Shown here one piece after another: positions 1 through 64,000 of a stretch of 64,000 nucleotides of DNA (positions within the stretch are counted from its first letter, which is position 1; every line of letters starts with the position of its first letter). The translations under genes were made by a program, and so were the position numbers. The stretch lies in the NCBI GenBank assembly GCA_017404385.1, contig JAFRCK010000017.1:3419-67418 (forward strand). Direction: 5' to 3'. This DNA is from Bacilli bacterium. Its GTDB lineage: Bacteria; Bacillota_I; Bacilli_A; RF39; UBA660. The notes below the pieces were generated by a model. It did no database searches, had not been told where the DNA came from, and was given only the letters and a program-made list of their open reading frames with translations.

Positions 1-67
1 ACCCTCTTATTCTGAAGCAAGAAAGAGAACTAAAGAAGAAGTAAAAATATTAACTGATGCTTATATA

Positions 68-1414
68 ATGAATAATAAATTAAGTAAAGTTGGTCTTGGT
101 AAAACATATCATATTATTACTTATGGATGTCAATCTAATGTAAGAGATAGTGAAACTATTAAAGCTATATTAGAAGATATGTCATTTACTGAAATAGAAG
201 ATATGGAAAAAGCAGATCTTATTCTATTAAATACATGTGCAATTAGAGAAAACGCTCATAACAAAGTATTTGGTATGATAGGAAGAGTAAAACATTTAAA
301 AGAAAAAAGACCAGATATTATATTAGCAATAGGTGGATGTATGGCACAAGAAGTATCAGTTGTTAATGAACTTGAAAGAAAAAAGAAATATGTTGATGTA
401 GTATTTGGTACTCATAATATTCAAAATTTACCTAAATTAATAAGTGAAGCAATAGATAAAAATGAACAAGTTATAGAAGTATTTTCTAAAGAAGGGGACA
501 TAGTCGAAAACTTACCTGTTAAAAGAGATAGTATGTATAAAGCATTTGTTAATATTATGTATGGTTGTGATAAATTTTGTACATATTGTATAGTCCCTTT
601 TACTAGAGGAAAACAAAGAAGTAGAAGAAAAGAAGATATATTAAAAGAAATAGATGATTTAATTAAATTAGGTTATCAAGAAGTTACTTTATTAGGACAA
701 AATGTTAATGCTTATGGAAAAGATTTAGATGAAAATATAACAATGGCAGAGTTATTGGAAGAAGTAGCTAAAATTGGTATTCCTAGAATTAGGTTTGTTA
801 CATCTCATCCATGGGATTTTACAGATGATATGATAGATGTTATTGCAAAATATGATAATGTAATGCCATATATACATTTACCAGTTCAATCTGGATCAGA
901 TAAAATATTAAAATTAATGGGTAGAAGATATACAAAAGATAGTTATTTAGAATTATTTCATAAGATTAAGGATAAAGTTAAGAACGCTACTATAACAACT
1001 GATATAATTGTTGGTTTCCCAGGTGAAACTGAAGAAGATTTTAAAGAAACATTAGATGTAGTTAATGAATGTAAGTATGATGGAGCATATACATTTATAT
1101 ATTCACCAAGAGAGAATACACCAGCTGCTTCTATGGAAGATAATGTTTCTTTAAAAGAAAAGGAAGAAAGACTTGCAAGATTAAATGAACTAGTTAATAA
1201 ATACTATAAAGAAAGTAATGATAAAATGCTTAATAAAGTAGTACCAGTTCTTATAGAAGGTGTATCTGATAAAAATGAAACTATGTGTGCGGGATACACT
1301 GATACTATGAAACTAGTTAATGTAAAATGTTCAAAAGATTATATTGGTAAAATAGTAAATGTTAAAATTACTGAAGCTAAAACTTGGAGTTTAGATGGAG
1401 TTTTAGATGAATAA
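68..1414 (+). CDS. miaB: tRNA-i6A37 methylthiotransferase MiaB (radical SAM, UPF0004 + TRAM domains)
   Basis: N-terminal YGCQSN cysteine motif, radical SAM CxxxCxxC (YGCDKFCTYCIVP), about 448 aa, C-terminal TRAM-like region. Confidence 0.8.
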   Translation: MNNKLSKVGLGKTYHIITYGCQSNVRDSETIKAILEDMSFTEIEDMEKADLILLNTCAIRENAHNKVFGMIGRVKHLKEKRPDIILAIGGCMAQEVSVVNELERKKKYVDVVFGTHNIQNLPKLISEAIDKNEQVIEVFSKEGDIVENLPVKRDSMYKAFVNIMYGCDKFCTYCIVPFTRGKQRSRRKEDILKEIDDLIKLGYQEVTLLGQNVNAYGKDLDENITMAELLEEVAKIGIPRIRFVTSHPWDFTDDMIDVIAKYDNVMPYIHLPVQSGSDKILKLMGRRYTKDSYLELFHKIKDKVKNATITTDIIVGFPGETEEDFKETLDVVNECKYDGAYTFIYSPRENTPAASMEDNVSLKEKEERLARLNELVNKYYKESNDKMLNKVVPVLIEGVSDKNETMCAGYTDTMKLVNVKCSKDYIGKIVNVKITEAKTWSLDGVLDE

Positions 1415-1748
1415 TATAATTAAAGATGTAGAAGAGTTAAAAGAATTAATTAAAGAATCAGATGAATATAAAGATTATACAAAAAGTAAAGAATTATTAG
1501 ATAATAATTCTAATGTAAAGAATTTAATTAATAAAATAACTAGTTTACAAAAAGATATAGTTCATAAACAAAGTAAAAAAATTGATGTTAAAGATAAAAA
1601 TAAAGAACTAGATTCATTATATGAGTCATTATATTTAATTAAAGAATATAATGATTATATATCTAGTTCCAAAAAGTTAAACATTTTAATATCTGATGTT
1701 CAAAAAAGATTTAATATATATTTTGATAGTTTAGTAATAGAAAAATAG
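1407..1748 (+). CDS. YmcA/RicA-like small helical protein (by position downstream of miaB)
   Basis: 113-aa K/E-rich ORF overlapping the miaB stop by 8 nt. Same arrangement as B. subtilis ymcB(miaB)-ymcA. No motif verified by eye. Confidence 0.35.
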   Translation: MNNIIKDVEELKELIKESDEYKDYTKSKELLDNNSNVKNLINKITSLQKDIVHKQSKKIDVKDKNKELDSLYESLYLIKEYNDYISSSKKLNILISDVQKRFNIYFDSLVIEK

Positions 1749-1771
1749 TTCTTATTCAGAACTATTTTTTT
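1741..1771. terminator. bidirectional rho-independent terminator shared by convergent genes
   Basis: A-run, perfect stem AGTTCT/AGAACT (1747-1763), T7 run. Both stop codons (TAG 1746-1748 on + and TAA 1752-1754 on -) lie inside the hairpin. Confidence 0.6.
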
Positions 1772-2750
1772 CTAACTTATTTAAATAATATATTACAATT
1801 CCACCTAGTACAAAAGCAACAATTAATCCGCATACTTTTTCAGTTGTAAATGTAATACTTGATTCTAGATTCATTGGTAGTATTATTGCACTTGATATTA
1901 TAAATCCTAGTATTAAACTCATAGTATTTCCTTTATGATTTTTTAATAACTTAGTTAATATCTTAGAACTTACTACAATACCAATTAAAACTCCTATTGC
2001 TAATATACCAAGTTTAAGATATATATTAAAATCAAATTTAGTTATATCAGCAACATATCCTCTAATTAAATCATATCTTCCTAATACAAGCATTACCATA
2101 GATCCAGATATACCTGGGAATATCATAGTAGCACCACCAACAATACCTAAACCAAATAATATTAACATATTCATAAATCCACTATCATCAGTTACTTTAC
2201 TTATACCACCATGTAAGTTAAAGTATTCAAGTATACCAATAATTGCAACTCCAACTAAGAAATAAACTATATTGAATTTTTCATTTTTCATTTCTTTATT
2301 ATATATTAATGGAATACTAAATATAATTAGACCCATAAACCAGAATATTGTTTCTGCTTCCATATGATCTAGAGTATAACCTAATATTTTAGCAAATGCA
2401 ACTAGACCAACCGCAACTCCAATTATTACTTTTAATACATATATAAAACTTTGTTTTCTAGTATCTGTCTTCTTTTTAAATATATCACTTATTGAATATG
2501 CTAATTTATCAAATAGACCAAAAATAACCATCATTGTTCCACCTGATACACCAGGTATAATATTTGCTATTCCAACAGCGATTCCTCCAAAGAATGATCT
2601 TAATTCAAATCTCTTTTCTTTATTTTTCTTTTCTAATTTCTTCTTATTCTTTTCTTCTTTCTTTAATACTCTTAGTTTTTGTTTTTTTGCCTTAGAAAGA
2701 TGTTTTTTCTTTTTCTTAGGTTCTTTTTCTTTTTTACCAAATAGTTTCAT
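1752..2750 (-). CDS. DUF368-family polytopic membrane protein (possible undecaprenyl-phosphate transporter type) with lysine-rich N-terminal tail
   Basis: Repeated PGVSGGT / PGISGSM motifs typical of DUF368, about 8 TM helices. GGAGG RBS 8 nt upstream of ATG (complement of 2748-2750). First about 55 residues are about 50% K. Confidence 0.5.
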   Translation of the reverse strand: MKLFGKKEKEPKKKKKHLSKAKKQKLRVLKKEEKNKKKLEKKNKEKRFELRSFFGGIAVGIANIIPGVSGGTMMVIFGLFDKLAYSISDIFKKKTDTRKQSFIYVLKVIIGVAVGLVAFAKILGYTLDHMEAETIFWFMGLIIFSIPLIYNKEMKNEKFNIVYFLVGVAIIGILEYFNLHGGISKVTDDSGFMNMLILFGLGIVGGATMIFPGISGSMVMLVLGRYDLIRGYVADITKFDFNIYLKLGILAIGVLIGIVVSSKILTKLLKNHKGNTMSLILGFIISSAIILPMNLESSITFTTEKVCGLIVAFVLGGIVIYYLNKLEKNSSE

Positions 2751-2846
2751 GTCTTTAACCTCCAATATAATTATATCATAAATCATTGACTTTTAAACGA
2801 ATAATTGTTAAAATTACATTGAATTTAAAGAGAAAGGAGTGAAAAC

Positions 2847-2945
2847 ATGAAGATAAGATTTTTTAATATTTATAATTTGTTTTTGGTTAGTAGTAAAATT
2901 AAGGGGAAGAATCGTTTTGTTTTTGCTCCTGGTTTTACTTGCTAA
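2847..2945 (+). CDS. 32-codon leader peptide ORF (MKIRFFNIYNLFLVSSKIKGKNRFVFAPGFTC) upstream of ABC exporter
   Basis: Strong RBS AAAGGAGTGA 6 nt before ATG. Stop codon abuts a terminator hairpin. Confidence 0.3.
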   Translation: MKIRFFNIYNLFLVSSKIKGKNRFVFAPGFTC

Positions 2946-2968
2946 CTACTTTTAAAGTAGTTTTTTTA
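2944..2968 (+). terminator. intrinsic terminator/attenuator in leader of ABC exporter
   Basis: AACTACTTT / AAAGTAGTT perfect complementary arms followed by T7. Lies between the leader ORF and the ABC start. Confidence 0.45.
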
Positions 2969-3099
2969 ATGGAATAAAAGAGGTGAGTGAAATGGAAAAG
3001 AAAAAAAAGAAGAAAAAAGAATAATTAAAAAAATATAAAAGTATATGGAACTTATTAAAAGAAGATAAAAAAAATTTAATTATATCTTCTATATTACTT

Positions 3100-4743
3100 G
3101 TGTTAGCGTCTCTAGCAACTTTGCCAACTGGATTTTTAAATGGTGCTGCTACTGAAAGTATAACTAAGATGGAGTTGAATAAAGCAGTAATTTATTTAAT
3201 AATTTACTTTTTAATAGTAGTATTAATGGAGGGTGTTTTATATAGCTCTGCTAGTGCAATGCTTCAAAAAGTTGAATCTAAATTAACTAGAAAATTAGGT
3301 TTTAATACTTATGTTAAAGCATTAAATTTGCCACCAAAGGCATATGAAAAACTATCATCTGGTGAAGTAATAAATAGAATAACAACAGATGCTGATTCAT
3401 TATCATTTGTATTTGGTAGATTACTTGATACATTTACTCATATTGCAGGTTCAATTTTATTATTATTTTATATTTTTTATATATCTCCAATTATTGGTTT
3501 AGAAATAGTATTTGTCGTTGCCATACTTGTATTTGTTATTAAAAAATATAATCCAATACTTGTAAAAACACATAAAGAAAGAAGAAAGGAACAAGATAAG
3601 TTTGCATCTCTTACTAATGAATCAATAAGAGGTATAAGAGAATTAAAAACTCTAGGTATTAAAAATAATTTAATTACTGATATGAGAGATTTAATTAAAG
3701 ATATATTAAATACTAGTATAAAAGAAATTGATACTAGAAGAAGATATGATATAATTACTAGATTTATAAGAGTATCATTAGAGGTAGGATGCTTTATAAC
3801 ATGTATTATATTATTATATTATGGAAAGATTAATTTAACTTTCTTTATAGCCATGACTTATTATATATATAGATATATGTATTTAATGGATTCTATTAAT
3901 GTTTTAACCACTGATTATCAAAGAGTATCTGTTGCGGTAGGAAGAGTAAATGAATTATTAAATAATGAATTATATCAAGATGAGAAATTTGGTGATAAAG
4001 AAATTGATTCTAAAGGAATAATTGAATTTAAAAATGTAACATTTGGTTATCCAAGAGAAAGGAATATTTTAGAAGATTTTAATCTTAAACTTGAACCAAA
4101 TAAAAAGATTGCTATTGTAGGTAAATCTGGTCAAGGTAAATCAACATTATTTAATCTTTTAACTAGAGTATTTGATGTAAAAAAAGGATCTATAACACTA
4201 GATGGAGTTAATATTGAATCTTTAACTGAAGAAAGTTTAAGAAAAAATATTTCTATAATTAGACAAGAGCCATTTGTATTTAATAGAACTATTAAAGAAA
4301 ATTTTAAAATATTAAATCCAAAAATAAATGTAGATGAAATTAGAGAATATACTAAACTTGCATATTTAGATGACTATATAATGTCTTTACCTAAGCAGTA
4401 TGATACTTTACTAGGTGAAGGTGGAGTAAATTTATCAGGTGGTCAAAAACAAAGACTAGCTATAGCAAGAACACTTGCTAAAAAGTCTAGAGTAATACTT
4501 TTTGATGAAGCAACTTCTGCACTTGATAATAATTCACAGGAATACATTAAGAAAACAATTGATAACTTAGTTAAAGATCATACAGTTATTATAGTTGCGC
4601 ATAGATTATCTACTATAATGGATGCTGATATAATATATGTTGTTGATAAAGGAAAAATAGCTGGTTCAGGTACACATGAAGAACTATTAAAAACAAATAA
4701 TATATATAAAAACTTATATGAAACTGAATCTTTAAATTCATAA
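3100..4743 (+). CDS. ABC exporter, fused transmembrane domain + ATPase (type I exporter)
   Basis: Six-helix TMD then Walker A GKSGQGKST, signature LSGGQKQR, Walker B ILFDEATSALD, H-loop AHRL. GTG 3100 is the track start. The reading frame is open from 3025 and an ATG with perfect RBS lies at 2992 in the same frame, separated by an in-frame TAA at 3022-3024. Confidence 0.7.
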   Translation: MLASLATLPTGFLNGAATESITKMELNKAVIYLIIYFLIVVLMEGVLYSSASAMLQKVESKLTRKLGFNTYVKALNLPPKAYEKLSSGEVINRITTDADSLSFVFGRLLDTFTHIAGSILLLFYIFYISPIIGLEIVFVVAILVFVIKKYNPILVKTHKERRKEQDKFASLTNESIRGIRELKTLGIKNNLITDMRDLIKDILNTSIKEIDTRRRYDIITRFIRVSLEVGCFITCIILLYYGKINLTFFIAMTYYIYRYMYLMDSINVLTTDYQRVSVAVGRVNELLNNELYQDEKFGDKEIDSKGIIEFKNVTFGYPRERNILEDFNLKLEPNKKIAIVGKSGQGKSTLFNLLTRVFDVKKGSITLDGVNIESLTEESLRKNISIIRQEPFVFNRTIKENFKILNPKINVDEIREYTKLAYLDDYIMSLPKQYDTLLGEGGVNLSGGQKQRLAIARTLAKKSRVILFDEATSALDNNSQEYIKKTIDNLVKDHTVIIVAHRLSTIMDADIIYVVDKGKIAGSGTHEELLKTNNIYKNLYETESLNS

Positions 4744-4744
4744 A

Positions 4745-4773
4745 GGTAGTTTGAAAAAAACTATCTTTTTTTT
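4745..4773 (+). terminator. rho-independent terminator
   Basis: GGTAGTTT...AAACTATC hairpin + T8. Confidence 0.55.
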
Positions 4774-4814
4774 AAATAATATTTATGTTATTATATAAAA
4801 AAGGAGGAGTATTT

Positions 4815-5267
4815 ATGAAAAAAATTGACAATGAAAAATTAAAAGAAAAAGGAAAGGGATTCTTTGGTGAATTTAAATCATTTGTTTTAAGAGGAAATGT
4901 TATGGATATGGCAATTGGTGTTATTATAGGTGGCGCTTTTGCTACTATAGTAACAGCCTTAACAACTGATTTTATTAATCCATTAATTAATAGTATTGGT
5001 GGAGCAGAATTTGGTGGAAAAATTCATTTACCATGGACACCAAATGGTGCTGAAGGCCAATATCTTCTTTGGGGAGATTTCTTAACAGCAGTTATTAATT
5101 TCTTAATAATGGCATTAATATTATTTATAATGCTTAAAATAGTTAATAAAATAGTAACAGTTGGTAAAAAGAAAAAAGAAGAAGAACCAGCAGCTCCAGT
5201 TAAATCAGATGAAACTATTCTTTTAGAAGAAATTAGAGATTTATTAAAAAAACAAAATAAGAAGTAG
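4815..5267 (+). CDS. mscL: large-conductance mechanosensitive channel MscL
   Basis: FKSFVLRGNVMDMAIGVIIGGAF signature. GGAGG RBS before ATG 4815. Track ORF starts 30 nt earlier. Confidence 0.85.
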   Translation: MKKIDNEKLKEKGKGFFGEFKSFVLRGNVMDMAIGVIIGGAFATIVTALTTDFINPLINSIGGAEFGGKIHLPWTPNGAEGQYLLWGDFLTAVINFLIMALILFIMLKIVNKIVTVGKKKKEEEPAAPVKSDETILLEEIRDLLKKQNKK

Positions 5268-5281
5268 GAAGGAATAAAAAT

Positions 5282-6175
5282 ATGGCAGATATGTTAGTTG
5301 CTAGAGATATTGTAAAAGTCTATGGCAAAAGAACTGTATTAAAAAAAGTAAACATGAATATCCAAAAAGGTGATATTTATGGTTTTATAGGTAAAAATGG
5401 TGCTGGTAAAACTACTTTCATGAGAGTTATTTTATCACTTACTTATCCACAATCTGGAGATGTAAAATTATTTGGTGATAAAACACTTCAAGAAGTAGGT
5501 TTAAAAGTTGGATCTTTGATTGAGGCCCCAGGTATTTATAAGAATTTAACTGGAGAAGAAAACTTAAGAAGATTTTCTATTCTATATGGAGCAGATCCAG
5601 ATAAAGCACCAGAATTATTAAAGTTAGTAGGGTTAAATAATACTGGTAAAAAGAAAGCAAAAGATTATTCTTTAGGAATGAGACAAAGACTTGGAATAGC
5701 TATTGCTTTAATAGGTGATCCAGAATTATTACTTCTAGATGAACCAATTAATGGTTTAGATCCAGAAGGTATTAAAGAAATAAGAGATTTAATTCTTAAA
5801 TTAAATGAAGAAAAAGGTATCACATTCTTAATTTCATCTCACTTATTAGATGAACTTGGTAAAGTTGTTACTAAGTATGGAATAATAAATGATGGTGAAA
5901 TGTTAGAAGAAATAGGTGCAGAAGAATTAAGAGAAAAATGTAAACAAAAATTAACTATTGAAGTAGATGATTTAGCTAAAGCTATGTCTATAGCTGCGAA
6001 AATAGTTAAGGAAGAAAATCTATCTGGTAATAAACATATTATGACTGTTGAAGGTGAAGTATCTAAAGCTGCTGAGCTTAATACTGCACTTGTAAAAGGC
6101 GGAGTTGCTGTTAAAGCTATCTATCCTAATTCAGATACTTTAGAAGAATACTTTATGAAAAGGATAGGTGAGTAA
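5282..6175 (+). CDS. ABC transporter ATP-binding protein (ABC-2/bacitracin-type exporter ATPase)
   Basis: Walker A GKNGAGKTT, signature YSLGMRQRL, Walker B LLLLDEP, H-loop SSH. Confidence 0.8.
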   Translation: MADMLVARDIVKVYGKRTVLKKVNMNIQKGDIYGFIGKNGAGKTTFMRVILSLTYPQSGDVKLFGDKTLQEVGLKVGSLIEAPGIYKNLTGEENLRRFSILYGADPDKAPELLKLVGLNNTGKKKAKDYSLGMRQRLGIAIALIGDPELLLLDEPINGLDPEGIKEIRDLILKLNEEKGITFLISSHLLDELGKVVTKYGIINDGEMLEEIGAEELREKCKQKLTIEVDDLAKAMSIAAKIVKEENLSGNKHIMTVEGEVSKAAELNTALVKGGVAVKAIYPNSDTLEEYFMKRIGE

Positions 6176-6176
6176 T

Positions 6177-6893
6177 ATGAGTAGGTTATTAAAAGTTTAT
6201 TTAAGAAATATATTTAAACAAAAAGGATATTATGTATGTACAGGTATTAGTTTACTAATAGGTGTAATTATTCCTTTTATAATATCTTTATTTATTAAAA
6301 GCACTGATACAATTACATTAGCTAGTAGAATAGTAGATTCATTTAAAGTAGATATAATTATAGTTATATATATAACATTATTTGTATGTAGTGATTTTAC
6401 AGATGGAACTGCTAAAAACTTTATAGCTAGAGGTTATTCTAGAAGACAAATACTATATGGTAAATATTTAGCTTCTTTAATAGCAGTAGGAGTATACTTC
6501 TTAGGATGTTTAGCATTCACATTAGCATTCTTTGCTAAAGATGGATTAAACTTCACAATATCTGATCTTTATATGATATTAGCAGCAATAGCTACAGCAG
6601 TAGCATCAACTGGTTTATATGTAATCGTTGCTAATACTGCAGAAAAAGTATCAACAGGTATTGCAGTAAACATAATAATGTTCTCATTCTTCAGTTTATT
6701 ATTAGAAGGATTAACTACATTATTAAAACTAAATATTAATTTATCTAATTATTGGATTACTGGTCTAACTAGTTTAATGGGAGAAAAAGCTGTATTAGTT
6801 GATCTATTCAAGGTAATAGGTATAGCAGCAGTATATCTAGTATTACTATTTGAGATAAGTAATTTTATAATAAAGAAAAAAGAAGTAAAATAA
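6177..6893 (+). CDS. ABC-2 type permease partner
   Basis: 6-TM hydrophobic protein with translational overlap with the ATPase gene. AGGTG SD 6 nt before ATG 6177. Confidence 0.6.
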   Translation: MSRLLKVYLRNIFKQKGYYVCTGISLLIGVIIPFIISLFIKSTDTITLASRIVDSFKVDIIIVIYITLFVCSDFTDGTAKNFIARGYSRRQILYGKYLASLIAVGVYFLGCLAFTLAFFAKDGLNFTISDLYMILAAIATAVASTGLYVIVANTAEKVSTGIAVNIIMFSFFSLLLEGLTTLLKLNINLSNYWITGLTSLMGEKAVLVDLFKVIGIAAVYLVLLFEISNFIIKKKEVK

Positions 6894-6896
6894 AAA

Positions 6897-6929
6897 AATA
6901 TACAAAATATCTTGTATATTTTTTTTTAT
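6897..6929 (+). terminator. rho-independent terminator
   Basis: Perfect 9-bp stem AATATACAA/TTGTATATT + T7. Confidence 0.6.
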
Positions 6930-6931
6930 TT

Positions 6932-6940
6932 TGTTATAAT
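6932..6940 (+). promoter_or_regulatory. extended -10 element TGtTATAAT for tRNA-Met
   Basis: TG-N-TATAAT 17 nt upstream of mature tRNA 5' end, with an AT-rich UP-like tract upstream. Confidence 0.4.
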
Positions 6941-6957
6941 CTATATGTAATTTTGAT

Positions 6958-7034
6958 GGCGATGTAGCTCAGTTGGCTAGAGCGTTCGGTTCATACCCGA
7001 AAGGTCGTGGGTTCGACCCCCTCCGTCGCTACCA
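6958..7034 (+). tRNA. tRNA-Met (anticodon CAT), elongator type
   Basis: 77-nt cloverleaf: acceptor GGCGATG/CGTCGCT, D-arm GCTC..GAGC, anticodon stem TTCGG/CCGAA with loop TTCATAC, T-arm GTGGG TTCGACC CCCTC, encoded CCA. Near-identical to Bacillus elongator tRNA-Met. tRNA-Ile(LAU) cannot be excluded from sequence alone. Confidence 0.85.
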
Positions 7035-7045
7035 TATAGATTATA

Positions 7046-7070
7046 ACCGAACTTAACAGTTCGTTTTTTT
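7046..7070 (+). terminator. rho-independent terminator after tRNA
   Basis: CGAACT taac AGTTCG + T7. Confidence 0.6.
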
Positions 7071-7101
7071 ATGAATACTTGTAGTTTACATGGAGGTTTA
7101 A

Positions 7102-7896
7102 ATGCAAATAATACATAATAATAACTTAAATAAAATAAGCACGAGAGAAGATCTTATTGATCTTTTAAATAAATATAATGGTATATTAACTGATCCAACT
7201 ATCAGTTATTTAAAATCTTTAATAGATTTAGATTTTTCTGTTATTAATAATTATATATATGAAAGTGGAAGATCTGCTTTATCTGAATTAGAAATATATA
7301 AAAAGGCAACAATTTATAATATTTATAATAGAGCATTAAACTTATTTAAACAAAATGATTCGGAATTAACAATTTCAGGTAATGATGAAGGTATTGAAGG
7401 ATTAAAAGTATATTCTAAAATAGGAGATAGAAACTTAATATTATTTGATTATGATTATAAAGATAGTATAGGAAATTTATCTTTATTTAAAACAATTGAA
7501 AGTAAAGAACAAAGAGATGAAGAATTAAGAAGAGTAATGTGTGAATTAGATAAACTATATGATGAAAAAAATCCATATCATTCTATTCCTAATACTTATG
7601 GTGGACCTGCTTCTCAATGGGTTTTTGAACATGCTAAAAAAATACAAGAATATGAAGAAAGATTTAATCAATTAGTTTCTAAAAAAGAATTAACTGATGA
7701 AGATAAAAAAGAAATAGAAATAACAAAAAAGTATCATGAATTATTATTAGAAGATTATGGATTAACAAATAAGGACTTTGAAAAAGAACCTAATTTTCAT
7801 ATTTTAGATTTTGATAGAGATAGAACAAAAATGCATAAAACTCTTGTTAAAAAGATGCCATGTACAAATATTAAAAACAATATTAAATTTATTTAA
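7102..7896 (+). CDS. hypothetical protein (264 aa, no recognisable motif)
   Basis: GGAGG RBS. Own terminator. Soluble, N/K/E-rich. Confidence 0.5.
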   Translation: MQIIHNNNLNKISTREDLIDLLNKYNGILTDPTISYLKSLIDLDFSVINNYIYESGRSALSELEIYKKATIYNIYNRALNLFKQNDSELTISGNDEGIEGLKVYSKIGDRNLILFDYDYKDSIGNLSLFKTIESKEQRDEELRRVMCELDKLYDEKNPYHSIPNTYGGPASQWVFEHAKKIQEYEERFNQLVSKKELTDEDKKEIEITKKYHELLLEDYGLTNKDFEKEPNFHILDFDRDRTKMHKTLVKKMPCTNIKNNIKFI

Positions 7897-7928
7897 AAAG
7901 TCGAACTAGAAATAGTTCGTTTTTTTTA
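7897..7928 (+). terminator. rho-independent terminator (CGAACTAGAAATAGTTCG hairpin, copy 1)
   Basis: Stem CGAACT/AGTTCG, loop AGAAAT, T8. Confidence 0.6.
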
Positions 7929-8189
7929 AGAATTATATAATGCATAAATGTATGGCATAATTATTTTTGAAGCAAGGATGGTAGAAAATACTAGAACAAA
8001 CTAAAATAAAGATTAAAAGAAGAAGGAAATGAAACGGTTACAAATTGTAACCAGTTGAAATTGAATGCAATTAAAGAATTAGGTGGGTCTATGTCTGAAG
8101 ATTTATCAAAACCAGAAAAAAGTTTAAAAGAACCAGAAAAGGATAATAAAAAATATATTAATTTAATAAAATATTTATTTTCCCCTTAA

Positions 8190-8218
8190 TTGACTTTTTC
8201 CCTTATTTAGTTTAGAAT
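8190..8218 (+). promoter_or_regulatory. sigma-A-type promoter TTGACT-17-TAGAAT
   Basis: Near-consensus -35 (8190-8195) and -10 (8213-8218) with 17-nt spacer, about 50 nt upstream of the 8271 start. Confidence 0.5.
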
Positions 8219-8270
8219 AACTTCCTAATGAAATGGGGAGTTATTATATAAAAATATGGAGGTTAATATT

Positions 8271-10562
8271 ATGGGGAGAGATATTTTTAAATATTATGCA
8301 TTATCTATGTATCAACAAGTTATAAATGAAAAACAAATACAACTAGATTCATATAAAACTTATGATACTAGGGATGATAAAGGAATAATTTTGTTTATTT
8401 CTTATGATATAAAATCAATTGAGATGTCCAATAATGTATTCGTAAATAATGTAAATTATACTGGAAATTTATCGTTTTATTATGATGAAAGTAAAAATTT
8501 TATAACAATAGTAGATTTACCATCTATTAGTTATAATTTTGATACATTTAAAATCTTTTCAGATGATATTTTAAATATTATAAAGAAAATAATTAGTAAG
8601 TATACATCCATTGAAGATGTAAAAATATCAATGAATCCATTTCTTGTTTTTGCATATAGTAATAATGTAAAAAAATATCTTAGAGAAGCTAGTAATATTT
8701 CATTAATTGATAGCATTGTTCGAAAAATGAATATAGTAATTGATAGTTTAAGTAGGAAAATAATAAATGATAAGAAAAAGAGAGATGAAGAATTAGAAAA
8801 ACAACAAAGAATTCTTGAAAAAAGAAAAACTCTTTTTGAATTAAAAAAGGAAGACTTTAAAAGTATTGATGAATATATAAAAACCTTAAACGAAAAGATT
8901 GTAGAGTATGCTAAATCTAATTATAAAAAATATGATAGACACTATCAAATTAATATAAAGAAACTAATGATTATATTTCAAGAAGAATTTGAATTAGCTG
9001 AAAAATTGGAAGAAGCTTTATTTAATCCAGAAGAATACTTCATATGGGAAGATTTATTTGATATGGAAGAATACTTAAAATGGGAAGATGATAGGGAAGA
9101 AGGAATAAAAAAATATAAAGAGATTTTAAATAATGTAAGAAGAATAGTATCTGAGTATGTAGAAGCAATAGGAGATAACTTTAGAAAAATAACTCAAGAT
9201 AGATTTGATGCAATTCTTGAAATCCACCCACATGCGGACCCATATGATCCTGATTTAGATCGTGAGATAATGTTTCAGCACGACTTTAATAAAGCTTTTG
9301 ATGAAGAATGTTCTTATTATCAAAGTCAACTCGAAGATGAGGAAACATATCCTTATATAAAAAAACTTTTTTGTAATAAATATAGAGAGTACGATGATTA
9401 TATTTATTATTTTTTGGATAAATACTTTCCTAAACAGATTAAAATTCTTAATTTAACTATGTTAGTATATCGTTCACAAGAAAAAATGAAAAAATATAAA
9501 GAATATATTGAAAACCCTAATCTTTTTTATGATTTTGGCAGTAAAAGATTATGGAGTGTAATAATGGAATTTCCTTATTTTTTAAGATTAGGTTGTGGAT
9601 ATAATTCAGTTTGGGAACAACGATATATTTATTCATTAATTATAAAGCCAGGAGTAAAAAGAATAGATTATGATAATTTGAGATATTTTTCAAAAAATTC
9701 AAAATATGATTCTTTTGTGGGTTCAATTGAAAGAAAGTGTCTTGGAGAAGTTAAAAAAGATTACTCTTGTGATAAGATTACTATAACTATTCCTAGTTCT
9801 TTGGAACTACATGAAATTGATAAAGTAATTAGTTTTGGATTTAAAAATGCTCGTCATGGTATCAATTATGTATGTGAAAATATAGATATAGCTAATTATG
9901 TTAAAAAAAGAATTGTCTATAAATACTTAAACAAATATACATATGAAGGTAATGTATTTGTAAATGTTGATCCTAAATATTATGATAATTATTTTACAAC
10001 TTTACCAAATAATTCAGATTTCTATCATCAATATGATTATAGTTCTAATTATAGATATAGTCGAAAAGATATAAATAGTTTTAATGTGATTATAGAAGCA
10101 TGTATAAGTTATAATAGATTTAAAAACAATGGTGTTATTAACAGGGAAGAAGTAGAAGAACAATTATTAGGGTCATATGGTGAATTAAAATATGAATCAT
10201 TTAATATTTCACCATATGATGCAATAGCTAGATATTTAAAAAATGAAGGACGAAAAAGTAATATTATATTTCCATTAATTGATCAATATTTAAGTATAGA
10301 TAAAGATATTAATCAATATTTAATAGAAAACGAAATCCCAAGACCAGTTAATTATGATGAATTTGTAAAGTTAAAATATTTGATACTTAAGGATAGATTA
10401 TCGTCAATTGATTATGATAACATAAAGTATCATTGCATAGGAAGAAAAAAAGAGGAATATATAAATAAAGCAATGGAAATTTCATCAAAAAATAGGCAAA
10501 AAAAATATACAAAATATAATGAACAATATATACAAGACTTTTATAAAAATAGTGAATTATAA
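8271..10562 (+). CDS. large hypothetical protein (about 763 aa), Y/D/E/K-rich, no TM, no recognisable domain
   Basis: GGAGG RBS before ATG 8271. Internal imperfect repeat EEYFIWED / EEYLKWED. Confidence 0.55.
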   Translation: MGRDIFKYYALSMYQQVINEKQIQLDSYKTYDTRDDKGIILFISYDIKSIEMSNNVFVNNVNYTGNLSFYYDESKNFITIVDLPSISYNFDTFKIFSDDILNIIKKIISKYTSIEDVKISMNPFLVFAYSNNVKKYLREASNISLIDSIVRKMNIVIDSLSRKIINDKKKRDEELEKQQRILEKRKTLFELKKEDFKSIDEYIKTLNEKIVEYAKSNYKKYDRHYQINIKKLMIIFQEEFELAEKLEEALFNPEEYFIWEDLFDMEEYLKWEDDREEGIKKYKEILNNVRRIVSEYVEAIGDNFRKITQDRFDAILEIHPHADPYDPDLDREIMFQHDFNKAFDEECSYYQSQLEDEETYPYIKKLFCNKYREYDDYIYYFLDKYFPKQIKILNLTMLVYRSQEKMKKYKEYIENPNLFYDFGSKRLWSVIMEFPYFLRLGCGYNSVWEQRYIYSLIIKPGVKRIDYDNLRYFSKNSKYDSFVGSIERKCLGEVKKDYSCDKITITIPSSLELHEIDKVISFGFKNARHGINYVCENIDIANYVKKRIVYKYLNKYTYEGNVFVNVDPKYYDNYFTTLPNNSDFYHQYDYSSNYRYSRKDINSFNVIIEACISYNRFKNNGVINREEVEEQLLGSYGELKYESFNISPYDAIARYLKNEGRKSNIIFPLIDQYLSIDKDINQYLIENEIPRPVNYDEFVKLKYLILKDRLSSIDYDNIKYHCIGRKKEEYINKAMEISSKNRQKKYTKYNEQYIQDFYKNSEL

Positions 10563-10762
10563 TAAAAAAAAATTAAAAGTGAAAGAAATGTATAAATGAC
10601 ACAAGTTGAGATTATTGCAGCTAATCTCAAAAATAATAATAAAAATTCTGTTTAAAGAATAATTAAAAAAATTTGTGTTTATGAAAGAGTAAGTAGTGAA
10701 AGCACTGATTACGAAGAACAATTAACAAGTTATTCTTCACAAATAAAATAGAATTTATATAT

Positions 10763-10790
10763 AATCGAACTAGAAATAGTTCGATTTTTT
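10763..10790 (+). terminator. rho-independent terminator (CGAACTAGAAATAGTTCG hairpin, copy 2)
   Basis: Identical 18-nt hairpin to 7902-7919, followed by T7. About 200 nt after the preceding stop. Confidence 0.55.
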
Positions 10791-10823
10791 TAATATTTAT
10801 GTTATAATTTTCTCGGTGATTAC

Positions 10824-11453
10824 ATGAAAAACAATAGAATAGTAGACATATCACAATTTTATGATGAAAATGTAGGAACAATAAATAGATTAACAATGAA
10901 TAGTTCTATAGAAACTCTTTCAAAGTTTGATAAATTGCTACCGGATGATGATGAAATTTCTTCTGACGATATTGCTACTTCATGGAGATATGGATATTTA
11001 ATGAAATACTTTATGGGTGTAATAGTTACAGATGAATTAGATAAAGATACTACTCAAGATGTTCGTAATTATAATAATATTATAGAGAATATTAGATTTA
11101 GAATGTTTATTATGTTTTTTAGAGAAAACTATAGTAACAATGTTATATATTATGAAGAATTTGTTAAGTTTAGTAGATTATTAAATGAAACTATTATTCA
11201 TGATGAAGATATAGTTAGTGCTGATTTTAAAGATAAAATTATTAGTTCATTAAAAACATATTCTAATGATAATTTAGGAGTAGTTTATAATATTATTCAT
11301 GAACTAAATGGTAAAGAATATAAATTTGATAAGAACAAATTAAAATTAGTTATTGGTAGGGTTAAAACTATGAGTTTAGACTCTTTTGGTGAAGAAGTTG
11401 ATAAAATAGAATCTAGAAAAAATATTTTGGAATTAATAAAAAAAGAAGATTAA
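10824..11453 (+). CDS. hypothetical protein (209 aa)
   Basis: Extended -10 TGtTATAAT about 20 nt upstream, GGTGA RBS. No motif recognised. Confidence 0.5.
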   Translation: MKNNRIVDISQFYDENVGTINRLTMNSSIETLSKFDKLLPDDDEISSDDIATSWRYGYLMKYFMGVIVTDELDKDTTQDVRNYNNIIENIRFRMFIMFFRENYSNNVIYYEEFVKFSRLLNETIIHDEDIVSADFKDKIISSLKTYSNDNLGVVYNIIHELNGKEYKFDKNKLKLVIGRVKTMSLDSFGEEVDKIESRKNILELIKKED

Positions 11454-11512
11454 TGATATAATCTTTTTTTATGTTATAATTAAATTGTTAGTATAGTGAA
11501 GGAGTGAATATT

Positions 11513-11947
11513 ATGAAAAAGAAAATGCTATTAGGATTATTAGTCACTATTCCATTTTTAACTGCATGTGGAAGTAATGGTGGTAGTGGTAATGTTATGA
11601 GATGCTCAGATTATTCAGGAGCTGAAATGAGTGGTTACGCATTCAAGTTTGATGGTGATAAACTATCAAAGATGGGAATGTTTGAAGGTATTGATTTAAA
11701 TAAAGTCAGTAAAGAAGATGGATGTACTGATAAATCAAGTTGTACTAAATTAGCTGAAACTGCATTACCAGAGTGTGAAAATGATGAGTATATGGAAAGT
11801 TGTAATATTGAATCTGATGATGATACAGTAATAATAGTAGGTTATTATAATGAAAAAGGAATGAAATCTGAAAGAAATTATAGTGTAGGTATGTCTAAAT
11901 CAGAAGTTAAAAAACAAGCTGAATCAGAAGGATTTACTTGTAGATAA
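11513..11947 (+). CDS. Cys-rich lipoprotein (144 aa)
   Basis: Signal peptide with lipobox LTAC. Eight further cysteines in the mature part. GGAG RBS. Terminator TGAACTattAGTTCA+T at about 11949-11975. Confidence 0.55.
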   Translation: MKKKMLLGLLVTIPFLTACGSNGGSGNVMRCSDYSGAEMSGYAFKFDGDKLSKMGMFEGIDLNKVSKEDGCTDKSSCTKLAETALPECENDEYMESCNIESDDDTVIIVGYYNEKGMKSERNYSVGMSKSEVKKQAESEGFTCR

Positions 11948-12022
11948 ATGAACTATTAGTTCATTTTTTTCTTGCTTTAAATTATTATTAGTATATAATA
12001 GTTTGCTATAGGTGGTGATATT

Positions 12023-12676
12023 ATGTCAAAAGAAGAAAATGTATTTAATTATTATCTTTTATGTAATAAATTAAAAGATGTTGTAAGAACAGGTTGGAAA
12101 GATTGGAATGTTAAAAGAGAAAGAGTAGAAAGCATTGCGGAACATATTTTTGGAGTTCAAATGCTTGCGATTGCGATGAAATCAGAATATCAATATAATA
12201 TAGATATTAAGAAAGTAATATTTATGCTTGCTATTCATGAACTAGGAGAAACTATTATAGGTGATTTGACACAATTTCAAATAACAAAAGAAGAAAAAGA
12301 AAAAATAGAACATGAAGCTGTTCATAATATTTTATCTTCATTAATAGATGGTGAAAAAATAGAAGAATTATTTTTAGAATTTGATGCTCATGAGACACCT
12401 GAAGCTTTATTTGCGTATCAGTGTGATAAATTAGAATGTGATATACAATGTAAATTATATGATCACGAGGGATGTGTAGATCTTAATCATCAAGAAAATA
12501 ATTCAACAGCATCTAATAAAGAAGTAAAGGAATTGTTAGATAGTGGTAAGTCATGGTCAGATATGTGGATGGAGTTTGGTCAAAAAAGATATCCATATGA
12601 TAATAATTTTATGTCAGTGTCTGAATATGTAAAAGGAATAAAGAAAATTAAAAAACTAAAACTAGAAAATAACTAA
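12023..12676 (+). CDS. HD-domain phosphohydrolase (YfbR-like 5'-deoxynucleotidase family)
   Basis: H...HD metal-binding pattern (IAEHIFGV ... AIHELGETIIGD). Confidence 0.55.
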   Translation: MSKEENVFNYYLLCNKLKDVVRTGWKDWNVKRERVESIAEHIFGVQMLAIAMKSEYQYNIDIKKVIFMLAIHELGETIIGDLTQFQITKEEKEKIEHEAVHNILSSLIDGEKIEELFLEFDAHETPEALFAYQCDKLECDIQCKLYDHEGCVDLNHQENNSTASNKEVKELLDSGKSWSDMWMEFGQKRYPYDNNFMSVSEYVKGIKKIKKLKLENN

Positions 12677-12702
12677 TATGTTATAATTTAAGAGGTGATA
12701 AC

Positions 12703-13392
12703 GTGAAAATAGGAATATTATTTGCGATGAAGGAAGAGTTAGATGCACTTCTTTCTAAAATAGAATTAAAGAATAGTTATGAAATATTTGATTTAAAATT
12801 TTATGAATGTGAATTAAATAATATAAATTGTACTTTGGTAGAATGTGGTATAGGTAAAGTAAATGCAGCAAGAAGTACTCAAATACTTATAGATAATATG
12901 AAAGTAGATTATATTATAAATGTAGGTGTTGCGGGTGGTATATCAAAAGATTTAGATGTATGTGATATTGTAATAGGTGAAAAACTAGTTCAACATGATT
13001 TTGATTTAACAGGATTTAATCATGAAAAAGGATATATACCAAATGTAGGTAAATATATAGATGCAGATGAATACTTAGTAAAAATTGCTATGGATAATAG
13101 TGAAGGATTAAACATTCATAAAGGCATAATTGCTTCAGGTGATATATTTGTAACAGAAGAAAAAATGAGTGATAAAATTAATACTAAATTTAATGCTCTA
13201 TGTGTAGAAATGGAAGGAGCTAGTATAGCTCAAGTTTGTTATTTATCACATATACCATTCTTAGTTATAAGATCTATATCTGATTCACCTAAAAAAGGTA
13301 ATAATAAAATGACTTATGATGAATTTGTTATAAAAAGTTCTGATATAGTATCTAAATATGTTTTAAAAATATTAATGTCATTAAACAATTAA
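12703..13392 (+). CDS. mtnN: 5'-methylthioadenosine/S-adenosylhomocysteine nucleosidase
   Basis: MKIGILFAMKEE..., GIGKVNAA, VGVAGG, MEGASIAQV motifs. GTG start with AGAGGTGA RBS. Extended -10 at 12679-12687. Confidence 0.8.
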   Translation: MKIGILFAMKEELDALLSKIELKNSYEIFDLKFYECELNNINCTLVECGIGKVNAARSTQILIDNMKVDYIINVGVAGGISKDLDVCDIVIGEKLVQHDFDLTGFNHEKGYIPNVGKYIDADEYLVKIAMDNSEGLNIHKGIIASGDIFVTEEKMSDKINTKFNALCVEMEGASIAQVCYLSHIPFLVIRSISDSPKKGNNKMTYDEFVIKSSDIVSKYVLKILMSLNN

Positions 13393-13405
13393 TGACATTT
13401 TTTTT
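13376..13405 (+). terminator. rho-independent terminator
   Basis: TGTCATTAA acaa TTAATGACA + T8, overlapping mtnN stop. Confidence 0.55.
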
Positions 13406-13442
13406 GTAAGGAAAATGCAAATATTTATTTTTTTTCTTTAAA

Positions 13443-13685
13443 ATGCCAGAAGAAGAAAAGCCAGCTAATAATTTATTAGGAACAAGTGATGATACAGAAG
13501 AATCATATAATCCACTTATTTCTTATAAAAATATGGATATGAATTTAATATCAAATAAAACTGATAATAAAAAATGTGATTCAAATCTAGCTATGATAAT
13601 AGGTCTTGGAATATCATCTATTCTAGTAGGATTATTTACATTTATATTTGTTAGAAAAAAAAGAAAATTAAAAAAGGCTAATTAA
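13443..13685 (+). CDS. small ORF ending in hydrophobic segment + KKRKLKK tail (possible remnant of a surface-protein C-terminus)
   Basis: No SD, no signal peptide. C-terminal TM + basic tail resembles a cell-wall sorting signal lacking the motif. Confidence 0.25.
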   Translation: MPEEEKPANNLLGTSDDTEESYNPLISYKNMDMNLISNKTDNKKCDSNLAMIIGLGISSILVGLFTFIFVRKKRKLKKAN

Positions 13686-13711
13686 AGTACATTATATAAT
13701 GTACTTTTTTA
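13686..13711 (+). terminator. rho-independent terminator
   Basis: Palindrome AGTACATTATATAATGTACT + T6. Confidence 0.55.
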
Positions 13712-13747
13712 ACTTATAAGTGGTATAATTATATAAGAGGTGAAACT

Positions 13748-15082
13748 ATGTTTGAAAATAAAAAAATATTCATTCTAGGTATGGCTAGAAGTGGATATGA
13801 AGCAGCTAAATTACTTAGTAATTACAACAATGATATATTAATAACTGATATGAGCGAGCAAGATAAAAAGCAAGTTTCAGAGTTAGAAGAAAAAAATATA
13901 AAAATAGTTATTACGGATAATCCAGTTGATTTATTAGATGAAAGTTATGATTATGTAATAAAGAATCCTGGGATTAAATATGATCATCCATTACTTATAA
14001 AAGCAAAAAAATTAAATATAAAAATAATAAATGAAATAGAAATGGCTTATTCATTTTTAAATAAAGATATAAATATTATAGGTGTTACTGGTAGTAATGG
14101 TAAAACAACTACAGTAAATTTAATTTATAAATTTTTATGTGAAGAAAAGGATAATGTTATATTAGGTGGTAATATAGGTACACCACTTTCACATTATGCA
14201 CTAAATATAAAAGAAGGAAGTTATTTAGTACTTGAAATTAGTGATCATCAATTACTTGATATGTATGATTTTAAAACTAATGTATCAGTTCTTACTAATA
14301 TAACTCCAACACATTTAGATTTCCATCCGTCTTATGAAGTCTATAAAAATACTAAAAAGAAAATATTTAATAACCATACTAAAAAAGATATTGCTATTAT
14401 AAATAGTGATGATCCTGAAAGTATGAATGTAACTAGTGATATACCTAGTACTAAATATTATTATGGTAATAGTAATAATGATAAAGCGCATTATGACAAT
14501 CAAGCAATTTATTATGAAAATAAAAAAATAATTGATTTAAAAGATATTGTTTTAAAAGGAAGACATAATTATCAAAATATATGCGCAGCTATTATCGCTA
14601 GTAAGATTTATGGTGTTACCGATAAAGCAATTGTTAACGTATTAAAATCTTTTAGTGGTGTTGAACATAGACTAGAGTATGTTACTACTTATAATGGAAT
14701 TAAATTTTATAATGATTCTAAAGCTACTAATTGTGTTTCAACTAACATTGCTTTAAAATCATTTAATGAACCAACTATACTGTTATTAGGTGGTACAGAT
14801 AGAGGACATTCTTTTTATGATTTAGATGAATCTATATCTAATGTTAAATGTATTATGGCATATGGAGAAACTAAGGATAGGATAGAAGATTATGCTAAAG
14901 ATAAGGGCATTACTTGTTATAAGAATAATACATTAAAAGAAAGTATGATGAAAGTTAAAGAAGTAATGGAAAAAGGAGATGTTGTCCTTCTTTCTCCAGC
15001 ATGTGCTTCTTGGGATCAATATAATAAATTTGAAGATAGAGGTAATGAATTTAAAGAGTTAGTAAAGGAGATTACAAAATGA
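13748..15082 (+). CDS. murD: UDP-N-acetylmuramoylalanine--D-glutamate ligase
   Basis: GVTGSNGKTTT P-loop, Mur ligase architecture, 444 aa. TGgTATAAT promoter at 13721-13729. Confidence 0.85.
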   Translation: MFENKKIFILGMARSGYEAAKLLSNYNNDILITDMSEQDKKQVSELEEKNIKIVITDNPVDLLDESYDYVIKNPGIKYDHPLLIKAKKLNIKIINEIEMAYSFLNKDINIIGVTGSNGKTTTVNLIYKFLCEEKDNVILGGNIGTPLSHYALNIKEGSYLVLEISDHQLLDMYDFKTNVSVLTNITPTHLDFHPSYEVYKNTKKKIFNNHTKKDIAIINSDDPESMNVTSDIPSTKYYYGNSNNDKAHYDNQAIYYENKKIIDLKDIVLKGRHNYQNICAAIIASKIYGVTDKAIVNVLKSFSGVEHRLEYVTTYNGIKFYNDSKATNCVSTNIALKSFNEPTILLLGGTDRGHSFYDLDESISNVKCIMAYGETKDRIEDYAKDKGITCYKNNTLKESMMKVKEVMEKGDVVLLSPACASWDQYNKFEDRGNEFKELVKEITK

Positions 15083-16443
15083 GTAAAAAACATGTTTATA
15101 TGATTGGTATAGGTGGAATAAGTATGAGCGGAATAGCAGAAATACTTGTTAATTATGGCTATACTGTAAGTGGTTCTGATATGACTGAAAATGAAATGGT
15201 AAGGCATCTTGAAGAAGAAGGTATAAAAGTAAATATTGGTCAAGTTAGTGAAAATATAACAAATGATATAGATTTAGTTGTTTATACAGCTGCTATTAAA
15301 GATACTAACCCTGAACTAGTAAAAGCTAGAGAGTTAGGAATCGAATGCGTAGAAAGAGGTAAATTCTTAGGAGAATTAACTGAAAATTTTAAAGATTGCA
15401 TTGGAGTTGCTGGTACTCATGGAAAGACAACAACATCATCAATGGTTTCATGCGTATTTGTAGAAGCAGGTGTTGATCCATCAATTCAAATAGGAGCTAA
15501 TCTAACACAAATAGGTGGTAACTATAGAGTAGGTAAAAGTGATTACTTTATAATTGAAGCATGTGAATATATGGATAGTTTTCAAAACTTTAAACAAAGA
15601 AGTGCAATTATTACTAATATAGATAATGATCATTTAGATTATTTTAAAAATATAGATAATATTTCTAAATCATTTGAAAAATATGTATCTCATCTACCAG
15701 AAAATGGACTATTAGTTCTTAATATGGATAATGAAAGATGTTATGATTTAAGAAACTATACTAAAGCAAGTGTTATTACAGTTAGTGAAAATAATAAAGA
15801 AGCTGATTATAATGTTAAAAATATAGAATATGATGATAGAGGTTGTCCGTCTTATGACATTTACAAAAAAGATGAATTTGTTATAAGAGTTAAATTAAAT
15901 GTAAGAGGAGAACATAATATATTAAATTCACTTGAAGCCTTTGCATTATGTTCTTGGTATGGAATTGATAATGAAACAATTGTTAAAGGATTATCAAGTT
16001 TTACAGGAGCTAGTAGAAGAATGGAATATAAGGGTCAGTTTAATGGTGCAAATGTATATGATGATTATGGGCACCATCCTACAGAAATAGAGGCTACAGC
16101 GAATGCTATATTAAAAGAAAAACATAATGAAAGTTATGCAGTATTTGAAGCACATACATATAGTAGATTTTACGAACATGTTAATAGTTTTGCTAAATCT
16201 CTAACTAAATTTGATCATATAATAGTAATTGATATATACGCAGCTAGAGAAGAAAATATATATGGTGTTAAACCGGAAGACTTAGTTGATAAACTAGTTA
16301 AATTAGGTAAGGATGCTATTTATATAAGTGATTATGATGAAATAAAAAAATATTTAAAAGAAAGAGTAAAAGAGGGAGACTTAATTATAACATTAGGTGC
16401 AGGTAATGTTACTAAAGTAGCCTCTAAACTTGTGGAGGATTAA
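15079..16443 (+). CDS. murC: UDP-N-acetylmuramate--L-alanine ligase
   Basis: N-terminal IGIGGISMSGIAEIL, GVAGTHGKTTTSSM P-loop. ATGA overlap with murD. Confidence 0.85.
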   Translation: MSKKHVYMIGIGGISMSGIAEILVNYGYTVSGSDMTENEMVRHLEEEGIKVNIGQVSENITNDIDLVVYTAAIKDTNPELVKARELGIECVERGKFLGELTENFKDCIGVAGTHGKTTTSSMVSCVFVEAGVDPSIQIGANLTQIGGNYRVGKSDYFIIEACEYMDSFQNFKQRSAIITNIDNDHLDYFKNIDNISKSFEKYVSHLPENGLLVLNMDNERCYDLRNYTKASVITVSENNKEADYNVKNIEYDDRGCPSYDIYKKDEFVIRVKLNVRGEHNILNSLEAFALCSWYGIDNETIVKGLSSFTGASRRMEYKGQFNGANVYDDYGHHPTEIEATANAILKEKHNESYAVFEAHTYSRFYEHVNSFAKSLTKFDHIIVIDIYAAREENIYGVKPEDLVDKLVKLGKDAIYISDYDEIKKYLKERVKEGDLIITLGAGNVTKVASKLVED

Positions 16444-16444
16444 T

Positions 16445-17308
16445 ATGAAAAAATTATTTGGTGGAATAAATTTAACATGGAAAAAACTAATTGTTTTTTC
16501 CATACTTATAGCTATATATGTTGCAGTTATGATGATAATACCTATAACAAAAGATACTTCTTTTAGAGATATAGGAACTACATTTGAATGGTGGATATTA
16601 TTTGGAGTATTAATAATAGTAAATAGTAAATCTCCAGTAGATTCGATGTTAAAATGTTTTGTATTTTTCTTAATAAGTCAACCACTTATTTACTTATTAC
16701 AGGTACCATTTTATGATCAAGGATTTAAAATATTTGTTTATTATCCATATTGGTTTAAATGGACACTTGCAACAATACCTATGGGATTCATTGGTTATTA
16801 TATTAAAAGAAAAGATATTATTAGTGTATTAATACTATTACCTGCATTAGGTTTATTAGCATATCAAGGTATAGGTTTTTTATCAGCAACATTAGATAGT
16901 TTCCCATCTCATTTATTATCTACAATATTCTGTTTTGCATCAATTATATTTATAGCAATTGGAGTATTTGATAAGTGGTTATATAGATTAATTACAATAG
17001 GAATAATTGCAGTGAGTTCAGTTGGATTCTTAGTATATGAAGGTGCTTTTGATAAAAACTTTGAACAAGTATATCAATTAAATCAATACGATATTCAACT
17101 TACTGAAAAAGCTGAAGTAACAAGTTTTAGTGGTTCAACTAATGGTAGTGCTGAAATAGTAAGTAGAGAATATAATACAATTAAAATATCAGGTAAAGGC
17201 AATAATACTTATAATTTTACTATAGATGATGGTAATGGTAATAGTTATGATTTTAAATATTACTTTGATTCAAACACAAAAGAGATAAAATTAGAGTTAG
17301 TTAAATAA
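16445..17308 (+). CDS. polytopic membrane protein with C-terminal soluble domain, unknown function
   Basis: GGAGG RBS before ATG 16445. 6-7 TM helices then about 90-aa hydrophilic tail. Terminator 17316-17353 (12-bp perfect stem). Confidence 0.5.
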   Translation: MKKLFGGINLTWKKLIVFSILIAIYVAVMMIIPITKDTSFRDIGTTFEWWILFGVLIIVNSKSPVDSMLKCFVFFLISQPLIYLLQVPFYDQGFKIFVYYPYWFKWTLATIPMGFIGYYIKRKDIISVLILLPALGLLAYQGIGFLSATLDSFPSHLLSTIFCFASIIFIAIGVFDKWLYRLITIGIIAVSSVGFLVYEGAFDKNFEQVYQLNQYDIQLTEKAEVTSFSGSTNGSAEIVSREYNTIKISGKGNNTYNFTIDDGNGNSYDFKYYFDSNTKEIKLELVK

Positions 17309-17381
17309 AACATGTAAATAGAATATAGAAATATATTCTATTTCTTTTTTTTATGTTATAATGATACTAGGAGGGTAATAT

Positions 17382-17738
17382 ATGAATGTAGAGATATTAA
17401 CTAAAAATAAAATAGATGTAAACCATGGATTAGAGTTACTAGGTGATATGGATTTTTATAATGAAACTCTAGGTACTTTCTATGATAATATAGAAAAAAA
17501 TTTAAAAGATTTAAAGAAATTTAAAGAAAGTGATGATTTTGAAAACTATGGAATCTTATCACATTCAATTAAATCTGATTCTAAATATTTAGGATTTATG
17601 GATCTTGCTGAAATTGCCTTAAGTCACGAAATGGCTGGTAAAGGATCAGATAAAAAATTTATAGAGGAAAATTATGATTCTTTTGTAGAAGAAATAAATA
17701 GAATTGTAAGTGTAGTTAAGGAGTATTTAGGGAGGTAA
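17382..17738 (+). CDS. histidine phosphotransfer (HPt) domain protein
   Basis: HSIKSDSKYLGFMDLAEIALSHE matches the HPt H-x-x-K-G/S-x-S-x-x-L-G consensus. 118 aa. TGtTATAAT promoter 17354-17362. Confidence 0.55.
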   Translation: MNVEILTKNKIDVNHGLELLGDMDFYNETLGTFYDNIEKNLKDLKKFKESDDFENYGILSHSIKSDSKYLGFMDLAEIALSHEMAGKGSDKKFIEENYDSFVEEINRIVSVVKEYLGR

Positions 17739-17740
17739 TT

Positions 17741-18151
17741 ATGAATAATGGATTTAGCCCAATTATAAGTGAAAAGGCAATACTAGTTGTAGATGATAGT
17801 AATATTACAAGAAATCTAATAGATCATGTATATAAAGATAAATATAAAGTATTAATGGCAAATGATGGAAAAGGTGCAATGGATATAGTTGATGTTATGA
17901 AAGATTCTATTGTGGCTATTTTACTTGATTTAAATATGCCTGATGTTGATGGATTTGAAGTACTTGATTATTTTTTAGAAAATAAAATAATGGATACTAT
18001 CCCAGTATGTATAATAACTGGTGAAGATGCACCAGAAATAATAGGTAAAGTAAAAACTTACCCAGTAAGTGCAATCTTATTAAAACCATTTAGTACTGAA
18101 CAAATAAAAACTGTTGTTACTAAAGCTATGGAATTAAAAGGGATAAAGTAA
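17741..18151 (+). CDS. single-domain response regulator (CheY-like receiver)
   Basis: VVDDS acidic pocket, LLDLNMPDVDG phospho-Asp region, LLKPF conserved Lys. 3-nt gap to HPt gene. Terminator AAGCAA ttat TTGCTT + T9 at 18149-18174. Confidence 0.75.
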   Translation: MNNGFSPIISEKAILVVDDSNITRNLIDHVYKDKYKVLMANDGKGAMDIVDVMKDSIVAILLDLNMPDVDGFEVLDYFLENKIMDTIPVCIITGEDAPEIIGKVKTYPVSAILLKPFSTEQIKTVVTKAMELKGIK

Positions 18152-18218
18152 AGCAATTATTTGCTTTTTTTTTGCTTTTATGGTATAGTATTTTGCGTCA
18201 AAAAAGGGGTTGAAATAT

Positions 18219-19535
18219 ATGGCAGAATTGTCAAAAGAAAGGTTAGAATATCTATCAAGAGAATTAAAAAAGTTTAAAGACGGAATTCCTGTAAATGATT
18301 TGGCATTAAAAGTATTGGAAAAAAAGATTTCATCATTAACAAAAGAGTTTATTGATGAAGGAAATACACTTGCTTATACTACAAGTAGAAGAAAATCTCT
18401 AGAGAGCTTTATTGATAAACAAAATAGAAATAAAGAAAAAAATTTAAATATTGATTATGAAGATATGCACGATATTGTAGGAATTAGATTAGTTTGTTTA
18501 ACTTTAACTGATATGTATGAATATATTAAGTTATTAAGAAAAACTGATGAATTTGAAATTGTTGAAGAAAGAGATTATATATCTAATCCAAAGAAAAGTG
18601 GTTATAAAAGTTATCATATATTAGTTAAATATCCAGTAGTAATGGGTTCTAAAATAGAATTTATAAAAGCAGAAATCCAATTAAGAACTATATTTATGGA
18701 TATATTCGCAAGAGAGGAACATAAGATAAACTATAAAGGTGATTGTACTGAAGAAAATAAGAGAAAACTTGCAAGTTTAAGTAAGAAATTAGCGTATTAT
18801 GATTGGTCTTTAGATAATCAGTTTAAGGTTGAAAAAAAGATAAAAGAAAAAGAAAGTGAAGAAGAATTGGCACCATATAGAAGAGAATATGAAAAAGTAT
18901 CATATATATTCTATAGTGTGTTTGATAAAATCAAACCATTAATTGAAGAATCAATTAAAGATTTTAAAAATAAGGATGATGTACTACATTTTGTATACGG
19001 AATAAAACCAATTGAAAGTATTCGAAGAAAGATGATAAAAAGACATTTAGAATGTACAGCTGAAGATATGTTACAAGTTAGAGATATAGTTAGATATAAG
19101 GTTGTGTGTACTGATGAAAAAACAGCAAAGGAATATATATCAGAAATAATGAAAAAATTAGAAGAAAATCCACAAATAACAAATATTGTTACAAGTGATC
19201 GTATGGATAAACCAAAAGATTCTGGTTATAGAGGATATAAGATAAATGCAAGTTATTTAATGCCATTTGTAACTGGTGCTCCTGTAACATTTGAAATTCT
19301 TATAAGAACAATGTTTATGGATGCCTGGGCTTTACATAACGATGTAATTTTTACTGATGAAGAAGCGAAAGAAAAATATAAAGAGCCATTTAGTGGTTTA
19401 TCTGAAGCATTACACGATGCTGAATCTGCTTTGGAAATAATTAAATCAGGTAGTAAAGCTAATGCTAAAGAAAAAGAAATAAAGGTATTAGAATTAGTAA
19501 ATAAATATGATAAAAGTAAAAAAAATGAAGAATAA
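18219..19535 (+). CDS. tandem RelA/SpoT-type (small alarmone synthetase-like) nucleotidyltransferase domains
   Basis: Domain 1: RRKSLESFIDK, DIVGIR, PKKSGYKSYH, EIQLRTIFMDIFAREEHKINYK (full synthetase motif set). Domain 2: IRRKMIKR, DIVRYK, PKDSGYRGYK, EILIRTMFMDAWALH (G, H and Q positions substituted). Confidence 0.65.
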   Translation: MAELSKERLEYLSRELKKFKDGIPVNDLALKVLEKKISSLTKEFIDEGNTLAYTTSRRKSLESFIDKQNRNKEKNLNIDYEDMHDIVGIRLVCLTLTDMYEYIKLLRKTDEFEIVEERDYISNPKKSGYKSYHILVKYPVVMGSKIEFIKAEIQLRTIFMDIFAREEHKINYKGDCTEENKRKLASLSKKLAYYDWSLDNQFKVEKKIKEKESEEELAPYRREYEKVSYIFYSVFDKIKPLIEESIKDFKNKDDVLHFVYGIKPIESIRRKMIKRHLECTAEDMLQVRDIVRYKVVCTDEKTAKEYISEIMKKLEENPQITNIVTSDRMDKPKDSGYRGYKINASYLMPFVTGAPVTFEILIRTMFMDAWALHNDVIFTDEEAKEKYKEPFSGLSEALHDAESALEIIKSGSKANAKEKEIKVLELVNKYDKSKKNEE

Positions 19536-19621
19536 TGAAATGCACCCCTTGGAGTAGACATTAATAAAAAACGATTTTAAAAAATATGATAGAATACACT
19601 TCCGAAAGGAGGTGTTTTTCT

Positions 19622-19921
19622 ATGGCTTCAAAAGGACAAAAGTATGAAAAATATACTATAGAATTAACTATGGAAATATTAAGAAAACATAACGAAGAAG
19701 GAGTTCCAATAACAAGACTCGAAAAAGAATATAATATATCACAGAATACTATATATAATTGGAATAGAAAATATAGTTTACACCCTGAATTATATCCAGG
19801 TTTAGGGAAAAAACGTGGTAGGCTTAAAGAATCAAATTTAACAAAAGAAGATTGGAAAGAAAGATATGAAATATTAAAAAAATACCAGGCCTTCCTCAAG
19901 GCACAACGAGAGAAAAAGTAA
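19622..19921 (+). CDS. IS3-family transposase OrfA (HTH)
   Basis: GGAGG RBS. Helix-turn-helix N-terminal protein. Ends after A7 slippery run (19876-19882). Confidence 0.8.
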   Translation: MASKGQKYEKYTIELTMEILRKHNEEGVPITRLEKEYNISQNTIYNWNRKYSLHPELYPGLGKKRGRLKESNLTKEDWKERYEILKKYQAFLKAQREKK

Positions 19922-20757
19922 CATTTATAAATTTATATAAAAATAATTATAAACTTACTAACATGTGTGCCGTACTTAATATAAGTCCTAAAACCTATTA
20001 TAAATATAGAAATAAGGAAGATCCAGATTATTATGATTATTTAATGATAAAAGAAATATTTGATAATTCTAAGGGTACATATGGATATCGTAGGATTGTT
20101 GATGGCCTACTCCAAAAGTATGGTGTAGTTATGAATGGAAAAAAGGTATTAAGAGTAATGAAAAAATATAATTTAATGGCTGAATATATAAGGAAATCAA
20201 GGAAGAAAAATAAAAATGAGAGAATTGAAGATAATGTTAAACCAAATCTATTGAATAGAAATTTTACTACTGATGCACCAAATAAAGTGTGGGATACAGA
20301 TGTAACATATCTTATATTTAAAGGTTCAAGAGCATATTTATCAACAATAATAATAGATTTATATGATAGACATGTAGTTGCATATAAAATATCTAAACAT
20401 AATGATAATAAATTAGTTATAGATACTTTAAATGAAGCTTTATCAAAAGAAAAAGATGTACATGGATTGATCATTCACAGTGATCAGGGATTCCAATATA
20501 CATCTTTTGAGTACAAAGTTATTTGTGAATCAAACGGAATACAAATTTCTATGGCTAGAAAAGGAAATCCAATTGATGACTCTCCTATAGAGAGTTGGCA
20601 TCCACTTCTTAAGAAAGAAACTTTGTACAACAATAATATTACATCTTTACAAGAATATATTCAACTTGTAGAAGAATGGATATTATTTTATAACACAAAT
20701 AGATTAAAGTCAAAAGTTAAGAAAAAGAGAAAAACTTATACAAAAAGAGAAAAGTAA
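19880..20757 (+). CDS. IS3-family transposase OrfB (DDE integrase core), expressed as OrfAB by -1 frameshift
   Basis: -1 frame open from the A_AAA_AAA heptamer through HSDQGFQYTS (rve domain) to 20757. Track ORF 19963 is the internal Met. Confidence 0.75.
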
Positions 20758-20912
20758 TTTTTTCTCTTTTTAATATAATCGCTTTTTATTAATGTCTACT
20801 ATTTAGGGTTCACATCATAATTCTTCATTTTTTTATTCCCAAAATTTCACATAATTTTTACATAATGATTTTTATTTTTTTTATTATGATATTTAACAAG
20901 AGGAGGGATATT

Positions 20913-21611
20913 ATGGCTATAACCATAATAGATAGAATGGAACAAAAATACTTTATTAGTTTTGATAAGTATAAAGAGCTTATGGATAGAATAGAGGATA
21001 AACTCGTTAAAGATAAGTATTTTGATGAAAGGATATATAATATTTATTTTGATAATGATGAATATGAGTTCATAGTTAAATCTCTTGATAAACCTTTATA
21101 TAAAGAAAAGGTTAGATTAAGAAGTTATTCTGAAGCTAAAGAAGGAATTAATGTATTTTTAGAAATAAAGAAGAAGTTTAAAGGACATGGTAATAAAAGA
21201 AGAGTTGTTATTGATTATAATGATGCGATAAATTATATTAATAATAAAGTTATACCTAATACCAATAAACAAATTATGAGTGAACTAGATTATACATTTA
21301 AGAAGAATAATTTAAAACCTAAAATTAGTTTAACATATGATAGATTATCTTATGCATTTAAAGAAGATGAATCATATAGAGTAACATTTGATACAAATAT
21401 TAGATATAGTAATAAAAAACTAGATCTAGTTAATATAGATGATGAAGATTCACTATTTAATGATGGATATATTATGGAAGTTAAAACTTTAAAGGGATAT
21501 CCCAATTGGTTTTCTAAAGTATTAAATGAACTAAAAATATATCCTACTTCATATTCAAAAGTAGGTGAAGCTTATAAAAAATTAAAAGAAAGGAATGAAT
21601 TATATGTTTAA
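20913..21611 (+). CDS. VTC/CYTH-like triphosphate-tunnel domain protein (putative)
   Basis: MEQKYFISF..., VRLRSY, FLEIKKKFK, GNKRRV alternating basic beta-strand pattern. AGGAGG RBS before ATG 20913. Confidence 0.4.
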   Translation: MAITIIDRMEQKYFISFDKYKELMDRIEDKLVKDKYFDERIYNIYFDNDEYEFIVKSLDKPLYKEKVRLRSYSEAKEGINVFLEIKKKFKGHGNKRRVVIDYNDAINYINNKVIPNTNKQIMSELDYTFKKNNLKPKISLTYDRLSYAFKEDESYRVTFDTNIRYSNKKLDLVNIDDEDSLFNDGYIMEVKTLKGYPNWFSKVLNELKIYPTSYSKVGEAYKKLKERNELYV

Positions 21612-22266
21612 TAGTATTATAGGTGATAGTTTAACTTTTTCCTCAGCAAGTATATGTATTATTACTTCTATTATATTAGGTATTTTTATATCATTTGTAC
21701 ATATGAAAACTACTAAATATAATAAAAACTTTATAGTATCCTTATCAGTTATGCCATTAATAGTAAGTATGATTATTATTATGGTAAATGGTAATTTAGG
21801 AACATCCGTTGCGATTGTAGGTGCTTTTTCTCTAATTAGATTTAGAAGTATACCAGGTAATTCAAAAGAAATAATATCAGTATTTCTAGCTATGTCTATT
21901 GGTCTTGCAATAGGTATGGGACAAGTAGTATTTGCTTCTTTAGTAACACTAGTAACTGGTTTAATACTATTATTATTAACTTATTCTAAATTTGGTAATG
22001 AAGAAACAAAATATAAAACACTTGATATACTTATTCCAGAAGATTTAGATTATGATACAGTATTTGATAAAGTATTAAAAAAATATACTGAAGTATTTGA
22101 AATAATAAAAGTAAAAACATCTAATATGGGTAGTTTATATGAATTGAAGTATAAAATAGAAATGAAAAAAAATATTTCTGAAAAGAAATTTATAGATGAA
22201 TTAAGAGTTTTAAATGGAAATTTAAAAATAAGTATAAGTAAAGCTGAAACGGAGGAGATGTTATAG
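21604..22266 (+). CDS. membrane protein, DUF4956-like (N-terminal 4 TM + C-terminal soluble domain)
   Basis: Architecture and position downstream of a VTC-like gene. Not motif-verified. Confidence 0.35.
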   Translation: MFNSIIGDSLTFSSASICIITSIILGIFISFVHMKTTKYNKNFIVSLSVMPLIVSMIIIMVNGNLGTSVAIVGAFSLIRFRSIPGNSKEIISVFLAMSIGLAIGMGQVVFASLVTLVTGLILLLLTYSKFGNEETKYKTLDILIPEDLDYDTVFDKVLKKYTEVFEIIKVKTSNMGSLYELKYKIEMKKNISEKKFIDELRVLNGNLKISISKAETEEML

Positions 22267-23498
22267 TGAAAAATAAAAGTATAACTATATTAATAATAGT
22301 GTTATTAATATTAATTGGAGGAATAACTACTTATTTAGTATTCTTTAATAATAAGGTAGATGATACAAAAATAGAAGATACAAAGACTGAAACTAAAACA
22401 GATACTAAAACAGATACTACATCAACAGATAAATATGATTTTAGTAGTTATGAGACTAGTGATATAGATTTAAATAAAGAAAGTAAATTATCTATTACAA
22501 AACAAGGTGTTTATAATTTATCAGGTACATTAAATGGTTATATTGAAATAAATACTGAAGAAAACGTGGTACTTTCTTTTAAAAATGTAACTATTAATAA
22601 TACAAGTGGACCTTGTATAAATGTAGTTAACGCTAAAAATGTATATATTAAATTAGAAGGAGAAAATACTCTTACAGATGGATCTAATTATACTGGATTT
22701 GAAGAAGCTGATGCCTGTATTTATAGTAAAGATGATCTAATTATATATGGAGATGGAATACTAAATGTAAATGCTAATTATGGTGATGGAATTGTATCTA
22801 AAGATGATTTAGAAATAAATTCAGGTACTTTTAATATTATTTCTAAAGATGATAGTATTAAAGGTAAAGATTCAGTATCTATAGAAACAGGTACATTTAA
22901 TATTAAAGCTGGTGGAGATGGTATTAAAACTACTAATGAAGAAGATATAAATAAGGGAATTATTACAATTAATGGAGGAGATATAACTATTAATAGTACA
23001 ACAGATGGTTTTGATTCTACAAATAAAATAATAATTAATAATGGTAATATAAGTATTGATTCAGGTGATGATGGAATACACGCAGATGGGTATATAGAAA
23101 TAAATAATGGAACTATAAATATATCAGGAGCAGAAGGAATAGAATCTACTACTATTAAAATAAATGATGGTACCATCAACATATCTGCATCAGATGATGG
23201 AATTAATTCCGGTAACAAAAGATCTGATTATCAAGTATTAACTGAAATAAACGGAGGAAATATAACAATAAAAATGGCACAAGGAGATACAGATGGAATA
23301 GATTCAAATGGTGATTTAACAATTACTGGTGGAACTATAAATATAACAGGTCAATCTGCATTTGATTATGATGGAACAGCTACATATACTGGAGGTACAT
23401 TAATTGTTAATGGTGAAGAAATACATGAATTAACTAATCAGATGATGGGACCAGGAGGTATGGGACCAGGAGGAATGAACGGTCAAAGAATGAGATAA
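22266..23498 (+). CDS. signal-anchored secreted protein with about 22-aa parallel beta-helix-like repeats (Cthe_2159-like carbohydrate-binding family?), GPGGM C-terminal repeats
   Basis: GTG start with GGAGGAG RBS. N-terminal TM. Repeats of the form NGGxITIxS..DGIxS. Terminator 23497-23526 shared with convergent gene. Confidence 0.5.
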   Translation: MKNKSITILIIVLLILIGGITTYLVFFNNKVDDTKIEDTKTETKTDTKTDTTSTDKYDFSSYETSDIDLNKESKLSITKQGVYNLSGTLNGYIEINTEENVVLSFKNVTINNTSGPCINVVNAKNVYIKLEGENTLTDGSNYTGFEEADACIYSKDDLIIYGDGILNVNANYGDGIVSKDDLEINSGTFNIISKDDSIKGKDSVSIETGTFNIKAGGDGIKTTNEEDINKGIITINGGDITINSTTDGFDSTNKIIINNGNISIDSGDDGIHADGYIEINNGTINISGAEGIESTTIKINDGTINISASDDGINSGNKRSDYQVLTEINGGNITIKMAQGDTDGIDSNGDLTITGGTINITGQSAFDYDGTATYTGGTLIVNGEEIHELTNQMMGPGGMGPGGMNGQRMR

Positions 23499-23523
23499 AA
23501 AAGTGGTAATTATTTACCACTTT

Positions 23524-24030
23524 TTAATGTTCATTAGAATGAGTAAAATAACCATTTATTAATTCTTTACTTTGATTAATACTAATAAATGCATTAATAT
23601 CAACAGAGTTAATTAGACTAATTAATTCATTCTTTCGTTTATTATTAATAAAAGAATAAACTATATAAATATTTGTCCCATATAATCCATGTGCATTTAT
23701 TATAGAACCTGAATATCTATGCTCTTTTAATATATCAAACACTTCATTTTTATTGGTTATAATTTGAACAAGTAATTTCTTTTTAGATAATTTAGTAGTT
23801 AATAAAGAAGCAAGATATGTTCCAATAGAATAACCGGCTGCGTAACTAATTGCGATTAGTATTTCATTTTTATCATCTAGCGCTAATTTAATTATTAAGA
23901 ACCAAATAATAATTTGAACAAAACTAAGTATAGAACTCATTATTCTTTTTTCATCTATTAATAGTATTGTAGATATAGTGGATGTAAAAGCTTCAATTGT
24001 TTTTAATAAAAGTATAAGTATAAATAACAT
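23524..24030 (-). CDS. small membrane protein with DUF2179-like C-terminal domain (YitT-family fragment architecture)
   Basis: 3 TM helices then ...INAHGLYG...DINAFISI pattern. GGTGA RBS. Confidence 0.4.
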   Translation of the reverse strand: MLFILILLLKTIEAFTSTISTILLIDEKRIMSSILSFVQIIIWFLIIKLALDDKNEILIAISYAAGYSIGTYLASLLTTKLSKKKLLVQIITNKNEVFDILKEHRYSGSIINAHGLYGTNIYIVYSFINNKRKNELISLINSVDINAFISINQSKELINGYFTHSNEH

Positions 24031-24103
24031 ATAATCACCATTATTAGTTTTTTATTTATTTAAAAAAATATTCTAATATGTTAGAATATTTTTAGGTGAT
24101 TTT

Positions 24104-24931
24104 ATGAAATTAAAAGTAAATAATTTTAATTTAAAAGATACTGTTACTTGTGGTCAAATATTTAGATTTGAAGAAGAAGTAGATAATTCTTATACAGTTA
24201 TTCTTTCTGATAGAGTAATTAATATAAAACTAGTGGGAAATGAATTAGTAGTAAAATCATCTGATGAAAATAATTTAGAAAAAGTAATAAGAAATTATTT
24301 TGATTTAGACTATGATTATGAAATAATAAATAAAGAATTGTTAAAAATAGATTCAAGTAATAAAAGTATAATTGATTCATGTAAAGGTTTAAAAATGATT
24401 AATGAACCTATATTTGAAACAATAATTAGTTATATAATTTCTTCTAATAATAGAGTTCCACAAATTAAAAAAGCATTAGATAATATATCTAAAACTTATG
24501 GAAAAAAAGTAGTTTTTAATAATAAAGAATATTATTTGTTTCCAAGTTTAGAAGAGATAAGTAATTGTGATATTAATACACTTAGAAATTGCAAGGTAGG
24601 TTTTAGGGATAAATACATTTATGAATTTATTAATAAAGTAAAGAATAATGAATTTGATATTAATAGAATTATAGAAATGAATAGTGAAGATGCACTAGAA
24701 TACTTAAAAACTCTTAATGGAGTAGGAGATAAAGTGGCTTCATGTATTTTATTATTTGCTTATCATAGATTTGATGTATTTCCAATTGATACATGGGTAA
24801 AAAAATATATGAAAGATAAGTATAATATTGAAGGAGTTAATAAAATACAAGATTTTGTGTATAAAAAATATAGAAATTATTCAGGTATAGTTATTCAATA
24901 TATGTTTCATTATAAAAGAAATAAGAATTAA
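24104..24931 (+). CDS. 8-oxoguanine DNA glycosylase (Ogg, HhH-GPD superfamily)
   Basis: OGG_N-like LKDTVTCGQIFRFEE and HhH-GPD LKTLNGVGDKVASCILLFAYHRFDVFPIDTWV with catalytic K and D. Confidence 0.7.
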   Translation: MKLKVNNFNLKDTVTCGQIFRFEEEVDNSYTVILSDRVINIKLVGNELVVKSSDENNLEKVIRNYFDLDYDYEIINKELLKIDSSNKSIIDSCKGLKMINEPIFETIISYIISSNNRVPQIKKALDNISKTYGKKVVFNNKEYYLFPSLEEISNCDINTLRNCKVGFRDKYIYEFINKVKNNEFDINRIIEMNSEDALEYLKTLNGVGDKVASCILLFAYHRFDVFPIDTWVKKYMKDKYNIEGVNKIQDFVYKKYRNYSGIVIQYMFHYKRNKN

Positions 24932-26001
24932 TTCTTATTTTTTTTAATTTTTATATTTGAAATTAATAATAATATTATTATGGGAATAAAAAATATGAAT
25001 ATAAAGTATTTCATCATAAAATTGGAACCTATGGTCGTATTATTAAATAATACTAATGAAGTTATAAAACTAATAATTATTATAAAACCAAATATTTTTT
25101 TATTATATTTATTAATATAATTAAGATATTCTTTAATAAAGAATAATGATAAAACAGTTGATATAAATATTGAGTACAACCATTCAATTGTAGATAAATT
25201 TTCAATATGTTGAATAAAGTCAAAGAAATTTACTTTTTTCATTAGAGTATATTCTGGATAACTTAAAATTCTAGCTAAATCTATGCCAAATACACCTATT
25301 ATAAAAATAAATAATAATAGAAAATTAATAATAGTTATTATATAAAAAATAATTATAGTTTTTGATAGTTTATTTGACTCATATATTTCATTTTTTGGTA
25401 TTACTAATAACATAAATGTAGGTGAAACAAAATATGATGTAAATAATATTGAATCTTTAATTATTTTAATTATAGGGGTATTAAACCAAGGTTTTAAATT
25501 ATTAATTTCTATAGAAGAATATAAATTTAGAATTGAAAAGAGAATTATAAAAACAGTTACTAAAAAAACAGATATTGATACCTTAGATATGGTTTTCATA
25601 TTTAATGATGCACACCATACAGCTGGTATTAAGAATAATAAAATTATAATAAAACTAGGTGTAGAATCTAAATATTTATTTTGCACATAAGTGTTAATAC
25701 TCCAAAGAGAATATATAAAATAAAATGTAAATATAATTACTAAAAAAACATTAATGATTTTACCATAAGATCTAAATAATTTATCGTTCTTTTTAAATAG
25801 ATTTAAATCTTTTTCAAAATTAAAATATCTAATAATAAAGAATAGTATTATCATAGATAATAATCCACCTAATAATATAGAATAAATACTACCATTACCA
25901 GATCCATTTAATAATTGATTTAACCCAGTATGTAGAAACATAGTCTGTGATATAAAAAATATAATTGAAGAAAAACCAATTCTACTTATTTTAGTGTTCA
26001 T
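24928..26001 (-). CDS. spore germinant receptor B subunit (GerAB/GerKB family permease)
   Basis: 10-TM APC-like protein, third gene of gerA-type operon. AAAGGAG RBS. Confidence 0.65.
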   Translation of the reverse strand: MNTKISRIGFSSIIFFISQTMFLHTGLNQLLNGSGNGSIYSILLGGLLSMIILFFIIRYFNFEKDLNLFKKNDKLFRSYGKIINVFLVIIFTFYFIYSLWSINTYVQNKYLDSTPSFIIILLFLIPAVWCASLNMKTISKVSISVFLVTVFIILFSILNLYSSIEINNLKPWFNTPIIKIIKDSILFTSYFVSPTFMLLVIPKNEIYESNKLSKTIIIFYIITIINFLLLFIFIIGVFGIDLARILSYPEYTLMKKVNFFDFIQHIENLSTIEWLYSIFISTVLSLFFIKEYLNYINKYNKKIFGFIIIISFITSLVLFNNTTIGSNFMMKYFIFIFFIPIIILLLISNIKIKKNKN

Positions 26002-27121
26002 ATTTTTCTCCTTTACTTGAATTACTTATTTCACCTTTTCTAGAAATATTAATATTTATTTTTGTTTCTAAATTATATTTTTCATTATTATAATTTGGAT
26101 AATCTAAATAAATAATTCTTTTTAGTCCTAAGAACTCACTATCTGTTTTTACATCTAAAACTTTGTTTATATAATCTTTTATTTTATTATTAGTTAATTT
26201 TTCTAATTCTGTAATTGTTTCTTCATTTATTTCTTTTTTACAATTGTATTCATTTATATTAGCATTTCCTTCTATATAAAAATTAATAATGAATTTATTA
26301 TTACTTTTATTAACATTTGATTTTGTTTTGCTACTAAGAATTGAGATAGATGCATAATTATTATCATCACATTTAACTGGTACAATCATTTGATCAATCT
26401 TATTCATAAGAAAATTATAGCCAATTGTTTCATCATTATCTAAATATTTTTCTAGTTTTCCATCTTTAGTAATAGCGATGTTGCTAAGTTCAATTCTTGT
26501 TTTAGGACTTGTCGTTTCACTATTATTAATAGTTGTTCCTTTATTATTAAAGTTTTCTACTTCAATTACGGATACCACTGGATCTATATATTTTTTTAAA
26601 TAAAAAGATAGAAATTCATCTAATTTAGAGGAATAGGTTAATGCACTTTCAATAGAAGAGTTTTCAATTGCGTTAGAAACATAATCAGCTGGAGTTGATC
26701 CATTTGTTAATACTTTTATTACATCTAAAGCCTGAATTCCTTTTGATATTGTGATAGTGAACTCGTCTTTTATTTCAGGTAATCTTTGAAATAAATCGAT
26801 TACATTAATAATCCCTTCTTTAGCAATTTCTTCAGATAAAACAAGTTTACTTAAATGTCCACCATATAGCTTTTTGTCAGCTGTATTAGTCATTTTCCTT
26901 AATGCTTCTTCTATAGTTGAACCGGTAGATTCAAACACAATTACTTTACTAGATTCAGATTCTTTTTCATCTTTTATATTCATAACTTGGGCACCAATTA
27001 AATATTTATCTTCTTTTTTATCAATAGAGATTGAAGAAACTATTCCAAGTTTATTTAATTCTTTATAGTTATAACAACCTGTTAATAATAATATAAATAT
27101 TATTGTTATTATCTTTTTCAT
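25991..27121 (-). CDS. spore germinant receptor C subunit lipoprotein (GerAC/GerKC family)
   Basis: Signal peptide + lipobox LLTGC. 376 aa. AAAGGAG RBS. Confidence 0.65.
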   Translation of the reverse strand: MKKIITIIFILLLTGCYNYKELNKLGIVSSISIDKKEDKYLIGAQVMNIKDEKESESSKVIVFESTGSTIEEALRKMTNTADKKLYGGHLSKLVLSEEIAKEGIINVIDLFQRLPEIKDEFTITISKGIQALDVIKVLTNGSTPADYVSNAIENSSIESALTYSSKLDEFLSFYLKKYIDPVVSVIEVENFNNKGTTINNSETTSPKTRIELSNIAITKDGKLEKYLDNDETIGYNFLMNKIDQMIVPVKCDDNNYASISILSSKTKSNVNKSNNKFIINFYIEGNANINEYNCKKEINEETITELEKLTNNKIKDYINKVLDVKTDSEFLGLKRIIYLDYPNYNNEKYNLETKININISRKGEISNSSKGEKYEH

Positions 27122-27122
27122 A

Positions 27123-28508
27123 TTATCTCCTTTTAGTATTTCTTGTTAATATTGAATTTCTTTTGTTTAATTTATATCTTTTAGTTAATATAAAATTATT
27201 CTTTTGTTCATCAAAGTTAAATGGTGCATATGGAACTGTATAATCAAATCCAAAACTATCTATAGAACAAACTCTAATTAGGAATAACAAAGAAGCAATA
27301 AATATTCCATATAGACCAACAAAGGCACCTAATAATAAAAATATTAGTTTCCATAGTCTAATTGTATTAACAACATCATTATCATTAAATAAAAATGAAG
27401 CTACTGAAGATATAGCTATTATGATTATCATAATAGGTGAAATAATTCCAGCATTAACAGCTGCATCTCCAAGTACTAAGGCACCGACAATCGACATTGA
27501 TGAACCAACGACAAATGGAACTCTGGTATCAGCTTCTCTTAGTATTTCAAAAGTGAACCATAAAAGAATTGCTTCAACAATTGATGGAAAAGGAACACCT
27601 TCACGCTGCATAGAAAAATTTATTAATAGAGATGTAGGTAATGTTTCTTGGTTAAATGTTGTTAAAGCAATATAAATACCAGGGGTAATTATCGCTACTA
27701 AAAAAGCAACTATTCTAATAATTCTTGTAATAGATACGTTTTTATTATTCTGATAATAGTCATCAATATTCTTTATATAATCAGAAAAGAAGGATGGTAT
27801 AATTAACACTTGTGGTGAATTCTCTACAACAATTGAACATCTTCCTTCCATCATACAAAATGATACAAAGTCAGGTCTTTCTGTCATTAAGTTAGTTGGG
27901 AACATATAAGACTTATCAGTTAGATTATCAGCTATATAATTACTATTAGCAACATAATCTAGACTCATTGTTTTTAATTTTTTTTCAATTTTATTAATTA
28001 AATCTTTATTAACAATGTCATCAACATATAAAAGAGATACTTTTGTTTTACTCTTTGTTCCAATAATAAATTCTTTAATAATCAATTTCTTTGATCTAAT
28101 TCTTTTTCGAATTAAACCTAAATTATTTTGATAATTTTCTGAAAATGAATCTTTAGGTCCTTTTATTACTTTTTCATTACTAGCTTCATTTATTCCAGAA
28201 TCAAGACTATACTTTGTTTCAAAAGCTATGTAATCATTATTGATGTTAATAATTGTAAAACCAGAGTATAAACAAAATTCTAATTCCTTATTATCTTTTA
28301 AATCTATAAAGTTATTAATTGGTAACTTGTTTTTAATGTCATTAATATTATCTAATTCATTATTTAATATTGGTTTTAAAATAAAATCGTTTATATCATT
28401 TGATGAACAAAGTGATTCAAAATATATGATATTAATAGTATTATTATTTATAATTATTTCTCTTTTTTTTAAATCGGGATTATTATTAATTAATTCATTT
28501 ATATTCAT
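27123..28508 (-). CDS. spore germinant receptor A subunit (GerAA/GerKA family)
   Basis: Soluble N-domain + C-terminal 4-5 TM. ATG (complement of 28506-28508) with AAAGGAG RBS. Track ORF extends to TTG at 28538. Confidence 0.65.
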   Translation of the reverse strand: MNINELINNNPDLKKREIIINNNTINIIYFESLCSSNDINDFILKPILNNELDNINDIKNKLPINNFIDLKDNKELEFCLYSGFTIININNDYIAFETKYSLDSGINEASNEKVIKGPKDSFSENYQNNLGLIRKRIRSKKLIIKEFIIGTKSKTKVSLLYVDDIVNKDLINKIEKKLKTMSLDYVANSNYIADNLTDKSYMFPTNLMTERPDFVSFCMMEGRCSIVVENSPQVLIIPSFFSDYIKNIDDYYQNNKNVSITRIIRIVAFLVAIITPGIYIALTTFNQETLPTSLLINFSMQREGVPFPSIVEAILLWFTFEILREADTRVPFVVGSSMSIVGALVLGDAAVNAGIISPIMIIIIAISSVASFLFNDNDVVNTIRLWKLIFLLLGAFVGLYGIFIASLLFLIRVCSIDSFGFDYTVPYAPFNFDEQKNNFILTKRYKLNKRNSILTRNTKRR

Positions 28509-28577
28509 AAAAAGCTCCTTTATAATTAGTTTGTACAATTTTTAATAAAATATAGTATAATAACACTAGGTGTTTTT

Positions 28578-29807
28578 ATGAAGTTGGGAAAAGAATTAAT
28601 TGTAAAAGTTGTAAGATTGAATAATGAAGCTGAGGGTGTTGCGATAAAAGATGGACTTGTAATATTCATTAAGGGAGCACTACCAGAAGAAGATGTAAAA
28701 ATAAAAATAATTGAAATGAAAAAGAATTACGCAATTGGTGAATTAATAGAAGTAATATCAATTAATAATAAAAGAACAATACCTTTATGTCCTTTTTATG
28801 GTAAATGTGGTGGGTGCGATATAATGCATATGAACAAGGAATTACAACTTGAATTTAAAAAACAAAAAGTAATAGATGTCTTTAAAAAAATATGTAAATT
28901 AGAATTAAATGTAAATGATACACTTTCATACAATAATAACAATTATAGAAATAAAGTAGTATTAAGAATAGAGGGTAATAGTATTGGTTATTATGAACCA
29001 AAAAGTAATAAATTAGTTGGAATAAATGAATGCTTACTTTGTGACCCATTAATAAATGAAGCAATTTCAAAAATAAAGGATTTTATTGGTTATTATACTA
29101 GCCACAGAATTAATGAAGTAATGATAAGGGTCGCTAAAGATGAATTAATGATTTGTATAGATACAATTAATAAAAGATGGATTGATAAGTTTATAAAAAG
29201 ATTAGATATTGCATCATGTATTTATGTGGGTAATGACTTAGTATACGGAATGGATAGTATTAATCAAAAATTAAATGATTTAGTATTTGATATTTCACCT
29301 AAATCATTCTTTCAAGTTAATCCAGTAACTGCTGAAAAATTGTTTGAATTTGCATTAAAGAATATAAATGAACAAAACATATGCGTAGATCTTTATTCAG
29401 GTACTGGTACAATAGCCATTTCCTTAGCAAAAAAATCTAGAAGAGTAATAGCAATTGAATCTAATAAATCAGCTGTTGAAGATGCTAAAAGTAATATGGT
29501 TCTAAATAATTTAGATAATGTTGAATTTATGCATGGAAGGGTAGAAGACCTAATTGATGAATTAAAAGATTTAAATATTGATACACTAGTTTTAGATCCA
29601 CCAAGAAGTGGTAGTGATAAAAGAAGTTTACGAGCACTATTAAAATTTAAACCAAAAAATATTATCTATATTTCTTGTAATCCAGTAACTCTAGCTAGGG
29701 ACTATAATGTAATTAGAAACTTATATGAAATAACTGAAGTACAACCATTTGATATGTTCCCAAATACACATCATGTTGAAACAGTTATGGTTTTAGAAAG
29801 AAGGTAG
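28578..29807 (+). CDS. 23S rRNA (uracil-C5)-methyltransferase, RlmCD/RumA family
   Basis: TRAM-like N-terminus, 4Fe-4S Cys cluster CPFYGKCGGCDIMH, SAM motif DLYSGTGTIAISLA, DPPRSG. Confidence 0.8.
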   Translation: MKLGKELIVKVVRLNNEAEGVAIKDGLVIFIKGALPEEDVKIKIIEMKKNYAIGELIEVISINNKRTIPLCPFYGKCGGCDIMHMNKELQLEFKKQKVIDVFKKICKLELNVNDTLSYNNNNYRNKVVLRIEGNSIGYYEPKSNKLVGINECLLCDPLINEAISKIKDFIGYYTSHRINEVMIRVAKDELMICIDTINKRWIDKFIKRLDIASCIYVGNDLVYGMDSINQKLNDLVFDISPKSFFQVNPVTAEKLFEFALKNINEQNICVDLYSGTGTIAISLAKKSRRVIAIESNKSAVEDAKSNMVLNNLDNVEFMHGRVEDLIDELKDLNIDTLVLDPPRSGSDKRSLRALLKFKPKNIIYISCNPVTLARDYNVIRNLYEITEVQPFDMFPNTHHVETVMVLERR

Positions 29808-29864
29808 AAAAATCTTTACTAAAGGTAATTTTAATATATAATATTTTATATGGAGGGTTTGTTT

Positions 29865-30497
29865 ATGGATAAAACAGAATATAAAACAATAATGAGTTTA
29901 TTAAGCGAATATAAAATAGATGAATTAAAGCAGTATTTAGAGAAAAGAATGAATTCTAAATATTCGAATAATGCAAGAAAGGCGATAATGAGTTTGATAA
30001 ATGAAGATTGTATTAAAGATTATCCAAGTTATTATCAACGAACAAAGCTACATCAAAGTGTATTAAAAACTTATTGTGGTATTTTTGCAAAAACTGATGA
30101 TGGTATTATTTTACTTCATAAAGGTAGCAATTTGTTTCAACTATATGATAAAAATGTTTTAGATCCAACATTAGAAGAAATAATGGAAAGATCATGGTCT
30201 TATGGTGTTGAAACAAAAAATAAAAAATTAGAATTTGCAAAAAGATTATTATCAATTTTAGATAATAGATATCAAAAAGATATATATTGTACCAGAGAAG
30301 ATGATAAACATATTGAAGCTTTGCCATCCGACGAAGCAACTTCTGTTTATGTTCCGAAGAATTATTACGACACTGCTCATATCCTTTTAGGAGAACCGGT
30401 AGAAGAATATATGGATAATAAAGGTAATGGAATTTATCTCAAGTCACCAAATGGCAAAGCATTAATAATGAAAATGATACATGAAGAAAAGAAGTAA
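29865..30497 (+). CDS. hypothetical protein (211 aa)
   Basis: GGAGGG RBS before ATG 29865. No motif recognised. Confidence 0.45.
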   Translation: MDKTEYKTIMSLLSEYKIDELKQYLEKRMNSKYSNNARKAIMSLINEDCIKDYPSYYQRTKLHQSVLKTYCGIFAKTDDGIILLHKGSNLFQLYDKNVLDPTLEEIMERSWSYGVETKNKKLEFAKRLLSILDNRYQKDIYCTREDDKHIEALPSDEATSVYVPKNYYDTAHILLGEPVEEYMDNKGNGIYLKSPNGKALIMKMIHEEKK

Positions 30498-30587
30498 TGA
30501 ATCCTATAATAAATAATTGTAAAATCTAACTTGATTTATAAATAAAATAATGGAATTAGATAATGTAAAAACAAAGGAGATTAAAAG

Positions 30588-31007
30588 ATGAGTAATTATA
30601 CTGATAAAGAGAAAGAAATTATAAAACAATGTAATAATGGACCTTTTCATACACTAATTACAAAATTATCTAATGATGAATTTGACGATTTGGTTTTAAA
30701 ATTAATTAATGATGACAATTCATATACTTTGACAAGTTTAGTTTCTATTTACTGGGATTATAACAGAAATAAAATAATAGATTATTTTATTGATAAAGGA
30801 GATATTGAGTTGTTATTGGGGTTCTTAGATTATTGTAATGATTTTAGTACACTAAATAATCAATTAGATCAAAAATATGTTGTAGATAAACTATTAGAAA
30901 AGAATGATAAAAAGTTTATAAAAGATATATTAGAGAGCAATTCTATATACTTTTTAACTAATACGGAAGAAAAAAATAGATTATTAGATTTTATTTCGAC
31001 ATCGTGA
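30588..31007 (+). CDS. hypothetical protein (139 aa)
   Basis: AAGGAG RBS. No motif recognised. Confidence 0.45.
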   Translation: MSNYTDKEKEIIKQCNNGPFHTLITKLSNDEFDDLVLKLINDDNSYTLTSLVSIYWDYNRNKIIDYFIDKGDIELLLGFLDYCNDFSTLNNQLDQKYVVDKLLEKNDKKFIKDILESNSIYFLTNTEEKNRLLDFISTS

Positions 31008-31065
31008 TATTTAAAAATTATACTTTGTTAAAATAATTGGAAGATTATGATTTTAGAAAAGAAAG

Positions 31066-31806
31066 ATGTTTAAAGGACATTTTTTTTTAGTAGTAAAAAT
31101 TAGAACAGTATGGGATAAGGAGCAAGAAAAATACTATATCAGTGTAGTAGATATAATAGCTGTTTTAACGGAAAGTGCTGATGCTACTGCATATTGGAGA
31201 AAGTTAAAACAAAGACTAAAAAAGATGGTAATGAAACTGTGACAAATTGTCACGCTTTAAAATTGTTAGCTAAAGATGGAAAAAAGAGACTTACTGATGT
31301 TCTTGACATTGAAGGAATGTTTAGACTTATTGAATCCATTCCTAGTAAGAAAGCAGAGCTAATTAAATTATGGCTTGCACATTTAGGAAAAGAAAGAATA
31401 GATGAAGAATATGATCTTAAAATAACAATTAATAGAGCTTTAGAAACATATAAGAAAGGGTTGTTCAGATGGTTGGATTAATCAAAGACTGAAAGCAATA
31501 GATGCTAGAAAAGAATTTACTGATGAATTAAAACATAAAGGTATAGAGAAAAGTAATGATTTTGCGGCATTAACTAATTTATTAACTAAAGTATGGAGTG
31601 GTTTTTCTGTTAAAGAGTATAAAGAATATAAAGGTCTAACAAAAGAAAATAATGAAATAAAAATATATGCTCCATATGGTTTAAGTGATATTTTTAGTAA
31701 AACAATAAGACCTATTAAACATAAATATAATACTAAAGAAATATACGATAAAAAGGTTATGAGTTGGAACGAAAGATTTGATAATTTAAATATTATTGGG
31801 TGGTAA
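31066..31806 (+). pseudogene. Bro-N / DinD (DNA-damage-inducible protein D) family gene disrupted by two homopolymer frameshifts
   Basis: Three consecutive frames read MFKGHFFLVVKIRTVWDKEQEKYYISVVDIIAVL...YWRKLKQRLKK | DGNETVTNCHALKL...GMFRLIESIPSKKAELIKLWLA...ETYKK | GCSDGWINQRLKAIDARKEFTDELKHKGI...KEYKEYKGLTKENNE. Shifts fall at A6 (31218-31223) and GGG (31458-31460). Confidence 0.55.
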
Positions 31807-31901
31807 TTTGCTTATAATAAAAAAATGATAAAAAGTAAATCTAATATATGTGATTTAATTTTTTTGTAGTATAATATTATTGATAATAGAAAGGAGAATA
31901 T

Positions 31902-33392
31902 ATGAAAAAAATTAAATCTTTATTTGCAATTGGTTTAATTACATTAATTACAATTCCAACTTTAGTGTTTGCAGAACCACCAGCTAAACCTCCTGGAGAT
32001 TCAAATGGAGGACCTGGAGGAAATAGTAGTTCATCTAGTGTAACGCATTCAGGAGCAACAACATTTTCTTCTAATACAGAAGAGAATAACAAAACATATT
32101 CAAGTAGTACAGCAGAACAAAATGCATTATTAGTATCAGGAGGAACAAGTACAATAAATAGTTGTACTATAAATAAAACAGGAAGTCCAAGTTCACATAG
32201 TGATAATTATGATTTTTATGGAACTAATGCAGCCATATTTGTAAATAATGGTGCAACTTTAAATATTAAAGGTGGAACTATTACAACTGATGCTTCATAT
32301 GGAAATGGTGTATTTTCATATGGTACTGGTGTTATTAATATTAGTGATGCTACAATAAATACATCTTCAAATAATTCAGGTGGAGTTATGGTAACTGGAG
32401 GAGGAACTTTAACAGCAAATAGCTGTACTGTCAAAACAGAGGGTAATTCTTCTGCAGCTATTAGATCTGATAGAGGAGGAGGAACATTAACAGTTAATAA
32501 AGGAACTTATGAAACAAATGGGACAGGTTCACCAGTTATTTATTCTACAGCAGATATTATAGTTAACGATGCACAGTTAACAGCAAATGTTTCTGAAGGA
32601 GTTGTAGTTGAAGGTAAAAACTCTGTTACTTTAAATAATGTTACAATGGAAGCAACTAATACAAAATTAAATGGTAATTCAGAAACTTATAAATCTATAT
32701 TTATTTATCAATCAATGTCTGGAGATGCAGATGTAGGAACAAGTTCATTTACTGCTAAAGATTCTAACATAACAAATAATAAAGGTGAAATAATATTTGT
32801 TACAAATACAAATACAGTTATTACTTTAGAAAATAATACAATAACAAATAATGATTCTGATGGTGCCTTCTTAAAAGCAACAACTGCTAAATGGGGAACA
32901 TCTGGATCTAATGGTGGTAATGTAACACTTAATATGACTAATCAAAAAGTAGGTGGAGATTTCATAATTGACAATATTTCAACACTTGCATTAACTATGA
33001 AAAGTGGAAGTGTTATAGTAGGAGCAATTGATAAAGAAAACCAAGCAAAAAATGTGACTTTAGCAATATCATCTGATTCAGTATTATCATTAACAGCAGA
33101 TACTTATTTAGATTCGCTAGCAAATGATGATAATACAAATTCAAATATTTATTCTAATGGGAAATATAAGTTATATGTAGATGGAAAAGAAGTAAGCATA
33201 AATTCAGGTTCTTATGATTCATCAAATGTAACTTCAAATACCACAAATACAACTACAACAACTAGCGATAATAAAAATAACCAAAATAATATTATTCTTT
33301 ATTATGCTATTGGTGGAATTGCTTTATTAGTAGTAATAGGTGTTTGTTCAGTTATAATTATTAAAAAGAAAAATAAATCACAAATGAATTAG
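31902..33392 (+). CDS. secreted G/S/T-rich beta-helix-like repeat protein with C-terminal TM anchor
   Basis: Signal peptide MKKIKSLFAIGLITLITIPTLVFA. Repeated GGT(L/I)T.N..T motifs. C-terminal IGGIALLVVIGVCSVIII + KKKNK. Terminator 33434-33461. Confidence 0.55.
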   Translation: MKKIKSLFAIGLITLITIPTLVFAEPPAKPPGDSNGGPGGNSSSSSVTHSGATTFSSNTEENNKTYSSSTAEQNALLVSGGTSTINSCTINKTGSPSSHSDNYDFYGTNAAIFVNNGATLNIKGGTITTDASYGNGVFSYGTGVINISDATINTSSNNSGGVMVTGGGTLTANSCTVKTEGNSSAAIRSDRGGGTLTVNKGTYETNGTGSPVIYSTADIIVNDAQLTANVSEGVVVEGKNSVTLNNVTMEATNTKLNGNSETYKSIFIYQSMSGDADVGTSSFTAKDSNITNNKGEIIFVTNTNTVITLENNTITNNDSDGAFLKATTAKWGTSGSNGGNVTLNMTNQKVGGDFIIDNISTLALTMKSGSVIVGAIDKENQAKNVTLAISSDSVLSLTADTYLDSLANDDNTNSNIYSNGKYKLYVDGKEVSINSGSYDSSNVTSNTTNTTTTTSDNKNNQNNIILYYAIGGIALLVVIGVCSVIIIKKKNKSQMN

Positions 33393-33490
33393 ATTATTTT
33401 CCAGTTTGAAAACAATCGTAATATTAAGATATTAGGAGAATGTAAAAATTCTCCTTTTTTATGATATAATACTTATGGAGTTGATTAATA

Positions 33491-33976
33491 ATGAAGAAAG
33501 TCGTATTAAGTTTTTTGATTATTGTTTTGATTTTTATGGCAGTTGGATGTGTGTCTAAAAAAAATGAAACAAATAATCAAAATACTCAAACTAATCAACG
33601 AGAAAAGAATAATAATGAATCAAATAATTCAAATGAGGTGGTTAAATCTGTGAAAGCAATTATTAATGGAAAAGAATATATAATAAATTTAGAAGATAAT
33701 GAAACAGCTAAAAGTTTTGCTGGTTTATTGCCTCAGGAATTAAATATGAGCGAATTAAATGGTAATGAAAAATATGTTTATATGGATAATTCTTTAAAGA
33801 CTAATTCATATAATCCTAATCATATAGAAAAAGGTGATGTAATGCTTTATGGAGATAATTGTTTAGTTATATTTTATGAATCATTTGATACATCATATAG
33901 TTATACTAAAATAGGACATATAGATAATTTACCAGATTTAGGAGAAGGAAATATAACAATTAAATTCGAAAAATAA
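33491..33976 (+). CDS. lipoprotein, possibly cyclophilin-like-fold family
   Basis: Lipobox AVGC. Unverified. GDVMLYGDNCLVIFY segment. Followed by flavodoxin gene. Confidence 0.4.
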   Translation: MKKVVLSFLIIVLIFMAVGCVSKKNETNNQNTQTNQREKNNNESNNSNEVVKSVKAIINGKEYIINLEDNETAKSFAGLLPQELNMSELNGNEKYVYMDNSLKTNSYNPNHIEKGDVMLYGDNCLVIFYESFDTSYSYTKIGHIDNLPDLGEGNITIKFEK

Positions 33977-33993
33977 TTAATGAGGAGGATAAA

Positions 33994-34488
33994 ATGAAAG
34001 ATAAAAAAAGTTTAATTATTTATTATAGTAGAGCAGATGAAAATTATTCTGTTGGATATGTAGAAAAAGGTAATACAGAATATGTAGCAGAATATGTTAA
34101 AGAATTTACTAATGCTGATATGTTTAAAGTAGAACCTTTAGTACCTTATTCAAAAGATTATGAAACATGTATTAAAGAAGCTAAAGAAAGAATAGGTAAT
34201 GCTCCAATTAAAGAAACAATAAATGATATATCTATGTATGAAGTTATTTATATAATGACACCAATTTATTGGGGAACATATGCACCTGAAATAGAAACTG
34301 CTATAAAGGATTTAGATTTTAGCGGTAAAACAGTTAGAGTTATTACTACACATGAAGGATCAGGTCTTGCTAATGTAGTTAATGATATAAAAAGAATATG
34401 TGTTGGTGCAAATGTATTAGATGATGCACTTGCTATATTTGGACATGAAGCAAAAGATTCAAAGAATAAAATAGAAAAGTGGGTGTAG
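33994..34488 (+). CDS. flavodoxin-like protein
   Basis: IIYYS.A N-terminal FMN-binding loop pattern. 164 aa. GAGGAGG RBS. Confidence 0.55.
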   Translation: MKDKKSLIIYYSRADENYSVGYVEKGNTEYVAEYVKEFTNADMFKVEPLVPYSKDYETCIKEAKERIGNAPIKETINDISMYEVIYIMTPIYWGTYAPEIETAIKDLDFSGKTVRVITTHEGSGLANVVNDIKRICVGANVLDDALAIFGHEAKDSKNKIEKWV

Positions 34489-34496
34489 AGGTAATA

Positions 34497-35609
34497 ATGA
34501 AAAATAACCGTGAAAAATTAGTTATTAGAACAAGTATAATTAGTATTATATCTAACATTGTACTTGCTTCCTTTAAAGCATTTGTAGGATTACTATCTAA
34601 TTCCATAGCAATTATATCAGATGCTGTTAATAATTTAAGTGATGCATTATCTAGCATTATAACAATAGTTGGAACTAAATTAGCAGGTAAGGCACCAGAT
34701 CAAAAACATCCATATGGATATGGAAGAATAGAATATATTACATCTTTAATAGTTTCTGCAATAGTACTATATGCAGGTATTACTGCTTTAGTAGAATCTA
34801 TTAAAAAAATAATTAATCCAGAAATACCAGATTATAGTACTATAACATTAATTATTTTAATCGCAGGAATAATAGTTAAATTTATATTAGGAATATATGT
34901 TAAGAAAAAAGGTAAAGAAGTTAATTCTGATTCTTTAGTAGCAAGTGGATCAGATGCATTTAATGATGCAATTTTATCTATCTCAGTTCTAGCTTCTGCG
35001 ATTATCTATTTAATATTTGATATAAGTATAGAAGCATATGTTGGTGTATTATTATCAATCTTTATTATTAAAACAGGATTAGAATTAATAAAAGATTCTG
35101 TTGATAATATGTTAGGATTAAGAGTAGAAAGTGATTTATCTAGAGCTATTAAAAAAGAGATTACTAAAGAAAAAGATGTTCAAGGAGCATATGATTTAGT
35201 ACTAAATGATTATGGACCAGATAAATATTTAGGTTCTGTTCATATAGAAGTAGCGGATACTTTATCAGTTTCAGATATAGATAAAATATCTAGAAGAGTA
35301 TCAAAGACTATTTTGAAAAAGTATGGTGTATTATTACATACAATTGGAGTATATTCAGTAAATACTAAAGATAAGAAAGTAATTGAAACAAAACAAGAAA
35401 TAACAAAGATAGTTTTTTCTCATAAAGGAATATTACAAATGCATGGTTTTTATTTAGATGAAGAAGATAAGAGCATTAGCTTTGATATTATTATTGATTT
35501 TAAAATAAAGAATAGAGAAGAATTATATAAAGAAATATATAATGAAGTAAAGAATAAATATAAAGATTATAAGATTGAAATAACATTAGATATAGACGTA
35601 AGTGATTAG
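34497..35609 (+). CDS. cation diffusion facilitator family transporter (CzcD/FieF-like)
   Basis: 6 TM with SNSIAIISDAVNNLSD and HPYGYGRIEY signatures. C-terminal cytoplasmic domain. Confidence 0.8.
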   Translation: MKNNREKLVIRTSIISIISNIVLASFKAFVGLLSNSIAIISDAVNNLSDALSSIITIVGTKLAGKAPDQKHPYGYGRIEYITSLIVSAIVLYAGITALVESIKKIINPEIPDYSTITLIILIAGIIVKFILGIYVKKKGKEVNSDSLVASGSDAFNDAILSISVLASAIIYLIFDISIEAYVGVLLSIFIIKTGLELIKDSVDNMLGLRVESDLSRAIKKEITKEKDVQGAYDLVLNDYGPDKYLGSVHIEVADTLSVSDIDKISRRVSKTILKKYGVLLHTIGVYSVNTKDKKVIETKQEITKIVFSHKGILQMHGFYLDEEDKSISFDIIIDFKIKNREELYKEIYNEVKNKYKDYKIEITLDIDVSD

Positions 35610-35618
35610 GAGGTATAT

Positions 35619-36158
35619 ATGTCAATATTTGATTATTCTATAGTAGATAGAAATAGTAAAAAAGTAAGTTTAAAAGAATATAAAGGAAAAGTATTAATAA
35701 TAGTTAATACAGCAACTGGATGTGGTTTTACTCCTCAATATGAAGGATTAGAAAAACTATATAAAGAATATCATGATAAAGGCTTAGAAATAATTGATAT
35801 TCCATGTAATCAATTTGGAAATCAAGCACCTGGGAGTGATGATGAAATACATGAATTTTGTGCATTAAAGTATAATACATCATTTGATCAATTTTCTAAA
35901 GCAGATGTTAATGGTGAAAATGAATTAGAATTATATACTTATTTAAAAGAACAAATAAAAGAAGATACTATTGAGGGTATGAAGAATAAAATGGCTATGA
36001 AAGCTATTGATAAAATAAGTAAAACTGCAAAAAAAGATGGAGATATTAAATGGAATTTTACTAAGTTTTTAGTAGATAAAGAAGGTAATGTAGTAGGTAG
36101 ATATTCTCCTACATTTAAACCAGAAAATATGGAAGATAAAATTAAAGAGTTATTATAA
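35619..36158 (+). CDS. glutathione peroxidase
   Basis: VLIIVNTATGCGFTPQYEGLE, CNQFGNQ, WNFTKFLV motifs. Terminator 36165-36189. Confidence 0.85.
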   Translation: MSIFDYSIVDRNSKKVSLKEYKGKVLIIVNTATGCGFTPQYEGLEKLYKEYHDKGLEIIDIPCNQFGNQAPGSDDEIHEFCALKYNTSFDQFSKADVNGENELELYTYLKEQIKEDTIEGMKNKMAMKAIDKISKTAKKDGDIKWNFTKFLVDKEGNVVGRYSPTFKPENMEDKIKELL

Positions 36159-36248
36159 AGAATTGATGTCAAATTGGCATCTTTTTTTATTGTGTTTTAA
36201 ATGATTATATGTTATTATTTTTATATTAGAATAAAGGTAGATGTGTGT

Positions 36249-38915
36249 ATGAAAAAGAAACTTTTATTGTTTTTATTAATATTTATATTTGGTATTACAA
36301 ATGTTAAAGCTATTCCATCTGATGCGGTTGCTGAAATAGATGGATCATATTATAAATCAATAGCTCTTGCTATTAAAGCTATAGATACTGATGCTAAAAC
36401 TACTATTACTTTAGTAAAAGATAGAACTGAAAATATAACTATACCAAATAATAGAAATATAGTATTAGATTTAAATGGATACACATTAAGAAATAGTGGA
36501 GCTAATTCTACCGTAATAACTAATAATGGAATATTAGAAATAAAAAATGGTACTGTTACTACAGATGCTAGTTCTGGTATGATAAATAATAATTCTGATG
36601 CAGTATTAACAATTAATAGTGGAAATTATATAGCAACATATTCTAGACAAGTTTTATATAATAAATCTGGTACTGCTACAATAGGTGGAACTGCTTATTT
36701 AGAATCAAATACATCTGAAAGAGCAACAGTTCATAATTTAAATGGAGGTACTCTTAATATAGTAGGAGGTACTATAGTAGCTAATAATTCATATGCTGTT
36801 TATAATGATATAGGTACTTTGAATATAGGCACTAAAGATGAAGTATATAATCAAAATAGTCCTGTTATACAAGGTAGTACATATGGTGTAATAGCAAATG
36901 ATGAAATAAATATTTATGATGGAATAATTAAAGGTAAAACATATCATTTAGGAAAAGCTAATAGTTCAAATGCTCCTACGGTATCAACTGATACAGATGA
37001 AACAAAAGTTAGTGATATAGAAGAACTAGCTGAAAAAGTATTAGATGAAGAAGAAATAAGCGGAGATACATATCATACTTTTAAATATTGGTTAGATTCT
37101 GAAAATATAGTTAAAATTACATTTGACCCAGTAGGAGGAACAGTTAATCCAACTTATAAAAAAATATTTATAGGTGATTCTGTTGGTGAATTACCAACAC
37201 CAATTAAGGTAGATAATAAGTTTAATGGATGGTTTACATCGTCTTCAGGTGGAGCAAAGATTACTGGAGAAGAAGAACCAACTTCAAATATTACATATTA
37301 CGCTCAGTGGACTTATGTTGATCCAAATAAAGTTGCTTATGTTGAGGGCATAGGTTATATGTCATTAGAAAATGCATTTTTAACAGGTGGTAATATAAAA
37401 TTAATGGAAGATGTAATAGTTATTAATTCATTAGAAATGAATGTGGCTGCTAATTTAGATTTAAATGGTCATCAAATAATATTAGGAAATAATAAAATTA
37501 CAATTAATGAAGAAGTTACAATAGATGATTCATCAGATGATAAAACTGGTTTAATTACATCTAATGCACTATTTGGCATCATAGTAGGTAGTGAAACTAC
37601 TCCTACAAATGGGTCTTTAACACTTAAGGGTGGAACTATTGAAGGAAAAGATACTTATGGAGCAATTAGAAACTTTGAAGAATTAGAAATTGATGGTGGA
37701 ACAGTATTGTGTAGTGGTAAATGTACTGGACATGCTGTTTATAATAATAATGAATTAACTATGAAATCAGGAACAGTATATTCAGAAAAAGGACGTGCTA
37801 TTAGAAATAGTGACAATGGAACATTTACTATGGATGGAGGGCTTGTTAAAATAGATTCAAAAAAAGAACAAGCGCTTGATTTAGGTGGTAATTGTTCCGC
37901 TACTATTAATGGTGGAACAATAGAAGCATTAAATGAAAATGGAGCTGCAATCGCATCATTTGGGAATACAGAACTTACTGTTAATGGTGGAACTATAAAA
38001 GGTTATGATATGGCAATTGCAGGTAATGGTAATGATAATAATAAAAATGTTAGTATAACTATTAATGGTGGTGATATAATAGCTACAAATGGAGTAGGTA
38101 TGTATTTACCACAACAAGATAGTACTACTATAATTAATGGTGGTAATATCTCTGGAACTAGTGGTATTGAAATAAGAGCAGCTAATTTAATAGTAAATGG
38201 TGGTAATATCGTTGGTACTGCTGATCATTATGAAATAAAAACAAATGATAATGGAACAACTTCAACAGGAGCAGCAATCGCAGTATCACAACATACTACT
38301 AAAAAACCAATAGTGGTTGAAATAAATGGAGGTAACTTAAAAGGTATGTCTCCTATAGCAGAGGGTAATCCTCAATCTAATCCACAAGATGCAATTGATC
38401 AGGTTACAATAACTATAAAAGATGGTGATTTTGAATCGAATGGTGATTCGGTAATTAGTGCAGAAAATCCTGAAACTATAATTCAATTAGTAACAGGTGG
38501 AACTTATAATGAAGATCCATCATATTATGTAAAAGATGGATATGGAGCAGCTAAAATAGGTGAAAATCAATATGAAGTTACTAAAATACATAATATTACA
38601 TTGAATTCAAAATATATAAAAATTGATAAAGATAAATATCCATATAAATCAACTGTAGAGATAAATATAGACAATTCAGTAATTAATCCAGTAATTGAAA
38701 TATATGATGCCAATGGTAATAAAATGGATATAGAAGTAAAAAATAATAAATTTATAATGCCTGATCATGATATAGTAATAAATATACAATATGATGAAAT
38801 TATTAATCCATCTACTGGTGATAGTATTAATTCTTATATTTTATTATTACTATCAAGTATTCTAGGTTTACTATGTGTAAAAGTATGTAAAATTAAAACA
38901 ACTAGAATTGATTAA
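36249..38915 (+). CDS. large cell-surface protein with beta-helix repeats, Listeria-Bacteroides (Flg_new) repeat and NPSTG sortase-B-type C-terminal sorting signal
   Basis: Signal peptide MKKKLLLFLLIFIFGITNVKA. FNGWFTSSSGG...NITYYAQW repeat. NPSTG (38805-38819) + hydrophobic stretch + KIKTTRID tail. Terminator 38926-38959. Confidence 0.6.
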   Translation: MKKKLLLFLLIFIFGITNVKAIPSDAVAEIDGSYYKSIALAIKAIDTDAKTTITLVKDRTENITIPNNRNIVLDLNGYTLRNSGANSTVITNNGILEIKNGTVTTDASSGMINNNSDAVLTINSGNYIATYSRQVLYNKSGTATIGGTAYLESNTSERATVHNLNGGTLNIVGGTIVANNSYAVYNDIGTLNIGTKDEVYNQNSPVIQGSTYGVIANDEINIYDGIIKGKTYHLGKANSSNAPTVSTDTDETKVSDIEELAEKVLDEEEISGDTYHTFKYWLDSENIVKITFDPVGGTVNPTYKKIFIGDSVGELPTPIKVDNKFNGWFTSSSGGAKITGEEEPTSNITYYAQWTYVDPNKVAYVEGIGYMSLENAFLTGGNIKLMEDVIVINSLEMNVAANLDLNGHQIILGNNKITINEEVTIDDSSDDKTGLITSNALFGIIVGSETTPTNGSLTLKGGTIEGKDTYGAIRNFEELEIDGGTVLCSGKCTGHAVYNNNELTMKSGTVYSEKGRAIRNSDNGTFTMDGGLVKIDSKKEQALDLGGNCSATINGGTIEALNENGAAIASFGNTELTVNGGTIKGYDMAIAGNGNDNNKNVSITINGGDIIATNGVGMYLPQQDSTTIINGGNISGTSGIEIRAANLIVNGGNIVGTADHYEIKTNDNGTTSTGAAIAVSQHTTKKPIVVEINGGNLKGMSPIAEGNPQSNPQDAIDQVTITIKDGDFESNGDSVISAENPETIIQLVTGGTYNEDPSYYVKDGYGAAKIGENQYEVTKIHNITLNSKYIKIDKDKYPYKSTVEINIDNSVINPVIEIYDANGNKMDIEVKNNKFIMPDHDIVINIQYDEIINPSTGDSINSYILLLLSSILGLLCVKVCKIKTTRID

Positions 38916-39051
38916 AATAGAATTATAAAAAATCACGCTATGTAGTGTGATTTTTTTTATGTAAAATTATTTACATAAAAAATATAAAAGAACTTATTTA
39001 AAAAAGTGGTTTTTCAAATTTATGCTATACTTTATTTAGAGGTGGTAGAAA

Positions 39052-41076
39052 GTGTTTTGTAGTAATTGTGGAAATAAGTTATCTCCAGAACAAAAATTTT
39101 GTAATTCCTGTGGAAAACAAGTAGAGAGAATTAAAAATAATAGTATTTCAAATCAAGTAGTAAATAAAAATTCTAATAGTAAAAAGAAAAGAATTACTAT
39201 TGTAGCGTTACTTTCGTTATTAGTTGTATTAATTGCTGCACTAGCTATTATCATGTTACTTCCTAAAAATGATGGTAATAGAACAATTATGATTTATATA
39301 GATGGAAGTAATCTTGAATCTGATAGCGGAATAGTAACTTCAGATTTAGCAGCAATTAAACCTAGTGAAATTGATTTAGGTAAAGTTAATGTTTTGCTAT
39401 ATACAGGTGGAACAAAAGAATGGCAAAATAATTATATTAGTAATCAAGAGAATGCTATATTTAAATTAACTAAGGATGGTTTTAAAAAAATTGAAACTTA
39501 TGAAAAATTAAATATGGGTGATCCAGAGGTTTTTGCATCTTTCTTAAAATATGGTTTTGATAATTATCCTGCTAGTAAGTATAATCTTATTATGTATGAT
39601 CATGGTGGAGCACTTGACGGAGCAATATACGATGATTTTACAAATGATAATTTAACTTTAGAAGATTTTAAAACTGCTTTAAAAAATAGTCCTTTTAGTA
39701 GTAATAATAAATTCGATGGTGTTATATTTAGAACTTGTTTAAATGGTACTTTAGAGGTTGCTTCTATATTTAAAGATTATTCAGATTATATAGCTTTTTC
39801 AGAAGAAATATCATATGGTGGACCTTTATCAAATGTTTTAGGTTTTATAAATAATGTAGAGCCTAGTGATAATGGATATATTTTTGGAAAGAAATTTGTT
39901 GAACAATATCAAAGACAAATGAAAATTATAGATTCTACTGGAACAATGGGTGCAACTTATTCAGTTGTGGACTTATCTAAAATAGATGGTATTGTTGATG
40001 AATTAAATAAGTTTATATCAGGAGTAGATTTATCAAAAAGTTATTCAAATGTTTCAAAAGTAAGATCTAATCTATATCAATATGCATCTGGACAAACTTA
40101 TGGATATGATACTGTTGATTTATATTCATTAATAAGTAATTTAGGAAACTATTCATCAGTTAATTCTAGTAATTTATTATCTAAAATAGATGATGCAGTT
40201 TTATATAATTATACTAATATGAGTAATTCAAAGGGTATATCTATTTATTTCCCATATAATGCAAATAATAAGTTGAAGAAAAAATTTATGGAAGTATATC
40301 AAAAATTAGATGGATTGGATGATTATTCATCATTTATTACAAGTTTTTATAATACTCAAACTAATTCTAAGTCATACGGATTTAATTTGAAAGAAAATGA
40401 GACTAAAGTAGTTGATGAAGGAAGAGAAGTTTCATTAAAATTATCAGCTGAAGAAATAGATAAATTTAATACAGCTAGATATGTAGTTTTTGAAAGAAGT
40501 AGCGAACATCCTAATTATTATATGCCAATTTATAAATCGGGCAATACTGAATTAAAAGATGGTGTATTAAAAACTAATATTGGTAATAATTTAGTATCTA
40601 TGTATAATGATTCTGATAATCAAAGACATATAATTCCTGTTATGAATGAAGATGTTGATGGTATTAACACAATATATACACCAATGGCAGTTTTGTATGA
40701 TAAGACTAAAGGATTTGGTGAAAAAGGATTTAGTTATCATGTTAATGCTTATTTAAAGGATGTAGATGGTGATATAAAATTAACAAATGCTAAAATCACT
40801 GTTAATTCTGATGAAAGATTAACTGGTTCATTAGTAGATGTTAGTAAATTTAGTTCTATAGAAATATGGACACCAATATATAAGATTTTAGATGAAAATG
40901 GTAATTATACTACAGAATGGGAATCAGCTCCTGAATTAATGGGATTTAGTTCAACATTAGATGATTTAGATTTAAAAAGATCTACTTTAAAAGATGGAGA
41001 ATACTATGTTGTATTTATAATAAGTGATATAAATAATAATACATATTCTTCAAATTTAATAAAGGTGGGTGATTAA
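39052..41076 (+). CDS. membrane-anchored clostripain-like (peptidase C11) protein with N-terminal cytoplasmic zinc ribbon
   Basis: GTG start + GAGGTGG RBS. CSNCGNKLSPEQKFCNSCGK. Single TM. IMYDHGGA (His) and VIFRTCLNG (Cys) dyad context. Confidence 0.5.
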   Translation: MFCSNCGNKLSPEQKFCNSCGKQVERIKNNSISNQVVNKNSNSKKKRITIVALLSLLVVLIAALAIIMLLPKNDGNRTIMIYIDGSNLESDSGIVTSDLAAIKPSEIDLGKVNVLLYTGGTKEWQNNYISNQENAIFKLTKDGFKKIETYEKLNMGDPEVFASFLKYGFDNYPASKYNLIMYDHGGALDGAIYDDFTNDNLTLEDFKTALKNSPFSSNNKFDGVIFRTCLNGTLEVASIFKDYSDYIAFSEEISYGGPLSNVLGFINNVEPSDNGYIFGKKFVEQYQRQMKIIDSTGTMGATYSVVDLSKIDGIVDELNKFISGVDLSKSYSNVSKVRSNLYQYASGQTYGYDTVDLYSLISNLGNYSSVNSSNLLSKIDDAVLYNYTNMSNSKGISIYFPYNANNKLKKKFMEVYQKLDGLDDYSSFITSFYNTQTNSKSYGFNLKENETKVVDEGREVSLKLSAEEIDKFNTARYVVFERSSEHPNYYMPIYKSGNTELKDGVLKTNIGNNLVSMYNDSDNQRHIIPVMNEDVDGINTIYTPMAVLYDKTKGFGEKGFSYHVNAYLKDVDGDIKLTNAKITVNSDERLTGSLVDVSKFSSIEIWTPIYKILDENGNYTTEWESAPELMGFSSTLDDLDLKRSTLKDGEYYVVFIISDINNNTYSSNLIKVGD

Positions 41077-41077
41077 T

Positions 41078-42010
41078 ATGAAATGTAGAAATTGTAATTT
41101 AGAAGTTAAAGAAGGATCATTATTTTGTAATAACTGTGGTACTGATTTAAAAGTTAATCCACCAGTAGATAATACTATAAAAAAAGATTCATCTTTCGGT
41201 AAAAAATTATTAATAATATTAATAATTATATTAGGTATAGGAATTATAGGTACTTCAACTTATTTTATAATTAATAATTTTAATAAAAATGATAATGATA
41301 AAATAGAAGAAAAAGATGATACAGATAAAAATAGTAATAATAAAAAAAGAAAGAATAGTTTAACTGGTGAAATTAATTATTATTCTGATGTAGATATAGA
41401 TAAATTATTAATTTCATATGAAGATGAAATAAGTAAGAATATTAAAATAGAAAAAATGATATTTGTTCCCAAAAAAGATTTCCCTGGGGATTTATATGTA
41501 TTAGCTAAAAATGAAAATAATTTTCCAATAAAAACAAGTTTTACATTTGATTTTTTAGATAAAAATGATGTTAGAGTGGATAAAAAATACGGTAGTACAA
41601 ATGTTGTTTCATCAGGAGAAAGATTTGTAATATCTTTAACAAATTTATGTTCAATAAATGATTATGTTAAACAAAGATTACATGTTAAGGTTGATAAATT
41701 AAGATCATATGAACATAATTTAGATTTAAAGTTAACAGATTTAACAATTAATGAACATGATAATCAAATAGATGTATCATATAATAATACAACAAATAAC
41801 AATGTTGAGGTATTTGTATCAATTATTTATTATAAAAATAATGAAATACATTTTATGGATAGTTTATCATTAAACCCAAAAGCTGGACAAGAAGAAAAAT
41901 ATAATTTTTATTTTAGTTTATTACCTGATTCAACATATAATAATCCAAAAACATTTGATAAATATGAAATTATTTTATCTGGCGCTAAGTATAGCGATAA
42001 TACATATTAG
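41078..42010 (+). CDS. zinc-ribbon membrane protein with extracellular domain of unknown function
   Basis: CRNCNLEVKEGSLFCNNCG. One TM. About 240-aa C-terminal domain. GGTGGGTGA RBS. Terminator 42009-42034. Confidence 0.45.
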   Translation: MKCRNCNLEVKEGSLFCNNCGTDLKVNPPVDNTIKKDSSFGKKLLIILIIILGIGIIGTSTYFIINNFNKNDNDKIEEKDDTDKNSNNKKRKNSLTGEINYYSDVDIDKLLISYEDEISKNIKIEKMIFVPKKDFPGDLYVLAKNENNFPIKTSFTFDFLDKNDVRVDKKYGSTNVVSSGERFVISLTNLCSINDYVKQRLHVKVDKLRSYEHNLDLKLTDLTINEHDNQIDVSYNNTTNNNVEVFVSIIYYKNNEIHFMDSLSLNPKAGQEEKYNFYFSLLPDSTYNNPKTFDKYEIILSGAKYSDNTY

Positions 42011-42077
42011 AAAGCAATTATGCTTTCTTTTTTATTTGTTTTGATTTATAATAGTACCTTAGAAATGAGTGATAAAA

Positions 42078-43847
42078 ATGAACAATTATAAAACATTCGC
42101 TGCTATTTATAAAAAAGATAAAAATAATAAATACTTTGAGCTAGATAATGTTGCATTAGTTGAATATATAGTTGAAGGAGATTTCTTTGTTGTGAAAACT
42201 GGCAAGTATTCTGGCGCCACTTCATATAATTTTAATCGATTGTTTTCAGAAAAAGATAGTATTTTAGAGTGTCAACAAGAAATTTATATACATGAGGAAG
42301 ATAAAGATTTAGATTATATATATATATTCGATAAAATATTTTATGTTGATCGTATGAAAGGTTCAGGTTTTTTTAGTAATATATTATTAAAATTAGCTGA
42401 TGATTTATATCCAATAAAATTATATAGAAATAACGATGGAACAATTTACACAAAAAGAATAGATAAAAAGAAAAATGATTTTGATTATAGTGGTTTAAGT
42501 GCGCCAATTAAAAATGAACCTGATGATAGTATGAATACTGAAGAAAAAGAAAAATTTGATAAAGCATTTAATAATTTAATAAGTGGTTTATTAGCAATAT
42601 CTGTAATTAGTGCTGCAAATGATATGATATCAGAGCAAGATAACCAAGAGGATAAAAGGATAAATGATTCTAATATTGATGATAGTATTTCACCTAATAT
42701 TTTTCCTTTTGCTTTTTCTGATATTTCAAGAGGTAGAATTGAAACAGCAAAGCAACTAAGACAAAAATTAATTGAAGCTAAAGAAAAACAAAACACAACT
42801 CAAAATAATCCGAAAAAAGTAAATGAAATGATTGAAACTATCAGTAGTAAAATAGTTGGTCAAAGAAAAGTTATTGAAACTCTAGTATCAAATATTTATT
42901 ATAATCAAGTATTAATTGATTATTTAACAAAGAATGGTACGTATGATCCTTCAAGATTAGATAGTAGTAGAGTTGCTATTTTATTAGATGGTTCTACAGG
43001 AACTGGTAAAACCGCTATTGAAAAAGAAATAGCTAGAATGTTAGATTTACCAATAGTTATTACAAATGCAAATAGTTTTTCAGAAACTGGGTATGTAGGT
43101 CCAACTATAACAGATATATTAAATAAATTATTAGATCAGGCAAATGGTAATTTAGAAAAAGCTGAAAGAGGTATAATAGTTCTTGATGAAATTGATAAAG
43201 TAGCTTCAAAAGAGAATATTTATGGAAAAGATATGGATAGAGGAGTACAAGAAGAATTATTATCATTTATTGGTGGAGGAGAATATGATCTTAAAAGTAA
43301 TGAATTATTTTCAAAACCAATAAGATTTGATACAAGCAAGATTACTTTTATTTTGAGTGGTGCTTTTACTGATTTAAGAGAAGAAAAAATTAAAGAAGAA
43401 GAAAAAAAGAATAAACCGATGGGATTTAATACAACAACTAGTAAATCTAATTCATATGAAATTACACCAGAAGATTATATTAAGTATGGTTTAATGAGAG
43501 AATTTTTTGGGAGAATAAAAGTATTAACAAGTACTAAGTCTTATAAGTTAGAGGATTTAAAAAAGATACTATTAACTTCAGTGATAAGTCCTTTAAAAAA
43601 CTTTGAAAATTCTGTTAAGATGTTTGGATATAGTGGTATTTCATATGATGAGGATTTTGTTACTGAATTAGCAACTGTTGCCTTAGAAATGGGTACTGGT
43701 GCTAGATCTCTTCAAACTATTATGTCTGGAATACAAAGTAATATGCTTATGGGATTAATTAACCAAGAATTTGATAAAGAAAAACCTATAAAGTTAGAAA
43801 AAAAATTAATATATGATTATAAAAAAACAAATATAAGAGAAATATAA
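42078..43847 (+). CDS. ClpX-like AAA+ unfoldase paralogue with novel about 240-aa N-terminal domain (no ClpX zinc finger)
   Basis: Collinear with ClpX from IVGQRKV: Walker A GSTGTGKT, pore loop TGYVG, Walker B IIVLDEIDK, IGF-like loop PMGFN (43419-43427), sensor-2 GARSL. RKH loop absent. Confidence 0.7.
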   Translation: MNNYKTFAAIYKKDKNNKYFELDNVALVEYIVEGDFFVVKTGKYSGATSYNFNRLFSEKDSILECQQEIYIHEEDKDLDYIYIFDKIFYVDRMKGSGFFSNILLKLADDLYPIKLYRNNDGTIYTKRIDKKKNDFDYSGLSAPIKNEPDDSMNTEEKEKFDKAFNNLISGLLAISVISAANDMISEQDNQEDKRINDSNIDDSISPNIFPFAFSDISRGRIETAKQLRQKLIEAKEKQNTTQNNPKKVNEMIETISSKIVGQRKVIETLVSNIYYNQVLIDYLTKNGTYDPSRLDSSRVAILLDGSTGTGKTAIEKEIARMLDLPIVITNANSFSETGYVGPTITDILNKLLDQANGNLEKAERGIIVLDEIDKVASKENIYGKDMDRGVQEELLSFIGGGEYDLKSNELFSKPIRFDTSKITFILSGAFTDLREEKIKEEEKKNKPMGFNTTTSKSNSYEITPEDYIKYGLMREFFGRIKVLTSTKSYKLEDLKKILLTSVISPLKNFENSVKMFGYSGISYDEDFVTELATVALEMGTGARSLQTIMSGIQSNMLMGLINQEFDKEKPIKLEKKLIYDYKKTNIREI

Positions 43848-43894
43848 GAAATTGATTTTAATCTATTTTAGTGATAATATTTATATAGGTGATA

Positions 43895-44395
43895 ATGATG
43901 AAGAAAAAAATTATTACATTGTTATTAATAATAACAATAGTTTTAACTGGTTGTGGTAGTAAAGATGAACCAGAAATAAAAGTAGAAAGTTTAACTGATA
44001 AAAAAACAAGAGTATCAATTATTTTTAACGATCAGAAGATACCAAAATCTACAAAATTGGATGTGACTCAGGTAGCAACAGATTATAGTAATTTAAATGA
44101 TATCATTGAAAAATATGTTGCATATGATATTAAGCTTGTTGGTGATAGTGATGTAGAATTAAAAGAGAATGTTATTGTTTCTCTAGAAATACCTGTTGAT
44201 TTTAATAGAAGAAATCTTGTTGTATATTCAATAGATAATAATAGTATTAAAGATACTTATGATGTAGAAATATCTAAAGATAAAGTTAGATTTGAAACAA
44301 ATAAATTTGGTATATATGTTCTTGCTCAAGTAACTCCAGATGATTCAAAAAAAATTGATTCACCAAGAGTTAATTCAATTGATGAAAAGGAATAA
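43895..44395 (+). CDS. lipoprotein (lipobox LTGC), unknown function
   Basis: MMKKKIITLLLIITIVLTGCGS. AGGTGA RBS. Confidence 0.5.
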   Translation: MMKKKIITLLLIITIVLTGCGSKDEPEIKVESLTDKKTRVSIIFNDQKIPKSTKLDVTQVATDYSNLNDIIEKYVAYDIKLVGDSDVELKENVIVSLEIPVDFNRRNLVVYSIDNNSIKDTYDVEISKDKVRFETNKFGIYVLAQVTPDDSKKIDSPRVNSIDEKE

Positions 44396-44444
44396 AAAAC
44401 TATTGAAAAAATATTAAAAATATAATATAATTTAAATTGTTTAG

Positions 44445-44635
44445 TGATGAAGAAAAGTAGTAGTAAAAGAATACTATTTTAGAGAGTTAACGGTTGGTGA
44501 AAGTTAATTAGTACAATTTTATGAACTTGTTTTGGAACTAAAAACGTGTAATTACGATATAAATAGAGTGCATAGATTCCTATGAAGTAAGGTGGTACCG
44601 CTAGATATAGTCCTTACATTATAGGAATTTTTTTG
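44445..44635 (+). promoter_or_regulatory. T-box riboswitch leader (Leu-type by context) with terminator
   Basis: AGAGAG...GGTTGGTG stem I elements (44481-). T-box core AAGGTGGTACCGC (44589-44602). Terminator ATTCCTATGAAGTAAGG/CCTTACATTATAGGAAT + T8 (44576-44635). TATAAT at about 44421. Confidence 0.65.
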
Positions 44636-44656
44636 TTTAGAAAGGGAGAATCTTTT

Positions 44657-45052
44657 ATGAATTTTTTAAAATATTTTTTGATTTACGTTGCTTTTTTTAT
44701 AATTACTTATTTTGTATATTATTGGTTTTCTGTTAGACCAGTTGTTAATAATTATAAAAAGAAAAAGAAAGGTAAGAAAATAAAAAAAGAAAGAGAATTA
44801 CCTACTGAAATTAAATTATTAAAAAGTTATTATAAAGTTGATGTAGATAAAATAGGTGAAGTTAGAACATTAAGAATTGTTAATTTTGTTAATGCGGCTT
44901 TTTTATCATTACTAGTGATGATAGTTTTACCATTTAAAGAAGTTTGGCTTAAATTAATAATACTATTTGTTTTAATATTACCTTCTATATGGGTAGTGTA
45001 TTATTTTTTAGCAAAGTTTTTAAAGTATTTAGAGAGGAAGAGTGAAAGATAA
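44657..45052 (+). CDS. small 3-TM membrane protein between T-box and leuS
   Basis: AAGGGAGA RBS. Stop overlaps leuS ATG (TAATG). Confidence 0.45.
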   Translation: MNFLKYFLIYVAFFIITYFVYYWFSVRPVVNNYKKKKKGKKIKKERELPTEIKLLKSYYKVDVDKIGEVRTLRIVNFVNAAFLSLLVMIVLPFKEVWLKLIILFVLILPSIWVVYYFLAKFLKYLERKSER

Positions 45053-47466
45053 TGTATAATTTCAAGGAAGTAGAAAAAAAATGGATAGATTATTGGGATA
45101 AAAATAAAACATTTAAAACTGATACAACTGATTTTAGCAAACCTAAGTATTATGCTTTAGATATGTTTCCTTATCCATCCGGTGTGGGATTACACGCAGG
45201 ACACGTTGAAGGGTATACAGCAACTGATATAGTAGCAAGAATGAAAAGAATGCAAGGTTTTAATGTTCTTCATCCAATTGGATATGATTCATTTGGTTTA
45301 CCAGCAGAACAATTTGCAATTAAAACAGGTAAACATCCTGATGGATTTACACAAAAGAACATTGAATATTTTACTAAACAGTTAAAGACAATTGGTTTAT
45401 CATTTGATTGGGATAGATGTATATCTTCTCATGAACCATCATATTATAAATGGACACAATGGATATTTAAAAGATTATATGAGGATGGACTTGCTAAACA
45501 AGTAGATATGCCTGTTAACTGGTGTGAAGAACTTGGTACAGTTCTTGCAAATGATGAAGTTATTGATGGTAAAAGTGAAAGAGGCGGATATCCTGTAGTT
45601 CGTAAAAATATGAAACAATGGGTTATTGATATGCCTAAATATGCAGAAGAATTACTTTCTGGATTAGATAATCTTGATTGGCCAGAATCAACTAAAGAAA
45701 TGCAAAGAAATTGGATTGGTAAATCAACAGGTGTAGAAGTAGATTTTGATATAGTAGGTGGAGGTAAGTTCTCTATTTATACTACATGTATTGAAACTAT
45801 ATATGGAATAACATTTATGGTACTAGCGCCAGAAAATAAATTAGTTGATGAATTAAAAGAAAGAATTACTAACTTCGATGAGGTAGAAAAGTATAGAGAA
45901 GAAACAGCTAAAAAATCTGATTTTGATAGAACAGAAATGAATAAAGATAAATCAGGTGTTAAACTAGAAGGTGTTATGGCTATCAATCCAGTTAATAATA
46001 AAGAAGTACCTATTTATCTTGGAGACTTTGTACTTGCTAGTTATGGAACTGGAGCTGTTATGGCAGTTCCAAGTCATGATCAAAGAGATTATGAATACGC
46101 TACTAAGTATAATATTCCTATGATTCAAGTAATTGATGGAAAAGATACAAAAGAATGTGCATTTGAAAAACAAGATTATCTTGGTAAAGGATGTAAATTA
46201 ATTAATAGTGAAGAATTTACTGGTTTAACTGTAGAAGAAGCTAAAGAAGCAATAACTGATAAATTAGTAAAAATGGGTAAAGGTAGAAAACAAGTTAACT
46301 ATAGAATTAGAGAATGGATATTTGCAAGACAAAGATATTGGGGAGAACCAATACCTATAGTTAACTTTGAAGATGGTACTCAAGAAGCATTAGATGATAG
46401 TAAATTACCATTAATATTGCCAGAACTTTCTGATTATAAAGGAAGAAATGGAAAAGCACCACTTGAAAGTGCAACTGAATGGAAAAATGTTACTATAAAT
46501 GGTAAAAAAGGTACTTTAGAAACATCTACTATGCCTGGTTCTGCTGCATCATCATGGTATTTCTTAAGATATATAGATCCTAAAAATGATAATGAATTTG
46601 GTGATAAGAAATTGATTGATCATTGGATGCCAGTAGATTTATATGTTGGTGGACCAGAACATGCTGTAGGACATTTGTTATATTCAAGAATGTGGAATGA
46701 GTATTTATACGATAAAGGATTAGTTGGAGTAAAAGAACCATTTACTAAATTAGTTCATCAAGGAATGATATTAGGAAGTAATGGTTTAAAGATGGGAAAA
46801 AGATATCCAGAATATGCTGTTGATCCAATTGATGTTGCTAGTGAATATGGAGCTGATACATTAAGACTTTATGAAATGTTTATGGGACCATTAGAAGCTG
46901 AAAAACCATGGAGTGAAGAAGGAGTTAATGGTGCTAAAAAGTTTATTGATAAAGTATATAGAATGTTTATGGAAGAATCAAAGATAAAAGAAGAAAAGAA
47001 TTCTAACTTAGATAAAATATATAATCAGACAGTTAAAAAAGTAACTGAAGATTATGAAAAATTATCATTTAATACAGCTATATCTCAATTAATGATATTC
47101 TTAAATGCAGTACAAAAAGAAGACGTATTCCCTAAAGAATATGCTGAAGGATTTATAAAATTGTTAAATCCTATCGCACCTTTTGTTACTGAAGAAATAT
47201 GGAATAAGCTAGGTCATAATGATACAATATCCTATGAACCATGGCCAACATTTGATGAATCAAAAATGATTGAGGATACATTTGAAATGGTAGTTCAAGT
47301 AAATGGAAAAGTAAGAGGTAAAATAGAAGTTGATTCTAATACTTCAGAAGAAAATATGAAAAAACTAGCTAAAGAAGTAGAAAATGTAAAGAACTATTTA
47401 GATGGACACGAAATAATAAAAGAAATTGTTATCCCTAAAAAACTAGTTAGTTTTGTTATTAAATAA
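45052..47466 (+). CDS. leuS: leucyl-tRNA synthetase
   Basis: HIGH region PYPSGVGLHAGHVEGY. Editing and anticodon-binding regions collinear with LeuRS. 804 aa. Terminator 47464-47497. Confidence 0.9.
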   Translation: MYNFKEVEKKWIDYWDKNKTFKTDTTDFSKPKYYALDMFPYPSGVGLHAGHVEGYTATDIVARMKRMQGFNVLHPIGYDSFGLPAEQFAIKTGKHPDGFTQKNIEYFTKQLKTIGLSFDWDRCISSHEPSYYKWTQWIFKRLYEDGLAKQVDMPVNWCEELGTVLANDEVIDGKSERGGYPVVRKNMKQWVIDMPKYAEELLSGLDNLDWPESTKEMQRNWIGKSTGVEVDFDIVGGGKFSIYTTCIETIYGITFMVLAPENKLVDELKERITNFDEVEKYREETAKKSDFDRTEMNKDKSGVKLEGVMAINPVNNKEVPIYLGDFVLASYGTGAVMAVPSHDQRDYEYATKYNIPMIQVIDGKDTKECAFEKQDYLGKGCKLINSEEFTGLTVEEAKEAITDKLVKMGKGRKQVNYRIREWIFARQRYWGEPIPIVNFEDGTQEALDDSKLPLILPELSDYKGRNGKAPLESATEWKNVTINGKKGTLETSTMPGSAASSWYFLRYIDPKNDNEFGDKKLIDHWMPVDLYVGGPEHAVGHLLYSRMWNEYLYDKGLVGVKEPFTKLVHQGMILGSNGLKMGKRYPEYAVDPIDVASEYGADTLRLYEMFMGPLEAEKPWSEEGVNGAKKFIDKVYRMFMEESKIKEEKNSNLDKIYNQTVKKVTEDYEKLSFNTAISQLMIFLNAVQKEDVFPKEYAEGFIKLLNPIAPFVTEEIWNKLGHNDTISYEPWPTFDESKMIEDTFEMVVQVNGKVRGKIEVDSNTSEENMKKLAKEVENVKNYLDGHEIIKEIVIPKKLVSFVIK

Positions 47467-47594
47467 GAGAAACTTTAAAGAGTTTCTCTTATTTTACAAA
47501 AAAGTGATTATAAAGTGACAAATATAAATGTAAAATAATTATTATTTGAATATTTTTTGTATTACAATATGCTATTATTAAAATGGTGATAGAT

Positions 47595-48125
47595 ATGAGT
47601 GAAGATGTATTTCAAATTATAATAGTATTCTTGTCAATGTTTTATTATTTGATGGGCCTTATAATATTTGCTGTAAAATATGAAAAATCTTATAATACTG
47701 ATAAAAAATTAATGTTTAATAAAAAACAAACAATTATTACTATTTCATATTTTTTAATAGGTTTTGTGTTTTTTTACTTTCTAGGTGGTGTTGCTACAAT
47801 ATTTTTACCAATTACATTAATACCATTAAGCATTCTAATTTTTCTATGGTTTAACAAAGTTAATTTTAGAATAAGAATGCTTGTTCTTTTTACTATATTA
47901 TTTTTATTCTTTTTTTCAGGATTAGTGATGAATTTAAGAAACTTTAAATATTTAGAACATGATGCTTCTAATATATTTGGTTTAATAATACTTGCTCTAA
48001 TGACTGCTTTTTGGGGTTATGGTGTATATTATTATATAGCTAAAAAAGATGTTACGGTTGAAAAAGATGTCTATTATGATGAAGATGACAATGAAAAAAA
48101 GAATAATAATAAGAAAACTAAATAG
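47595..48125 (+). CDS. small polytopic membrane protein, unknown function
   Basis: GGTGA RBS. 5 TM. Acidic C-tail. Confidence 0.45.
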   Translation: MSEDVFQIIIVFLSMFYYLMGLIIFAVKYEKSYNTDKKLMFNKKQTIITISYFLIGFVFFYFLGGVATIFLPITLIPLSILIFLWFNKVNFRIRMLVLFTILFLFFFSGLVMNLRNFKYLEHDASNIFGLIILALMTAFWGYGVYYYIAKKDVTVEKDVYYDEDDNEKKNNNKKTK

Positions 48126-48173
48126 TTTTCTTTTTTTTATATAAATGGTAAAATAACTAAAGAAGGTGTTGTT

Positions 48174-49040
48174 ATGAATATTACTAATTTTGATGAATAT
48201 AAAATACTTGATATGGCTGATGGAGAAAAAGTTGAGAGTTGGAATGGAAAAATACTTAGAAGACCAGATCCTCAGATTATATGGAAAGAAAAGAGTAATC
48301 CTGAAATATGGAAAAAAGTAGATGCTACATATCATAGAAGTTCTACTGGCGGAGGAGCATGGAAAAAAAATAAAAAGATTCCAGATTCTTGGCAAGTACA
48401 TTATAAAGATTTAACTTTTAATATTAAGTTAATGGGATTTAAACATACTGGTTTATTTCCAGAACAAGCATCTAACTGGGATTATATGATTGATAAGATT
48501 AAGAAGTCAGAAAGAAAAATAAAAGTTTTAAATTTATTCGCATATACTGGTGGAGCTACAGTTGCGTGTGCTTATGCTGGAGCGGATGTTGTTCATGTTG
48601 ATTCATCTAGAGGTATGGTTGATTGGGCTAAAGAAAATATTAAAAGTTCCAATTTAGAAGATAAATTTGTTAGATTTATAGTAGATGATTGCATTAAATT
48701 TGTTCAAAGAGAGATAAGAAGAGGAAATAAATATGATGCTATCATTATGGATCCACCATCATTTGGAAGAGGCGCTAATAAAGAAGTATGGAGAGTAGAA
48801 GATAATTTATATGAACTAGTTGAATTATGTAAGGAAGTACTTAGCAATGATCCTTTATTCTTTTTAATTAATTCATATACTACTGGAATAAGTAGTACTG
48901 TTCTTAAAAATATATTAGAACTAACTATTAATAAAAAATATAAAGGAATAGTTGCTAATGGAGAAATAGGTTTACCAATGGAAAATAGTAATATAATATT
49001 ACCATGTGGCATATATGGAAGATGGGAAAAAAATGAATAA
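48174..49040 (+). CDS. class I SAM-dependent RNA methyltransferase (RlmI/RlmK-like Methyltrans_SAM family)
   Basis: FAYTGGATVACAYAGA SAM motif I. IMDPPSFGRG motif IV. Confidence 0.55.
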   Translation: MNITNFDEYKILDMADGEKVESWNGKILRRPDPQIIWKEKSNPEIWKKVDATYHRSSTGGGAWKKNKKIPDSWQVHYKDLTFNIKLMGFKHTGLFPEQASNWDYMIDKIKKSERKIKVLNLFAYTGGATVACAYAGADVVHVDSSRGMVDWAKENIKSSNLEDKFVRFIVDDCIKFVQREIRRGNKYDAIIMDPPSFGRGANKEVWRVEDNLYELVELCKEVLSNDPLFFLINSYTTGISSTVLKNILELTINKKYKGIVANGEIGLPMENSNIILPCGIYGRWEKNE

Positions 49041-49707
49041 GATAAATGTACTTTATGAAGATAATCATATTATAGTAGTAGAAAAACCTGTTAATATGTT
49101 AGTACAGGCTGATGATACTAAAGATTTAGATTTACTTACTATGATAAAAGATTATATAAAAGAAAAATATAATAAACCAGGTAATGTATATTTAGGCCTT
49201 GTTCATAGATTAGATAGACCAGTAGGTGGAGTAATGGTTTTTGCAAGAACTTCTAAAGCAGCATCTCGTCTATCTAATGAAGTAAGAGAAAGAAGCATTA
49301 AAAAAACATATTTAGCTGTAGTACATGGTAAAACAAAAGATCATGATAGATTAGTAGATTATATTTCTAAAGATAATAAAACTAATAACGCTTATATAGA
49401 TAAAAAAAGTGGCAAAGAAAGTATTTTAGAATATGATACTTTAAAGTATGATAAAAAAAATGACTTATCATTAATAAAAGTAAATCTAAAAACTGGTCGC
49501 CATCATCAAATAAGATTACAAATGTCTAACTCTGGTTATCCTTTATATGGTGATCAAAGATATGGTTTACAAGATAAAAAACAAATAGCGTTATATGCAT
49601 ACAAACTAGAGTTCTTTCATCCGGTAACACATGAACTAATGTCATTTAAATTGTTACCGAAAGAAGAAGGCGGTTTTAGTATATTAGAAGGAGTTGTTGG
49701 TTTATGA
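49033..49707 (+). CDS. RluA-family pseudouridine synthase (no S4 domain)
   Basis: VHRLDRPVGGVMVFARTSKAASRL catalytic Asp motif. Start uncertain (ATGs at 49006, 49015, 49033). Confidence 0.7.
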   Translation: MNKINVLYEDNHIIVVEKPVNMLVQADDTKDLDLLTMIKDYIKEKYNKPGNVYLGLVHRLDRPVGGVMVFARTSKAASRLSNEVRERSIKKTYLAVVHGKTKDHDRLVDYISKDNKTNNAYIDKKSGKESILEYDTLKYDKKNDLSLIKVNLKTGRHHQIRLQMSNSGYPLYGDQRYGLQDKKQIALYAYKLEFFHPVTHELMSFKLLPKEEGGFSILEGVVGL

Positions 49708-50201
49708 AAAACTTATATATAGATTTTGATGGAGTAATTTTAGATACTATTACTCCAGTATATAATTTAGCCAAGAAGTTAAATTTAGATGTAAAAAAAC
49801 AAAGTAAAGAAATAGGACTTTTATATTCTAAAATAGATTGGGAATCATTAATTGAAGAAAGTGAAGAGTTATCAAATAGTATTAATTCTATTAAGGATTT
49901 AAAAGCATCAGGTAAGTTTAATATATCTATATTAACTCATATAAATTCATTAAAAGAAGCAAAAGCTAAGATAGAATTTATTAATAGTTTATTTGATGAT
50001 TTAACAATAATACCTGTTCCTAAATCATGTTCTAAGACCATGATGACTCAAACTAAAGATGCTATATTAGTAGATGATTTTGGAGGTAATTTAAGAGAGT
50101 GGGAAGCATCTGGTGGTATAGGAGTTAAGTTTACTAAAGAACCAGAAAAATGTGAATTTAAAAATGTAACATCTTTAGAAGATTTATTGGAGTTATTCTA
50201 A
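49704..50201 (+). CDS. HAD-superfamily hydrolase, 5'(3')-deoxyribonucleotidase-like
   Basis: LYIDFDGVILDT motif I. 165 aa. Confidence 0.45.
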   Translation: MKNLYIDFDGVILDTITPVYNLAKKLNLDVKKQSKEIGLLYSKIDWESLIEESEELSNSINSIKDLKASGKFNISILTHINSLKEAKAKIEFINSLFDDLTIIPVPKSCSKTMMTQTKDAILVDDFGGNLREWEASGGIGVKFTKEPEKCEFKNVTSLEDLLELF

Positions 50202-50764
50202 TGGAAATAGAAAAAAGGGTTGTAGGTGTTTACCAAGAAAACTGTTATCTAATAAAAAAAGGAAACAATGGTTTAATAATAGACCCAGGAGATGATATTG
50301 ATTCAATTTTAGAAATGATTGGAGATACTAAAATAGAGGCTATTCTTATAACTCATGCTCATTTTGATCACATAGGTGCGTTAGAAGAACTAGAATCTAA
50401 ATTACATGTTCCTATTTATTACCATAATATTAATGGTGAATTAAATTATAAAGAACTAGTAGATATTAAAGAAGACATTTATAAAACTAATAGTTTTACT
50501 TTTAAAGTAATTTATACTCCTGGTCATAGAAATGATTCAGTATGCTTTTATTTTTATGAATATGACATTATGTTTACAGGAGATTTCTTATTTTATTTAA
50601 GTATAGGAAGAACAGATATGGAATATGCAGATAAATATGAAATGATTAAATCAATTAATCTAATAAAAACTTATCCAGATAAAACTATGATCTATCCTGG
50701 GCATGGAACTGATACTACTTTAGAATTTGAAAAAAAATATAATAACTATCTAAAAATCAGATAG
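50201..50764 (+). CDS. MBL-fold metallo-hydrolase
   Basis: ILITHAHFDHIGAL HxHxDH motif. Confidence 0.7.
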   Translation: MEIEKRVVGVYQENCYLIKKGNNGLIIDPGDDIDSILEMIGDTKIEAILITHAHFDHIGALEELESKLHVPIYYHNINGELNYKELVDIKEDIYKTNSFTFKVIYTPGHRNDSVCFYFYEYDIMFTGDFLFYLSIGRTDMEYADKYEMIKSINLIKTYPDKTMIYPGHGTDTTLEFEKKYNNYLKIR

Positions 50765-50874
50765 TTTTTTATTTACAAATTAAAAATCATATTGTATAAT
50801 TTAATTAGGATATGATAGTAAACAAAGTCAGTCCTATATATTAATAAATAGTCGAAGGGAGGTGAATGGTTAAA

Positions 50875-51543
50875 ATGGAATTTCCAAAAGGTGGATTCGT
50901 AACAGAAGTTTCACAAATAAGAACATTAGCAAGACAAATTAATAAAGATGTTTGCACAGCATATAAACAAGCAAATTTAGCAAAAGCTGATTGGCAAGGT
51001 GATCAATATGATGAAATGGTTAAAATTTTCCAAACTTACAAATCAAAAATTGATAGTATGTTGGAATTAGTTGTTACAAATATTCCAACATCATTAGAGA
51101 CAATTTCAAATATTGGTATAGCAACTTATCAATCAAAATATGGATCACAAGTTTCGCCAGATACTGCTGCTGTAGAAACTCCAACTGCCCTTGAAACACT
51201 TACAGAATCAGGTAGAGGTGGATCATGGCTTAGTGGAGATTATGCTGACTTATCAATTGTTCGACCATATATAACTGAAGTTAATACATCTATAGAATCA
51301 GCAAAAAAAGCTTTAAAAGACATTAATGGTAAAGTACAAGGCCTTACATCTTGGACAGGTCCAGATGCAACAAAATATAAAGAACAATTAAGCACTTTAG
51401 CAGGTGACTTAGATAAGAATTTCACTACTATGAATGAGAATTTTGAAACTTTAGCAACAGAAGCTGTAAATAAACTTAAAGCACAGCAAGATGCTGGTTC
51501 TAAAATTGCAGGCGGTGGTAGTGCAGGAGCAAGTAATATATAA
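50875..51543 (+). CDS. tandem WXG100-like protein (two W-x-G motifs)
   Basis: ADWQGDQYDEM (50992-51000) and TSWTGPDATKY (51352-51360), each centred in a roughly 100-aa helical half. GGGAGGTGA RBS. Confidence 0.55.
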   Translation: MEFPKGGFVTEVSQIRTLARQINKDVCTAYKQANLAKADWQGDQYDEMVKIFQTYKSKIDSMLELVVTNIPTSLETISNIGIATYQSKYGSQVSPDTAAVETPTALETLTESGRGGSWLSGDYADLSIVRPYITEVNTSIESAKKALKDINGKVQGLTSWTGPDATKYKEQLSTLAGDLDKNFTTMNENFETLATEAVNKLKAQQDAGSKIAGGGSAGASNI

Positions 51544-51547
51544 TAAT

Positions 51548-51612
51548 AAAGATCTTTGCATACGCAAAGTCTTTAGTCAGAGAGTATTATTTGATAATAG
51601 TACTTTCTGACT
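51548..51612 (+). other. pair of adjacent strong stem-loops without U-tract
   Basis: AAAGATCTTTGC atac GCAAAGTCTTT and AGTCAGAGAGTA(14-nt loop)TACTTTCTGACT. Confidence 0.5.
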
Positions 51613-51633
51613 AGAGGAAAGGGGACTTTTTTC

Positions 51634-51921
51634 ATGGAATTAAGTGTATCAGGATTAAAAAAAGATGCAACTAAAATTGAAAATTTTAATAAGAATCTTG
51701 ATAATGATTATTTAAAAATACTTAGTGCACTTTCAACATTAGAAAAAATATGGACAGGTCCAAGAGCTGAAAGTTTTTATGATGCAATAAAAAGTATATA
51801 TTTAAAAGAATTAAAAGAAGTTATTAAAAGTTTAGATGATTATAGAAATTATGTGAATAGTGTTCCAAATGTGTATCAAACTCTAGATAGAAGTTATACA
51901 AATAAAAAAATTGATGTGTAG
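51634..51921 (+). CDS. WXG100 family protein (EsxA-like)
   Basis: 95 aa with central WTGPRAESF. GAGGAAAGGGGA RBS. Confidence 0.6.
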   Translation: MELSVSGLKKDATKIENFNKNLDNDYLKILSALSTLEKIWTGPRAESFYDAIKSIYLKELKEVIKSLDDYRNYVNSVPNVYQTLDRSYTNKKIDV

Positions 51922-51930
51922 GTGATTTAT

Positions 51931-52245
51931 ATGATATTTAACGAAGAAGAATTTCCAAATTCCATTCAGGCTTTTAATAAAATATATCAATCAATGGTAC
52001 GTACTAAGGAAAGCATGGAAACAATATTAAAAGATGTAAAGAATAATTGGCAAAGTAGTGCCTCAGATCAATTAATTATAAATATTAGAAATTCAATAAA
52101 AAAATTAGATACATATATAAATCAGGTTAGCAAAATTAAAGACTATATGGATGAAACTTTAGATCTATATTTAACTAATCAAGCAACTGGTATTAAAATA
52201 GCTGACGAAGCTCTTAATTCATCTGGTTCTATCAAGGAGGAATAA
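51931..52245 (+). CDS. WXG100-like small helical protein (WQS variant)
   Basis: 104 aa. NNWQSSASDQ central motif. GTAGGTGA RBS. Confidence 0.4.
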   Translation: MIFNEEEFPNSIQAFNKIYQSMVRTKESMETILKDVKNNWQSSASDQLIINIRNSIKKLDTYINQVSKIKDYMDETLDLYLTNQATGIKIADEALNSSGSIKEE

Positions 52246-52247
52246 TA

Positions 52248-52712
52248 ATGGCTTATGAGAATGTTGATGTAAATAAGGCAAGAATGGCTGTTAATAGCTG
52301 TTTAAATTCTTTACGTCATGGTGCTTGTGACAATTTTTTATCTGGATTAAGAAATAGTAATGAATGGGTTGCTGATAGTAAGTCAACCTTTTTGACTGGC
52401 ATAGATACTTTAGCAAATACTAGATATGTTGAATTAAAAAACTATTTAAATAAGTGTTTAGTGGCACTAGATAACATAGAAAAATATCAAAATTTACAGA
52501 ATCAAACAGCAACATATAATTCACAAATACAAGGTAAAAGAACAGAATTAAAAAATCAAAAAGAAAGATATAACAAAATGGATGATAAAACAACTACAGA
52601 AGCTAAAAATACCAAGAAAAAAATAGATACTTTAGAATCAGATATTAAGTCTTTAAGTTCTAAGGTGTCAAGTAATAGTACTGGTATGAGTGGTATTCAT
52701 TTAGATATTTAA
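52248..52712 (+). CDS. small helical protein, possible divergent WXG/T7SS-associated
   Basis: 154 aa. NEWVADSKSTF. AAGGAGG RBS. Terminator 52722-52753. Confidence 0.35.
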   Translation: MAYENVDVNKARMAVNSCLNSLRHGACDNFLSGLRNSNEWVADSKSTFLTGIDTLANTRYVELKNYLNKCLVALDNIEKYQNLQNQTATYNSQIQGKRTELKNQKERYNKMDDKTTTEAKNTKKKIDTLESDIKSLSSKVSSNSTGMSGIHLDI

Positions 52713-52760
52713 AATAATGCCAAAAAGTTATAAATAGTTATAACTTTTTTTTTATACTCA

Positions 52761-52790
52761 TTGACATAGATTAACAAAAAATAGTATAAT
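52761..52790 (+). promoter_or_regulatory. sigma-A promoter TTGACA-18-TATAAT for yukD-essC
   Basis: Consensus hexamers at 52761-52766 and 52785-52790. Confidence 0.5.
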
Positions 52791-52821
52791 TTTATATAGA
52801 TAATAATAAGGGATGGTTAGT

Positions 52822-53061
52822 ATGAATAATAAGATTTTAGTGGTAATATATTCACCATTAGTAGATAAAGAATTCGATGTGTTTATTCCTATAAATAAGA
52901 AGGTAGGAACTATAAAAAATATCATTTCTCAATCTATTAATTTTTTAGACTTGGGTTCAGAACATATTATAATTAATAAAGAAGATAATAAAATAGTAGA
53001 TGATAATGTCTACGTAGTTAATTCTGGAATAAAGAATGGGGCTAGATTAATACTTATATAA
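52822..53061 (+). CDS. YukD/EsaB-like ubiquitin-fold T7SS protein
   Basis: About 80 aa. ILVVIYSPLVDKEFDVFIPINKKVGTIKNII beta-grasp-like pattern. Immediately upstream of essC. Confidence 0.55.
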   Translation: MNNKILVVIYSPLVDKEFDVFIPINKKVGTIKNIISQSINFLDLGSEHIIINKEDNKIVDDNVYVVNSGIKNGARLILI

Positions 53062-53084
53062 AAGAATAAAGGGTGGGTGAAATT

Positions 53085-56000
53085 ATGAGAATTTCATTAT
53101 TAAAAGAAGAAAAACTATTGGTTTATAATTTACCTGAAAAAGTTGAAGGAAATTATTGGTTAAGTGAAACTGATAATAATGGTATAGAAAAAAATATAAT
53201 TAATGTTGAATCTACATCAGATGGTAAATGGAAATTAGTAAGTAATAGTGATTACTATGTTGCTGATAATTCTAAAAAAATACCATTTGCTCTTTTAGGT
53301 GGAAATAATATTTATACTGTAAATCATGCTTATTCTTTAAATAATCTTTTATTATTTACTAGTCCATCTTATGAAAAGGATATGAAATATTATAATTGTA
53401 CTAATAATATTAATATGGGTATTTCAATAGGAAGAAATGAAAAATGTACAATTACATTTGGGTTGAACTATGTAGGAGATACTGATTTAATAATAAAGTC
53501 TGAAAACAATATTATCACTTTATTTGCGCGAGAAGGAAAATATAATGTCTTTGTGAATGGTAAAAAAGTTATTGGCAAAACTCAAATAGAATCAGGAGAT
53601 ACTATATTCTATTTGGGTTTACAAATTACATTTTTAATAATAAATAATGATTATATTATAGGTGTTAATAATCCATTTAATACTGTTAAGGCATATTTAC
53701 CAGAATATAATATAAAAAAACATAAAGGTAATAAAGTAGAAGAACAAGACGAAGATAAAGAAATGGAACTTTATTCACAAGAAGATTATTTCTATAGAAA
53801 ACCTAGGTTTAAATATACAATAAATGAATATAAGATTCGAGTAGATGAACCGCCTACTAAAGAAGATGGAGATGAAATGCCTGCTATATTAACAGTCGGA
53901 CCAATGTTAACAATGAGTTTGACATCAATTATTACAATGTATACAACTATTAACAATATAAACAATGGTAATCAAACAGCTCAGCAAGCTTTACCTCAAC
54001 TTGTTATAGGTGGAGTAATGATTCTTAGTTGTTTATTCTGGCCAATGATTATAAGTGCATTTAGTAAGCATCTAAAAAAGAAAAAAGAAAAGAAAAGACA
54101 ATTAAAGTATGGTGAATATGTTGATTCGATTAAAACTAAACTTAACAATCAAAAGAAGATACAAGAAGATTTATATCATAAAAGATTCCCAAGTTTAATT
54201 GATTGTGAAAAAATAATACAAAACAAAGAAGATAGATTATATGAAAAAAGAGTATATGATGAAGATTTTTTAGAAATAAGTTTAGGCACAGGCACATTAC
54301 CAATGAATGTAGATGTTGATCTACCTGGAGAACATTTTTCGCTTGCAGAAGATGTTATGCTAAATAAGCTTGATGAAATAAAGAATTATAGAGTAGAACT
54401 AAATAATGTTCCTATACCTTTTTCGTTAAGAGAAAACTTTATATCAGCTATTATAGGAAAACCAGCCTTACAACAAAAAATGATTAATAATATATTACTT
54501 CAATTAATGACTTTCCAAAGCTATGAGTCGCTTAAAATTTCTGTATTTACATCAAAAGACAAAGCAAGAAATTGGGATTCATTAAAAACTTTGCCTCATA
54601 TATGGACAAATGGTATGAACATGAGATTTTTTGCTACTGATGAAAAAGAATACAAAGAAGTAACTTATGTTTTAGATCATATCTATGCTGATAGGCTTGA
54701 AAAAATAGGTGAAAATAATGATGCAACATTAGAATCATTTAATGAACTATATTTAATAATTGTAGATACTTATACTGCTGTTAGAAATATGGAATTATTT
54801 AATCATATAATTGGTAATAAAAAGTATTTAGGTTTTAGTGTTTTGATATTAAATGATAGAATATCTAATTTACCAGATCAATGTCAAACATTTATAGAAT
54901 TAGAGGAGACAGAATCTAAGGTATCAAAAAACATTTCTAATAGCACTACTCAAAAATTTAAAATAGATATGACTCCTATTGAACTCACAAAATGCGTTAC
55001 TAAATTATCTAGTATTCCCTTAGAATTAAAAAATGAAGGAGAAGGTGCAATACCAAAAAAAGTTGGATTCCTTGAAATGTTCGGACTAGGTAAAATAGAA
55101 CAATTTAATTCAAAATTAAGATGGAAAGAAAATACTCCTATTAAAAATATGTCTGTTCCTGTTGGAATTGGTAATAATGATGAAAAAATAACATTAGATA
55201 TACATGAAAAATATCATGGACCACATGGTCTTATTGCAGGTATGACAGGATCTGGTAAGTCAGAATTTATAATTACATATATTTTGTCATTGGCAGTAAC
55301 ATTCCATCCTTATGAAGTTCAATTTATATTAATTGACTACAAAGGTGGAGGATTAGCAGGTGCATTTGAGAATCAATCTATAGGTATTAAATTACCACAT
55401 TTAGTTGGTGTTATTACAAACTTAGATAAAAATGAAATTAATAGATCTTTAGCCTCTATTGAATCTGAGTTAAAGAGAAGACAAGCTTTATTTAATAAGG
55501 CAAGAGAAGCAAGTGAGGAAAGCACAATTGATATTTATAAATATCAAGAAATGTATAGAAAAGGCATAGTTGATGAACCTATATCTCACTTATTAATAAT
55601 TGCAGATGAGTTTGCTGAATTAAAACAACAACAACCTGAATTTATGGAACAACTAATATCTACAGCTAGAATTGGTCGTAGTTTAGGTGTACATCTTATA
55701 CTAGCTACTCAAAAACCTAGTGGTGTTGTTGATTCACAAATTTGGAGTAATACCAGATTTAGAGTTTGTTTAAGAGTTCAAGAAACTGGTGATTCATCAG
55801 AAGTAATAAAAAGACCAGATGCAGCTTATTTAACAACAACAGGTAGATTTTACTTACAAGTAGGTTTTAATGAAGTATTTGTATTAGGTCAATCTGCTTG
55901 GGCTGGAGGTAAGTATTTGCCTTCGGAAAATATCAAGAAAAACATTGATACTTCAGTTAGTTTTGTGGATAATAATGGTTATATTAAACAATCTATTGAA

Positions 56001-64000: not shown

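Follow-up and report, generated by a model that had tools for sequence, protein, structure and literature searches.

The leader described here, located in front of a single-gene ABC exporter in the window (the whole 64-kb stretch of DNA that was analysed), is best read as a ribosome-mediated transcription attenuator similar to those of bmrB and vmlR, a reading to which we assign a probability of about 0.6. The leader family is new and of a known type of switch, the mechanism class itself being already established. Orthologs of the exporter were found in 80 species-level genomes and the leader lies directly upstream of the gene in 50 of these; since the collection holds one genome per species, the family amounts to about 50 species, across which the identity of the exporter goes down to about 59%. 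The arrangement is not a product of chance, given that it recurs before an orthologous gene in so many species. The parts of the locus, in positions of the window, are the following:

2786..2814, + strand: promoter-like site, with TTGACT, a 17-nt spacer, TAAAAT and an extended TG before the -10 (10/12 matches; consensus match only)
2833..2849, + strand: element A, the leader SD AAAGGAGTGA and AUG, the SD itself being at 2833-2842
2847..2945, + strand: leader ORF of 32 codons, ATG at 2847, stop TAA at 2943-2945, peptide MKIRFFNIYNLFLVSSKIKGKNRFVFAPGFTC
2859..2869, + strand: element B, TTTTTTAATAT, with family consensus AATGTTTTTAATAAT; sequence and reading phase conserved
2884..2949, + strand: antiterminator hairpin, 65-nt, with 5' strand (C+D) at 2884-2912 and 3' strand at 2919-2949
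2918..2930, + strand: element E, core GTTTTTGCTCC, placed by folds and by covariation with both of its partners
2944-2962, + strand: intrinsic-terminator-like hairpin, AACTACTT, loop TTA, AAGTAGTT, with a T7 run at 2961-2967
2980-2986 and 2992-2994, + strand: SD (GAGGTGA) and ATG of the exporter frame
3022..3024, + strand: in-frame TAA at exporter codon 11, GAA in close relatives
3025..4743, + strand: body of the exporter, an ABCB/MsbA-like half transporter (ABC_membrane + ABC_tran, 572 codons, no further stops)

The 32-codon ORF, its excellent SD and its stop at 2943-2945, all recorded in the preliminary description of this DNA, are present in the sequence. The GGAG of the SD ends 7 nt upstream of the ATG and, the SD block (AAAGAGAAAGGAGTGRRAAA) shows almost no variation across 54 leaders and precedes an invariant ATG at ideal spacing. 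The promoter-like site is kept in the close relatives of the window and would place the start of the transcript near 2820; as this is a good promoter of the sigma-70 type, the leader is taken to be the 5' end of a transcript of its own. The left-hand neighbour gene is divergent to the leader, and the interval between leader and exporter contains no other gene.

A covariance model trained on 37 leaders gave 54 matches, one per locus, each ending at the exporter ATG, and the match in the window covers 2827-2997 with 84.7 bits. Additional copies of the leader were found neither elsewhere in the 64-kb window nor in the flanks of 83 loci. A search of Rfam 15 over 2760-3040, with E up to 10, returned only two matches at chance level (E = 5.6 and 9.8), and at the gathering thresholds the whole window yielded only a T-box and tRNA, both away from the leader. 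Conservation of the leader in homologous loci, on which the attenuator reading had been made to depend from the beginning, was found, the SD, the ATG and the ORF being kept in 54 loci.

The output of the putative switch is a hairpin with a U-run, made of the arms F and G, which is predicted to terminate transcription. In the window it had been described as a perfect 9+9-nt hairpin starting just after the stop codon and followed by T7. The palindrome (AACTACTTT-T-AAAGTAGTT, 2944-2962) and the T7 are there, but at most 8 bp with a 3-nt loop can form instead of nine pairs, and the first bases lie inside the stop codon and not behind it. With 2 G-C pairs, -5.8 kcal/mol and z = -3.0, this hairpin is weak alone and was missed by a generic terminator scan in which at least 3 G-C pairs are required. 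At the level of the family, about 36 of 45 non-redundant leaders have the terminator hairpin, at 17-21 nt upstream of the exporter ATG (28-29 nt in the lineage of the window); eight orthologous leaders that retain the sORF and the A, D and E elements have no terminator-like hairpin. Among 53 distinct leaders the stem is 91% paired, and both sides have changed in 8 of its 9 pairs.

The alternative antiterminator pairing, for which the preliminary description had suggested a search, was found as the 65-nt hairpin listed above, with -24 kcal/mol and z = -5.68 in the window (0/200 shuffles equally good). Its 3' strand is composed of element E, the last codons of the ORF, the stop codon and the beginning of the terminator arm; since it occupies 5-6 nt of the terminator 5' arm (2944-2951), it overlaps the terminator. 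On an alignment that was fitted to the antiterminator structure, its two helices, C:F and D:E, are 78.9% paired in the family against 42-62% in slid controls, and two-sided changes occur in 17 of the 18 pairs; on an unfitted plain MAFFT alignment the signal is weaker (72.8% paired against 41-60%). Moreover, when the terminator 5' arm is matched against the leader upstream of it, the best duplex lies in the same place, +35 to +57 from the ATG, in most of 34 leaders, and the compensatory variants of this duplex include GATAG/CTATC, GCAGT/ACTGC and GGTGG/CTACC.

Element E has two alternative partners, namely D (2901-2912), in the upper antiterminator stem, and the leader SD/AUG, in an anti-antiterminator where 2835-2847 pairs with 2918-2930 (fold of 2833-2932, -22 kcal/mol, z = -3.45), and its columns covary with both. 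Within A:E, the column pair 16-152 is GC in 15 cases and AU in 14, and the pair 17-151 is GC in 20 and AU in 16. The state combining terminator and A:E is 85.9% paired against 43-62% in slid controls, with two-sided changes at 12 of the 16 pairs and a covariation of 0.291 against at most 0.143 in the controls. Both of these helices had been left out of the model with which the alignment was built, and their pairing is also supported on the plain MAFFT alignment. RNAalifold, applied to the 54-sequence model alignment, which is gappy and AU-rich, returned no pairs and no consensus structure, and reliance was therefore placed on explicit pair counts with slid controls and on per-sequence folds. 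A pairing of element B with C/D, acting as an OFF lock, was hinted at by the window fold and was rejected, its family mean z being +0.42, no better than shuffles; no pairing partner of element B was found in the leader family.

Three distant orthologs (L073, L075 and L074) are preceded by leaders of unrelated sequence, in each of which a 14-bp helix (-21 to -23.5 kcal/mol) joins the leader SD to the 3' part of the leader's own sORF and a strong terminator lies downstream of this pairing. As far as the predicted folds go, these leaders are an independent replication of the architecture in which the SD pairs with the distal part of the ORF.

The response of these pairings to a ribosome was modelled by folding 23 leaders with a mask at -14..+16 around the leader AUG, which mimics a stalled ribosome. 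Unmasked RNA folds into A:E and the terminator in 21 of the 23 leaders; in the window, the terminator forms and A is paired elsewhere. When the start is masked and G is still unmade, F pairs with C in 23/23 leaders. In full-length RNA under the same mask, the antiterminator is the MFE structure in 14 leaders, window included, and the terminator stays the MFE in the other 9 despite the masked A, so that read-through must be kinetic.

A mechanism can be proposed from these elements in which the sensor would be the position of the ribosome. Starting from the promoter at 2786-2814, the transcript would begin with a very strong SD/AUG (A) driving a leader ORF of about 30 codons, and could adopt three mutually exclusive pairings, namely the F:G terminator, the antiterminator with C:F at its base and D:E at its apex, and the A:E anti-antiterminator. 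On a leader without a ribosome A:E would form, removing E from the antiterminator and crossing C:F, so that the terminator would form and the exporter would be OFF. A normally moving ribosome would unwind the antiterminator 5' strand as the polymerase reaches the U-run, and would likewise lead to the terminator and to OFF. A ribosome arrested at or just past the start (about codons 1-7) would cover A and leave C free; D:E and C:F would then form before G is made, the polymerase would read through and the exporter would be ON. This polarity, ON upon ribosome stall, is what the modelled folds suggest, and the most plausible inducing signal would be a drug or a stress that blocks initiation or early elongation.

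The same RNA elements could also be read with the opposite polarity, as a sensor of transcription-translation coupling like those of pyrBI or Tn916 tet(M), in which a ribosome keeping up with the polymerase covers the terminator 5' arm and allows read-through, and slow or absent translation leads to termination; we consider this unlikely. In the window the leader ORF covers the antiterminator and ends within the first bases of the terminator, and there, as in close relatives, the stop at 2943-2945 overlaps the terminator 5' arm at 2944-2951, an arm that would lie under a ribosome translating the last codons; the A:E pairing, OFF without a ribosome, is equally compatible with either polarity. 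However, the ORF end inside the terminator, as given in the preliminary description, is specific to the small lineage of the window: family-wide the distance between stop and terminator ranges over -18 to +30 nt, and most leaders have +7 to +30, which puts the terminator beyond the reach of a terminating ribosome. The opposite polarity would, in addition, leave the conserved and covarying C:F antiterminator without a role, and a mask on the start region alone suffices for the antiterminator to fold.

That a ribosome is the sensor, as the bmrB/vmlR-like reading has it, is supported by the behaviour of the ORF. Of 53 distinct leaders, 52 have an ATG-frame ORF that continues beyond E and reaches its stop codon before G ends; the other two frames do so in 0/53, and dinucleotide shuffles stay open in 8% of cases on average. 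Despite many indels, the phase of the elements relative to the ATG is kept (B 52/53, C 50/50, D 48/53, E 46/53), and the homologous sORF has been annotated by gene callers in L083, L084 and L085. The leader ORF is probably translated, and the attenuator reading advanced in the preliminary description gains support from an ORF that stays open through the regulatory helices with its phase preserved.

The peptide, on the other hand, seems to matter little. In the unpaired parts of the leader, codon positions 1, 2 and 3 accumulate substitutions at rates of 0.207, 0.201 and 0.248, respectively; these nearly equal rates indicate that it is the position of the ribosome that counts and not the peptide. 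As the reading phase is mostly kept, the frame alone fails to separate peptide from RNA, a distinction that the codon-position rates do make. The leaders range from 20 to 41 codons, their peptide sequences differ widely, and no stalling motif in the first codons is conserved across them. Two candidate signals were set aside. A macrolide-type +x+ N-terminal motif, present as K-I-R in the window and in several other leaders, is not general, and such a motif is expected anyway in Lys-rich, AT-rich genomes. Attenuation by Asn through the conserved Asn-Asn of element B was discarded by inference, as a stall at these codons would place the ribosome over the antiterminator strand and the regulated gene is unrelated to Asn. 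An exact-sequence look-up of the leader peptide gave no match.

The strong covariation at the RNA level and the lack of clear selection on the peptide, together with the conservation of element B and of the loop sequence CTTCTTTG, neither of which has a pairing role, would also suit a leader working without ribosomes, as a riboswitch or by binding a protein or an RNA, with the D:E/C:F domain as the aptamer and an incidental ORF. This is improbable, because an incidental ORF would hardly be open in 52/53 leaders against 0/53 in the other frames and about 8% of shuffles, with indels that keep the reading phase and an extended SD ideally spaced before an invariant ATG; the Rfam search up to E = 10 found no family match, and the SD/AUG serves itself as a switch strand.

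Another explanation would assign the function to the peptide, as a pheromone or a bacteriocin-like or membrane peptide exported by the pump or working with it, the hairpin setting the ratio of peptide to pump transcript. Small hydrophobic peptide genes next to ABC exporters are a common arrangement, and the C-terminal parts of the leader peptides are similar (LLCFFTY, VFAPGFTC, xFP); these residues, however, are encoded by the E strand, whose RNA partners covary with it. The near-equality of the codon positions and the wide divergence in length and sequence argue against such a peptide, as do the distant orthologs, where the same RNA architecture is combined with unrelated peptides. Neither a C39 peptidase domain on the exporter nor a double-glycine motif in the leader peptide was found, and we regard this explanation as very improbable.

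An equally slim chance is given to translational attenuation of the erm type, in which the 3' end of the leader ORF would mask the exporter SD and a stall would free it. In the window MFE the last leader codons (about 2931-2943) do pair with the exporter SD region, and masking of the leader AUG raises the predicted unpaired probability of this SD from 0.19 to 0.36. Such masking is limited to the window and a few other leaders, and was rejected as the mechanism of the family: over 45 leaders the exporter SD has a mean unpaired probability of 0.61 whether the start is masked or not, and the conserved, covarying output is the terminator with its U-run. Of the resemblances proposed in the preliminary description, that to erm leaders therefore falls with the unconserved masking of the exporter SD, but the likeness to bmrB-bmrCD and vmlR holds with the three covarying pairings.

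In bmrB, the 162-nt leader of the Bacillus subtilis bmrBCD operon, the terminator lies within the coding region; in the model proposed for it, efficient translation blocks the antiterminator and causes termination and slowed ribosomes lead to read-through, and the role of an anti-antiterminator was left open (Reilman et al., 2014; PMC4191407). The present leader is similar in that the ORF is co-transcribed with an ABC exporter having fused membrane and ATPase domains, and in that terminator, antiterminator and anti-antiterminator overlap the leader coding region. It differs in the shorter ORF (about 30 codons), with the terminator at or after its end, in an anti-antiterminator made by the leader's own SD/AUG and backed by covariation, and in the single half transporter that replaces the BmrC/BmrD pair, so that the locus is set apart from the bmrB family proper by its gene content. 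In the vmlR leader of B. subtilis a 3-codon uORF lies inside the anti-antiterminator hairpin; arrest at the uORF start blocks this hairpin, an antiterminator with an apex hairpin forms and intrinsic termination is avoided, and a fourth hairpin masks the SD of vmlR, which encodes a soluble ABC-F ribosome-protection factor (Takada et al., 2022; PMC9226507). The same three-state logic may be inferred for the present leader, but its ORF extends across the entire antiterminator, SD masking is unconserved and the gene is that of a membrane exporter. With one ABC_membrane and one ABC_tran domain, the exporter is distinct from the ARE ABC-F proteins (vmlR, lmo0919, msrD, vga), which have two ATPase domains and no membrane domain; lmo0919, in work by Dar and colleagues dating from 2016, reportedly has a related ARE ABC-F leader.

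The leaders of erm (ermC/ermB) and cat/cmlA genes act on translation, unmask the SD of the resistance gene and need stalling motifs in the nascent peptide. They share with the present family a short translated leader on which a stalled ribosome re-pairs the downstream RNA, but here the conserved output is a terminator with a U-run and no peptide motif is selected. The trp, his and pyrBI leaders of Enterobacteria rely on runs of regulatory codons matching the product of the operon, or on UTP-sensitive pausing. Alternative pairings of the 1:2, 2:3 and 3:4 type, read by the position of the ribosome relative to the polymerase, are common to these leaders and to the present one, which nevertheless has no codon run related to the function of the exporter; the Asn-Asn of element B is wrongly placed for induction, since a stall there would cover the antiterminator strand. 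Unlike peptide-export loci, the locus combines the lack of a C39 peptidase and of a GG-type leader with near-equal codon-position rates.

The exporter has one ABC_membrane and one ABC_tran domain, scores below every specific family cut-off and has its best solved relatives in proteins of the P-glycoprotein and MsbA type; it is the only exporter gene at the locus, and the next gene is MscL. To call it 'multidrug', and its leader 'antibiotic-inducible', is an assumption. The SD at 2980-2986 and the in-frame ATG at 2992 are as first reported for the exporter frame; the open exporter ORF is not, as only 10 codons (MEKKKKKKKE) follow before the TAA at codon 11, and no canonical in-frame start exists before GTG 3100. 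This TAA is absent from all close relatives of the window. A frameshift in the A-runs was considered as its origin and rejected, given that with one A more or less the frame still meets stops and that the relatives differ by a simple GAA-to-TAA change. Metagenomes were scanned for both alleles of the TAA site, and the GTG-start product was looked up by exact sequence, in each case with no match. Because of the premature TAA, in the window the switch may control a dead gene.

A broader proposal is that in uncultured low-GC gut Bacilli the leaders form a hitherto undescribed family, order-wide in extent, of self-sequestering attenuators. The RBS of the leader would itself be a switch strand and three ribosome states (absent, moving, start-arrested) would be distinguished, the exporter being ON only in the third; this we put forward tentatively, as possible rather than likely. 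If true, arrest early in translation would have a sensor that is both compact and transferable. Leader-peptide attenuators keep the resistance genes of many Firmicutes silent until drugs hit ribosomes; the well-studied examples come from few cultured species, whereas the present family comes from uncultured gut bacteria, and the finding changes no principle. Should the leader be inducible by translation inhibitors, an unrecognised inducible efflux determinant would be flagged in about 50 gut species, which are common commensals, and the ratio of terminated to read-through RNA would serve as a marker of antibiotic stress in gut metatranscriptomes. Inducibility would also make the family a clean natural example of a leader SD acting as an anti-antiterminator strand, the role left open in bmrB. 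In the records of the metagenome-assembled genomes (MAGs), the leader-bearing gut Bacilli carry the labels Bacilli, Tenericutes, Acholeplasma or Erysipelotrichaceae-like.

The intergenic region 2753-2991 of the window separates two divergent genes, encoding a VCA0040-like membrane protein and an ABC exporter, and a preliminary description had proposed a ribosome-mediated attenuator in the leader, the RNA lying 5' of the exporter gene. The parts on which that proposal was built, namely a leader ORF with its Shine-Dalgarno (SD) sequence, then a palindrome with a T7 run, and then the SD and ATG of the exporter, have all been located in the sequence:

1752-2750, minus strand: VCA0040-like membrane protein, ATG at 2750, divergent neighbour of the exporter
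2786-2814, plus strand: promoter-like motif match, TTGACT-17-TAAAAT with extended TG
2833-2842, plus strand: extended leader SD, AAAGGAGTGA
2847-2945, plus strand: leader ORF of 32 codons, MKIRFFNIYNLFLVSSKIKGKNRFVFAPGFTC
2944-2962, plus strand: palindrome AACTACTTT-T-AAAGTAGTT, leading into the T7 run
2961-2967, plus strand: T7 run
2980-2986, plus strand: second SD, GAGGTGA, preceding ATG 2992
ATG 2992, plus strand: ABC exporter, divergent partner of the VCA0040-like gene

The gene order YlbF / VCA0040-like gene / leader / exporter / MscL is conserved among close relatives, in three of which the small ORF had been annotated independently by gene callers. The protein encoded at 1752-2750 (minus strand) is undecaprenyl-phosphate translocase-like (PF04018) and carries a Lys-rich N-terminal extension of ~45 residues. 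The exporter, with ABC_membrane and ABC_tran domains, is similar to half transporters of the P-glycoprotein and MsbA type and reaches no specific NCBIfam cut-off. Scanning a single genome of each species gave 80 loci with relatives of 52-93% identity, all from MAGs of uncultured gut or rumen organisms that bear labels such as Bacilli, Tenericutes, Acholeplasma and Erysipelotrichaceae.

Translations upstream of these orthologs gave recurring peptide-like ends together with a recurring ACTAC...GTAGT hairpin, and small-ORF extraction found, at most loci, an SD block (AAAGAGAAAGGAGTGRRAAA) followed by an ATG and an ORF of 20-41 codons. Conservation at homologous loci, a check that the preliminary description had named for the leader peptide, is borne out for the leader by a covariance model derived from 37 of the non-redundant sequences: a search of 84 sources returned 54 matches, exactly one at each locus and every one with its end at the exporter's start, the single match in the window being 2827-2997 (84.7 bits). 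With nothing resembling it found in Rfam, the leader is, on comparative grounds, a new family in uncultured gut Bacilli and a putative switch of a known kind. The family itself is solid and would have ecological and practical use if inducible; the concept is not new, and the interest is moderate.

Seven blocks were read from the leader alignments:

A: leader SD and AUG
B: AATGTTTTTAATAAT, window 2859-2869, columns ~60-76 of the leader-family alignment A3, read as N-V-F-N-N
C: (A)TAGTAGT(C), +35 to +57 from the ATG
D: purine-rich AAGTGRGGAAA, mimicking A
E: GTTTTTTCAC or TTTTCC
F and G: GACTACT and AGTAGTC, then a U-run

The exporter's SD follows 3' of the terminator hairpin; counted from the hairpin to the ATG, the distance is 17-21 nt, except in the lineage of the window, where it is 28-29 nt. 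Three mutually exclusive pairings are possible: F:G, the predicted terminator; C:F closed over a D:E hairpin, the predicted antiterminator; and A:E, which joins the leader's own ribosome-binding site to the distal ORF. Since A:E removes E from D and crosses C:F, it would act as an anti-antiterminator. Across the family, element B keeps both its sequence and its reading phase, and no pairing partner better than those of shuffles was found for it. Many leaders carry CTTCTTTG TTTTTT at A3 columns ~137-152, in the D:E loop and 3' arm; the TTCTTT within it fits TTNTTT, the NusG pause motif cited for the leader of vmlR, a match that chance may provide in a genome of 25% G+C (~25% in the window).

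The pairings are supported across the family. Under plain MAFFT, pairing reached 85.9% for the terminator/A:E state vs 40-62% with slid partners, and 72.8% vs 41-60% for the antiterminator state. With 53 distinct leaders aligned on the model, the antiterminator state was 78.9% paired (17/18 pairs changed on both sides), and the terminator/A:E state, which lies outside the model behind that alignment, 85.9% paired (12/16 changed on both sides), with a covariation of 0.291 vs <=0.143 for slid controls. Covariation of the E columns extends to both partners; in A:E column pair 16-152, for instance, 15 leaders have GC and 14 have AU. The best duplex between the terminator 5' arm and its own upstream leader fell in the same place in most of 34 leaders tested, and the partner tracks changes in the terminator (GATAG/CTATC, GCAGT/ACTGC, GGTGG/CTACC). 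RNAalifold predicted no structure on the gappy, AU-rich leader alignment. At three loci with more distant exporter orthologs (L073, L075 and L074; 52-56% identity) the leaders are unrelated in sequence (e.g. MTTMNNLKQQIGLVTFSFAL); in each, the SD region and the 3' portion of that leader's small ORF form 14 bp (-21 to -23.5 kcal/mol), with a strong terminator beyond. The architecture has been retained and the sequence replaced, which lends the pairings independent support. No terminator-like hairpin was found in eight leaders (L006, L015, L042, L046/L052, L047, L063, L067, L072), which retain the SD, the small ORF and the A, D and E elements.

In the window, the palindrome said to form a 9-bp hairpin directly after the stop codon is present, but it begins within that codon and pairs over 8 bp at most, with a 3-nt loop (-5.8 kcal/mol, z = -3.0); a generic terminator scan did not call it. 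Folding for an antiterminator, also proposed earlier, brought out the most striking structure of the leader, which the first reading had missed: a 65-nt hairpin that occupies the ORF from its 13th codon (2884-2949; -24 kcal/mol, z = -5.68, 0/200 shuffles as good) and takes up 5-6 nt at the beginning of the terminator's 5' arm. For the A:E domain (2835-2847 and 2918-2930) the fold gives -22 kcal/mol (z = -3.45). The free full-length leader is predicted to form the terminator (-28.9 kcal/mol); when positions -14..+16 around the leader AUG were kept single-stranded to mimic a ribosome, the antiterminator was the minimum free energy structure even with G present (-24.7). Of 23 representative leaders, 21 are predicted to fold as free RNA with both A:E and the terminator. 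Masking A before G has been transcribed leaves F paired to C in 23/23; in full-length RNA under the same mask, the antiterminator persists in 14/23. An erm-type masking of the exporter's SD is also present in the window's predicted fold, but it is not conserved across the family.

The leader ORF bears a strong comparative signature of translation. In 52 of 53 distinct leaders the ATG frame is open past element E and stops before the terminator ends; neither of the other two frames ever stays open to that point, and dinucleotide shuffles of the ORF stretch are open in a mean of 8% of trials. The spacing from ATG to the elements varies by tens of nt while phase is held (C 50/50, B 52/53, D 48/53, E 46/53), so that indels come in threes. 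This openness and phase make a ribosome-independent riboswitch hard to square with the data. Change rates at codon positions 1, 2 and 3 of the unpaired parts are nearly equal (0.207, 0.201 and 0.248), and with the open frame they indicate that the amino-acid sequence is barely selected, as would be expected of a leader reporting ribosome position. A functional or exported peptide is contradicted by the same rates, and likewise by an exporter without a peptidase domain and a leader without a GG motif.

The simplest reading is that ribosome position would select among the pairings. With no ribosome, A:E would form and transcription terminate; with a ribosome moving normally, the antiterminator 5' strand would be undergoing unwinding when polymerase reaches the U-run, and termination would again follow. 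A ribosome held at the start codon or first few codons would cover A and leave C free, so that D:E and C:F could form before G exists and polymerase enter the exporter. No motif is common to the first codons of the leaders; as a conjecture, this would agree with drugs that arrest translation at initiation or early in elongation. The logic would be that of vmlR, where arrest on the upstream ORF was shown experimentally to block the anti-antiterminator and the antiterminator has an apical hairpin (PMC9226507), and the one put forward for bmrB-bmrCD, in which the antiterminator is precluded when the leader is translated efficiently and can form when ribosomes are slowed (PMC4191407). The opposite polarity, with the terminator shielded by a ribosome close behind polymerase, is possible, and the overlap of stop codon and terminator in the window's lineage gives it a suitable geometry; outside that lineage, however, the stop-to-terminator gap is mostly +7 to +30 nt, and the antiterminator would be left without a role. 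The attenuator interpretation, with control by ribosome position, has gained comparative support well beyond the original geometry.

The exporter's SD (2980-2986) and ATG (2992) are present as first described, but the frame they open reads MEKKKKKKKE, ten codons, and then meets an in-frame TAA (3022-3024, codon 11). Past it the ORF is intact, the next canonical start being only GTG 3100. This codon is GAA in all five close relatives (given as L001 and L081-L085), where the Lys-rich N-terminal extension runs without interruption (e.g. MKKNKKKRKEELKKYKSIW); most orthologs are without the extension and begin MKxLKEFKP at the equivalent of ~3019. Neither allele was found in searches of other collections, and the TAA may reflect a recent nonsense mutation, a sequencing error or reinitiation. 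Elsewhere in the window, a tRNA-Met (CAT) gene (6958-7034, plus strand) is followed by a terminator-like hairpin (CGAACTTAACAGTTCG) and T-run at 7048-7063, and a T-box leader (44438-44618, plus strand; 98.2 bits, above the gathering score) lies 5' of ORFs 44633-45052 and 45052-47466 (804 aa).

Follow-up and report, generated by a model that had tools for sequence, protein, structure and literature searches.

A private in-frame stop at codon 11 of an ABC exporter gene in uncultured gut Bacilli, behind a leader that resembles a transcription attenuator

The DNA examined here, a stretch of 64,000 nucleotides with a G+C content of about 25% (hereafter the window), carries an ABC exporter gene whose reading frame is cut at codon 11 by one base, a T at position 3022 where near-identical contigs from other samples have G. 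Taken as a whole, the evidence is probably best explained by a real and very recent G-to-T nonsense change at 3022 that has produced a null allele, a newborn pseudogene. What cuts the frame is a commonplace knock-out mutation, or else an assembly error, and not a recoding signal. Confined to one base and one assembly, and affecting a transporter gene of a common type, the stop codon is of little consequence in itself, and the leader that precedes the gene is the more interesting element. The parts of the exporter gene are these.

2992..3024, forward strand: severed head of the exporter, an ATG and nine codons (MEKKKKKKKE) with a premature TAA, homologous to the N-termini of orthologues.
3022..3022, forward strand: private base T, which is G in all other near-identical contigs (GAA, Glu11, to TAA).
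3025..4743, forward strand: remainder of the exporter, 572 intact codons and the stop, with the PF00664 transmembrane domain (TMD) and the PF00005 nucleotide-binding domain (NBD), identical to the intact allele P0121.
3100..3102, forward strand: GTG, the first canonical in-frame start past the stop, at residue 37 of the intact protein, without a Shine-Dalgarno sequence (SD) and within the first hydrophobic helix.

An earlier note on this DNA, made from the sequence alone, had described an exporter N-terminus interrupted after a poly-lysine stretch, and direct reading and translation confirmed this description. A strong SD (GAGGTGA, 2980-2986; anti-SD duplex −7.1 kcal/mol) lies five bases 5′ of the ATG at 2992-2994, which is followed by GAA AAG AAA AAA AAG AAG AAA AAA GAA and, directly after the resulting MEKKKKKKKE, by an in-frame TAA at 3022-3024. 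Beyond the TAA the frame continues from 3025 as LKKYKSIWNLLKEDKKNLIISSILLVLASLATLPTGF... and stays open for 572 codons up to the terminal stop at 4741-4743. That this continuation encodes an ABC exporter, as had been proposed, was upheld by Pfam, which placed ABC_membrane (PF00664; E = 2e-24) at residues 18-281 of the 572-aa query and ABC_tran (PF00005; E = 2.4e-31) in the C-terminal NBD. The Walker A (GKSGQGKST), signature (LSGGQKQR) and Walker B (ILFDEATSALD) motifs are all legible in the translation. Judged by its six-helix TMD and its NBD, the predicted protein is an ABCB-type (type IV fold) half-transporter; a complete N-terminus, with elbow helix and TM1 read from a single start codon, is absent in the window and present in the same-strain contigs.

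The exporter shares PF00664, PF00005, Walker A, LSGGQ and Walker B with homodimeric exporters of the MsbA/Sav1866 type, and it aligns end to end with MsbA, both MsbA profiles and the 3b5y chain beginning at residue 13-15 of the intact protein. An AlphaFold2 model of the window's exporter (mean pLDDT 72.5) likewise predicts six long N-terminal helices followed by an NBD, although, unlike these relatives, the gene in the window is severed at codon 11. Identity as an MsbA (lipid A exporter) equivalog was considered and rejected: the exporter reached no equivalog cut-off in NCBIfam, scoring 333.8 bits with TIGR02203 (MsbA) against the 602 required and 299.5 with NF008381 against 867.

The earliest exporter start available to the open reading frame list is GTG 3100, with a product of 547 aa, and this codon was correctly placed inside the first transmembrane helix (TM1) by the earlier note, since residue 37 falls within the first hydrophobic segment (residues 26-54). 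In the AlphaFold2 model one long helix is predicted over residues 2-42 and 45-58. A start at residue 37 would thus remove the elbow helix, the positively charged head and the first third of TM1, and the GTG-3100 product would probably be non-functional. The public record (MBQ3474957.1) gives this 547-aa product as an ordinary ABC transporter, with no pseudogene label. The entry begins inside TM1 while the strain's real gene product has 583 aa, and an annotation pipeline would recognize it as pseudogenic or erroneous if it compared near-identical assemblies.

We then compared the site with orthologues. A protein search with the exporter returned thousands of homologues, the four nearest of which (89-93% identity, 581-583 aa) have the N-termini MKKNKKKRKEELKKYK or MKKKRKKNELKKYK. 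The ten codons 5′ of the TAA are homologous to these N-termini, and the codon that matches the TAA encodes Glu in the nearest orthologues. At the DNA level the nearest orthologue aligns base for base, with GAA GAA there and GAA TAA in the window. Because the nearest orthologues share the head, the poly-lysine stretch is part of the protein, and because both the ten codons and the DNA are homologous, the arrangement of ATG, TAA and open frame does not reflect chance. Across about 80 orthologous loci, all from metagenome-assembled genomes (MAGs) of uncultured gut Bacilli, the start was always an ATG located 2-12 codons 5′ of an LK(E/K)(F/Y)K motif. None of these orthologues (0 of ~80) began at the equivalent of GTG 3100, and in every one homology extends 5′ of the stop; starts at GTG 3100 with no upstream homology would have spoken against an interrupted gene. 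A stop at the codon-11 site was found in none of six same-strain contigs and in none of the ~80 orthologous loci.

Only this small clade has the poly-lysine head (MEKKKKKKKEE, MKKNKKKRKEE, MKKKRKKNE); the wider family starts MK(S/N/D)LKEFK and, like the MsbA/Sav1866-type exporters, has no such extension. Between the window's exporter and three sister-species orthologues dN/dS was 0.07-0.10, the same as between intact orthologues, and therefore constraint has not long been relaxed. Besides base 3022, the exporter gene shows no other sign of decay.

Same-strain contigs from other samples were retrieved through an exact match to the neighbouring YlbF-like protein. Six independent metagenome contigs proved identical to the window over the whole overlap, up to positions 1-5748, save for 3022, which is G (GAA, Glu11) in 6/6 of them and T in the window. 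We fetched further counterparts, so that 58,772 of the 64,000 bases were compared, and 3022 is the sole position among these at which the window differs from all near-identical contigs that cover it; wherever else variation occurs, one or more of the other contigs share the window's base. Over three 20-kb pieces (L094, L098 and L102) identity to the window was 100.000%. The intact 583-aa exporter is encoded on 17 contigs from several samples, and the truncated 547-aa product on one NCBI MAG record, MBQ3474957.1, which only a cluster look-up recovered; searching the gene-position index for the exact truncated sequence gave nothing. A scan of JGI metagenomes with the 45-nt site carrying N at 3022 gave no match, and the allele counts therefore rest on ENA, Logan and NCBI contigs.

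The suspicion that the interruption was not a simple homopolymer indel was borne out, the same-strain contigs revealing a clean G-to-T substitution at 3022, and an indel is ruled out. Also ruled out is a role of MEKKKKKKKE as a functional upstream open reading frame, as the same-strain contigs read straight through it. Since 5.9% of all possible coding single-base changes in the window create a stop, it is unremarkable that a lone private variant should be nonsense, and it is still less surprising because the earlier reader had sought exactly such anomalies.

In the course of events that we favour, the G-to-T change at 3022, private to one assembly, would turn codon 11 from GAA (Glu) into TAA, and translation from the native SD and ATG 2992 would end after ten residues at TAAT, the genome's standard stop signal. 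No SD-backed in-frame start would follow, GTG 3100 being the sole canonical restart, and the allele would be null, a newborn pseudogene without further decay. Its loss would be tolerated in that a terminator-based leader precedes the exporter and probably keeps it off without induction; the null allele would be cheap because the leader suggests that the exporter is normally off. What was found at the locus, a premature stop relative to full-length orthologues and no productive restart, corresponds to a pseudogene by nonsense. As in ordinary nonsense pseudogenes of draft and metagenome-assembled genomes, one substitution makes a premature stop relative to all orthologues and a shortened product has been annotated from the next start (MBQ3474957.1). 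The window's gene differs from these in having no second lesion and no relaxed dN/dS. If the event is real at all, it is extremely recent.

Whether the T is real decides between the two main explanations. We think it fairly probable that it is a private nonsense variant, recent or segregating, that is real in the sequenced population, so that the T would be present in the DNA and not merely in the consensus. Assemblers based on de Bruijn graphs emit only k-mer paths that are seen repeatedly in the reads, which favours a real base over a random read error. An assembly or base-call artefact, in which the organism has G at 3022, the gene is intact and the T arose from sequencing, library damage or consensus building, is the less likely account, although it deserves serious weight. 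The T is a singleton, with a sense codon in 6/6 near-identical contigs and in 17 contigs at the protein level, and there is no other private change in the gene or in 58.8 kb of flank; G-to-T is, moreover, the classic oxidative-damage artefact of library preparation. At 127,294 bp, an ENA contig with G at the site (ERZ27256797:k141_1300687) matches the NCBI contig exactly in length. Both may have been assembled from a single sample and differ at this one base; in that case T would be no more than one of two alleles in the sample. On the other hand, short-read de Bruijn graph assemblers seldom introduce substitution errors into the consensus of long, well-covered contigs, this one would be the sole error in about 59 kb, and contigs from other samples differ from the window by real strain-level SNPs at a comparable density. 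Of the options listed in the earlier note, a nonsense mutation and a base-call error were thus both strengthened by the Glu codon in relatives and same-strain contigs, whereas readthrough lost ground, TAAT being an ordinary stop context and the stop being conserved nowhere.

Any functional bypass of the stop has a very low probability. It is quite improbable that the stop is real but leaky, with some full-length or near full-length exporter made by readthrough, by reinitiation at the near-cognate ATA 3043 or ATT 3079, or by a double frame slip. The double slip would run −1 on the A8 and A6 runs (3001-3008 and 3013-3018) and then +1 on the A7 run (3027-3033), skipping the TAA; such a path exists on paper, the −1 frame being open from the A8 run to a TAA at 3036-3038, and A-runs are known as slippery sequences, but two independent rare slips multiply to a negligible yield. 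Readthrough is opposed by the context of the premature stop, TAAT, which is the commonest stop tetranucleotide in the window (19 cases) and a strong termination signal, and by the tRNA content of the window, whose sole tRNA is tRNA-Met. Nor did we find a site for efficient reinitiation: between the TAA at 3022-3024 and GTG 3100 there is no in-frame ATG, GTG or TTG, the nearest ATG (3045) is out of frame and yields MELIKRR followed by a stop, and no in-frame restart after the TAA is backed by an SD. Duplex energies were +3.7 to −1.5 kcal/mol for GTG 3100 and the near-cognates together, and +2.0 to −1.5 kcal/mol for the near-cognate candidates, compared with −7.1 kcal/mol at the native start. 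Because the stop is missing in all relatives, nothing here has been selected as a recoding device. It is more improbable still that the T is real and the allele not a clean null, a −1/+1 slip of the ribosome or RNA polymerase, or a near-cognate restart, giving a trickle of functional exporter; were this true, the nonsense SNP in the poly-lysine head would be an expression dimmer and not a knock-out.

An altered genetic code, in which TAA is a sense codon and the gene uninterrupted, has next to no probability. Nothing speaks for it save the in-frame position of the codon, and it is refuted by stop-codon usage and by the GAA at the site in same-strain contigs: TAA terminates 36 of the 47 long open reading frames in the window and so is not reassigned, and genes are long and intact under table 11. 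Programmed recoding (readthrough, selenocysteine or pyrrolysine insertion, codes 4 and 25) resembles this locus in having an in-frame stop inside a coding sequence, and in this alone; the window's stop is conserved in no relative, and its TAA stands in the strongest ordinary context. A search for a recoding signal or a suppressor tRNA, the tRNA part covering the 64-kb window, revealed neither. A programmed readthrough or recoding site was accordingly rejected, with the stop unconserved (0/6 and 0 of ~80), its context ordinary and TAA not reassigned.

With a recent nonsense change as the preferred reading of the gene itself, we turn to the region directly upstream of it, which holds the following elements.

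2786..2814, forward strand: promoter-like TTGACT-17-TAAAAT with a TG extension, a consensus match only.
2825..2849, forward strand: 5′ leader motif TTAAAGAGAAAGGAGTGAAAAC-ATG, which is helix strand A (paired 2835-2847) and holds the start signals (SD and AUG) of the leader ORF; it occurs once in the window, against 0 expected.
2847..2945, forward strand: leader ORF of 32 codons, MKIRFFNIYNLFLVSSKIKGKNRFVFAPGFTC and a TAA, kept open across relatives.
2883..2893, forward strand: mid-leader strand M, TTGGTTAGTAG, the proposed antiterminator strand, which pairs with 2940-2949 and so overlaps the terminator 5′ arm.
2917..2931, forward strand: helix strand A′, TTGTTTTTGCTCCTG, the last leader-ORF codons, complementary to the leader's own SD and AUG (MFE fold).
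2944..2967, forward strand: AU-rich intrinsic terminator with 5′ arm 2944-2951, loop 2952-2954, 3′ arm 2955-2962 and T-run 2961-2967.

The leader lies ahead of this exporter family in more than 100 loci of uncultured gut Bacilli (human, ruminant, rabbit), all carriers being uncultured MAGs; the loci used were window positions 2825-2991 on the forward strand, L001-L084 and L106-L196. In the nearest orthologue both the leader ORF and the terminator are strongly conserved, with an in-frame 9-nt indel. The motif TTAAAGAGAAAGGAGTGRRAAA-ATG hardly varies across 52 loci, in which the exporters share only 45-57% identity with that of the window. The leader ORF is open for 26-36 codons in 36/36 aligned loci, while the other two frames average 0.9 and 5.2 open codons, and its stop usually falls 1 nt past a helix strand. 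When a separate metagenome collection was scanned with the 21-nt motif, 91 stretches were recovered, and in 63 of them an exporter orthologue lay 166-204 nt downstream, behind a similar leader ORF. Rfam gave no match at E up to 10 on positions 2600-3200, and 12 orthologous loci gave only tRNAs; NCBIfam held nothing for the leader peptide.

The pairing of the leader helices was assessed on a structure-blind MAFFT alignment, with slid controls and 500 shuffles. One helix joins the SD and AUG of the leader ORF to the final codons of that ORF (duplex of −17.2 kcal/mol in the window), with compensatory changes at several pairs. This helix and the terminator helix were jointly 91% paired, compared with at most 59% in slid controls, with double-sided changes at 10 pairs and 0/500 shuffles reaching this value. 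In the terminator helix 95.6% of cells were paired and 5/7 pairs showed double-sided changes, and the hairpin with its T-run is present in most loci. The terminator abuts the leader stop codon (2943-2945). A consensus terminator scan did not detect it, because its stem has only 2 G-C pairs.

The third helix, the proposed antiterminator, joins strand M to the terminator 5′ arm and was 79% paired compared with at most 57% in slid controls (0/500 shuffles reached this). In the window the antiterminator has −9.5 kcal/mol and the terminator −7.4 kcal/mol. An alignment-free comparison of own with swapped strands gave duplex energies of −14.1 vs −10.8 kcal/mol for the SD-AUG helix and −9.4 vs −6.2 kcal/mol for the antiterminator. 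Relatedness among the sequences inflates all of these helix tests, but explicit compensatory changes are nonetheless visible, one example being ACTGCT/AGCAGT in locus L060, matched in all three strands. A conserved partner that would sequester strand M in the off state was sought and none was found.

A conserved leader ORF with its own SD, an intrinsic terminator and a mutually exclusive antiterminator overlapping the ORF are all present, and the leader looks like a putative bmrB-like, ribosome-dependent transcription attenuator. Such an arrangement suggests that the exporter is normally off. The nearest known analogue is bmrB-bmrCD of Bacillus subtilis, a ribosome-mediated transcription attenuator (PMC4191407). 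Common to both are a small ORF directly upstream of an ABC exporter and alternative stem-loops that include an intrinsic terminator, yet bmrB-bmrCD has no sequence similarity to the window's leader. The latter is some 30 codons long, and a long helix ties its SD and AUG to its final codons. The transporters also differ, being a heterodimer pair in B. subtilis and a single homodimer-type gene in the window. If the leader senses translation stress as bmrB does, it would point to efflux under inducible control in a section of the gut microbiota about which little is known.

Several observations concern the rest of the window. A transposase ORF of IS type (HTH_21, rve, rve_3) lies at 19963-20757 on the forward strand; other samples' contigs end at 20308 and 20506, and one has clustered mismatches at 20386-20487, a pattern expected where a repeat interrupts assembly. 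The stretch 44605-45180 is hypervariable: one contig that is otherwise ~99.9% identical to the window (L103) differs at ~100 positions within 600 nt, which suggests a local recombination patch. This stretch covers a small ORF (44633-45052) just upstream of the leucyl-tRNA synthetase gene. For MscL, the real start is downstream of the longest-ORF start. Spore-germination genes (spore permease, GerAC, GerA) occur at 24928-28538 on the reverse strand; genomes of this kind, from uncultured gut Bacilli with 25% G+C, are often classified as 'Tenericutes' or Erysipelotrichaceae. A type VII secretion-like cluster occupies 51900-64000 on the forward strand, with small ORFs that match WXG100 in a sister strain, a 1540-aa FtsK/SpoIIIE ATPase (53073-57707) and a very large ORF from ~58132 with an ADP-ribosyltransferase exotoxin domain (PF03496). 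The gene that follows the FtsK/SpoIIIE ATPase differs between strains.

Follow-up and report, generated by a model that had tools for sequence, protein, structure and literature searches.

Genes A, B, and C, which follow tRNA-Met in the window (the whole 64-kb stretch of DNA analyzed here), probably represent a composite locus rather than a single island, in which a variable accessory-gene slot beside tRNA-Met is maintained by homologous recombination. Between conserved flanks, this slot holds different genes in related strains: gene B in the window and in L009, and a Bro-N gene (PADLOC PDC-S13) in L014 and L074–L082. The host is an uncultured Bacilli species of the ruminant gut with a GC content of roughly 25%.

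Organization of the tRNA-Met Locus

The sole tRNA gene in the window is tRNA-Met (Table 1). As originally predicted, three forward-strand ORFs follow it (7102–7896, 8256/8271–10562, and 10824–11453). Gene B has alternative starts at 8256 (768 aa) and at 8271 (763 aa; ATG behind a GGAGG site), the latter of which is also used in the public annotation. No significant match to Pfam, PADLOC, PHROG, or NCBIfam was found for any of the three proteins, in agreement with the earlier statement that they carry no recognizable motif; searches against PADLOC-DB 2.0 returned 0 families for A, B, and C at E-values up to 1.

Table 1. Features of the tRNA-Met locus in the window.
Feature	Position	Strand	Evidence and remarks
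tRNA-Met, anticodon CAT	6958..7034	+	ARAGORN; Rfam tRNA 64 bits; 3' end is the insertion point in related strain L009
Terminator hairpin CGAACT-TAAC-AGTTCG with T-run	7048..7070	+	The locus has a cluster of four related GAACT...AGTTC hairpins, of which this is the first
Gene A, 264 aa	7102..7896	+	ORF; belongs to a conserved family without annotation in uncultured gut Bacilli
Left copy of 48-nt direct repeat, with gene A terminator hairpin GAACTAGAAATAGTTC	7894..7941	+	Repeat search
Bro-N (PADLOC PDC-S13) gene remnant, 69 nt	8002..8070	+	blastn, 94% to L014 11051–11119
Segment shared with L009, missing in L014 and L074–L083	8071..10783	+	Alignment breakpoints vs. L014; gene tables; contains a 32-aa ORF (8091–8189), a promoter-like site (8190–8218), and gene B with a 200-nt 3' region
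Gene B, 763 aa	8271..10562	+	Strain-variable accessory gene
Right copy of 48-nt repeat, with hairpin 10763–10786 and gene C TGTTATAAT extended -10	10758..10805	+	
Gene C, 209 aa, acidic, pI 4.9	10824..11453	+	
Block 98–100% identical to the L014 lineage except for the B/Bro-N swap	5237..12780		Sliding identity; dS

Terminator-like hairpins lie after the tRNA (7048–7063), after gene A (7902–7919), and 200 nt past gene B, just before gene C (10763–10786); the terminator hairpin scan found five, against 0.4 expected. The GAACT...AGTTC hairpin has five matches in 64 kb, four of them in the tRNA-Met/A-B-C locus (0.17 expected). Each gene had been credited with its own terminator, which holds for A and B, whereas the hairpin scan detected none for C. 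Each had also been credited with its own promoter. Here gene A is the exception: its start codon lies only ~31 nt past the tRNA terminator, and no usable -35/-10 pair was found there. Because this leaves no room for a promoter, we infer that gene A is transcribed by read-through from the tRNA unit. Gene C is preceded by a perfect TGTTATAAT extended -10 and gene B by a TTGACT-17-TAGAAT promoter-like pair, although promoter-like matches across the region show no excess over shuffled sequence (53 vs. 50.2).

An integron cassette array comprises an IntI integrase and promoterless cassettes, each ending in attC, an imperfect palindrome of ~60–140 nt. No IntI integrase was found, and the hairpins are not attC: they have stems of 16–24 nt followed by T-runs, and are thus intrinsic terminators. 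Furthermore, the gene B and gene C cassettes carry their own promoter-like sites, unlike the promoterless cassettes of integrons. The repeat search of the window returned terminator-like repeats alone. Among these is a 48-nt direct repeat whose two copies (83% identity) lie on either side of the slot between A and C. The B segment has its left breakpoint within the Bro-N gene and not at the repeat, so the repeat accounts for the right boundary only.

A Variable Slot Between Genes A and C

The GTDB representative L014 lacks gene B, as do 10 listed places (24 contigs) with the order tRNA-Met flank–A–Bro-N–C–lipoprotein. Gene B is present in L009 and on 16 contigs (seven places listed, with C downstream in six of the seven and A upstream in five). 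The sister haplotype (L014, L074–L082) carries in the same slot a 281-aa Bro-N gene without similarity to gene B; in L014 this gene matches Pfam Bro-N (4.5e-8) and, end to end, PADLOC PDC-S13 (1.8e-108). PDC-S13 is a predicted candidate phage-defense system in PADLOC, and a literature search gave no paper naming it. An intact Bro-N domain (PF02498) was not found in the window, where the gene is reduced to its 69-nt remnant (18 codons, encoding RLKEEGNETVTNCNQLKL, with a stop codon before it). Alignment with the B-less haplotype resumes at 10784.

Genes A and C, by comparison, occur in every close relative seen (L009, L014, and L074–L082; C also in L083, the record of which is cut upstream). 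Comparison of the tRNA-Met flank across relatives, as the original prediction proposed, therefore reveals presence and absence for B alone and not for the A-B-C block as a whole. Conservation at this position, which had been named as evidence against an island, was found for A, and for C within the close relatives seen, but not for B.

The divergence between strains indicates how the slot may be exchanged. Relative to L009, gene B is 99% identical, within a 99% block at ~8130–10930, and adjacent genes are 6–20% diverged; dS is 0.017 for B, 0.147 for A, and 0.357 for C. Relative to L014, the 7.5-kb block that spans the locus stands out from a chromosome that is ~85–90% identical (sliding identity), with dS of 0.02–0.08 inside the block and 0.55–0.73 outside it, which marks it as a recently recombined segment centered on the variable slot. 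Within one population, the occupant alternates between the Bro-N/PDC-S13 cassette and gene B with the Bro-N stump, and the locus is probably swapped between strains through its conserved flanks by homologous recombination, not by a site-specific recombinase. Gene B is probably a secondary arrival that destroyed the Bro-N gene, since just a stump of the latter remains. The direction of this swap (Bro-N ancestral) is read from the 69-nt stump alone.

Against L009, the more diverged relative, dN/dS is 0.30–0.43 for A, B, and C (0.43 for B); five flanking genes have values of 0.06–0.26, and the lipoprotein gene has 0. The GC content of the three genes is 21.4–22.8%, ~1.2–1.7 sd lower than that of 28 other genes (26.2 ± 2.8%); their GC3 (6.8–12.2% vs. 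10.8 ± 2.8%) differs from the mean by at most about 1.5 sd. Gene C is lineage-restricted and highly polymorphic. It has only six homologs, all of them close (60–100% identical), and is present in all three haplotypes as two alleles that are 76% identical in protein, while the flanks are 98–100% identical; dN/dS is 0.37 vs. L009, and 0.66 vs. L014 at very low divergence.

Gene A and Its Neighbors

The designation "orphan" does not apply to gene A, whose family comprises at least 278 homologous protein clusters and extends over the genomes of at least 57 species of uncultured gut Bacilli; for B, with 66 remote representatives, the term is loosely apt. The placement of gene A downstream of tRNA-Met is shared by close relatives and by two more distant genomes, L020 and L052; L020 also has HD and MTA-nucleosidase genes near this pair. 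A tRNA or tmRNA gene is found on the same strand within 10 kb upstream in 25 A-family loci, and downstream in five. It is the immediate upstream neighbor in 7 of 55 A-family loci compared with 20 of 839 other genes (Fisher p = 8e-4), a comparison in which the window and its close relative L014 are among the seven, and the 839 genes are drawn from the same loci. This bias to the 3' side involves genes of many identities (Met, Thr, Leu, Glu, Arg, Phe, and tmRNA), even among fairly close A sequences.

Elsewhere, gene A often neighbors housekeeping genes (pcrA-ligA, ogt-tag, pheST, rpsL/G, rsgA-rpe, and dnaE); it is followed by ABC-F in nine species, pcrA-ligA in three, and ogt-tag in two. The successor of gene A is also often a defense-type gene (as raw occurrences): Abi_2 in L016, L018, and L019; Fic (SoFic model) in L020 and L052; PDC-S13 in L014; and a viperin-like gene (9e-48) in L050. 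In L022, a PD-Lambda-2_B-like gene occupies the second position after A. In all cases, the successor differs between lineages.

Gene B: Protein and Family

Gene B had been described as encoding a soluble protein extremely rich in Tyr, Asp, Glu, and Lys, with a coiled-coil middle. The enrichment is confirmed for Tyr (9.8% vs. 5.5% background), but Asp, Glu, and Lys are just slightly above background; long helices are indeed predicted at ~140–420, partly with low confidence. In the structural model, a beta-rich N-terminal domain (1–230) and an alpha/beta C-terminal domain (~430–650) are separated by a long helical stretch. Family motifs include IKPG, TIPxS, NFICE, FVNVDPxYY, and WHxYDYSSxYKYxRK; a Walker or other ATPase motif was not found. 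The family is sparse, with 66 representatives (clusters at 50% identity) among 1.84 billion proteins, and no fold relatives were found in the PDB or BFVD. The few homologs with known context adjoin ordinary genes, not defense islands: a 39%-identical homolog (L008) is directly upstream of mraZ-rsmH-ftsL-PBP, and those in L071–L073 have a cation ATPase, flavin reductase, SDR, and aldo-keto reductase as neighbors.

Alternative Explanations

Islands targeted to tRNA and tmRNA genes are integrated at the tRNA 3' end by a tyrosine integrase, and it is very unlikely that A-B-C is a classical island of this type, put into the tRNA-Met 3' end by a site-specific recombinase with the integrase later lost. 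The earlier premise that the tRNA 3' flank is an integration site did prove correct for tRNA-Met: in L009, a 3.06-kb insert lies exactly at the tRNA-Met 3' end, regenerates this end, and has a degenerate CTCCGT-ACCA copy at its right junction, so that the flank is a real insertion site. Gene A (start 7102) directly adjoins the tRNA (end 7034), and the upstream tRNA/tmRNA bias of its family and the slightly low GC (21–23%) of the three genes also favor such an island, although a strong compositional shift is lacking. However, no integrase or recombinase domain was detected in A, B, or C (Pfam, NCBIfam, and PHROG), as the original prediction had itself noted; the nearest transposase (rve) gene, at 19963–20757, is outside the A-B-C segment, and the L009 insert itself encodes one 903-aa protein without a recombinase domain. 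The direct repeat of the tRNA 3' end that had been proposed near 11.5 kb was not found: neither the last 18 nt of the tRNA nor the 22 nt spanning its end recur in the 64-kb window (≤3 mismatches), and exact att-like repeats do not exceed those of shuffled sequence in the 25 A-family loci. The invariance of A and C among close relatives, the embedding of A among core genes in many genomes, the different evolutionary histories of the three genes, and the absence of A and B from IMG/VR viral contigs likewise argue against a three-gene island, and this model is largely refuted. As for the "defense or accessory cargo" once proposed, gene B is a strain-variable accessory gene, whereas A is widespread and mostly placed among housekeeping genes. 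It is also unlikely, if somewhat less so, that the function of A is linked to variable loci near tRNAs, as a DNA-binding regulator of the downstream cassette or a recombination/targeting factor, with A and the next gene forming one module. The bias of A to tRNA genes of many identities and its varying, often defense-type successors are consistent with such a role, but many genomes have housekeeping genes after A, the HTH hints in A reach no threshold, the two A genes that some genomes have are old, divergent paralogs rather than recent copies, and A is not found in viral contigs. Moreover, the tRNA bias is explicable without any activity of A, if a gene beside one integration hotspot stays beside hotspots as islands at different tRNAs recombine.

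The composite slot maintained by homologous recombination is accordingly the preferred reading of the locus, and the role of its occupant is a separate matter. From the slot that it occupies, we tentatively suggest that B is a cytoplasmic, self-contained candidate conflict or anti-phage defense protein, even though it matches no PADLOC, PHROG, Pfam, or NCBIfam model. Somewhat less probably, B may be an accessory protein with a non-defense role, such as a coiled-coil scaffold in envelope, division, or chromosome biology, its replacement of Bro-N being incidental. The two globular domains with ~250 residues of long helices between them in the model, the BFVD alignments (coiled-coil SMC/Rad50-type proteins alone, all non-significant), the homolog beside mraZ-rsmH-ftsL-PBP, the presence of murD and a second Mur ligase 3 kb downstream of gene B in the window, and the ordinary contexts of other homologs point in this direction. 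Against it stand the dispensability of B in the species (a common haplotype lacks it), the lack of a Walker/ATPase motif or PDB relative, the extremely sparse distribution, the dN/dS of 0.43, and the recent exchange of the gene between strains. The broader proposal is speculative to a similar degree: B might found an undescribed single-gene conflict (anti-phage/abortive-infection) family, with domains lacking PDB relatives, that circulates among uncultured gut Bacilli strains by homologous recombination, and the A family might mark a recurrent accessory/defense slot near tRNAs clade-wide.

Comparison With Known Systems

Variable defense hotspots between conserved flanks, exchanged by homologous recombination, have reportedly been described in enterobacteria, Vibrio, and Pseudomonas; to our knowledge, none has been described in the uncultured low-GC Bacilli lineage to which the host belongs. 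The present locus resembles them in that unrelated single-gene cassettes (Bro-N/PDC-S13 or B) alternate in one slot within a population, in that each cassette has its own promoter-like site and terminator, and in the 7.5-kb near-identical recombinant block within diverged chromosomes. It differs in that only two cassette states and one extra insert were seen here, and in that, of the two occupants, one is a candidate by prediction only and the other lacks any known defense signature. With tRNA/tmRNA-targeted islands, the locus shares its position directly 3' of a tRNA and the exact insertion point of the L009 insert, but not an integrase or att repeat. The relationship to PDC-S13 itself is confined to the sister haplotype and the window fragment, as the Bro-N gene is destroyed in the window and B is unrelated to it in sequence. 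Similar to the lactococcal Abi proteins of low-GC Firmicutes (Abi_2/AbiD), B is large, cytoplasmic, AT-rich, stand-alone, and patchy, and in three other species the corresponding place after A is taken by an Abi_2 gene; however, B matches no Abi model (PADLOC or Pfam).

Significance

The locus exemplifies the turnover of accessory genes at the strain level, here in a lineage of uncultured gut Bacilli (roughly 25% GC) for which genetics is lacking and few genes have been characterized. Two families merit study: A, with its wide distribution and its bias toward tRNA flanks and defense-type neighbors; and B, which is rare, recently exchanged, and without a recognizable fold. If B is not a defense protein, the locus would be an ordinary variable region of hypothetical genes; if it is, B would represent a new type of effector.

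Organization of the tRNA-Met locus

The DNA next to tRNA-Met is a real and fairly ordinary variable region, namely a tRNA-proximal slot for accessory or defence-type genes. The original prediction placed an island of three orphan genes (A, B, and C) directly beside tRNA-Met; the position was borne out, as was the outline of one tRNA, three ORFs, and terminators, but accessory content is confined to B, and some details of the description did not hold.

Features of the tRNA-Met locus and its neighbourhood, in window coordinates
Feature	Position	Strand	Remarks
tRNA-Met (CAT)	6958-7034	+	ARAGORN, Rfam; sole ARAGORN tRNA in the window
Hairpin CGAACTTAACAGTTCG + T-run	7048-7070		3' of tRNA-Met
GAACT-loop-AGTTC hairpin	7049-7062		Terminator, after the tRNA
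Gene A	7102-7896	+	264 aa
48-nt direct repeat, left copy	7894-7941		83% identical to right copy
Terminator hairpin	7902-7919		3' of A; terminator scan
GAACT-loop-AGTTC hairpin	7903-7918		Terminator, after A
Bro-N remnant	8002-8070		Encodes RLKEEGNETVTNCNQLKL; stop codon ahead
Putative 32-aa ORF	8091-8189		MSEDLSKPEKSLKEPEKDNKKYINLIKYLFSP; annotated in public contigs; between Bro-N remnant and B promoter-like site, inside a segment seen only together with B
Promoter-like site of B	8190-8218		TTGACT-17-TAGAAT
Gene B	8271-10562	+	763 aa counted from the ATG behind GGAGG; ORF open from 8256
48-nt direct repeat, right copy	10758-10805
Terminator hairpin	10763-10786		Just 5' of C; terminator scan
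GAACT-loop-AGTTC hairpin	10767-10782		Terminator, after B
Gene C	10824-11453	+	209 aa
GAACT-loop-AGTTC hairpin	11950-11962		Terminator, after the lipoprotein gene
IS-type transposase	19963-20757		264 aa; ~8.5 kb downstream of the locus
GAACT-loop-AGTTC hairpin	45529		Fifth copy

A terminator scan of positions 6850-12100 returned five sites against 0.4 expected. Each gene had been credited with its own promoter; this is not supported for A, because only ~31 nt separate the tRNA terminator from its start codon. C has a perfect extended -10 (TGTTATAAT) and B a promoter-like site; promoter-like matches overall show no excess over shuffled sequence (53 observed vs. 50.2). Four of the five GAACT-loop-AGTTC hairpins in the 64-kb window lie within this 5-kb locus (chance expectation 0.17), and these four could derive from one ancestral hairpin or act as substrates for recombination. 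Integron-like cassettes were ruled out, as the hairpins are short intrinsic terminators. Rfam matched the tRNA alone and no other ncRNA in the intergenic regions. Elsewhere in the window (GC ~25.6%), GC falls to 18.5% at 24-26 kb (within 24000-28500), and at 26-28 kb GC skew is negative and three ORFs (357-471 aa) lie on the minus strand, the rest of the window being plus-strand.

Slot occupants and strain haplotypes

The window matches public contigs of ruminant gut metagenomes (NCBI source label 'MAG: Bacilli bacterium'), and three haplotypes were seen among close relatives. In the window type, tRNA-Met is followed by A, B, C, a lipoprotein gene, an HD_3 gene, and an MTA-nucleosidase gene; B occurs on 16 contigs, with this gene order visible in the longer places among those listed. 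The B-less type, read in the GTDB representative L014 and 24 contigs (10 places listed, L074-L083), has the same order with a 281-aa gene in place of B. In L014 this gene encodes a Bro-N domain and matches the PADLOC defence candidate PDC-S13 over its full length (1.8e-108); no paper naming PDC-S13 was found in the literature searched. The third type, represented by the related strain L009, is the window type with 3.06 kb of extra DNA inserted between tRNA-Met and A.

Between A and B, the window retains a segment that is 94% identical at the DNA level to the middle part of the L014 Bro-N gene. Homology to L014 picks up again at 10784, at the hairpin of the right copy of the 48-nt repeat, which flanks the slot in both haplotypes. 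We infer that B took the place of an ancestral Bro-N gene. A and C were present in every close relative seen, with B variable. Across the loci compared, the three genes do not form a conserved trio: of 66 loci searched with a B-family HMM, B was detected in just the window, L009, and a further locus (L008), tblastn matched C only in L009 and L014, and the genes of similar size that follow A in locus L011 (213 and 710 aa) are unrelated.

Recombination and selection

Relative to L014, dS is 0.55-0.73 in the outer flanks (genes for ABC permease, MscL, MTA nucleosidase, and MurD) and 0.02-0.08 in the inner block (ABC ATPase gene through HD gene). By identity profile, the near-identical block spans ~5237-12780, with 98-100% identity to the L014 lineage against only ~85-90% in the flanks, and is probably a tract of recent homologous recombination with the variable slot at its centre. 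Relative to L009, nucleotide identity is 99% for B (dS 0.017), 94% for A (dS 0.147), and 98-100% for the lipoprotein gene adjoining C (dS 0.06), whereas C is ~80% identical across the gene body and 84.8% over the whole gene (76% protein identity; dS 0.357). From this sharply unequal divergence, the locus is a recombination mosaic, in which B has been exchanged between strains very recently. C thus exists as two alleles with ~80% DNA and 76% protein identity (window 10930-11520), set in adjoining DNA that is 98-100% identical, which suggests diversifying or balancing selection, or allele replacement.

For A, dN/dS is 0.30 vs. L009 and 0.59 vs. L014, and for C 0.37 and 0.66, respectively, estimates at very low divergence being noisy; for B it is 0.43 (vs. 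L009 only). Five flanking genes have values of 0.06-0.26, and the lipoprotein gene 0. A, B, and C are all real genes, evolving faster than those around them.

The tRNA-Met 3' end as an insertion point

Integration of A, B, and C as a unit at tRNA-Met was not upheld, as there is no integrase, no repeat of the tRNA end, and no close relative seen that lacks A or C. Searches of Pfam and NCBIfam found no integrase among the three genes, the tRNA 3' end has no second copy in the window (up to 3 mismatches allowed), and no exact att-like repeat exceeded the shuffled-sequence level in 25 A-family loci. GC content of the three genes is just 1.2-1.7 sd under that of other genes, and GC3 deviates from the mean by at most about 1.5 sd. 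Phage origin was considered and set aside, A and B both being absent from IMG/VR. The sole recombinase-like gene in the gene tables of the neighbourhood is the downstream IS-type transposase (HTH_21, rve, and rve_3 in the matching public contig).

The tRNA-Met 3' end itself is nevertheless an insertion point, as seen in L009. The L009 insert (6869-9928 in L009) falls exactly at the tRNA 3' end (window 7034/7035), starts directly after ...CGCTACCA, and carries a similar hairpin of its own; its right end, CTCCGT-ACCATATAG (noted as CTCCGT-ACCA), joins a degenerate version of the displaced tRNA terminus to the native flank. It contains a single minus-strand ORF (7064-9775) encoding a 903-aa protein with no match in Pfam, NCBIfam, or PADLOC. 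The insert is a one-gene element without an integrase, placed at an att-like site of the tRNA.

Gene A: a probable lineage-specific family

None of A, B, or C gave more than sub-threshold noise in Pfam, PADLOC, PHROG, or NCBIfam, but the description of all three as orphans fails for A, which has homologues in 278 clusters (E ≤ 1e-3; 43-100% identity among the 120 listed), all without Pfam annotation; B is nearly an orphan (66 relatives), and C has six relatives. The A clusters derive from MAGs labelled Bacilli or Mollicutes, and 57 species-representative genomes encode A (uncultured gut Bacilli, 'Tenericutes', and Clostridium sp. CAG:417 and CAG:609). Among 26 members searched against Pfam, no family recurred consistently. 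The AF2 model of A (pLDDT 79) has a helical domain at the N terminus, a beta-hairpin at the C terminus and, between them, a four-stranded sheet and a long helical hairpin. This model has no PDB relative; sequence searches of PDB were likewise negative for the A- and B-family profiles and for C as a single sequence.

Across 61 loci, the neighbours of A are extremely diverse and include many housekeeping genes (among them pcrA-ligA, ogt-tag, pepF, ABC-F, pheST, rpsL/G, rsgA-rpe, dnaE, and yidC), and in two-copy genomes the paralogues are old. We read A as a probable chromosomal, lineage-specific gene, not mobile cargo. Divergent paralogue pairs lie on separate contigs (L027/L048, L025/L061, and L023/L063), and one genome has tandem A-family genes (240 and 252 aa; L066:9920-11430).

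Same-strand tRNA or tmRNA genes of varied identity occur within 10 kb upstream of A in 25 loci and downstream in 5, with similar amounts of sequence on both sides. A tRNA or tmRNA lies immediately upstream of A in 7/55 loci, among them the window and the closely related L014, vs. 20/839 for other genes from the same loci (Fisher p = 8e-4). Directly 3' of A, a defence-like gene is common: Abi_2 in three species, Fic/SoFic in two, PDC-S13 in L014, and a viperin-like gene in L050, with a PD-Lambda-2_B-like gene in second position in L022. A may long have been adjacent to an integration hotspot, and rearrangements between islands at different tRNAs could have changed the tRNA upstream of it; A is unlikely to be linked functionally to the variable cassette. 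In L011, an A homologue directly follows tRNA-Leu(CAA), and an element with PcfK, PcfJ, a DnaB_2-domain gene, a resolvase, a DnaB_C helicase, and a tyrosine integrase (1-9786) ends just before this tRNA, an unusual layout with the element on the tRNA 5' side.

Genes B and C

In a word-indexed search B matched, apart from itself, a single protein at 39% identity. The 66 relatives, mostly 650-950 aa (35 below 1e-30), came from an exhaustive profile search against 1.84 billion representatives and form a real but very sparse family with several strongly conserved motifs in common. The relatives of C are all 60-100% identical. B was described as extremely rich in Tyr, Asp, Glu, and Lys, which is true of Tyr (9.8% vs. 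5.5%); the other three are near background. In the AF2 model of B (pLDDT 71), the beta-rich N-terminal domain and the alpha/beta C-terminal domain are confident, and the long helical middle is partly of low confidence; the model matched nothing in BFVD below E 0.01. Inspection of the conserved residues by eye revealed no convincing catalytic arrangement of a caspase-like or PD-(D/E)xK enzyme.

A conflict or defence function for B is a tentative and rather doubtful proposal, drawn purely from context: from the slot holding a defence candidate in sister strains and defence-type genes in other species, and from B being a self-contained, strain-variable, and recently exchanged gene. The main alternative is a non-defence accessory role. 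Homologues of B elsewhere are solitary and in unrelated contexts (5' of mraZ in L008; beside metabolic genes in L071-L073). What is new here is another example of such a slot, occupied by uncharacterised proteins; its significance would rise if B or the 903-aa protein of L009 had a new activity.

Follow-up and report, generated by a model that had tools for sequence, protein, structure and literature searches.

Organisation of the locus

The window, that is, the whole 64 kb stretch of DNA analysed here, carries on its forward strand two short adjoining ORFs, 17382-17738 (118 aa) and 17741-18151 (136 aa), which were recovered by ORF calling at the same positions as in an earlier interpretation made from the letters alone (the sequence-only reading). 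The first is described here as a stand-alone HPt protein with H61 as the predicted phosphohistidine, and the second as a single-domain CheY-like receiver (REC) with the acidic residues D18/D19, the phospho-acceptor D63, and K115. The two ORFs are separated by 2 nt, not by the 3 nt reported earlier: the TAA stop codon of the HPt gene (17736-17738) is followed by 'tt' and then by the ATG of the receiver gene at 17741. This 2-nt spacing is kept across the close relatives L006-L019. A ribosome-binding site, AGGAGGG (17369..17375, + strand), was read 6 nt 5' of the HPt start codon, and that of the receiver gene, GGGAGG (17730..17735, + strand), lies within the 3' end of the HPt gene. Together with the 2-nt gap, this position predicts translational coupling of the two genes.

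On the left, the pair is bounded by a hairpin followed by a T-run (17316..17352, + strand), which is located 3' of the upstream ORF 16430-17308 and marks the end of the upstream murD-murC-292-aa transcription unit. Its 12-bp stem has a folding energy of -10 kcal/mol (z -3.2) and is followed by 8 U. A promoter-like extended -10 element, TGTTATAAT (17354..17362, + strand), was assigned to the HPt-REC unit by consensus match only; it is not listed by the consensus promoter scan and has no good -35 element. On the right, a weak terminator-like hairpin, AAAGCAA/TTGCTTT, with a T-run (18150..18173, + strand) forms the boundary; the hairpin spans 18150-18167, the T-run extends to 18173, and the fold (-9.1 kcal/mol, z -1.7) was equalled by 13 of 200 shuffled sequences. 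Neither boundary terminator is listed by the consensus terminator scan, and both stems contain fewer than three G-C pairs. In most of the closest relatives, the receiver stop codon is directly followed by a T-run and a TGnTAtAAT-like -10 element, irrespective of which gene comes next. The terminator that had been placed after the receiver gene is confirmed as a hairpin with a recurrent T-run, although the hairpin itself is weak and was missed by the consensus scan. Given the hairpins at both boundaries and the promoter-like elements, the HPt-REC pair looks like a self-contained bicistronic unit, in agreement with its earlier description as one tight unit.

The genes murD and murC lie just 5' of the unit in the window. 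Between murC and the HPt gene there is an ORF for a 292-aa membrane protein (16430-17308, + strand) with about five predicted transmembrane helices. This protein was considered as a possible sensor and rejected: it has no Pfam or NCBIfam match, and, being confined to the window and its nearest relative L011, it lies outside the conserved unit. In other close relatives, which are without this gene, murC is immediately 5' of the HPt gene.

Elsewhere in the window, an Rfam scan detected only a T-box leader (44438-44618, + strand; 98 bits), located 5' of a small membrane ORF and a leucyl-tRNA synthetase-like gene (45052-47466), and one tRNA gene (6958-7031, + strand), with no rRNA and nothing near the HPt-REC pair. 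A type VII secretion-like cluster (50866-57707, + strand) was read by eye, in which several small helical ORFs of the WXG100-like type precede an EssC/FtsK-type ATPase of 1544 aa.

Identity of the HPt protein

The motif quoted by the sequence-only reading, HSIKSDSKYLGFMDLAEIALSHE, corresponds to residues 61-83 of the 118-aa ORF. It opens with H61-S-I-K-S-D-S-K-Y-L-G-F and is of the HxxKG/S type with the phosphorylatable His conserved; among 26 aligned homologues, neither H61 nor the stretch K64-S-D-S-K-Y-L-G-F72 varies. Against the Pfam family Hpt (PF01627), the 118-aa protein scored 23.8 bits (E 5e-5), which is 0.8 bit short of the gathering cut-off of 24.6, and two relatives with 51-52% identity to it scored 30.2-30.3 bits, over the cut-off. 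A search of 5.8 billion proteins yielded 256 relatives of the window HPt, many of which have a precomputed PF01627 match. When the alignment of 26 relatives was used as a profile, the H61 motif was paired with HFLKGSSATLGF of a solved fungal HPt.

The AlphaFold2 model of the 118-aa protein (pLDDT 96.9, pTM 0.88) is all-helical, in keeping with the antiparallel helical bundle of about 115-120 residues that characterises the HPt family, with H61 in the helix 53-70. When this model was compared with the PDB by Foldseek, every one of the 34 best matches was an HPt domain or protein. Ranked first is 3myf, the HPt of a Shewanella hybrid kinase (TM 0.83-0.86, rmsd 1.9 A), and further matches include HptB, plant AHPs, Ypd1, BarA, and ArcB; identity of the window protein to the solved HPt proteins among its fold matches is 13-19%. 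Comparison with close relatives gave dN/dS values of 0.02-0.19 for the HPt gene.

The sequence-only reading had proposed HMM searches with PF01627 and the receiver family PF00072 as a check, and had named failure of the 118-aa ORF to score as HPt as the outcome that would speak against its proposal. The receiver search succeeded, as described below, whereas the window HPt itself fell literally under the cut-off. Its identity is settled by the other evidence: on the basis of the homologue scores, the invariant H61 motif, the predicted fold, and the precomputed family matches of its relatives, the 118-aa protein is a true HPt, as had been proposed, with phosphotransfer as its predicted activity.

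A library-wide profile search with the HPt family returned 162 clusters with E<=1e-30, many of them representing the C-terminal ends of proteins of 700-1000 aa or the N-terminal parts of proteins of about 250 aa. The HPt subfamily is large, modular, and shuffled.

The receiver

The 136-aa protein matched Response_reg (PF00072) with 61.7 bits (cut-off 30.2) over residues 14-126 of 136, and no further significant domain family was found in it with Pfam or NCBIfam. D18, D19, D63, and K115 of the active site are invariant, and the T/S of the IITGE motif is conserved, in an alignment with 14 relatives, CheY, and Spo0F. The earlier assignment of this ORF as a CheY-like receiver is thereby borne out. 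Its best solved relatives are CheY (45.1 bits), Spo0F (44.8 bits), and Thermotoga RR468 (44.7 bits), and it is 32% identical to Spo0F and 29% identical to CheY. A special kinship with Spo0F was considered and set aside as unsupported, the similarity being generic by both bit scores and identities; judged from its sequence, the receiver is a complete member of the single-domain class without assignment to any specific family. The dN/dS values of the receiver gene against close relatives are 0.06-0.32, so that both genes of the pair, with ratios well below 1, are under purifying selection.

Neighbour-joining analysis placed the window-clade receivers as the sister group of receivers from three-gene operons composed of a hybrid histidine kinase, an HPt, and a receiver (L033, L034, L060, L065, and L086). 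A small DUF4870-like membrane protein of 113-137 aa is encoded 3' of the receiver in these operons, whose receivers are the closest to that of the window. Its gene follows the receiver immediately in L033 (6797-7150), L065 (6783-7124), and L086 (6782-7129); in L034 and L060, one gene intervenes, and the gene for the membrane protein lies about 1.38 kb past the HPt start. No homologue of it was found in the 64 kb window.

Arrangements in related species

Eighty species-representative loci with 81 HPt copies were compared, their ORFs being labelled by phmmer with the window proteins and a Pfam-verified hybrid kinase. The HPt is fused to a hybrid kinase or encoded immediately after one in 44 of the 81 copies: it is the C-terminal domain of a HisKA-HATPase-REC-HPt protein in 17 and lies immediately 3' of a separate hybrid kinase gene in 27. 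The kinases of these relatives contain HisKA, HATPase_c, and Response_reg domains by Pfam. A receiver follows the HPt or is fused to it in about 43 of the 81 copies. Short single-domain receivers come after the HPt in 26 copies and proteins of about 235 aa with a C-terminal receiver in 12, and five copies are HPt-REC fusions, two of which are also immediately 3' of a hybrid kinase gene. The pair had been regarded as isolated and hence noteworthy, a view that is not supported, since the same HPt family is fused or adjacent to a kinase in more than half of the copies. In the window and the ten closest species (L011-L020), the arrangement is an HPt gene, a gap of 2-4 nt, and a short receiver gene, with no kinase within 6 kb on either side. 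In L011-L020, the pair stays intact while the gene upstream of it changes (murC or unrelated ORFs of 168-629 aa), and both ORFs are uninterrupted in the eleven genomes of the window clade.

Several other arrangements were observed. In four of the 81 copies (L035, L053, L056, and L075), a single HPt gene is located between two different hybrid kinases, of which the upstream one is of a multi-pass membrane type and the downstream one, of about 725 aa, is predicted to have 2 or 3 transmembrane segments, of which two overlap, and a long cytoplasmic part. In L021 (6795-8432), L023 (6796-8436), and L039 (6758-8434), the gene after HPt and REC encodes a PAS-REC-HD_5 (HD-GYP-like) protein with a length of about 545 aa. 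The REC of this protein resembles the window receiver (E 9e-24 to about 1e-23), and the protein is a possible second acceptor for the HPt. A conserved cluster, U271-U229-HPt, is found in L001 (6487-8357), L027, L028, L031, L040, L046, L062, and L077, often followed by the protein of about 235 aa, which joins an uncharacterised N-terminal extension of 105 aa to a receiver. In L001-L004, this cluster is placed right after spoIVB. Neither U271 nor U229 has a significant Pfam match, U271 showing only a faint GNAT-like one.

The kinase gene and the host lineage

Searches of all ORFs of the 64 kb window by phmmer with the core and the N-terminus of a hybrid kinase revealed no HisKA/HATPase core (best E 0.014, 7.5 bits), and a search with the receiver of the hybrid kinase revealed no second receiver. 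The window ORFs of at least 100 aa were also read by eye for a kinase, and nothing was found. The earlier statement that no kinase is encoded within several kb can thus be extended to the full window. Likewise, no kinase or other receiver lies within 6 kb on either side of the pair in any of the ten closest species. The kinase part of L022, the closest fused kinase relative, was also compared with 5.8 billion proteins; all 8000 scored candidates had E <= 1e-20, and none of the best 120 of these 8000 matches was on a contig with a window-clade HPt. The kinase of the window clade may lie outside these best 120.

The 80 related loci all come from metagenome-assembled genomes (MAGs) of uncultured gut organisms, most of them labelled Bacilli and some Tenericutes, Erysipelotrichaceae, or Bacillales. 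The closest relative of the window HPt, with 98% identity, is from a 'Bacilli bacterium' of sheep ileum. One locus (L033) belongs to Clostridium sp. CAG:433, a name that corresponds to the GTDB family CAG-433 of the order RF39 (PMC8035907). The sequence-only reading had started from the premise that Clostridia generally lack a relay of the Spo0F/Spo0B type, their orphan kinases phosphorylating Spo0A directly. Because the relatives are labelled mostly Bacilli and CAG:433 is placed in RF39, this premise is without support here.

Proposed phosphorelay and alternative readings

The pair is probably an ordinary part of a hybrid-kinase phosphorelay that is common in related uncultured gut Bacilli, and only the kinase gene is missing from its vicinity. 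The preferred reading, to which we give a probability of roughly 0.7, is that it supplies the HPt and the final receiver of a His-Asp-His-Asp relay, the hybrid kinase of this relay having its gene at another place in the genome. A membrane-bound hybrid kinase of the HisKA-HATPase-REC type, with roughly 5-7 transmembrane helices in its sensor part, would autophosphorylate and then phosphorylate its own receiver domain. His61 of the stand-alone HPt would accept the phosphoryl group next, and Asp63 of the single-domain receiver, whose gene begins 2 nt after that of the HPt, would receive it in turn. As this receiver is without an output domain, it would have to work through another protein that it binds, or else serve as a sink or branch for phosphate; no output partner is identifiable. 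We infer that this genome encodes a cognate hybrid kinase, that phosphoryl groups flow in the direction given, and that the receiver is the terminal acceptor. Since no kinase is found near the pair in the window or in the ten closest species, the partner kinase of the window clade is assumed rather than seen.

In a variant of this reading, the receiver would serve as a phosphate sink or competitor, the true output being an unlinked regulator that is also fed by the HPt. Branched flow from the HPt is suggested by the PAS-REC-HD_5 protein that follows HPt-REC in L021, L023, and L039 and by the tandem pair of HPt-REC fusions in some species (L080). Set against this, the window contains no such output regulator, and the strong conservation of the receiver and its constant predicted co-transcription with the HPt gene fit a dedicated partner equally well. 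We consider this variant unlikely.

A relay like that of Spo0F and Spo0B would place the two proteins in the opposite order, an ordinary kinase phosphorylating the receiver, from which the HPt would pass the phosphoryl group to Spo0A or another output regulator. The window does contain a gerA-type germination operon (24928-28538), Spo0F ranks with the best matches of the receiver among solved structures, and in one distant subclade the HPt gene is found two genes past spoIVB (Peptidase_S55), in a region where spo0A is located in Bacillus. The Spo0F match is, however, level with those of CheY and RR468, which makes the similarity generic, and neither of the two ORFs that come after spoIVB in L001 is Spo0A or matches Response_reg. 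The ORFs of 271 and 229 aa that separate spoIVB from HPt in L001-L004 were examined as candidates for Spo0A or a kinase and rejected, being without receiver, HisKA, or HATPase domains by Pfam. No linkage to spo0A was seen in any of 90 loci. The His carrier is predicted by its model to be a monomeric HPt bundle and not a fold of the Spo0B type, and there is no Spo0B match among the Pfam hits of the 118-aa protein or its 50 best fold matches listed. The kinases of the sister operons are hybrids with a receiver of their own, which places the stand-alone receiver after the HPt. An analogy with Spo0F/Spo0B accordingly has no support here, and a sporulation relay of this kind is regarded as quite improbable.

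A third alternative concerns the small alarmone synthetase (SAS) gene that follows the pair (18219-19535, + strand; the likely start is the ATG at 18219 and not the TTG at 18210). If the receiver controlled this enzyme, the phosphorelay would be tied to (p)ppGpp synthesis, and in the window, L008-L011, L013, and L016 the SAS gene does come immediately after the receiver gene. It is nevertheless missing from this position in L006, L007, L012, L014, L015, and L017-L020; among the ten closest species representatives, it follows the pair in three (L011, L013, and L016) and is not there in seven. The T-run and a promoter-like -10 element, TGGTATAGT, lie between the receiver gene and the SAS gene, no SAS gene was found beside any HPt outside the window subclade (80 loci), and no REC-SAS fusion was seen. 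Since most of the ten closest species lack the SAS gene at this place, the link is positional, which is how it had been judged originally, and control of the SAS by the receiver appears highly improbable.

The SAS protein itself consists of two RelA_SpoT-like halves in tandem. The N-terminal half is RelP/YwaC-like (114 bits to 6fgk) with intact motifs. The C-terminal half has 32% identity to it (E 2e-12) and carries DIVRYK, GYRGYK, and EILIRT in place of the canonical motifs DxxGxR, GYRSxH, and EIQxRT; by these changes, it may be a pseudo-synthetase domain. The same form of about 450 aa is present in L008, L013, and L016. In the window, the SAS gene is separated from a VTC-domain/DUF4956 gene pair (20865-22266) by an IS3-family-like element (19586-20757, + strand) with orfA (111 aa) and orfB (264 aa, with the look of a DDE-type integrase), which is absent from this place in L008 and L013; a strong hairpin (19589-19622) overlaps the start of orfA (19586).

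That the pair is a decaying, now functionless remnant left after loss of its kinase would agree with the lack of a kinase in the 64 kb but is extremely unlikely in view of the low dN/dS values of both genes (0.02-0.19 for HPt and 0.06-0.32 for REC), the invariance of all catalytic residues, and the uninterrupted ORFs in all eleven clade genomes.

A possible lipid link of the kinases, and significance

The sensor part of the hybrid kinases in the relatives has roughly 5-7 transmembrane helices. Directly 5' of these kinases, and on the same strand, there is a gene for an acyl-CoA/ACP-synthetase-like (AMP-binding) protein, a PlsC-type acyltransferase, or both, and some of these genes are fused to encode Aas-like proteins of 790-830 aa. 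Such a linkage was counted in 37 of 47 kinase loci and in 0 of 33 kinase-free loci, these being raw counts irrespective of shared ancestry. The lipid genes linked to kinases occur within L022-L090, for example in L034 (2232-5930), L057 (217-4324), and L053 (806-5985). The recurrent linkage of the kinase to acyl-activation and acyltransferase genes suggests a lipid-related input. We offer tentatively, and with the odds clearly against it, the more specific proposal that the pair forms the output side of a relay peculiar to this lineage, by which gut Bacilli with reduced genomes would sense their membrane-lipid or fatty-acid status. Provided that the linkage reflects function, the bare receiver would act on a target in lipid uptake or remodelling, and the window clade would have relocated its HPt-REC genes away from the kinase.

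For annotation, the result shows that a sub-threshold 'hypothetical' protein of 118 aa is a true HPt. Relays of hybrid kinases and HPt proteins are widespread in uncultured gut lineages labelled Bacilli, Tenericutes, and Erysipelotrichaceae. A census of two-component systems had already recorded stand-alone HPt proteins for Firmicutes and Tenericutes and put the share of hybrid kinases among the two-component proteins of Firmicutes at less than 1% (PMC4558063). The three modules, which are fused, adjacent, or dispersed among the relatives, form a natural series for the study of domain fission and fusion and of partner specificity, and the linkage of the kinase to genes of fatty-acid activation and acyl transfer is a testable lead to the signal. 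The pair has no bearing on the initiation of sporulation in Clostridia.

Comparison with known systems

The window HPt resembles LuxU and HptB in being a stand-alone protein of about 115-120 aa whose phosphate comes from hybrid kinases that are unlinked or several in number, a supply that is predicted in the present case. In the Vibrio relay, LuxN, LuxQ, and CqsS pass phosphate through LuxU to LuxO, and HptB is a free HPt of P. aeruginosa. The window protein matched both HptB (7c1i) and LuxU (1y6d) in sequence or fold, and the LuxU-like layout of many kinases for one HPt is found in the relatives L035, L053, L056, and L075. In contrast to these systems, the acceptor in the window is a bare receiver without a DNA-binding or enzymatic output, and the host belongs to a low-GC Gram-positive lineage. 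The relatives in which the HPt is the C-terminal domain of a HisKA-HATPase-REC-HPt protein (17 of 81 copies) share the design of ArcB, BarA, TorS, and the Shewanella protein 3myf, whereas the HPt of the window is a separate gene and its kinase is unlinked.

The Spo0F-Spo0B-Spo0A relay of Bacillus is similar in being a four-step relay of a Firmicute with a single-domain receiver and a separate His-phosphotransferase. Spo0B, however, is a dimeric HisKA-like phosphotransferase, built of a helical hairpin and a C-terminal alpha/beta domain, and not an HPt bundle, and the gene order and hybrid kinases of the relatives imply that the receiver acts after the His carrier and not before it.

The logic of hybrid kinase, free HPt, and receiver is also that of the Sln1-Ypd1-Ssk1 and AHK-AHP-ARR pathways. 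The structures of Ypd1, AHP, and fungal HPt proteins are strong fold matches of the window HPt, and the type-A ARRs of plants contain little beyond a receiver domain. Compared with these eukaryotic relays, the window pair is bacterial, operon-encoded, and much smaller, and homology with them is proposed only at the level of the shared HPt and receiver superfamilies.

Follow-up and report, generated by a model that had tools for sequence, protein, structure and literature searches.

A RelP/RelQ-like small alarmone synthetase fused to a degenerate second synthetase domain in uncultured Bacilli

Small alarmone synthetases (SAS) are usually seen as enzymes of one domain whose self-regulation works through homo-oligomers, a picture that a natural head-to-tail fusion of two synthetase units alters. 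One gene in a 64-kb window (the whole stretch of DNA analysed, G+C ~25%) encodes such a fusion, and raises the question of what a second synthetase unit contributes when its active site is no longer complete. An initial annotation had described the product as two tandem RelA/SpoT-type synthetase domains, the second degenerate, and had proposed that the second might make a different product. The open reading frame is intact and genuine; its product matches the database protein MBQ3474973.1 (P0001) residue for residue, where it is annotated as 'MAG: hypothetical protein IJH20_02250 [Bacilli bacterium]'. A Shine-Dalgarno sequence precedes the ATG at a distance of 9 nt, and use of the alternative TTG at 18210 is unlikely, as it abuts the GGGG and leaves no spacing. 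No second RSH gene was found within the 64-kb window.

18219-19535, + strand: tandem small alarmone synthetase gene (438 aa; MBQ3474973.1)
18206-18209, + strand: GGGG Shine-Dalgarno, 9 nt ahead of the ATG at 18219

Both halves of the protein are complete synthetase units. The whole protein matched PF04607 (RelA_SpoT) with 126 bits (E 9e-37) in two stretches, the better covering aa 56-174, and the C-terminal half by itself scored 43.0 bits (E 6e-11), above the gathering cut-off of 27. The halves also align with each other (BLASTP, E 2e-12, 32% identity over 127 residues). Against the RelQ/YjbM equivalog NF053588 (NCBIfam), the N-half scored 121 bits, the C-half 49.6 bits, and the whole protein 159.7 bits, short of the curated cut-off of 320 bits. 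The closest solved relatives of domain 1 in the PDB sequence search were B. subtilis YwaC/RelP (114 bits) and RelQ. AlphaFold scores for the full-length protein (pLDDT 90.2, pTM 0.84) indicate a confidently packed two-domain body in which the same order of secondary structure elements appears twice, and Foldseek placed this model close to RelP/RelQ chains (TM 0.81-0.88, target-normalised). Modelled alone (pLDDT 88.7), the C-half was most similar to S. aureus RelP 6ewz among PDB structures (E 2e-13, TM 0.73/0.79, 194 columns), followed by RelQ. Each half comprises the complete SAS fold (alpha1, beta1 to beta5, alpha5). Since the C-half passes PF04607 by itself and its model is RelP-like, the protein has two family matches rather than one and its second half is not an unrelated fold, which confirms the tandem arrangement that had been proposed.

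The two units differ in their catalytic motifs. Domain 1 carries every one of them, as had been noticed at the outset, and is canonical at 21/21 checked motif positions.

18300-18818, + strand: domain 1 (aa 28-200), complete RelP/RelQ-like synthetase with canonical motifs
18387-18419, + strand: domain 1 RxKxxxSxxxK motif, RRKSLESFIDK (aa 57-67), for ATP phosphate binding and adenine stacking
18471-18488, + strand: domain 1 DxxGxR motif, DIVGIR (aa 85-90), with the Mg2+ Asp and an adenine-stacking Arg
18588-18617, + strand: domain 1 G-loop PKxSGYxSxH, PKKSGYKSYH (aa 124-133)
18672-18737, + strand: domain 1 EIQLRT (aa 152-157) to EEHKINYK (aa 166-173), with the catalytic Glu and the ribose His

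In S. aureus RelP, R78 and R112 sandwich the adenine of ATP, H190 holds the ribose, and K80, S84, K88 and R91 hold the phosphates; D107 and E174 are the Mg2+ ligands, and the acceptor base stacks on Y151 of the G-loop (PMC5794853). Alignment to these residues found domain 1 complete (R57, R90, H168, K59, S63, K67, D85, E152 and Y129 are the matches), whereas domain 2 lacks the adenine-stacking Arg pair and the ribose His. RelQ is activated allosterically by pppGpp, and the residues of its allosteric cleft appear not to be conserved in domain 1.

18915-19439, + strand: domain 2 (aa 233-407), SAS fold complete, ATP-donor site degenerate, strong purifying selection acting on it
18999-19031, + strand: domain 2 motif 1, GIKPIESIRRK (aa 261-271), with Gly in place of the first Arg and with Lys, Ser and Lys retained
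19083-19100, + strand: domain 2 DIVRYK (aa 289-294), Asp retained, Gly replaced by Arg and Arg by Lys
19212-19241, + strand: domain 2 G-loop, PKDSGYRGYK (aa 332-341), with K333, G336, Y337, R338 and Y340 invariant in the family and His replaced by Lys
19293-19343, + strand: domain 2 EILIRT (aa 359-364) to DAWALHND (aa 368-375), Glu retained, Gln replaced by Leu and the ribose His by Asp, W370 invariant

In domain 2, the counterparts of R78, R112 and H190 have become G261, K294 and D375. By contrast, those of K80, S84 and K88 are retained as K263, S267 and K271, those of D107 and E174 (D289 and E359) are invariant across 32 aligned homologues, and that of Tyr151 (Y337) is likewise invariant. 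The full synthetase motif set is therefore absent from domain 2, with G261, R292, K294, K341, L361 and D375 substituted and the YK of EHxxxYK missing. Three of these replacements (Gly, His and Gln, now R292, K341 and L361) had been recognized in the initial annotation; the change of the DxxGxR Arg to K294, that of the EHxxxYK His to D375 and the disappearance of YK come in addition. The motif 1 string first picked out in the second copy, IRRKMIKR, covers just the tail of GIKPIESIRRK, whose first Arg is lost too (G261). For the Gln of EIQ (L361 here) and the His of GYxxxH (K341 here), we assume the roles they have in the Rel(Seq) and RelP structures. Judged by residue identities, the losses in domain 2 centre on recognition of the donor ATP, and the pocket is predicted to be still basic and Mg2+-competent.

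Domain 2 is not decaying. Compared with the allele at locus L094 in a closely related genome, a single 90%-identical allele of a recombinant mosaic locus, domain 2 had a dN/dS of 0.025 and domain 1 one of 0.073, the overall value being 0.11. Mean pairwise identity within the degenerate clade was 0.54 in the domain 2 core and 0.57 in the domain 1 core, vs 0.35 in the linker and tail. Across 32 homologues, some as little as 25% identical, 11 positions of domain 2 never vary, and the reading frame is uninterrupted in all degenerate-type members (29/29).

The tandem arrangement is uncommon, as had been suggested. A word-indexed search returned 34 clusters (377-556 aa, all but one reaching 417 aa or more), every one tandem in layout, and 18,952 synthetase-like matches came from profiling 1.84 billion representative proteins exhaustively; both searches pooled yielded 67 full-length tandem proteins of 400-570 aa. 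Members listed for ten clusters all came from metagenomes or 'Bacilli bacterium' MAGs, and this ten-cluster source check placed the tandem in uncultured Bacilli of gut and rumen and nowhere else. All members are presently annotated as hypothetical proteins of uncultured Bacilli. Searches with tblastn of 50,697 phage and 72,556 plasmid records recovered single-domain SAS genes and no tandem copy, and a contig scan with the family alignment gave no tandem loci among the matches listed (80/80 were single-domain SAS).

In 65/67 tandem proteins, all 13 positions checked in domain 1 are canonical, while domain 2 varies: canonical at 12 core positions in 27/67, with one or two changes in 11/67 and with at least three in 29/67, 28 of which form the clade of this gene. 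The pairing of an active with a pseudo-domain, as originally described, thus holds for this gene but is only one state of the family, both domains looking canonical in the 27. In a neighbour-joining tree, residue losses are nested (positions in domain 1 numbering). R90K and H168D, the ribose His, are lost first (P0027, P0040, P0044; R90K is the sole change at the P0027 locus), H133K and Q154L/I second (P0006-P0026, P0037-P0039), and R57G and G88R last, only in P0001-P0005, which include this gene. Domain 2 therefore degenerates stepwise along one clade that ends at this gene, in an order that is provisional because the tree carries no bootstrap support. A single ancient duplication behind all tandem SAS was considered and rejected, since in some members (P0076, P0073 and P0047/48/54) each domain has its nearest relative in the other domain of its own chain, at 50-64% identity. 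The fusion therefore arose more than once, through independent duplications.

The evidence tilts towards a (p)ppGpp synthetase of RelP/RelQ type whose fused partner domain does not catalyse but probably retains nucleotide binding. A whole second synthetase unit would here be joined behind a RelP/RelQ-type SAS. Domain 1 (aa 28-200) would be the catalyst, binding ATP and moving its beta-gamma pyrophosphate onto the 3'-OH of GTP, GDP or GMP, with (p)ppGpp or pGpp as predicted products. Domain 2 (aa 233-407) has kept the fold and a putatively basic, Mg2+-competent pocket (K263, S267, K271, D289, K333, Y337, R338 and E359). Because it has lost its binding residues for the adenine and ribose of donor ATP, it is most likely not a pyrophosphokinase. 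We propose that it may serve as a built-in partner protomer, in an intramolecular pseudo-dimer that would replace the homo-oligomer contacts of RelP/RelQ, and as a nucleotide-sensing regulatory site that would bind a guanine nucleotide or alarmone and tune domain 1.

A fairly unlikely alternative is pyrophosphokinase activity in both domains, with a donor or acceptor specificity that has shifted in domain 2; a new acceptor could be the 3' end of an RNA or an adenine nucleotide, the latter yielding (pp)pApp. The residues for Mg2+, phosphate and the G-loop that are invariant in domain 2 (D289, E359, K263, K271, K333, Y337) would fit this, as would the replacements that keep charge (R to K and H to K); with D289 and E359 invariant and charge kept, residual or altered catalysis by domain 2 is possible. 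That domain 2 is canonical in 27/67 relatives also implies that two active sites per chain are probably ancestral. However, the Arg pair and His lost here (G261, K294, D375) belong to the donor site, and known RSH enzymes all use ATP as donor. The Q to L and H to K changes are, moreover, fixed clade-wide along with the loss of EHxxxYK. A changed acceptor fares no better, as the best-conserved part of domain 2 is the acceptor-side G-loop (K333, G336 and Y337 invariant); a lost donor site beside an invariant acceptor loop is the opposite of what a new acceptor would predict. Another product such as (p)ppApp, put forward in the initial annotation, is accordingly not favoured, and we dropped it as the leading reading because degeneration hits the donor site and not the acceptor site.

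Other readings start from the genes around the synthetase. On the same strand immediately upstream lie a small Hpt-like protein and a stand-alone receiver.

17316-17352, + strand: terminator-like hairpin followed by U8 at the end of the upstream gene (-9.6 kcal/mol, z -3.8), 5' boundary of the Hpt-REC-synthetase unit
17382-17738, + strand: Hpt-like protein (118 aa, motif HSIKSDSKYLG), upstream of the synthetase
17741-18151, + strand: stand-alone receiver, REC (136 aa; PF00072, 61.7 bits vs 30.2; DD, D63 and K115 present)
18150-18178, + strand: weak hairpin and U-run in the REC/synthetase gap (-5.9 kcal/mol, z -1.2), followed by a -10-like TGnTATAGT

The Hpt-like protein scored 23.8 bits against Pfam Hpt (PF01627), just below the cut-off of 24.6, with the HxxKxxxxxxG motif in place, and matched the Hpt region of TorS (E 0.006); a profile search of PDB sequences gave no meaningful match for it. 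Its identity across related loci is 77-100%. Downstream of the synthetase stop codon in L094, where the allele is uninterrupted, lies a strong hairpin (z -6.4). With strong hairpins at both outer ends, the Hpt, REC and synthetase genes are bracketed by good terminators. Co-transcription of the three is possible, not certain, and an internal promoter in front of the synthetase is possible as well. The Hpt-REC pair stands upstream in six of ten degenerate-clade loci (the window, L094, L091, L092, L081 and L085); it is missing at the other four (P0009, P0011, P0015 and P0022) and at 3/3 loci outside that clade (P0027, with only R90K, and P0028 and P0031, both canonical). As the genomes carrying these six loci are close relatives (MurC 86-87% identical), the linkage is not independent evidence of function.

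Among these related genomes the locus is unusually variable. The tandem synthetases are 40-65% identical, where neighbouring genes reach 70-100% (Hpt 81-100%, REC 77-86%, MurC 86-87%, VTC 86%), and the alleles fall into three deep sub-clades of the family tree. The window and L094 form a mosaic: the flanking DNA is ~98-99% identical, while divergent patches (64-91% identity, dS 0.44-0.96) cover the Hpt gene, the C-terminal portion of the membrane protein encoded upstream, and the N-terminal two-thirds and tail of the synthetase. Identity stays at 97-99% in REC and in the core of domain 2 (dS 0.04-0.13). dN/dS is low across the locus (0.03-0.19), which indicates that divergent alleles are exchanged by recombination rather than driven by positive selection.

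One reading built on these observations makes the pseudo-synthetase a docking or sensing module for an Hpt to REC phosphorelay that would switch (p)ppGpp synthesis at the protein level, with divergent, recombining alleles kept by conflict or niche pressure. We consider it improbable; if true, it would represent direct two-component control of a small alarmone synthetase.

Very doubtful is a conflict or defence element, that is, a toxic SAS restrained in cis by domain 2, in the manner of CapRel(SJ46), or regulated by the neighbouring REC, with an arms race behind the variability. PADLOC reported a match to the candidate system PDC-S33, but it is confined to the SYNTH region, PDC-S33 would probably be matched by any SAS, and no other synthetase-type PADLOC model matched. 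It is the variability of the locus alone that suggests a defence or toxin role, and the low dN/dS attributes this diversity to allele exchange. Domain 1 groups with housekeeping RelP/RelQ (1e-24 to 1e-32), no toxSAS appeared in the PDB sequence search, and the phage and plasmid records held no tandem copy. The synthetase gene sits among the core genes murD, murC, ogg and gerA and not in a defence island, and the adjacent, often overlapping small antitoxin gene by which toxSAS toxin-antitoxin systems are defined had no conserved counterpart at any of 14 loci (the window and 13 others).

There is next to no chance that domain 2 is a functionless relic decaying after duplication: several of its catalytic residues are replaced, but the reading was rejected on dN/dS, and a core as conserved as that of domain 1, the intact frames and a confidently predicted fold count against it too.

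Read as an active synthetase with a partner domain that probably no longer catalyses, the tandem SAS is a system for asking what the partner protomer contributes in RelP and RelQ, and whether an RSH synthetase site can become a nucleotide sensor. The family spans every intermediate, from both sites canonical to increasingly degenerate, so that the evolution of a pseudo-enzyme could be rebuilt experimentally. The link to the Hpt-like and REC genes, if functional, would join two-component signalling to alarmone synthesis.

Surveys and reviews treat SAS as single-domain, with RelZ (RNase HII + SAS) as the dual-domain exception (Jimmy 2020, Atkinson 2011, Krishnan 2020), and a synthetase-synthetase tandem is absent from the main texts of these three. 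Targeted literature searches for tandem or duplicated synthetase domains returned nothing relevant; we found no prior description of a tandem SAS with a pseudo-domain in the literature searched, an incomplete collection, so that an earlier description elsewhere is possible. RelZ (MS_RHII-RSD) of Mycobacterium smegmatis has been described as a 'dual-domain SAS', and Rv1366, a homologue of SAS that reportedly cannot synthesise (p)ppGpp, is in effect a stand-alone pseudo-SAS (PMC7591505). The partner domain of RelZ is, however, an RNase HII and not a second SAS, and Rv1366 is a separate protein without a fused active partner. CapRel(SJ46), a fused toxSAS-antitoxin whose C-terminal domain controls the N-terminal SYNTH in cis (PMC11782079), resembles the tandem protein in placing a C-terminal domain behind an N-terminal SYNTH on one chain and in the variability of its homologous loci. 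Its C-terminal domain, by contrast, is a pseudo-Zn-finger and its SYNTH pyrophosphorylates tRNA, whereas the C-half here has the SAS fold; the CapRel match in Foldseek was far poorer than those to RelP/RelQ. RelA likewise keeps a dead RSH catalytic-domain copy beside the active one, in a regulatory or structural role (PMC3153485), but its dead domain is an HD hydrolase rather than a second synthetase, and RelA is regulated by ribosome-binding C-terminal domains that the tandem protein lacks. Closest of all are RelP and RelQ, which assemble as homotetramers (PMC5794853) and whose ATP, Mg2+ and G-loop residues (S. aureus RelP, B. subtilis RelQ) are all present in domain 1. Their chains in the PDB are about 210-255 aa long and hold one domain each, whereas the tandem protein joins two full SAS units in 438 aa, the second with a degenerate donor site, and so falls outside the usual definition of a SAS (a single synthetase domain of about 200-260 aa). 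In tandem second-messenger enzymes with degenerate GGDEF or EAL domains, the dead copy keeps its nucleotide pocket and senses allosterically for its active neighbour; fold and chemistry are unrelated to SAS, and the likeness to the arrangement proposed here is a conceptual analogy.

The 8-kb neighbourhood of the tandem synthetase gene (window 16330–24500) was compared between two strains, the window and locus L094, which carries a 90%-identical allele. The following features lie in or next to the compared stretch:

16430–17308, multi-pass membrane protein of 292 aa with a C-terminal soluble domain
19536–20817, IS3-family element of 1,282 bp comprising orfA (HTH_Tnp_1) and orfB (rve)
20865–23498, cluster encoding VTC-domain, DUF4956 and Cthe_2159 proteins
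24928–28538 (− strand), putative GerA/GerAC/spore-permease germinant-receptor operon

DNA identity between window and L094 was ~98–99% in the stand-alone REC gene, the core of synthetase domain 2 and the VTC-to-DUF2179 stretch, and 64–91% in hypervariable patches covering the Hpt-like gene, the C-terminal portion of the 292-aa membrane protein and, within the synthetase, both the tail and the N-terminal two-thirds. Synonymous divergence was likewise patchy, with dS values of 0.04–0.07 for REC and for the VTC-to-DUF2179 genes, 0.13 across the core of domain 2 and 0.44–0.96 in the divergent patches. This mosaic identifies the compared stretch as a recombination hot spot. The IS3-family element, present as a single copy within the 64-kb window, has TG...CA termini with imperfect terminal inverted repeats, and its insertion point is exactly 3′ of the synthetase stop codon. 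The target-site duplication is the TAA stop itself (19533–19535), with the second copy at 20818–20820, and the insertion splits the synthetase terminator hairpin, which is intact in L094 and the related locus L092.

Gene order around the synthetase was partly shared among related loci. The window, L092 and L094 share two arrangements: the membrane protein, for which Pfam and NCBIfam searches gave no match, is encoded immediately upstream of the Hpt-like gene, and the VTC/DUF4956/Cthe_2159 cluster lies directly downstream of the synthetase. Polyphosphate-type VTC proteins may be connected to alarmone metabolism. L081, L085 and L091 lack the cluster and have DUF2179 directly after the synthetase. 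Synteny with L081 and L085 is the basis for reading 24928–28538 as a germinant-receptor operon; if correct, this uncultured 25%-GC Bacilli bacterium would be a likely endospore former. Farther upstream in the window lie:

6168–6893, 7102–7896, 8256–10562 and 10824–11453, four ORFs of 209–768 aa
12023–12676, HD_3 phosphohydrolase
12703–13392, purine-nucleoside-phosphorylase-family gene

The four ORFs, which precede the latter two genes, had no Pfam match at E 1e-5.

In one sub-clade (loci L083/L084 and L093, encoding P0022 and P0015), the tandem synthetase adjoins not the Hpt-REC pair but a Fic-domain gene in convergent orientation, which has a 64–65-aa partner, as well as two small divergent genes.

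Tandem synthetases from other metagenomes (P0076, P0073, P0047, P0048 and P0054) have domains 1 and 2 that are 50–64% identical, and the nearest relative of each domain is the other domain of the same protein. Head-to-tail fusion therefore had several independent origins. A separate loss in P0076 has left its domain 2 without motif 1 or the catalytic Glu.
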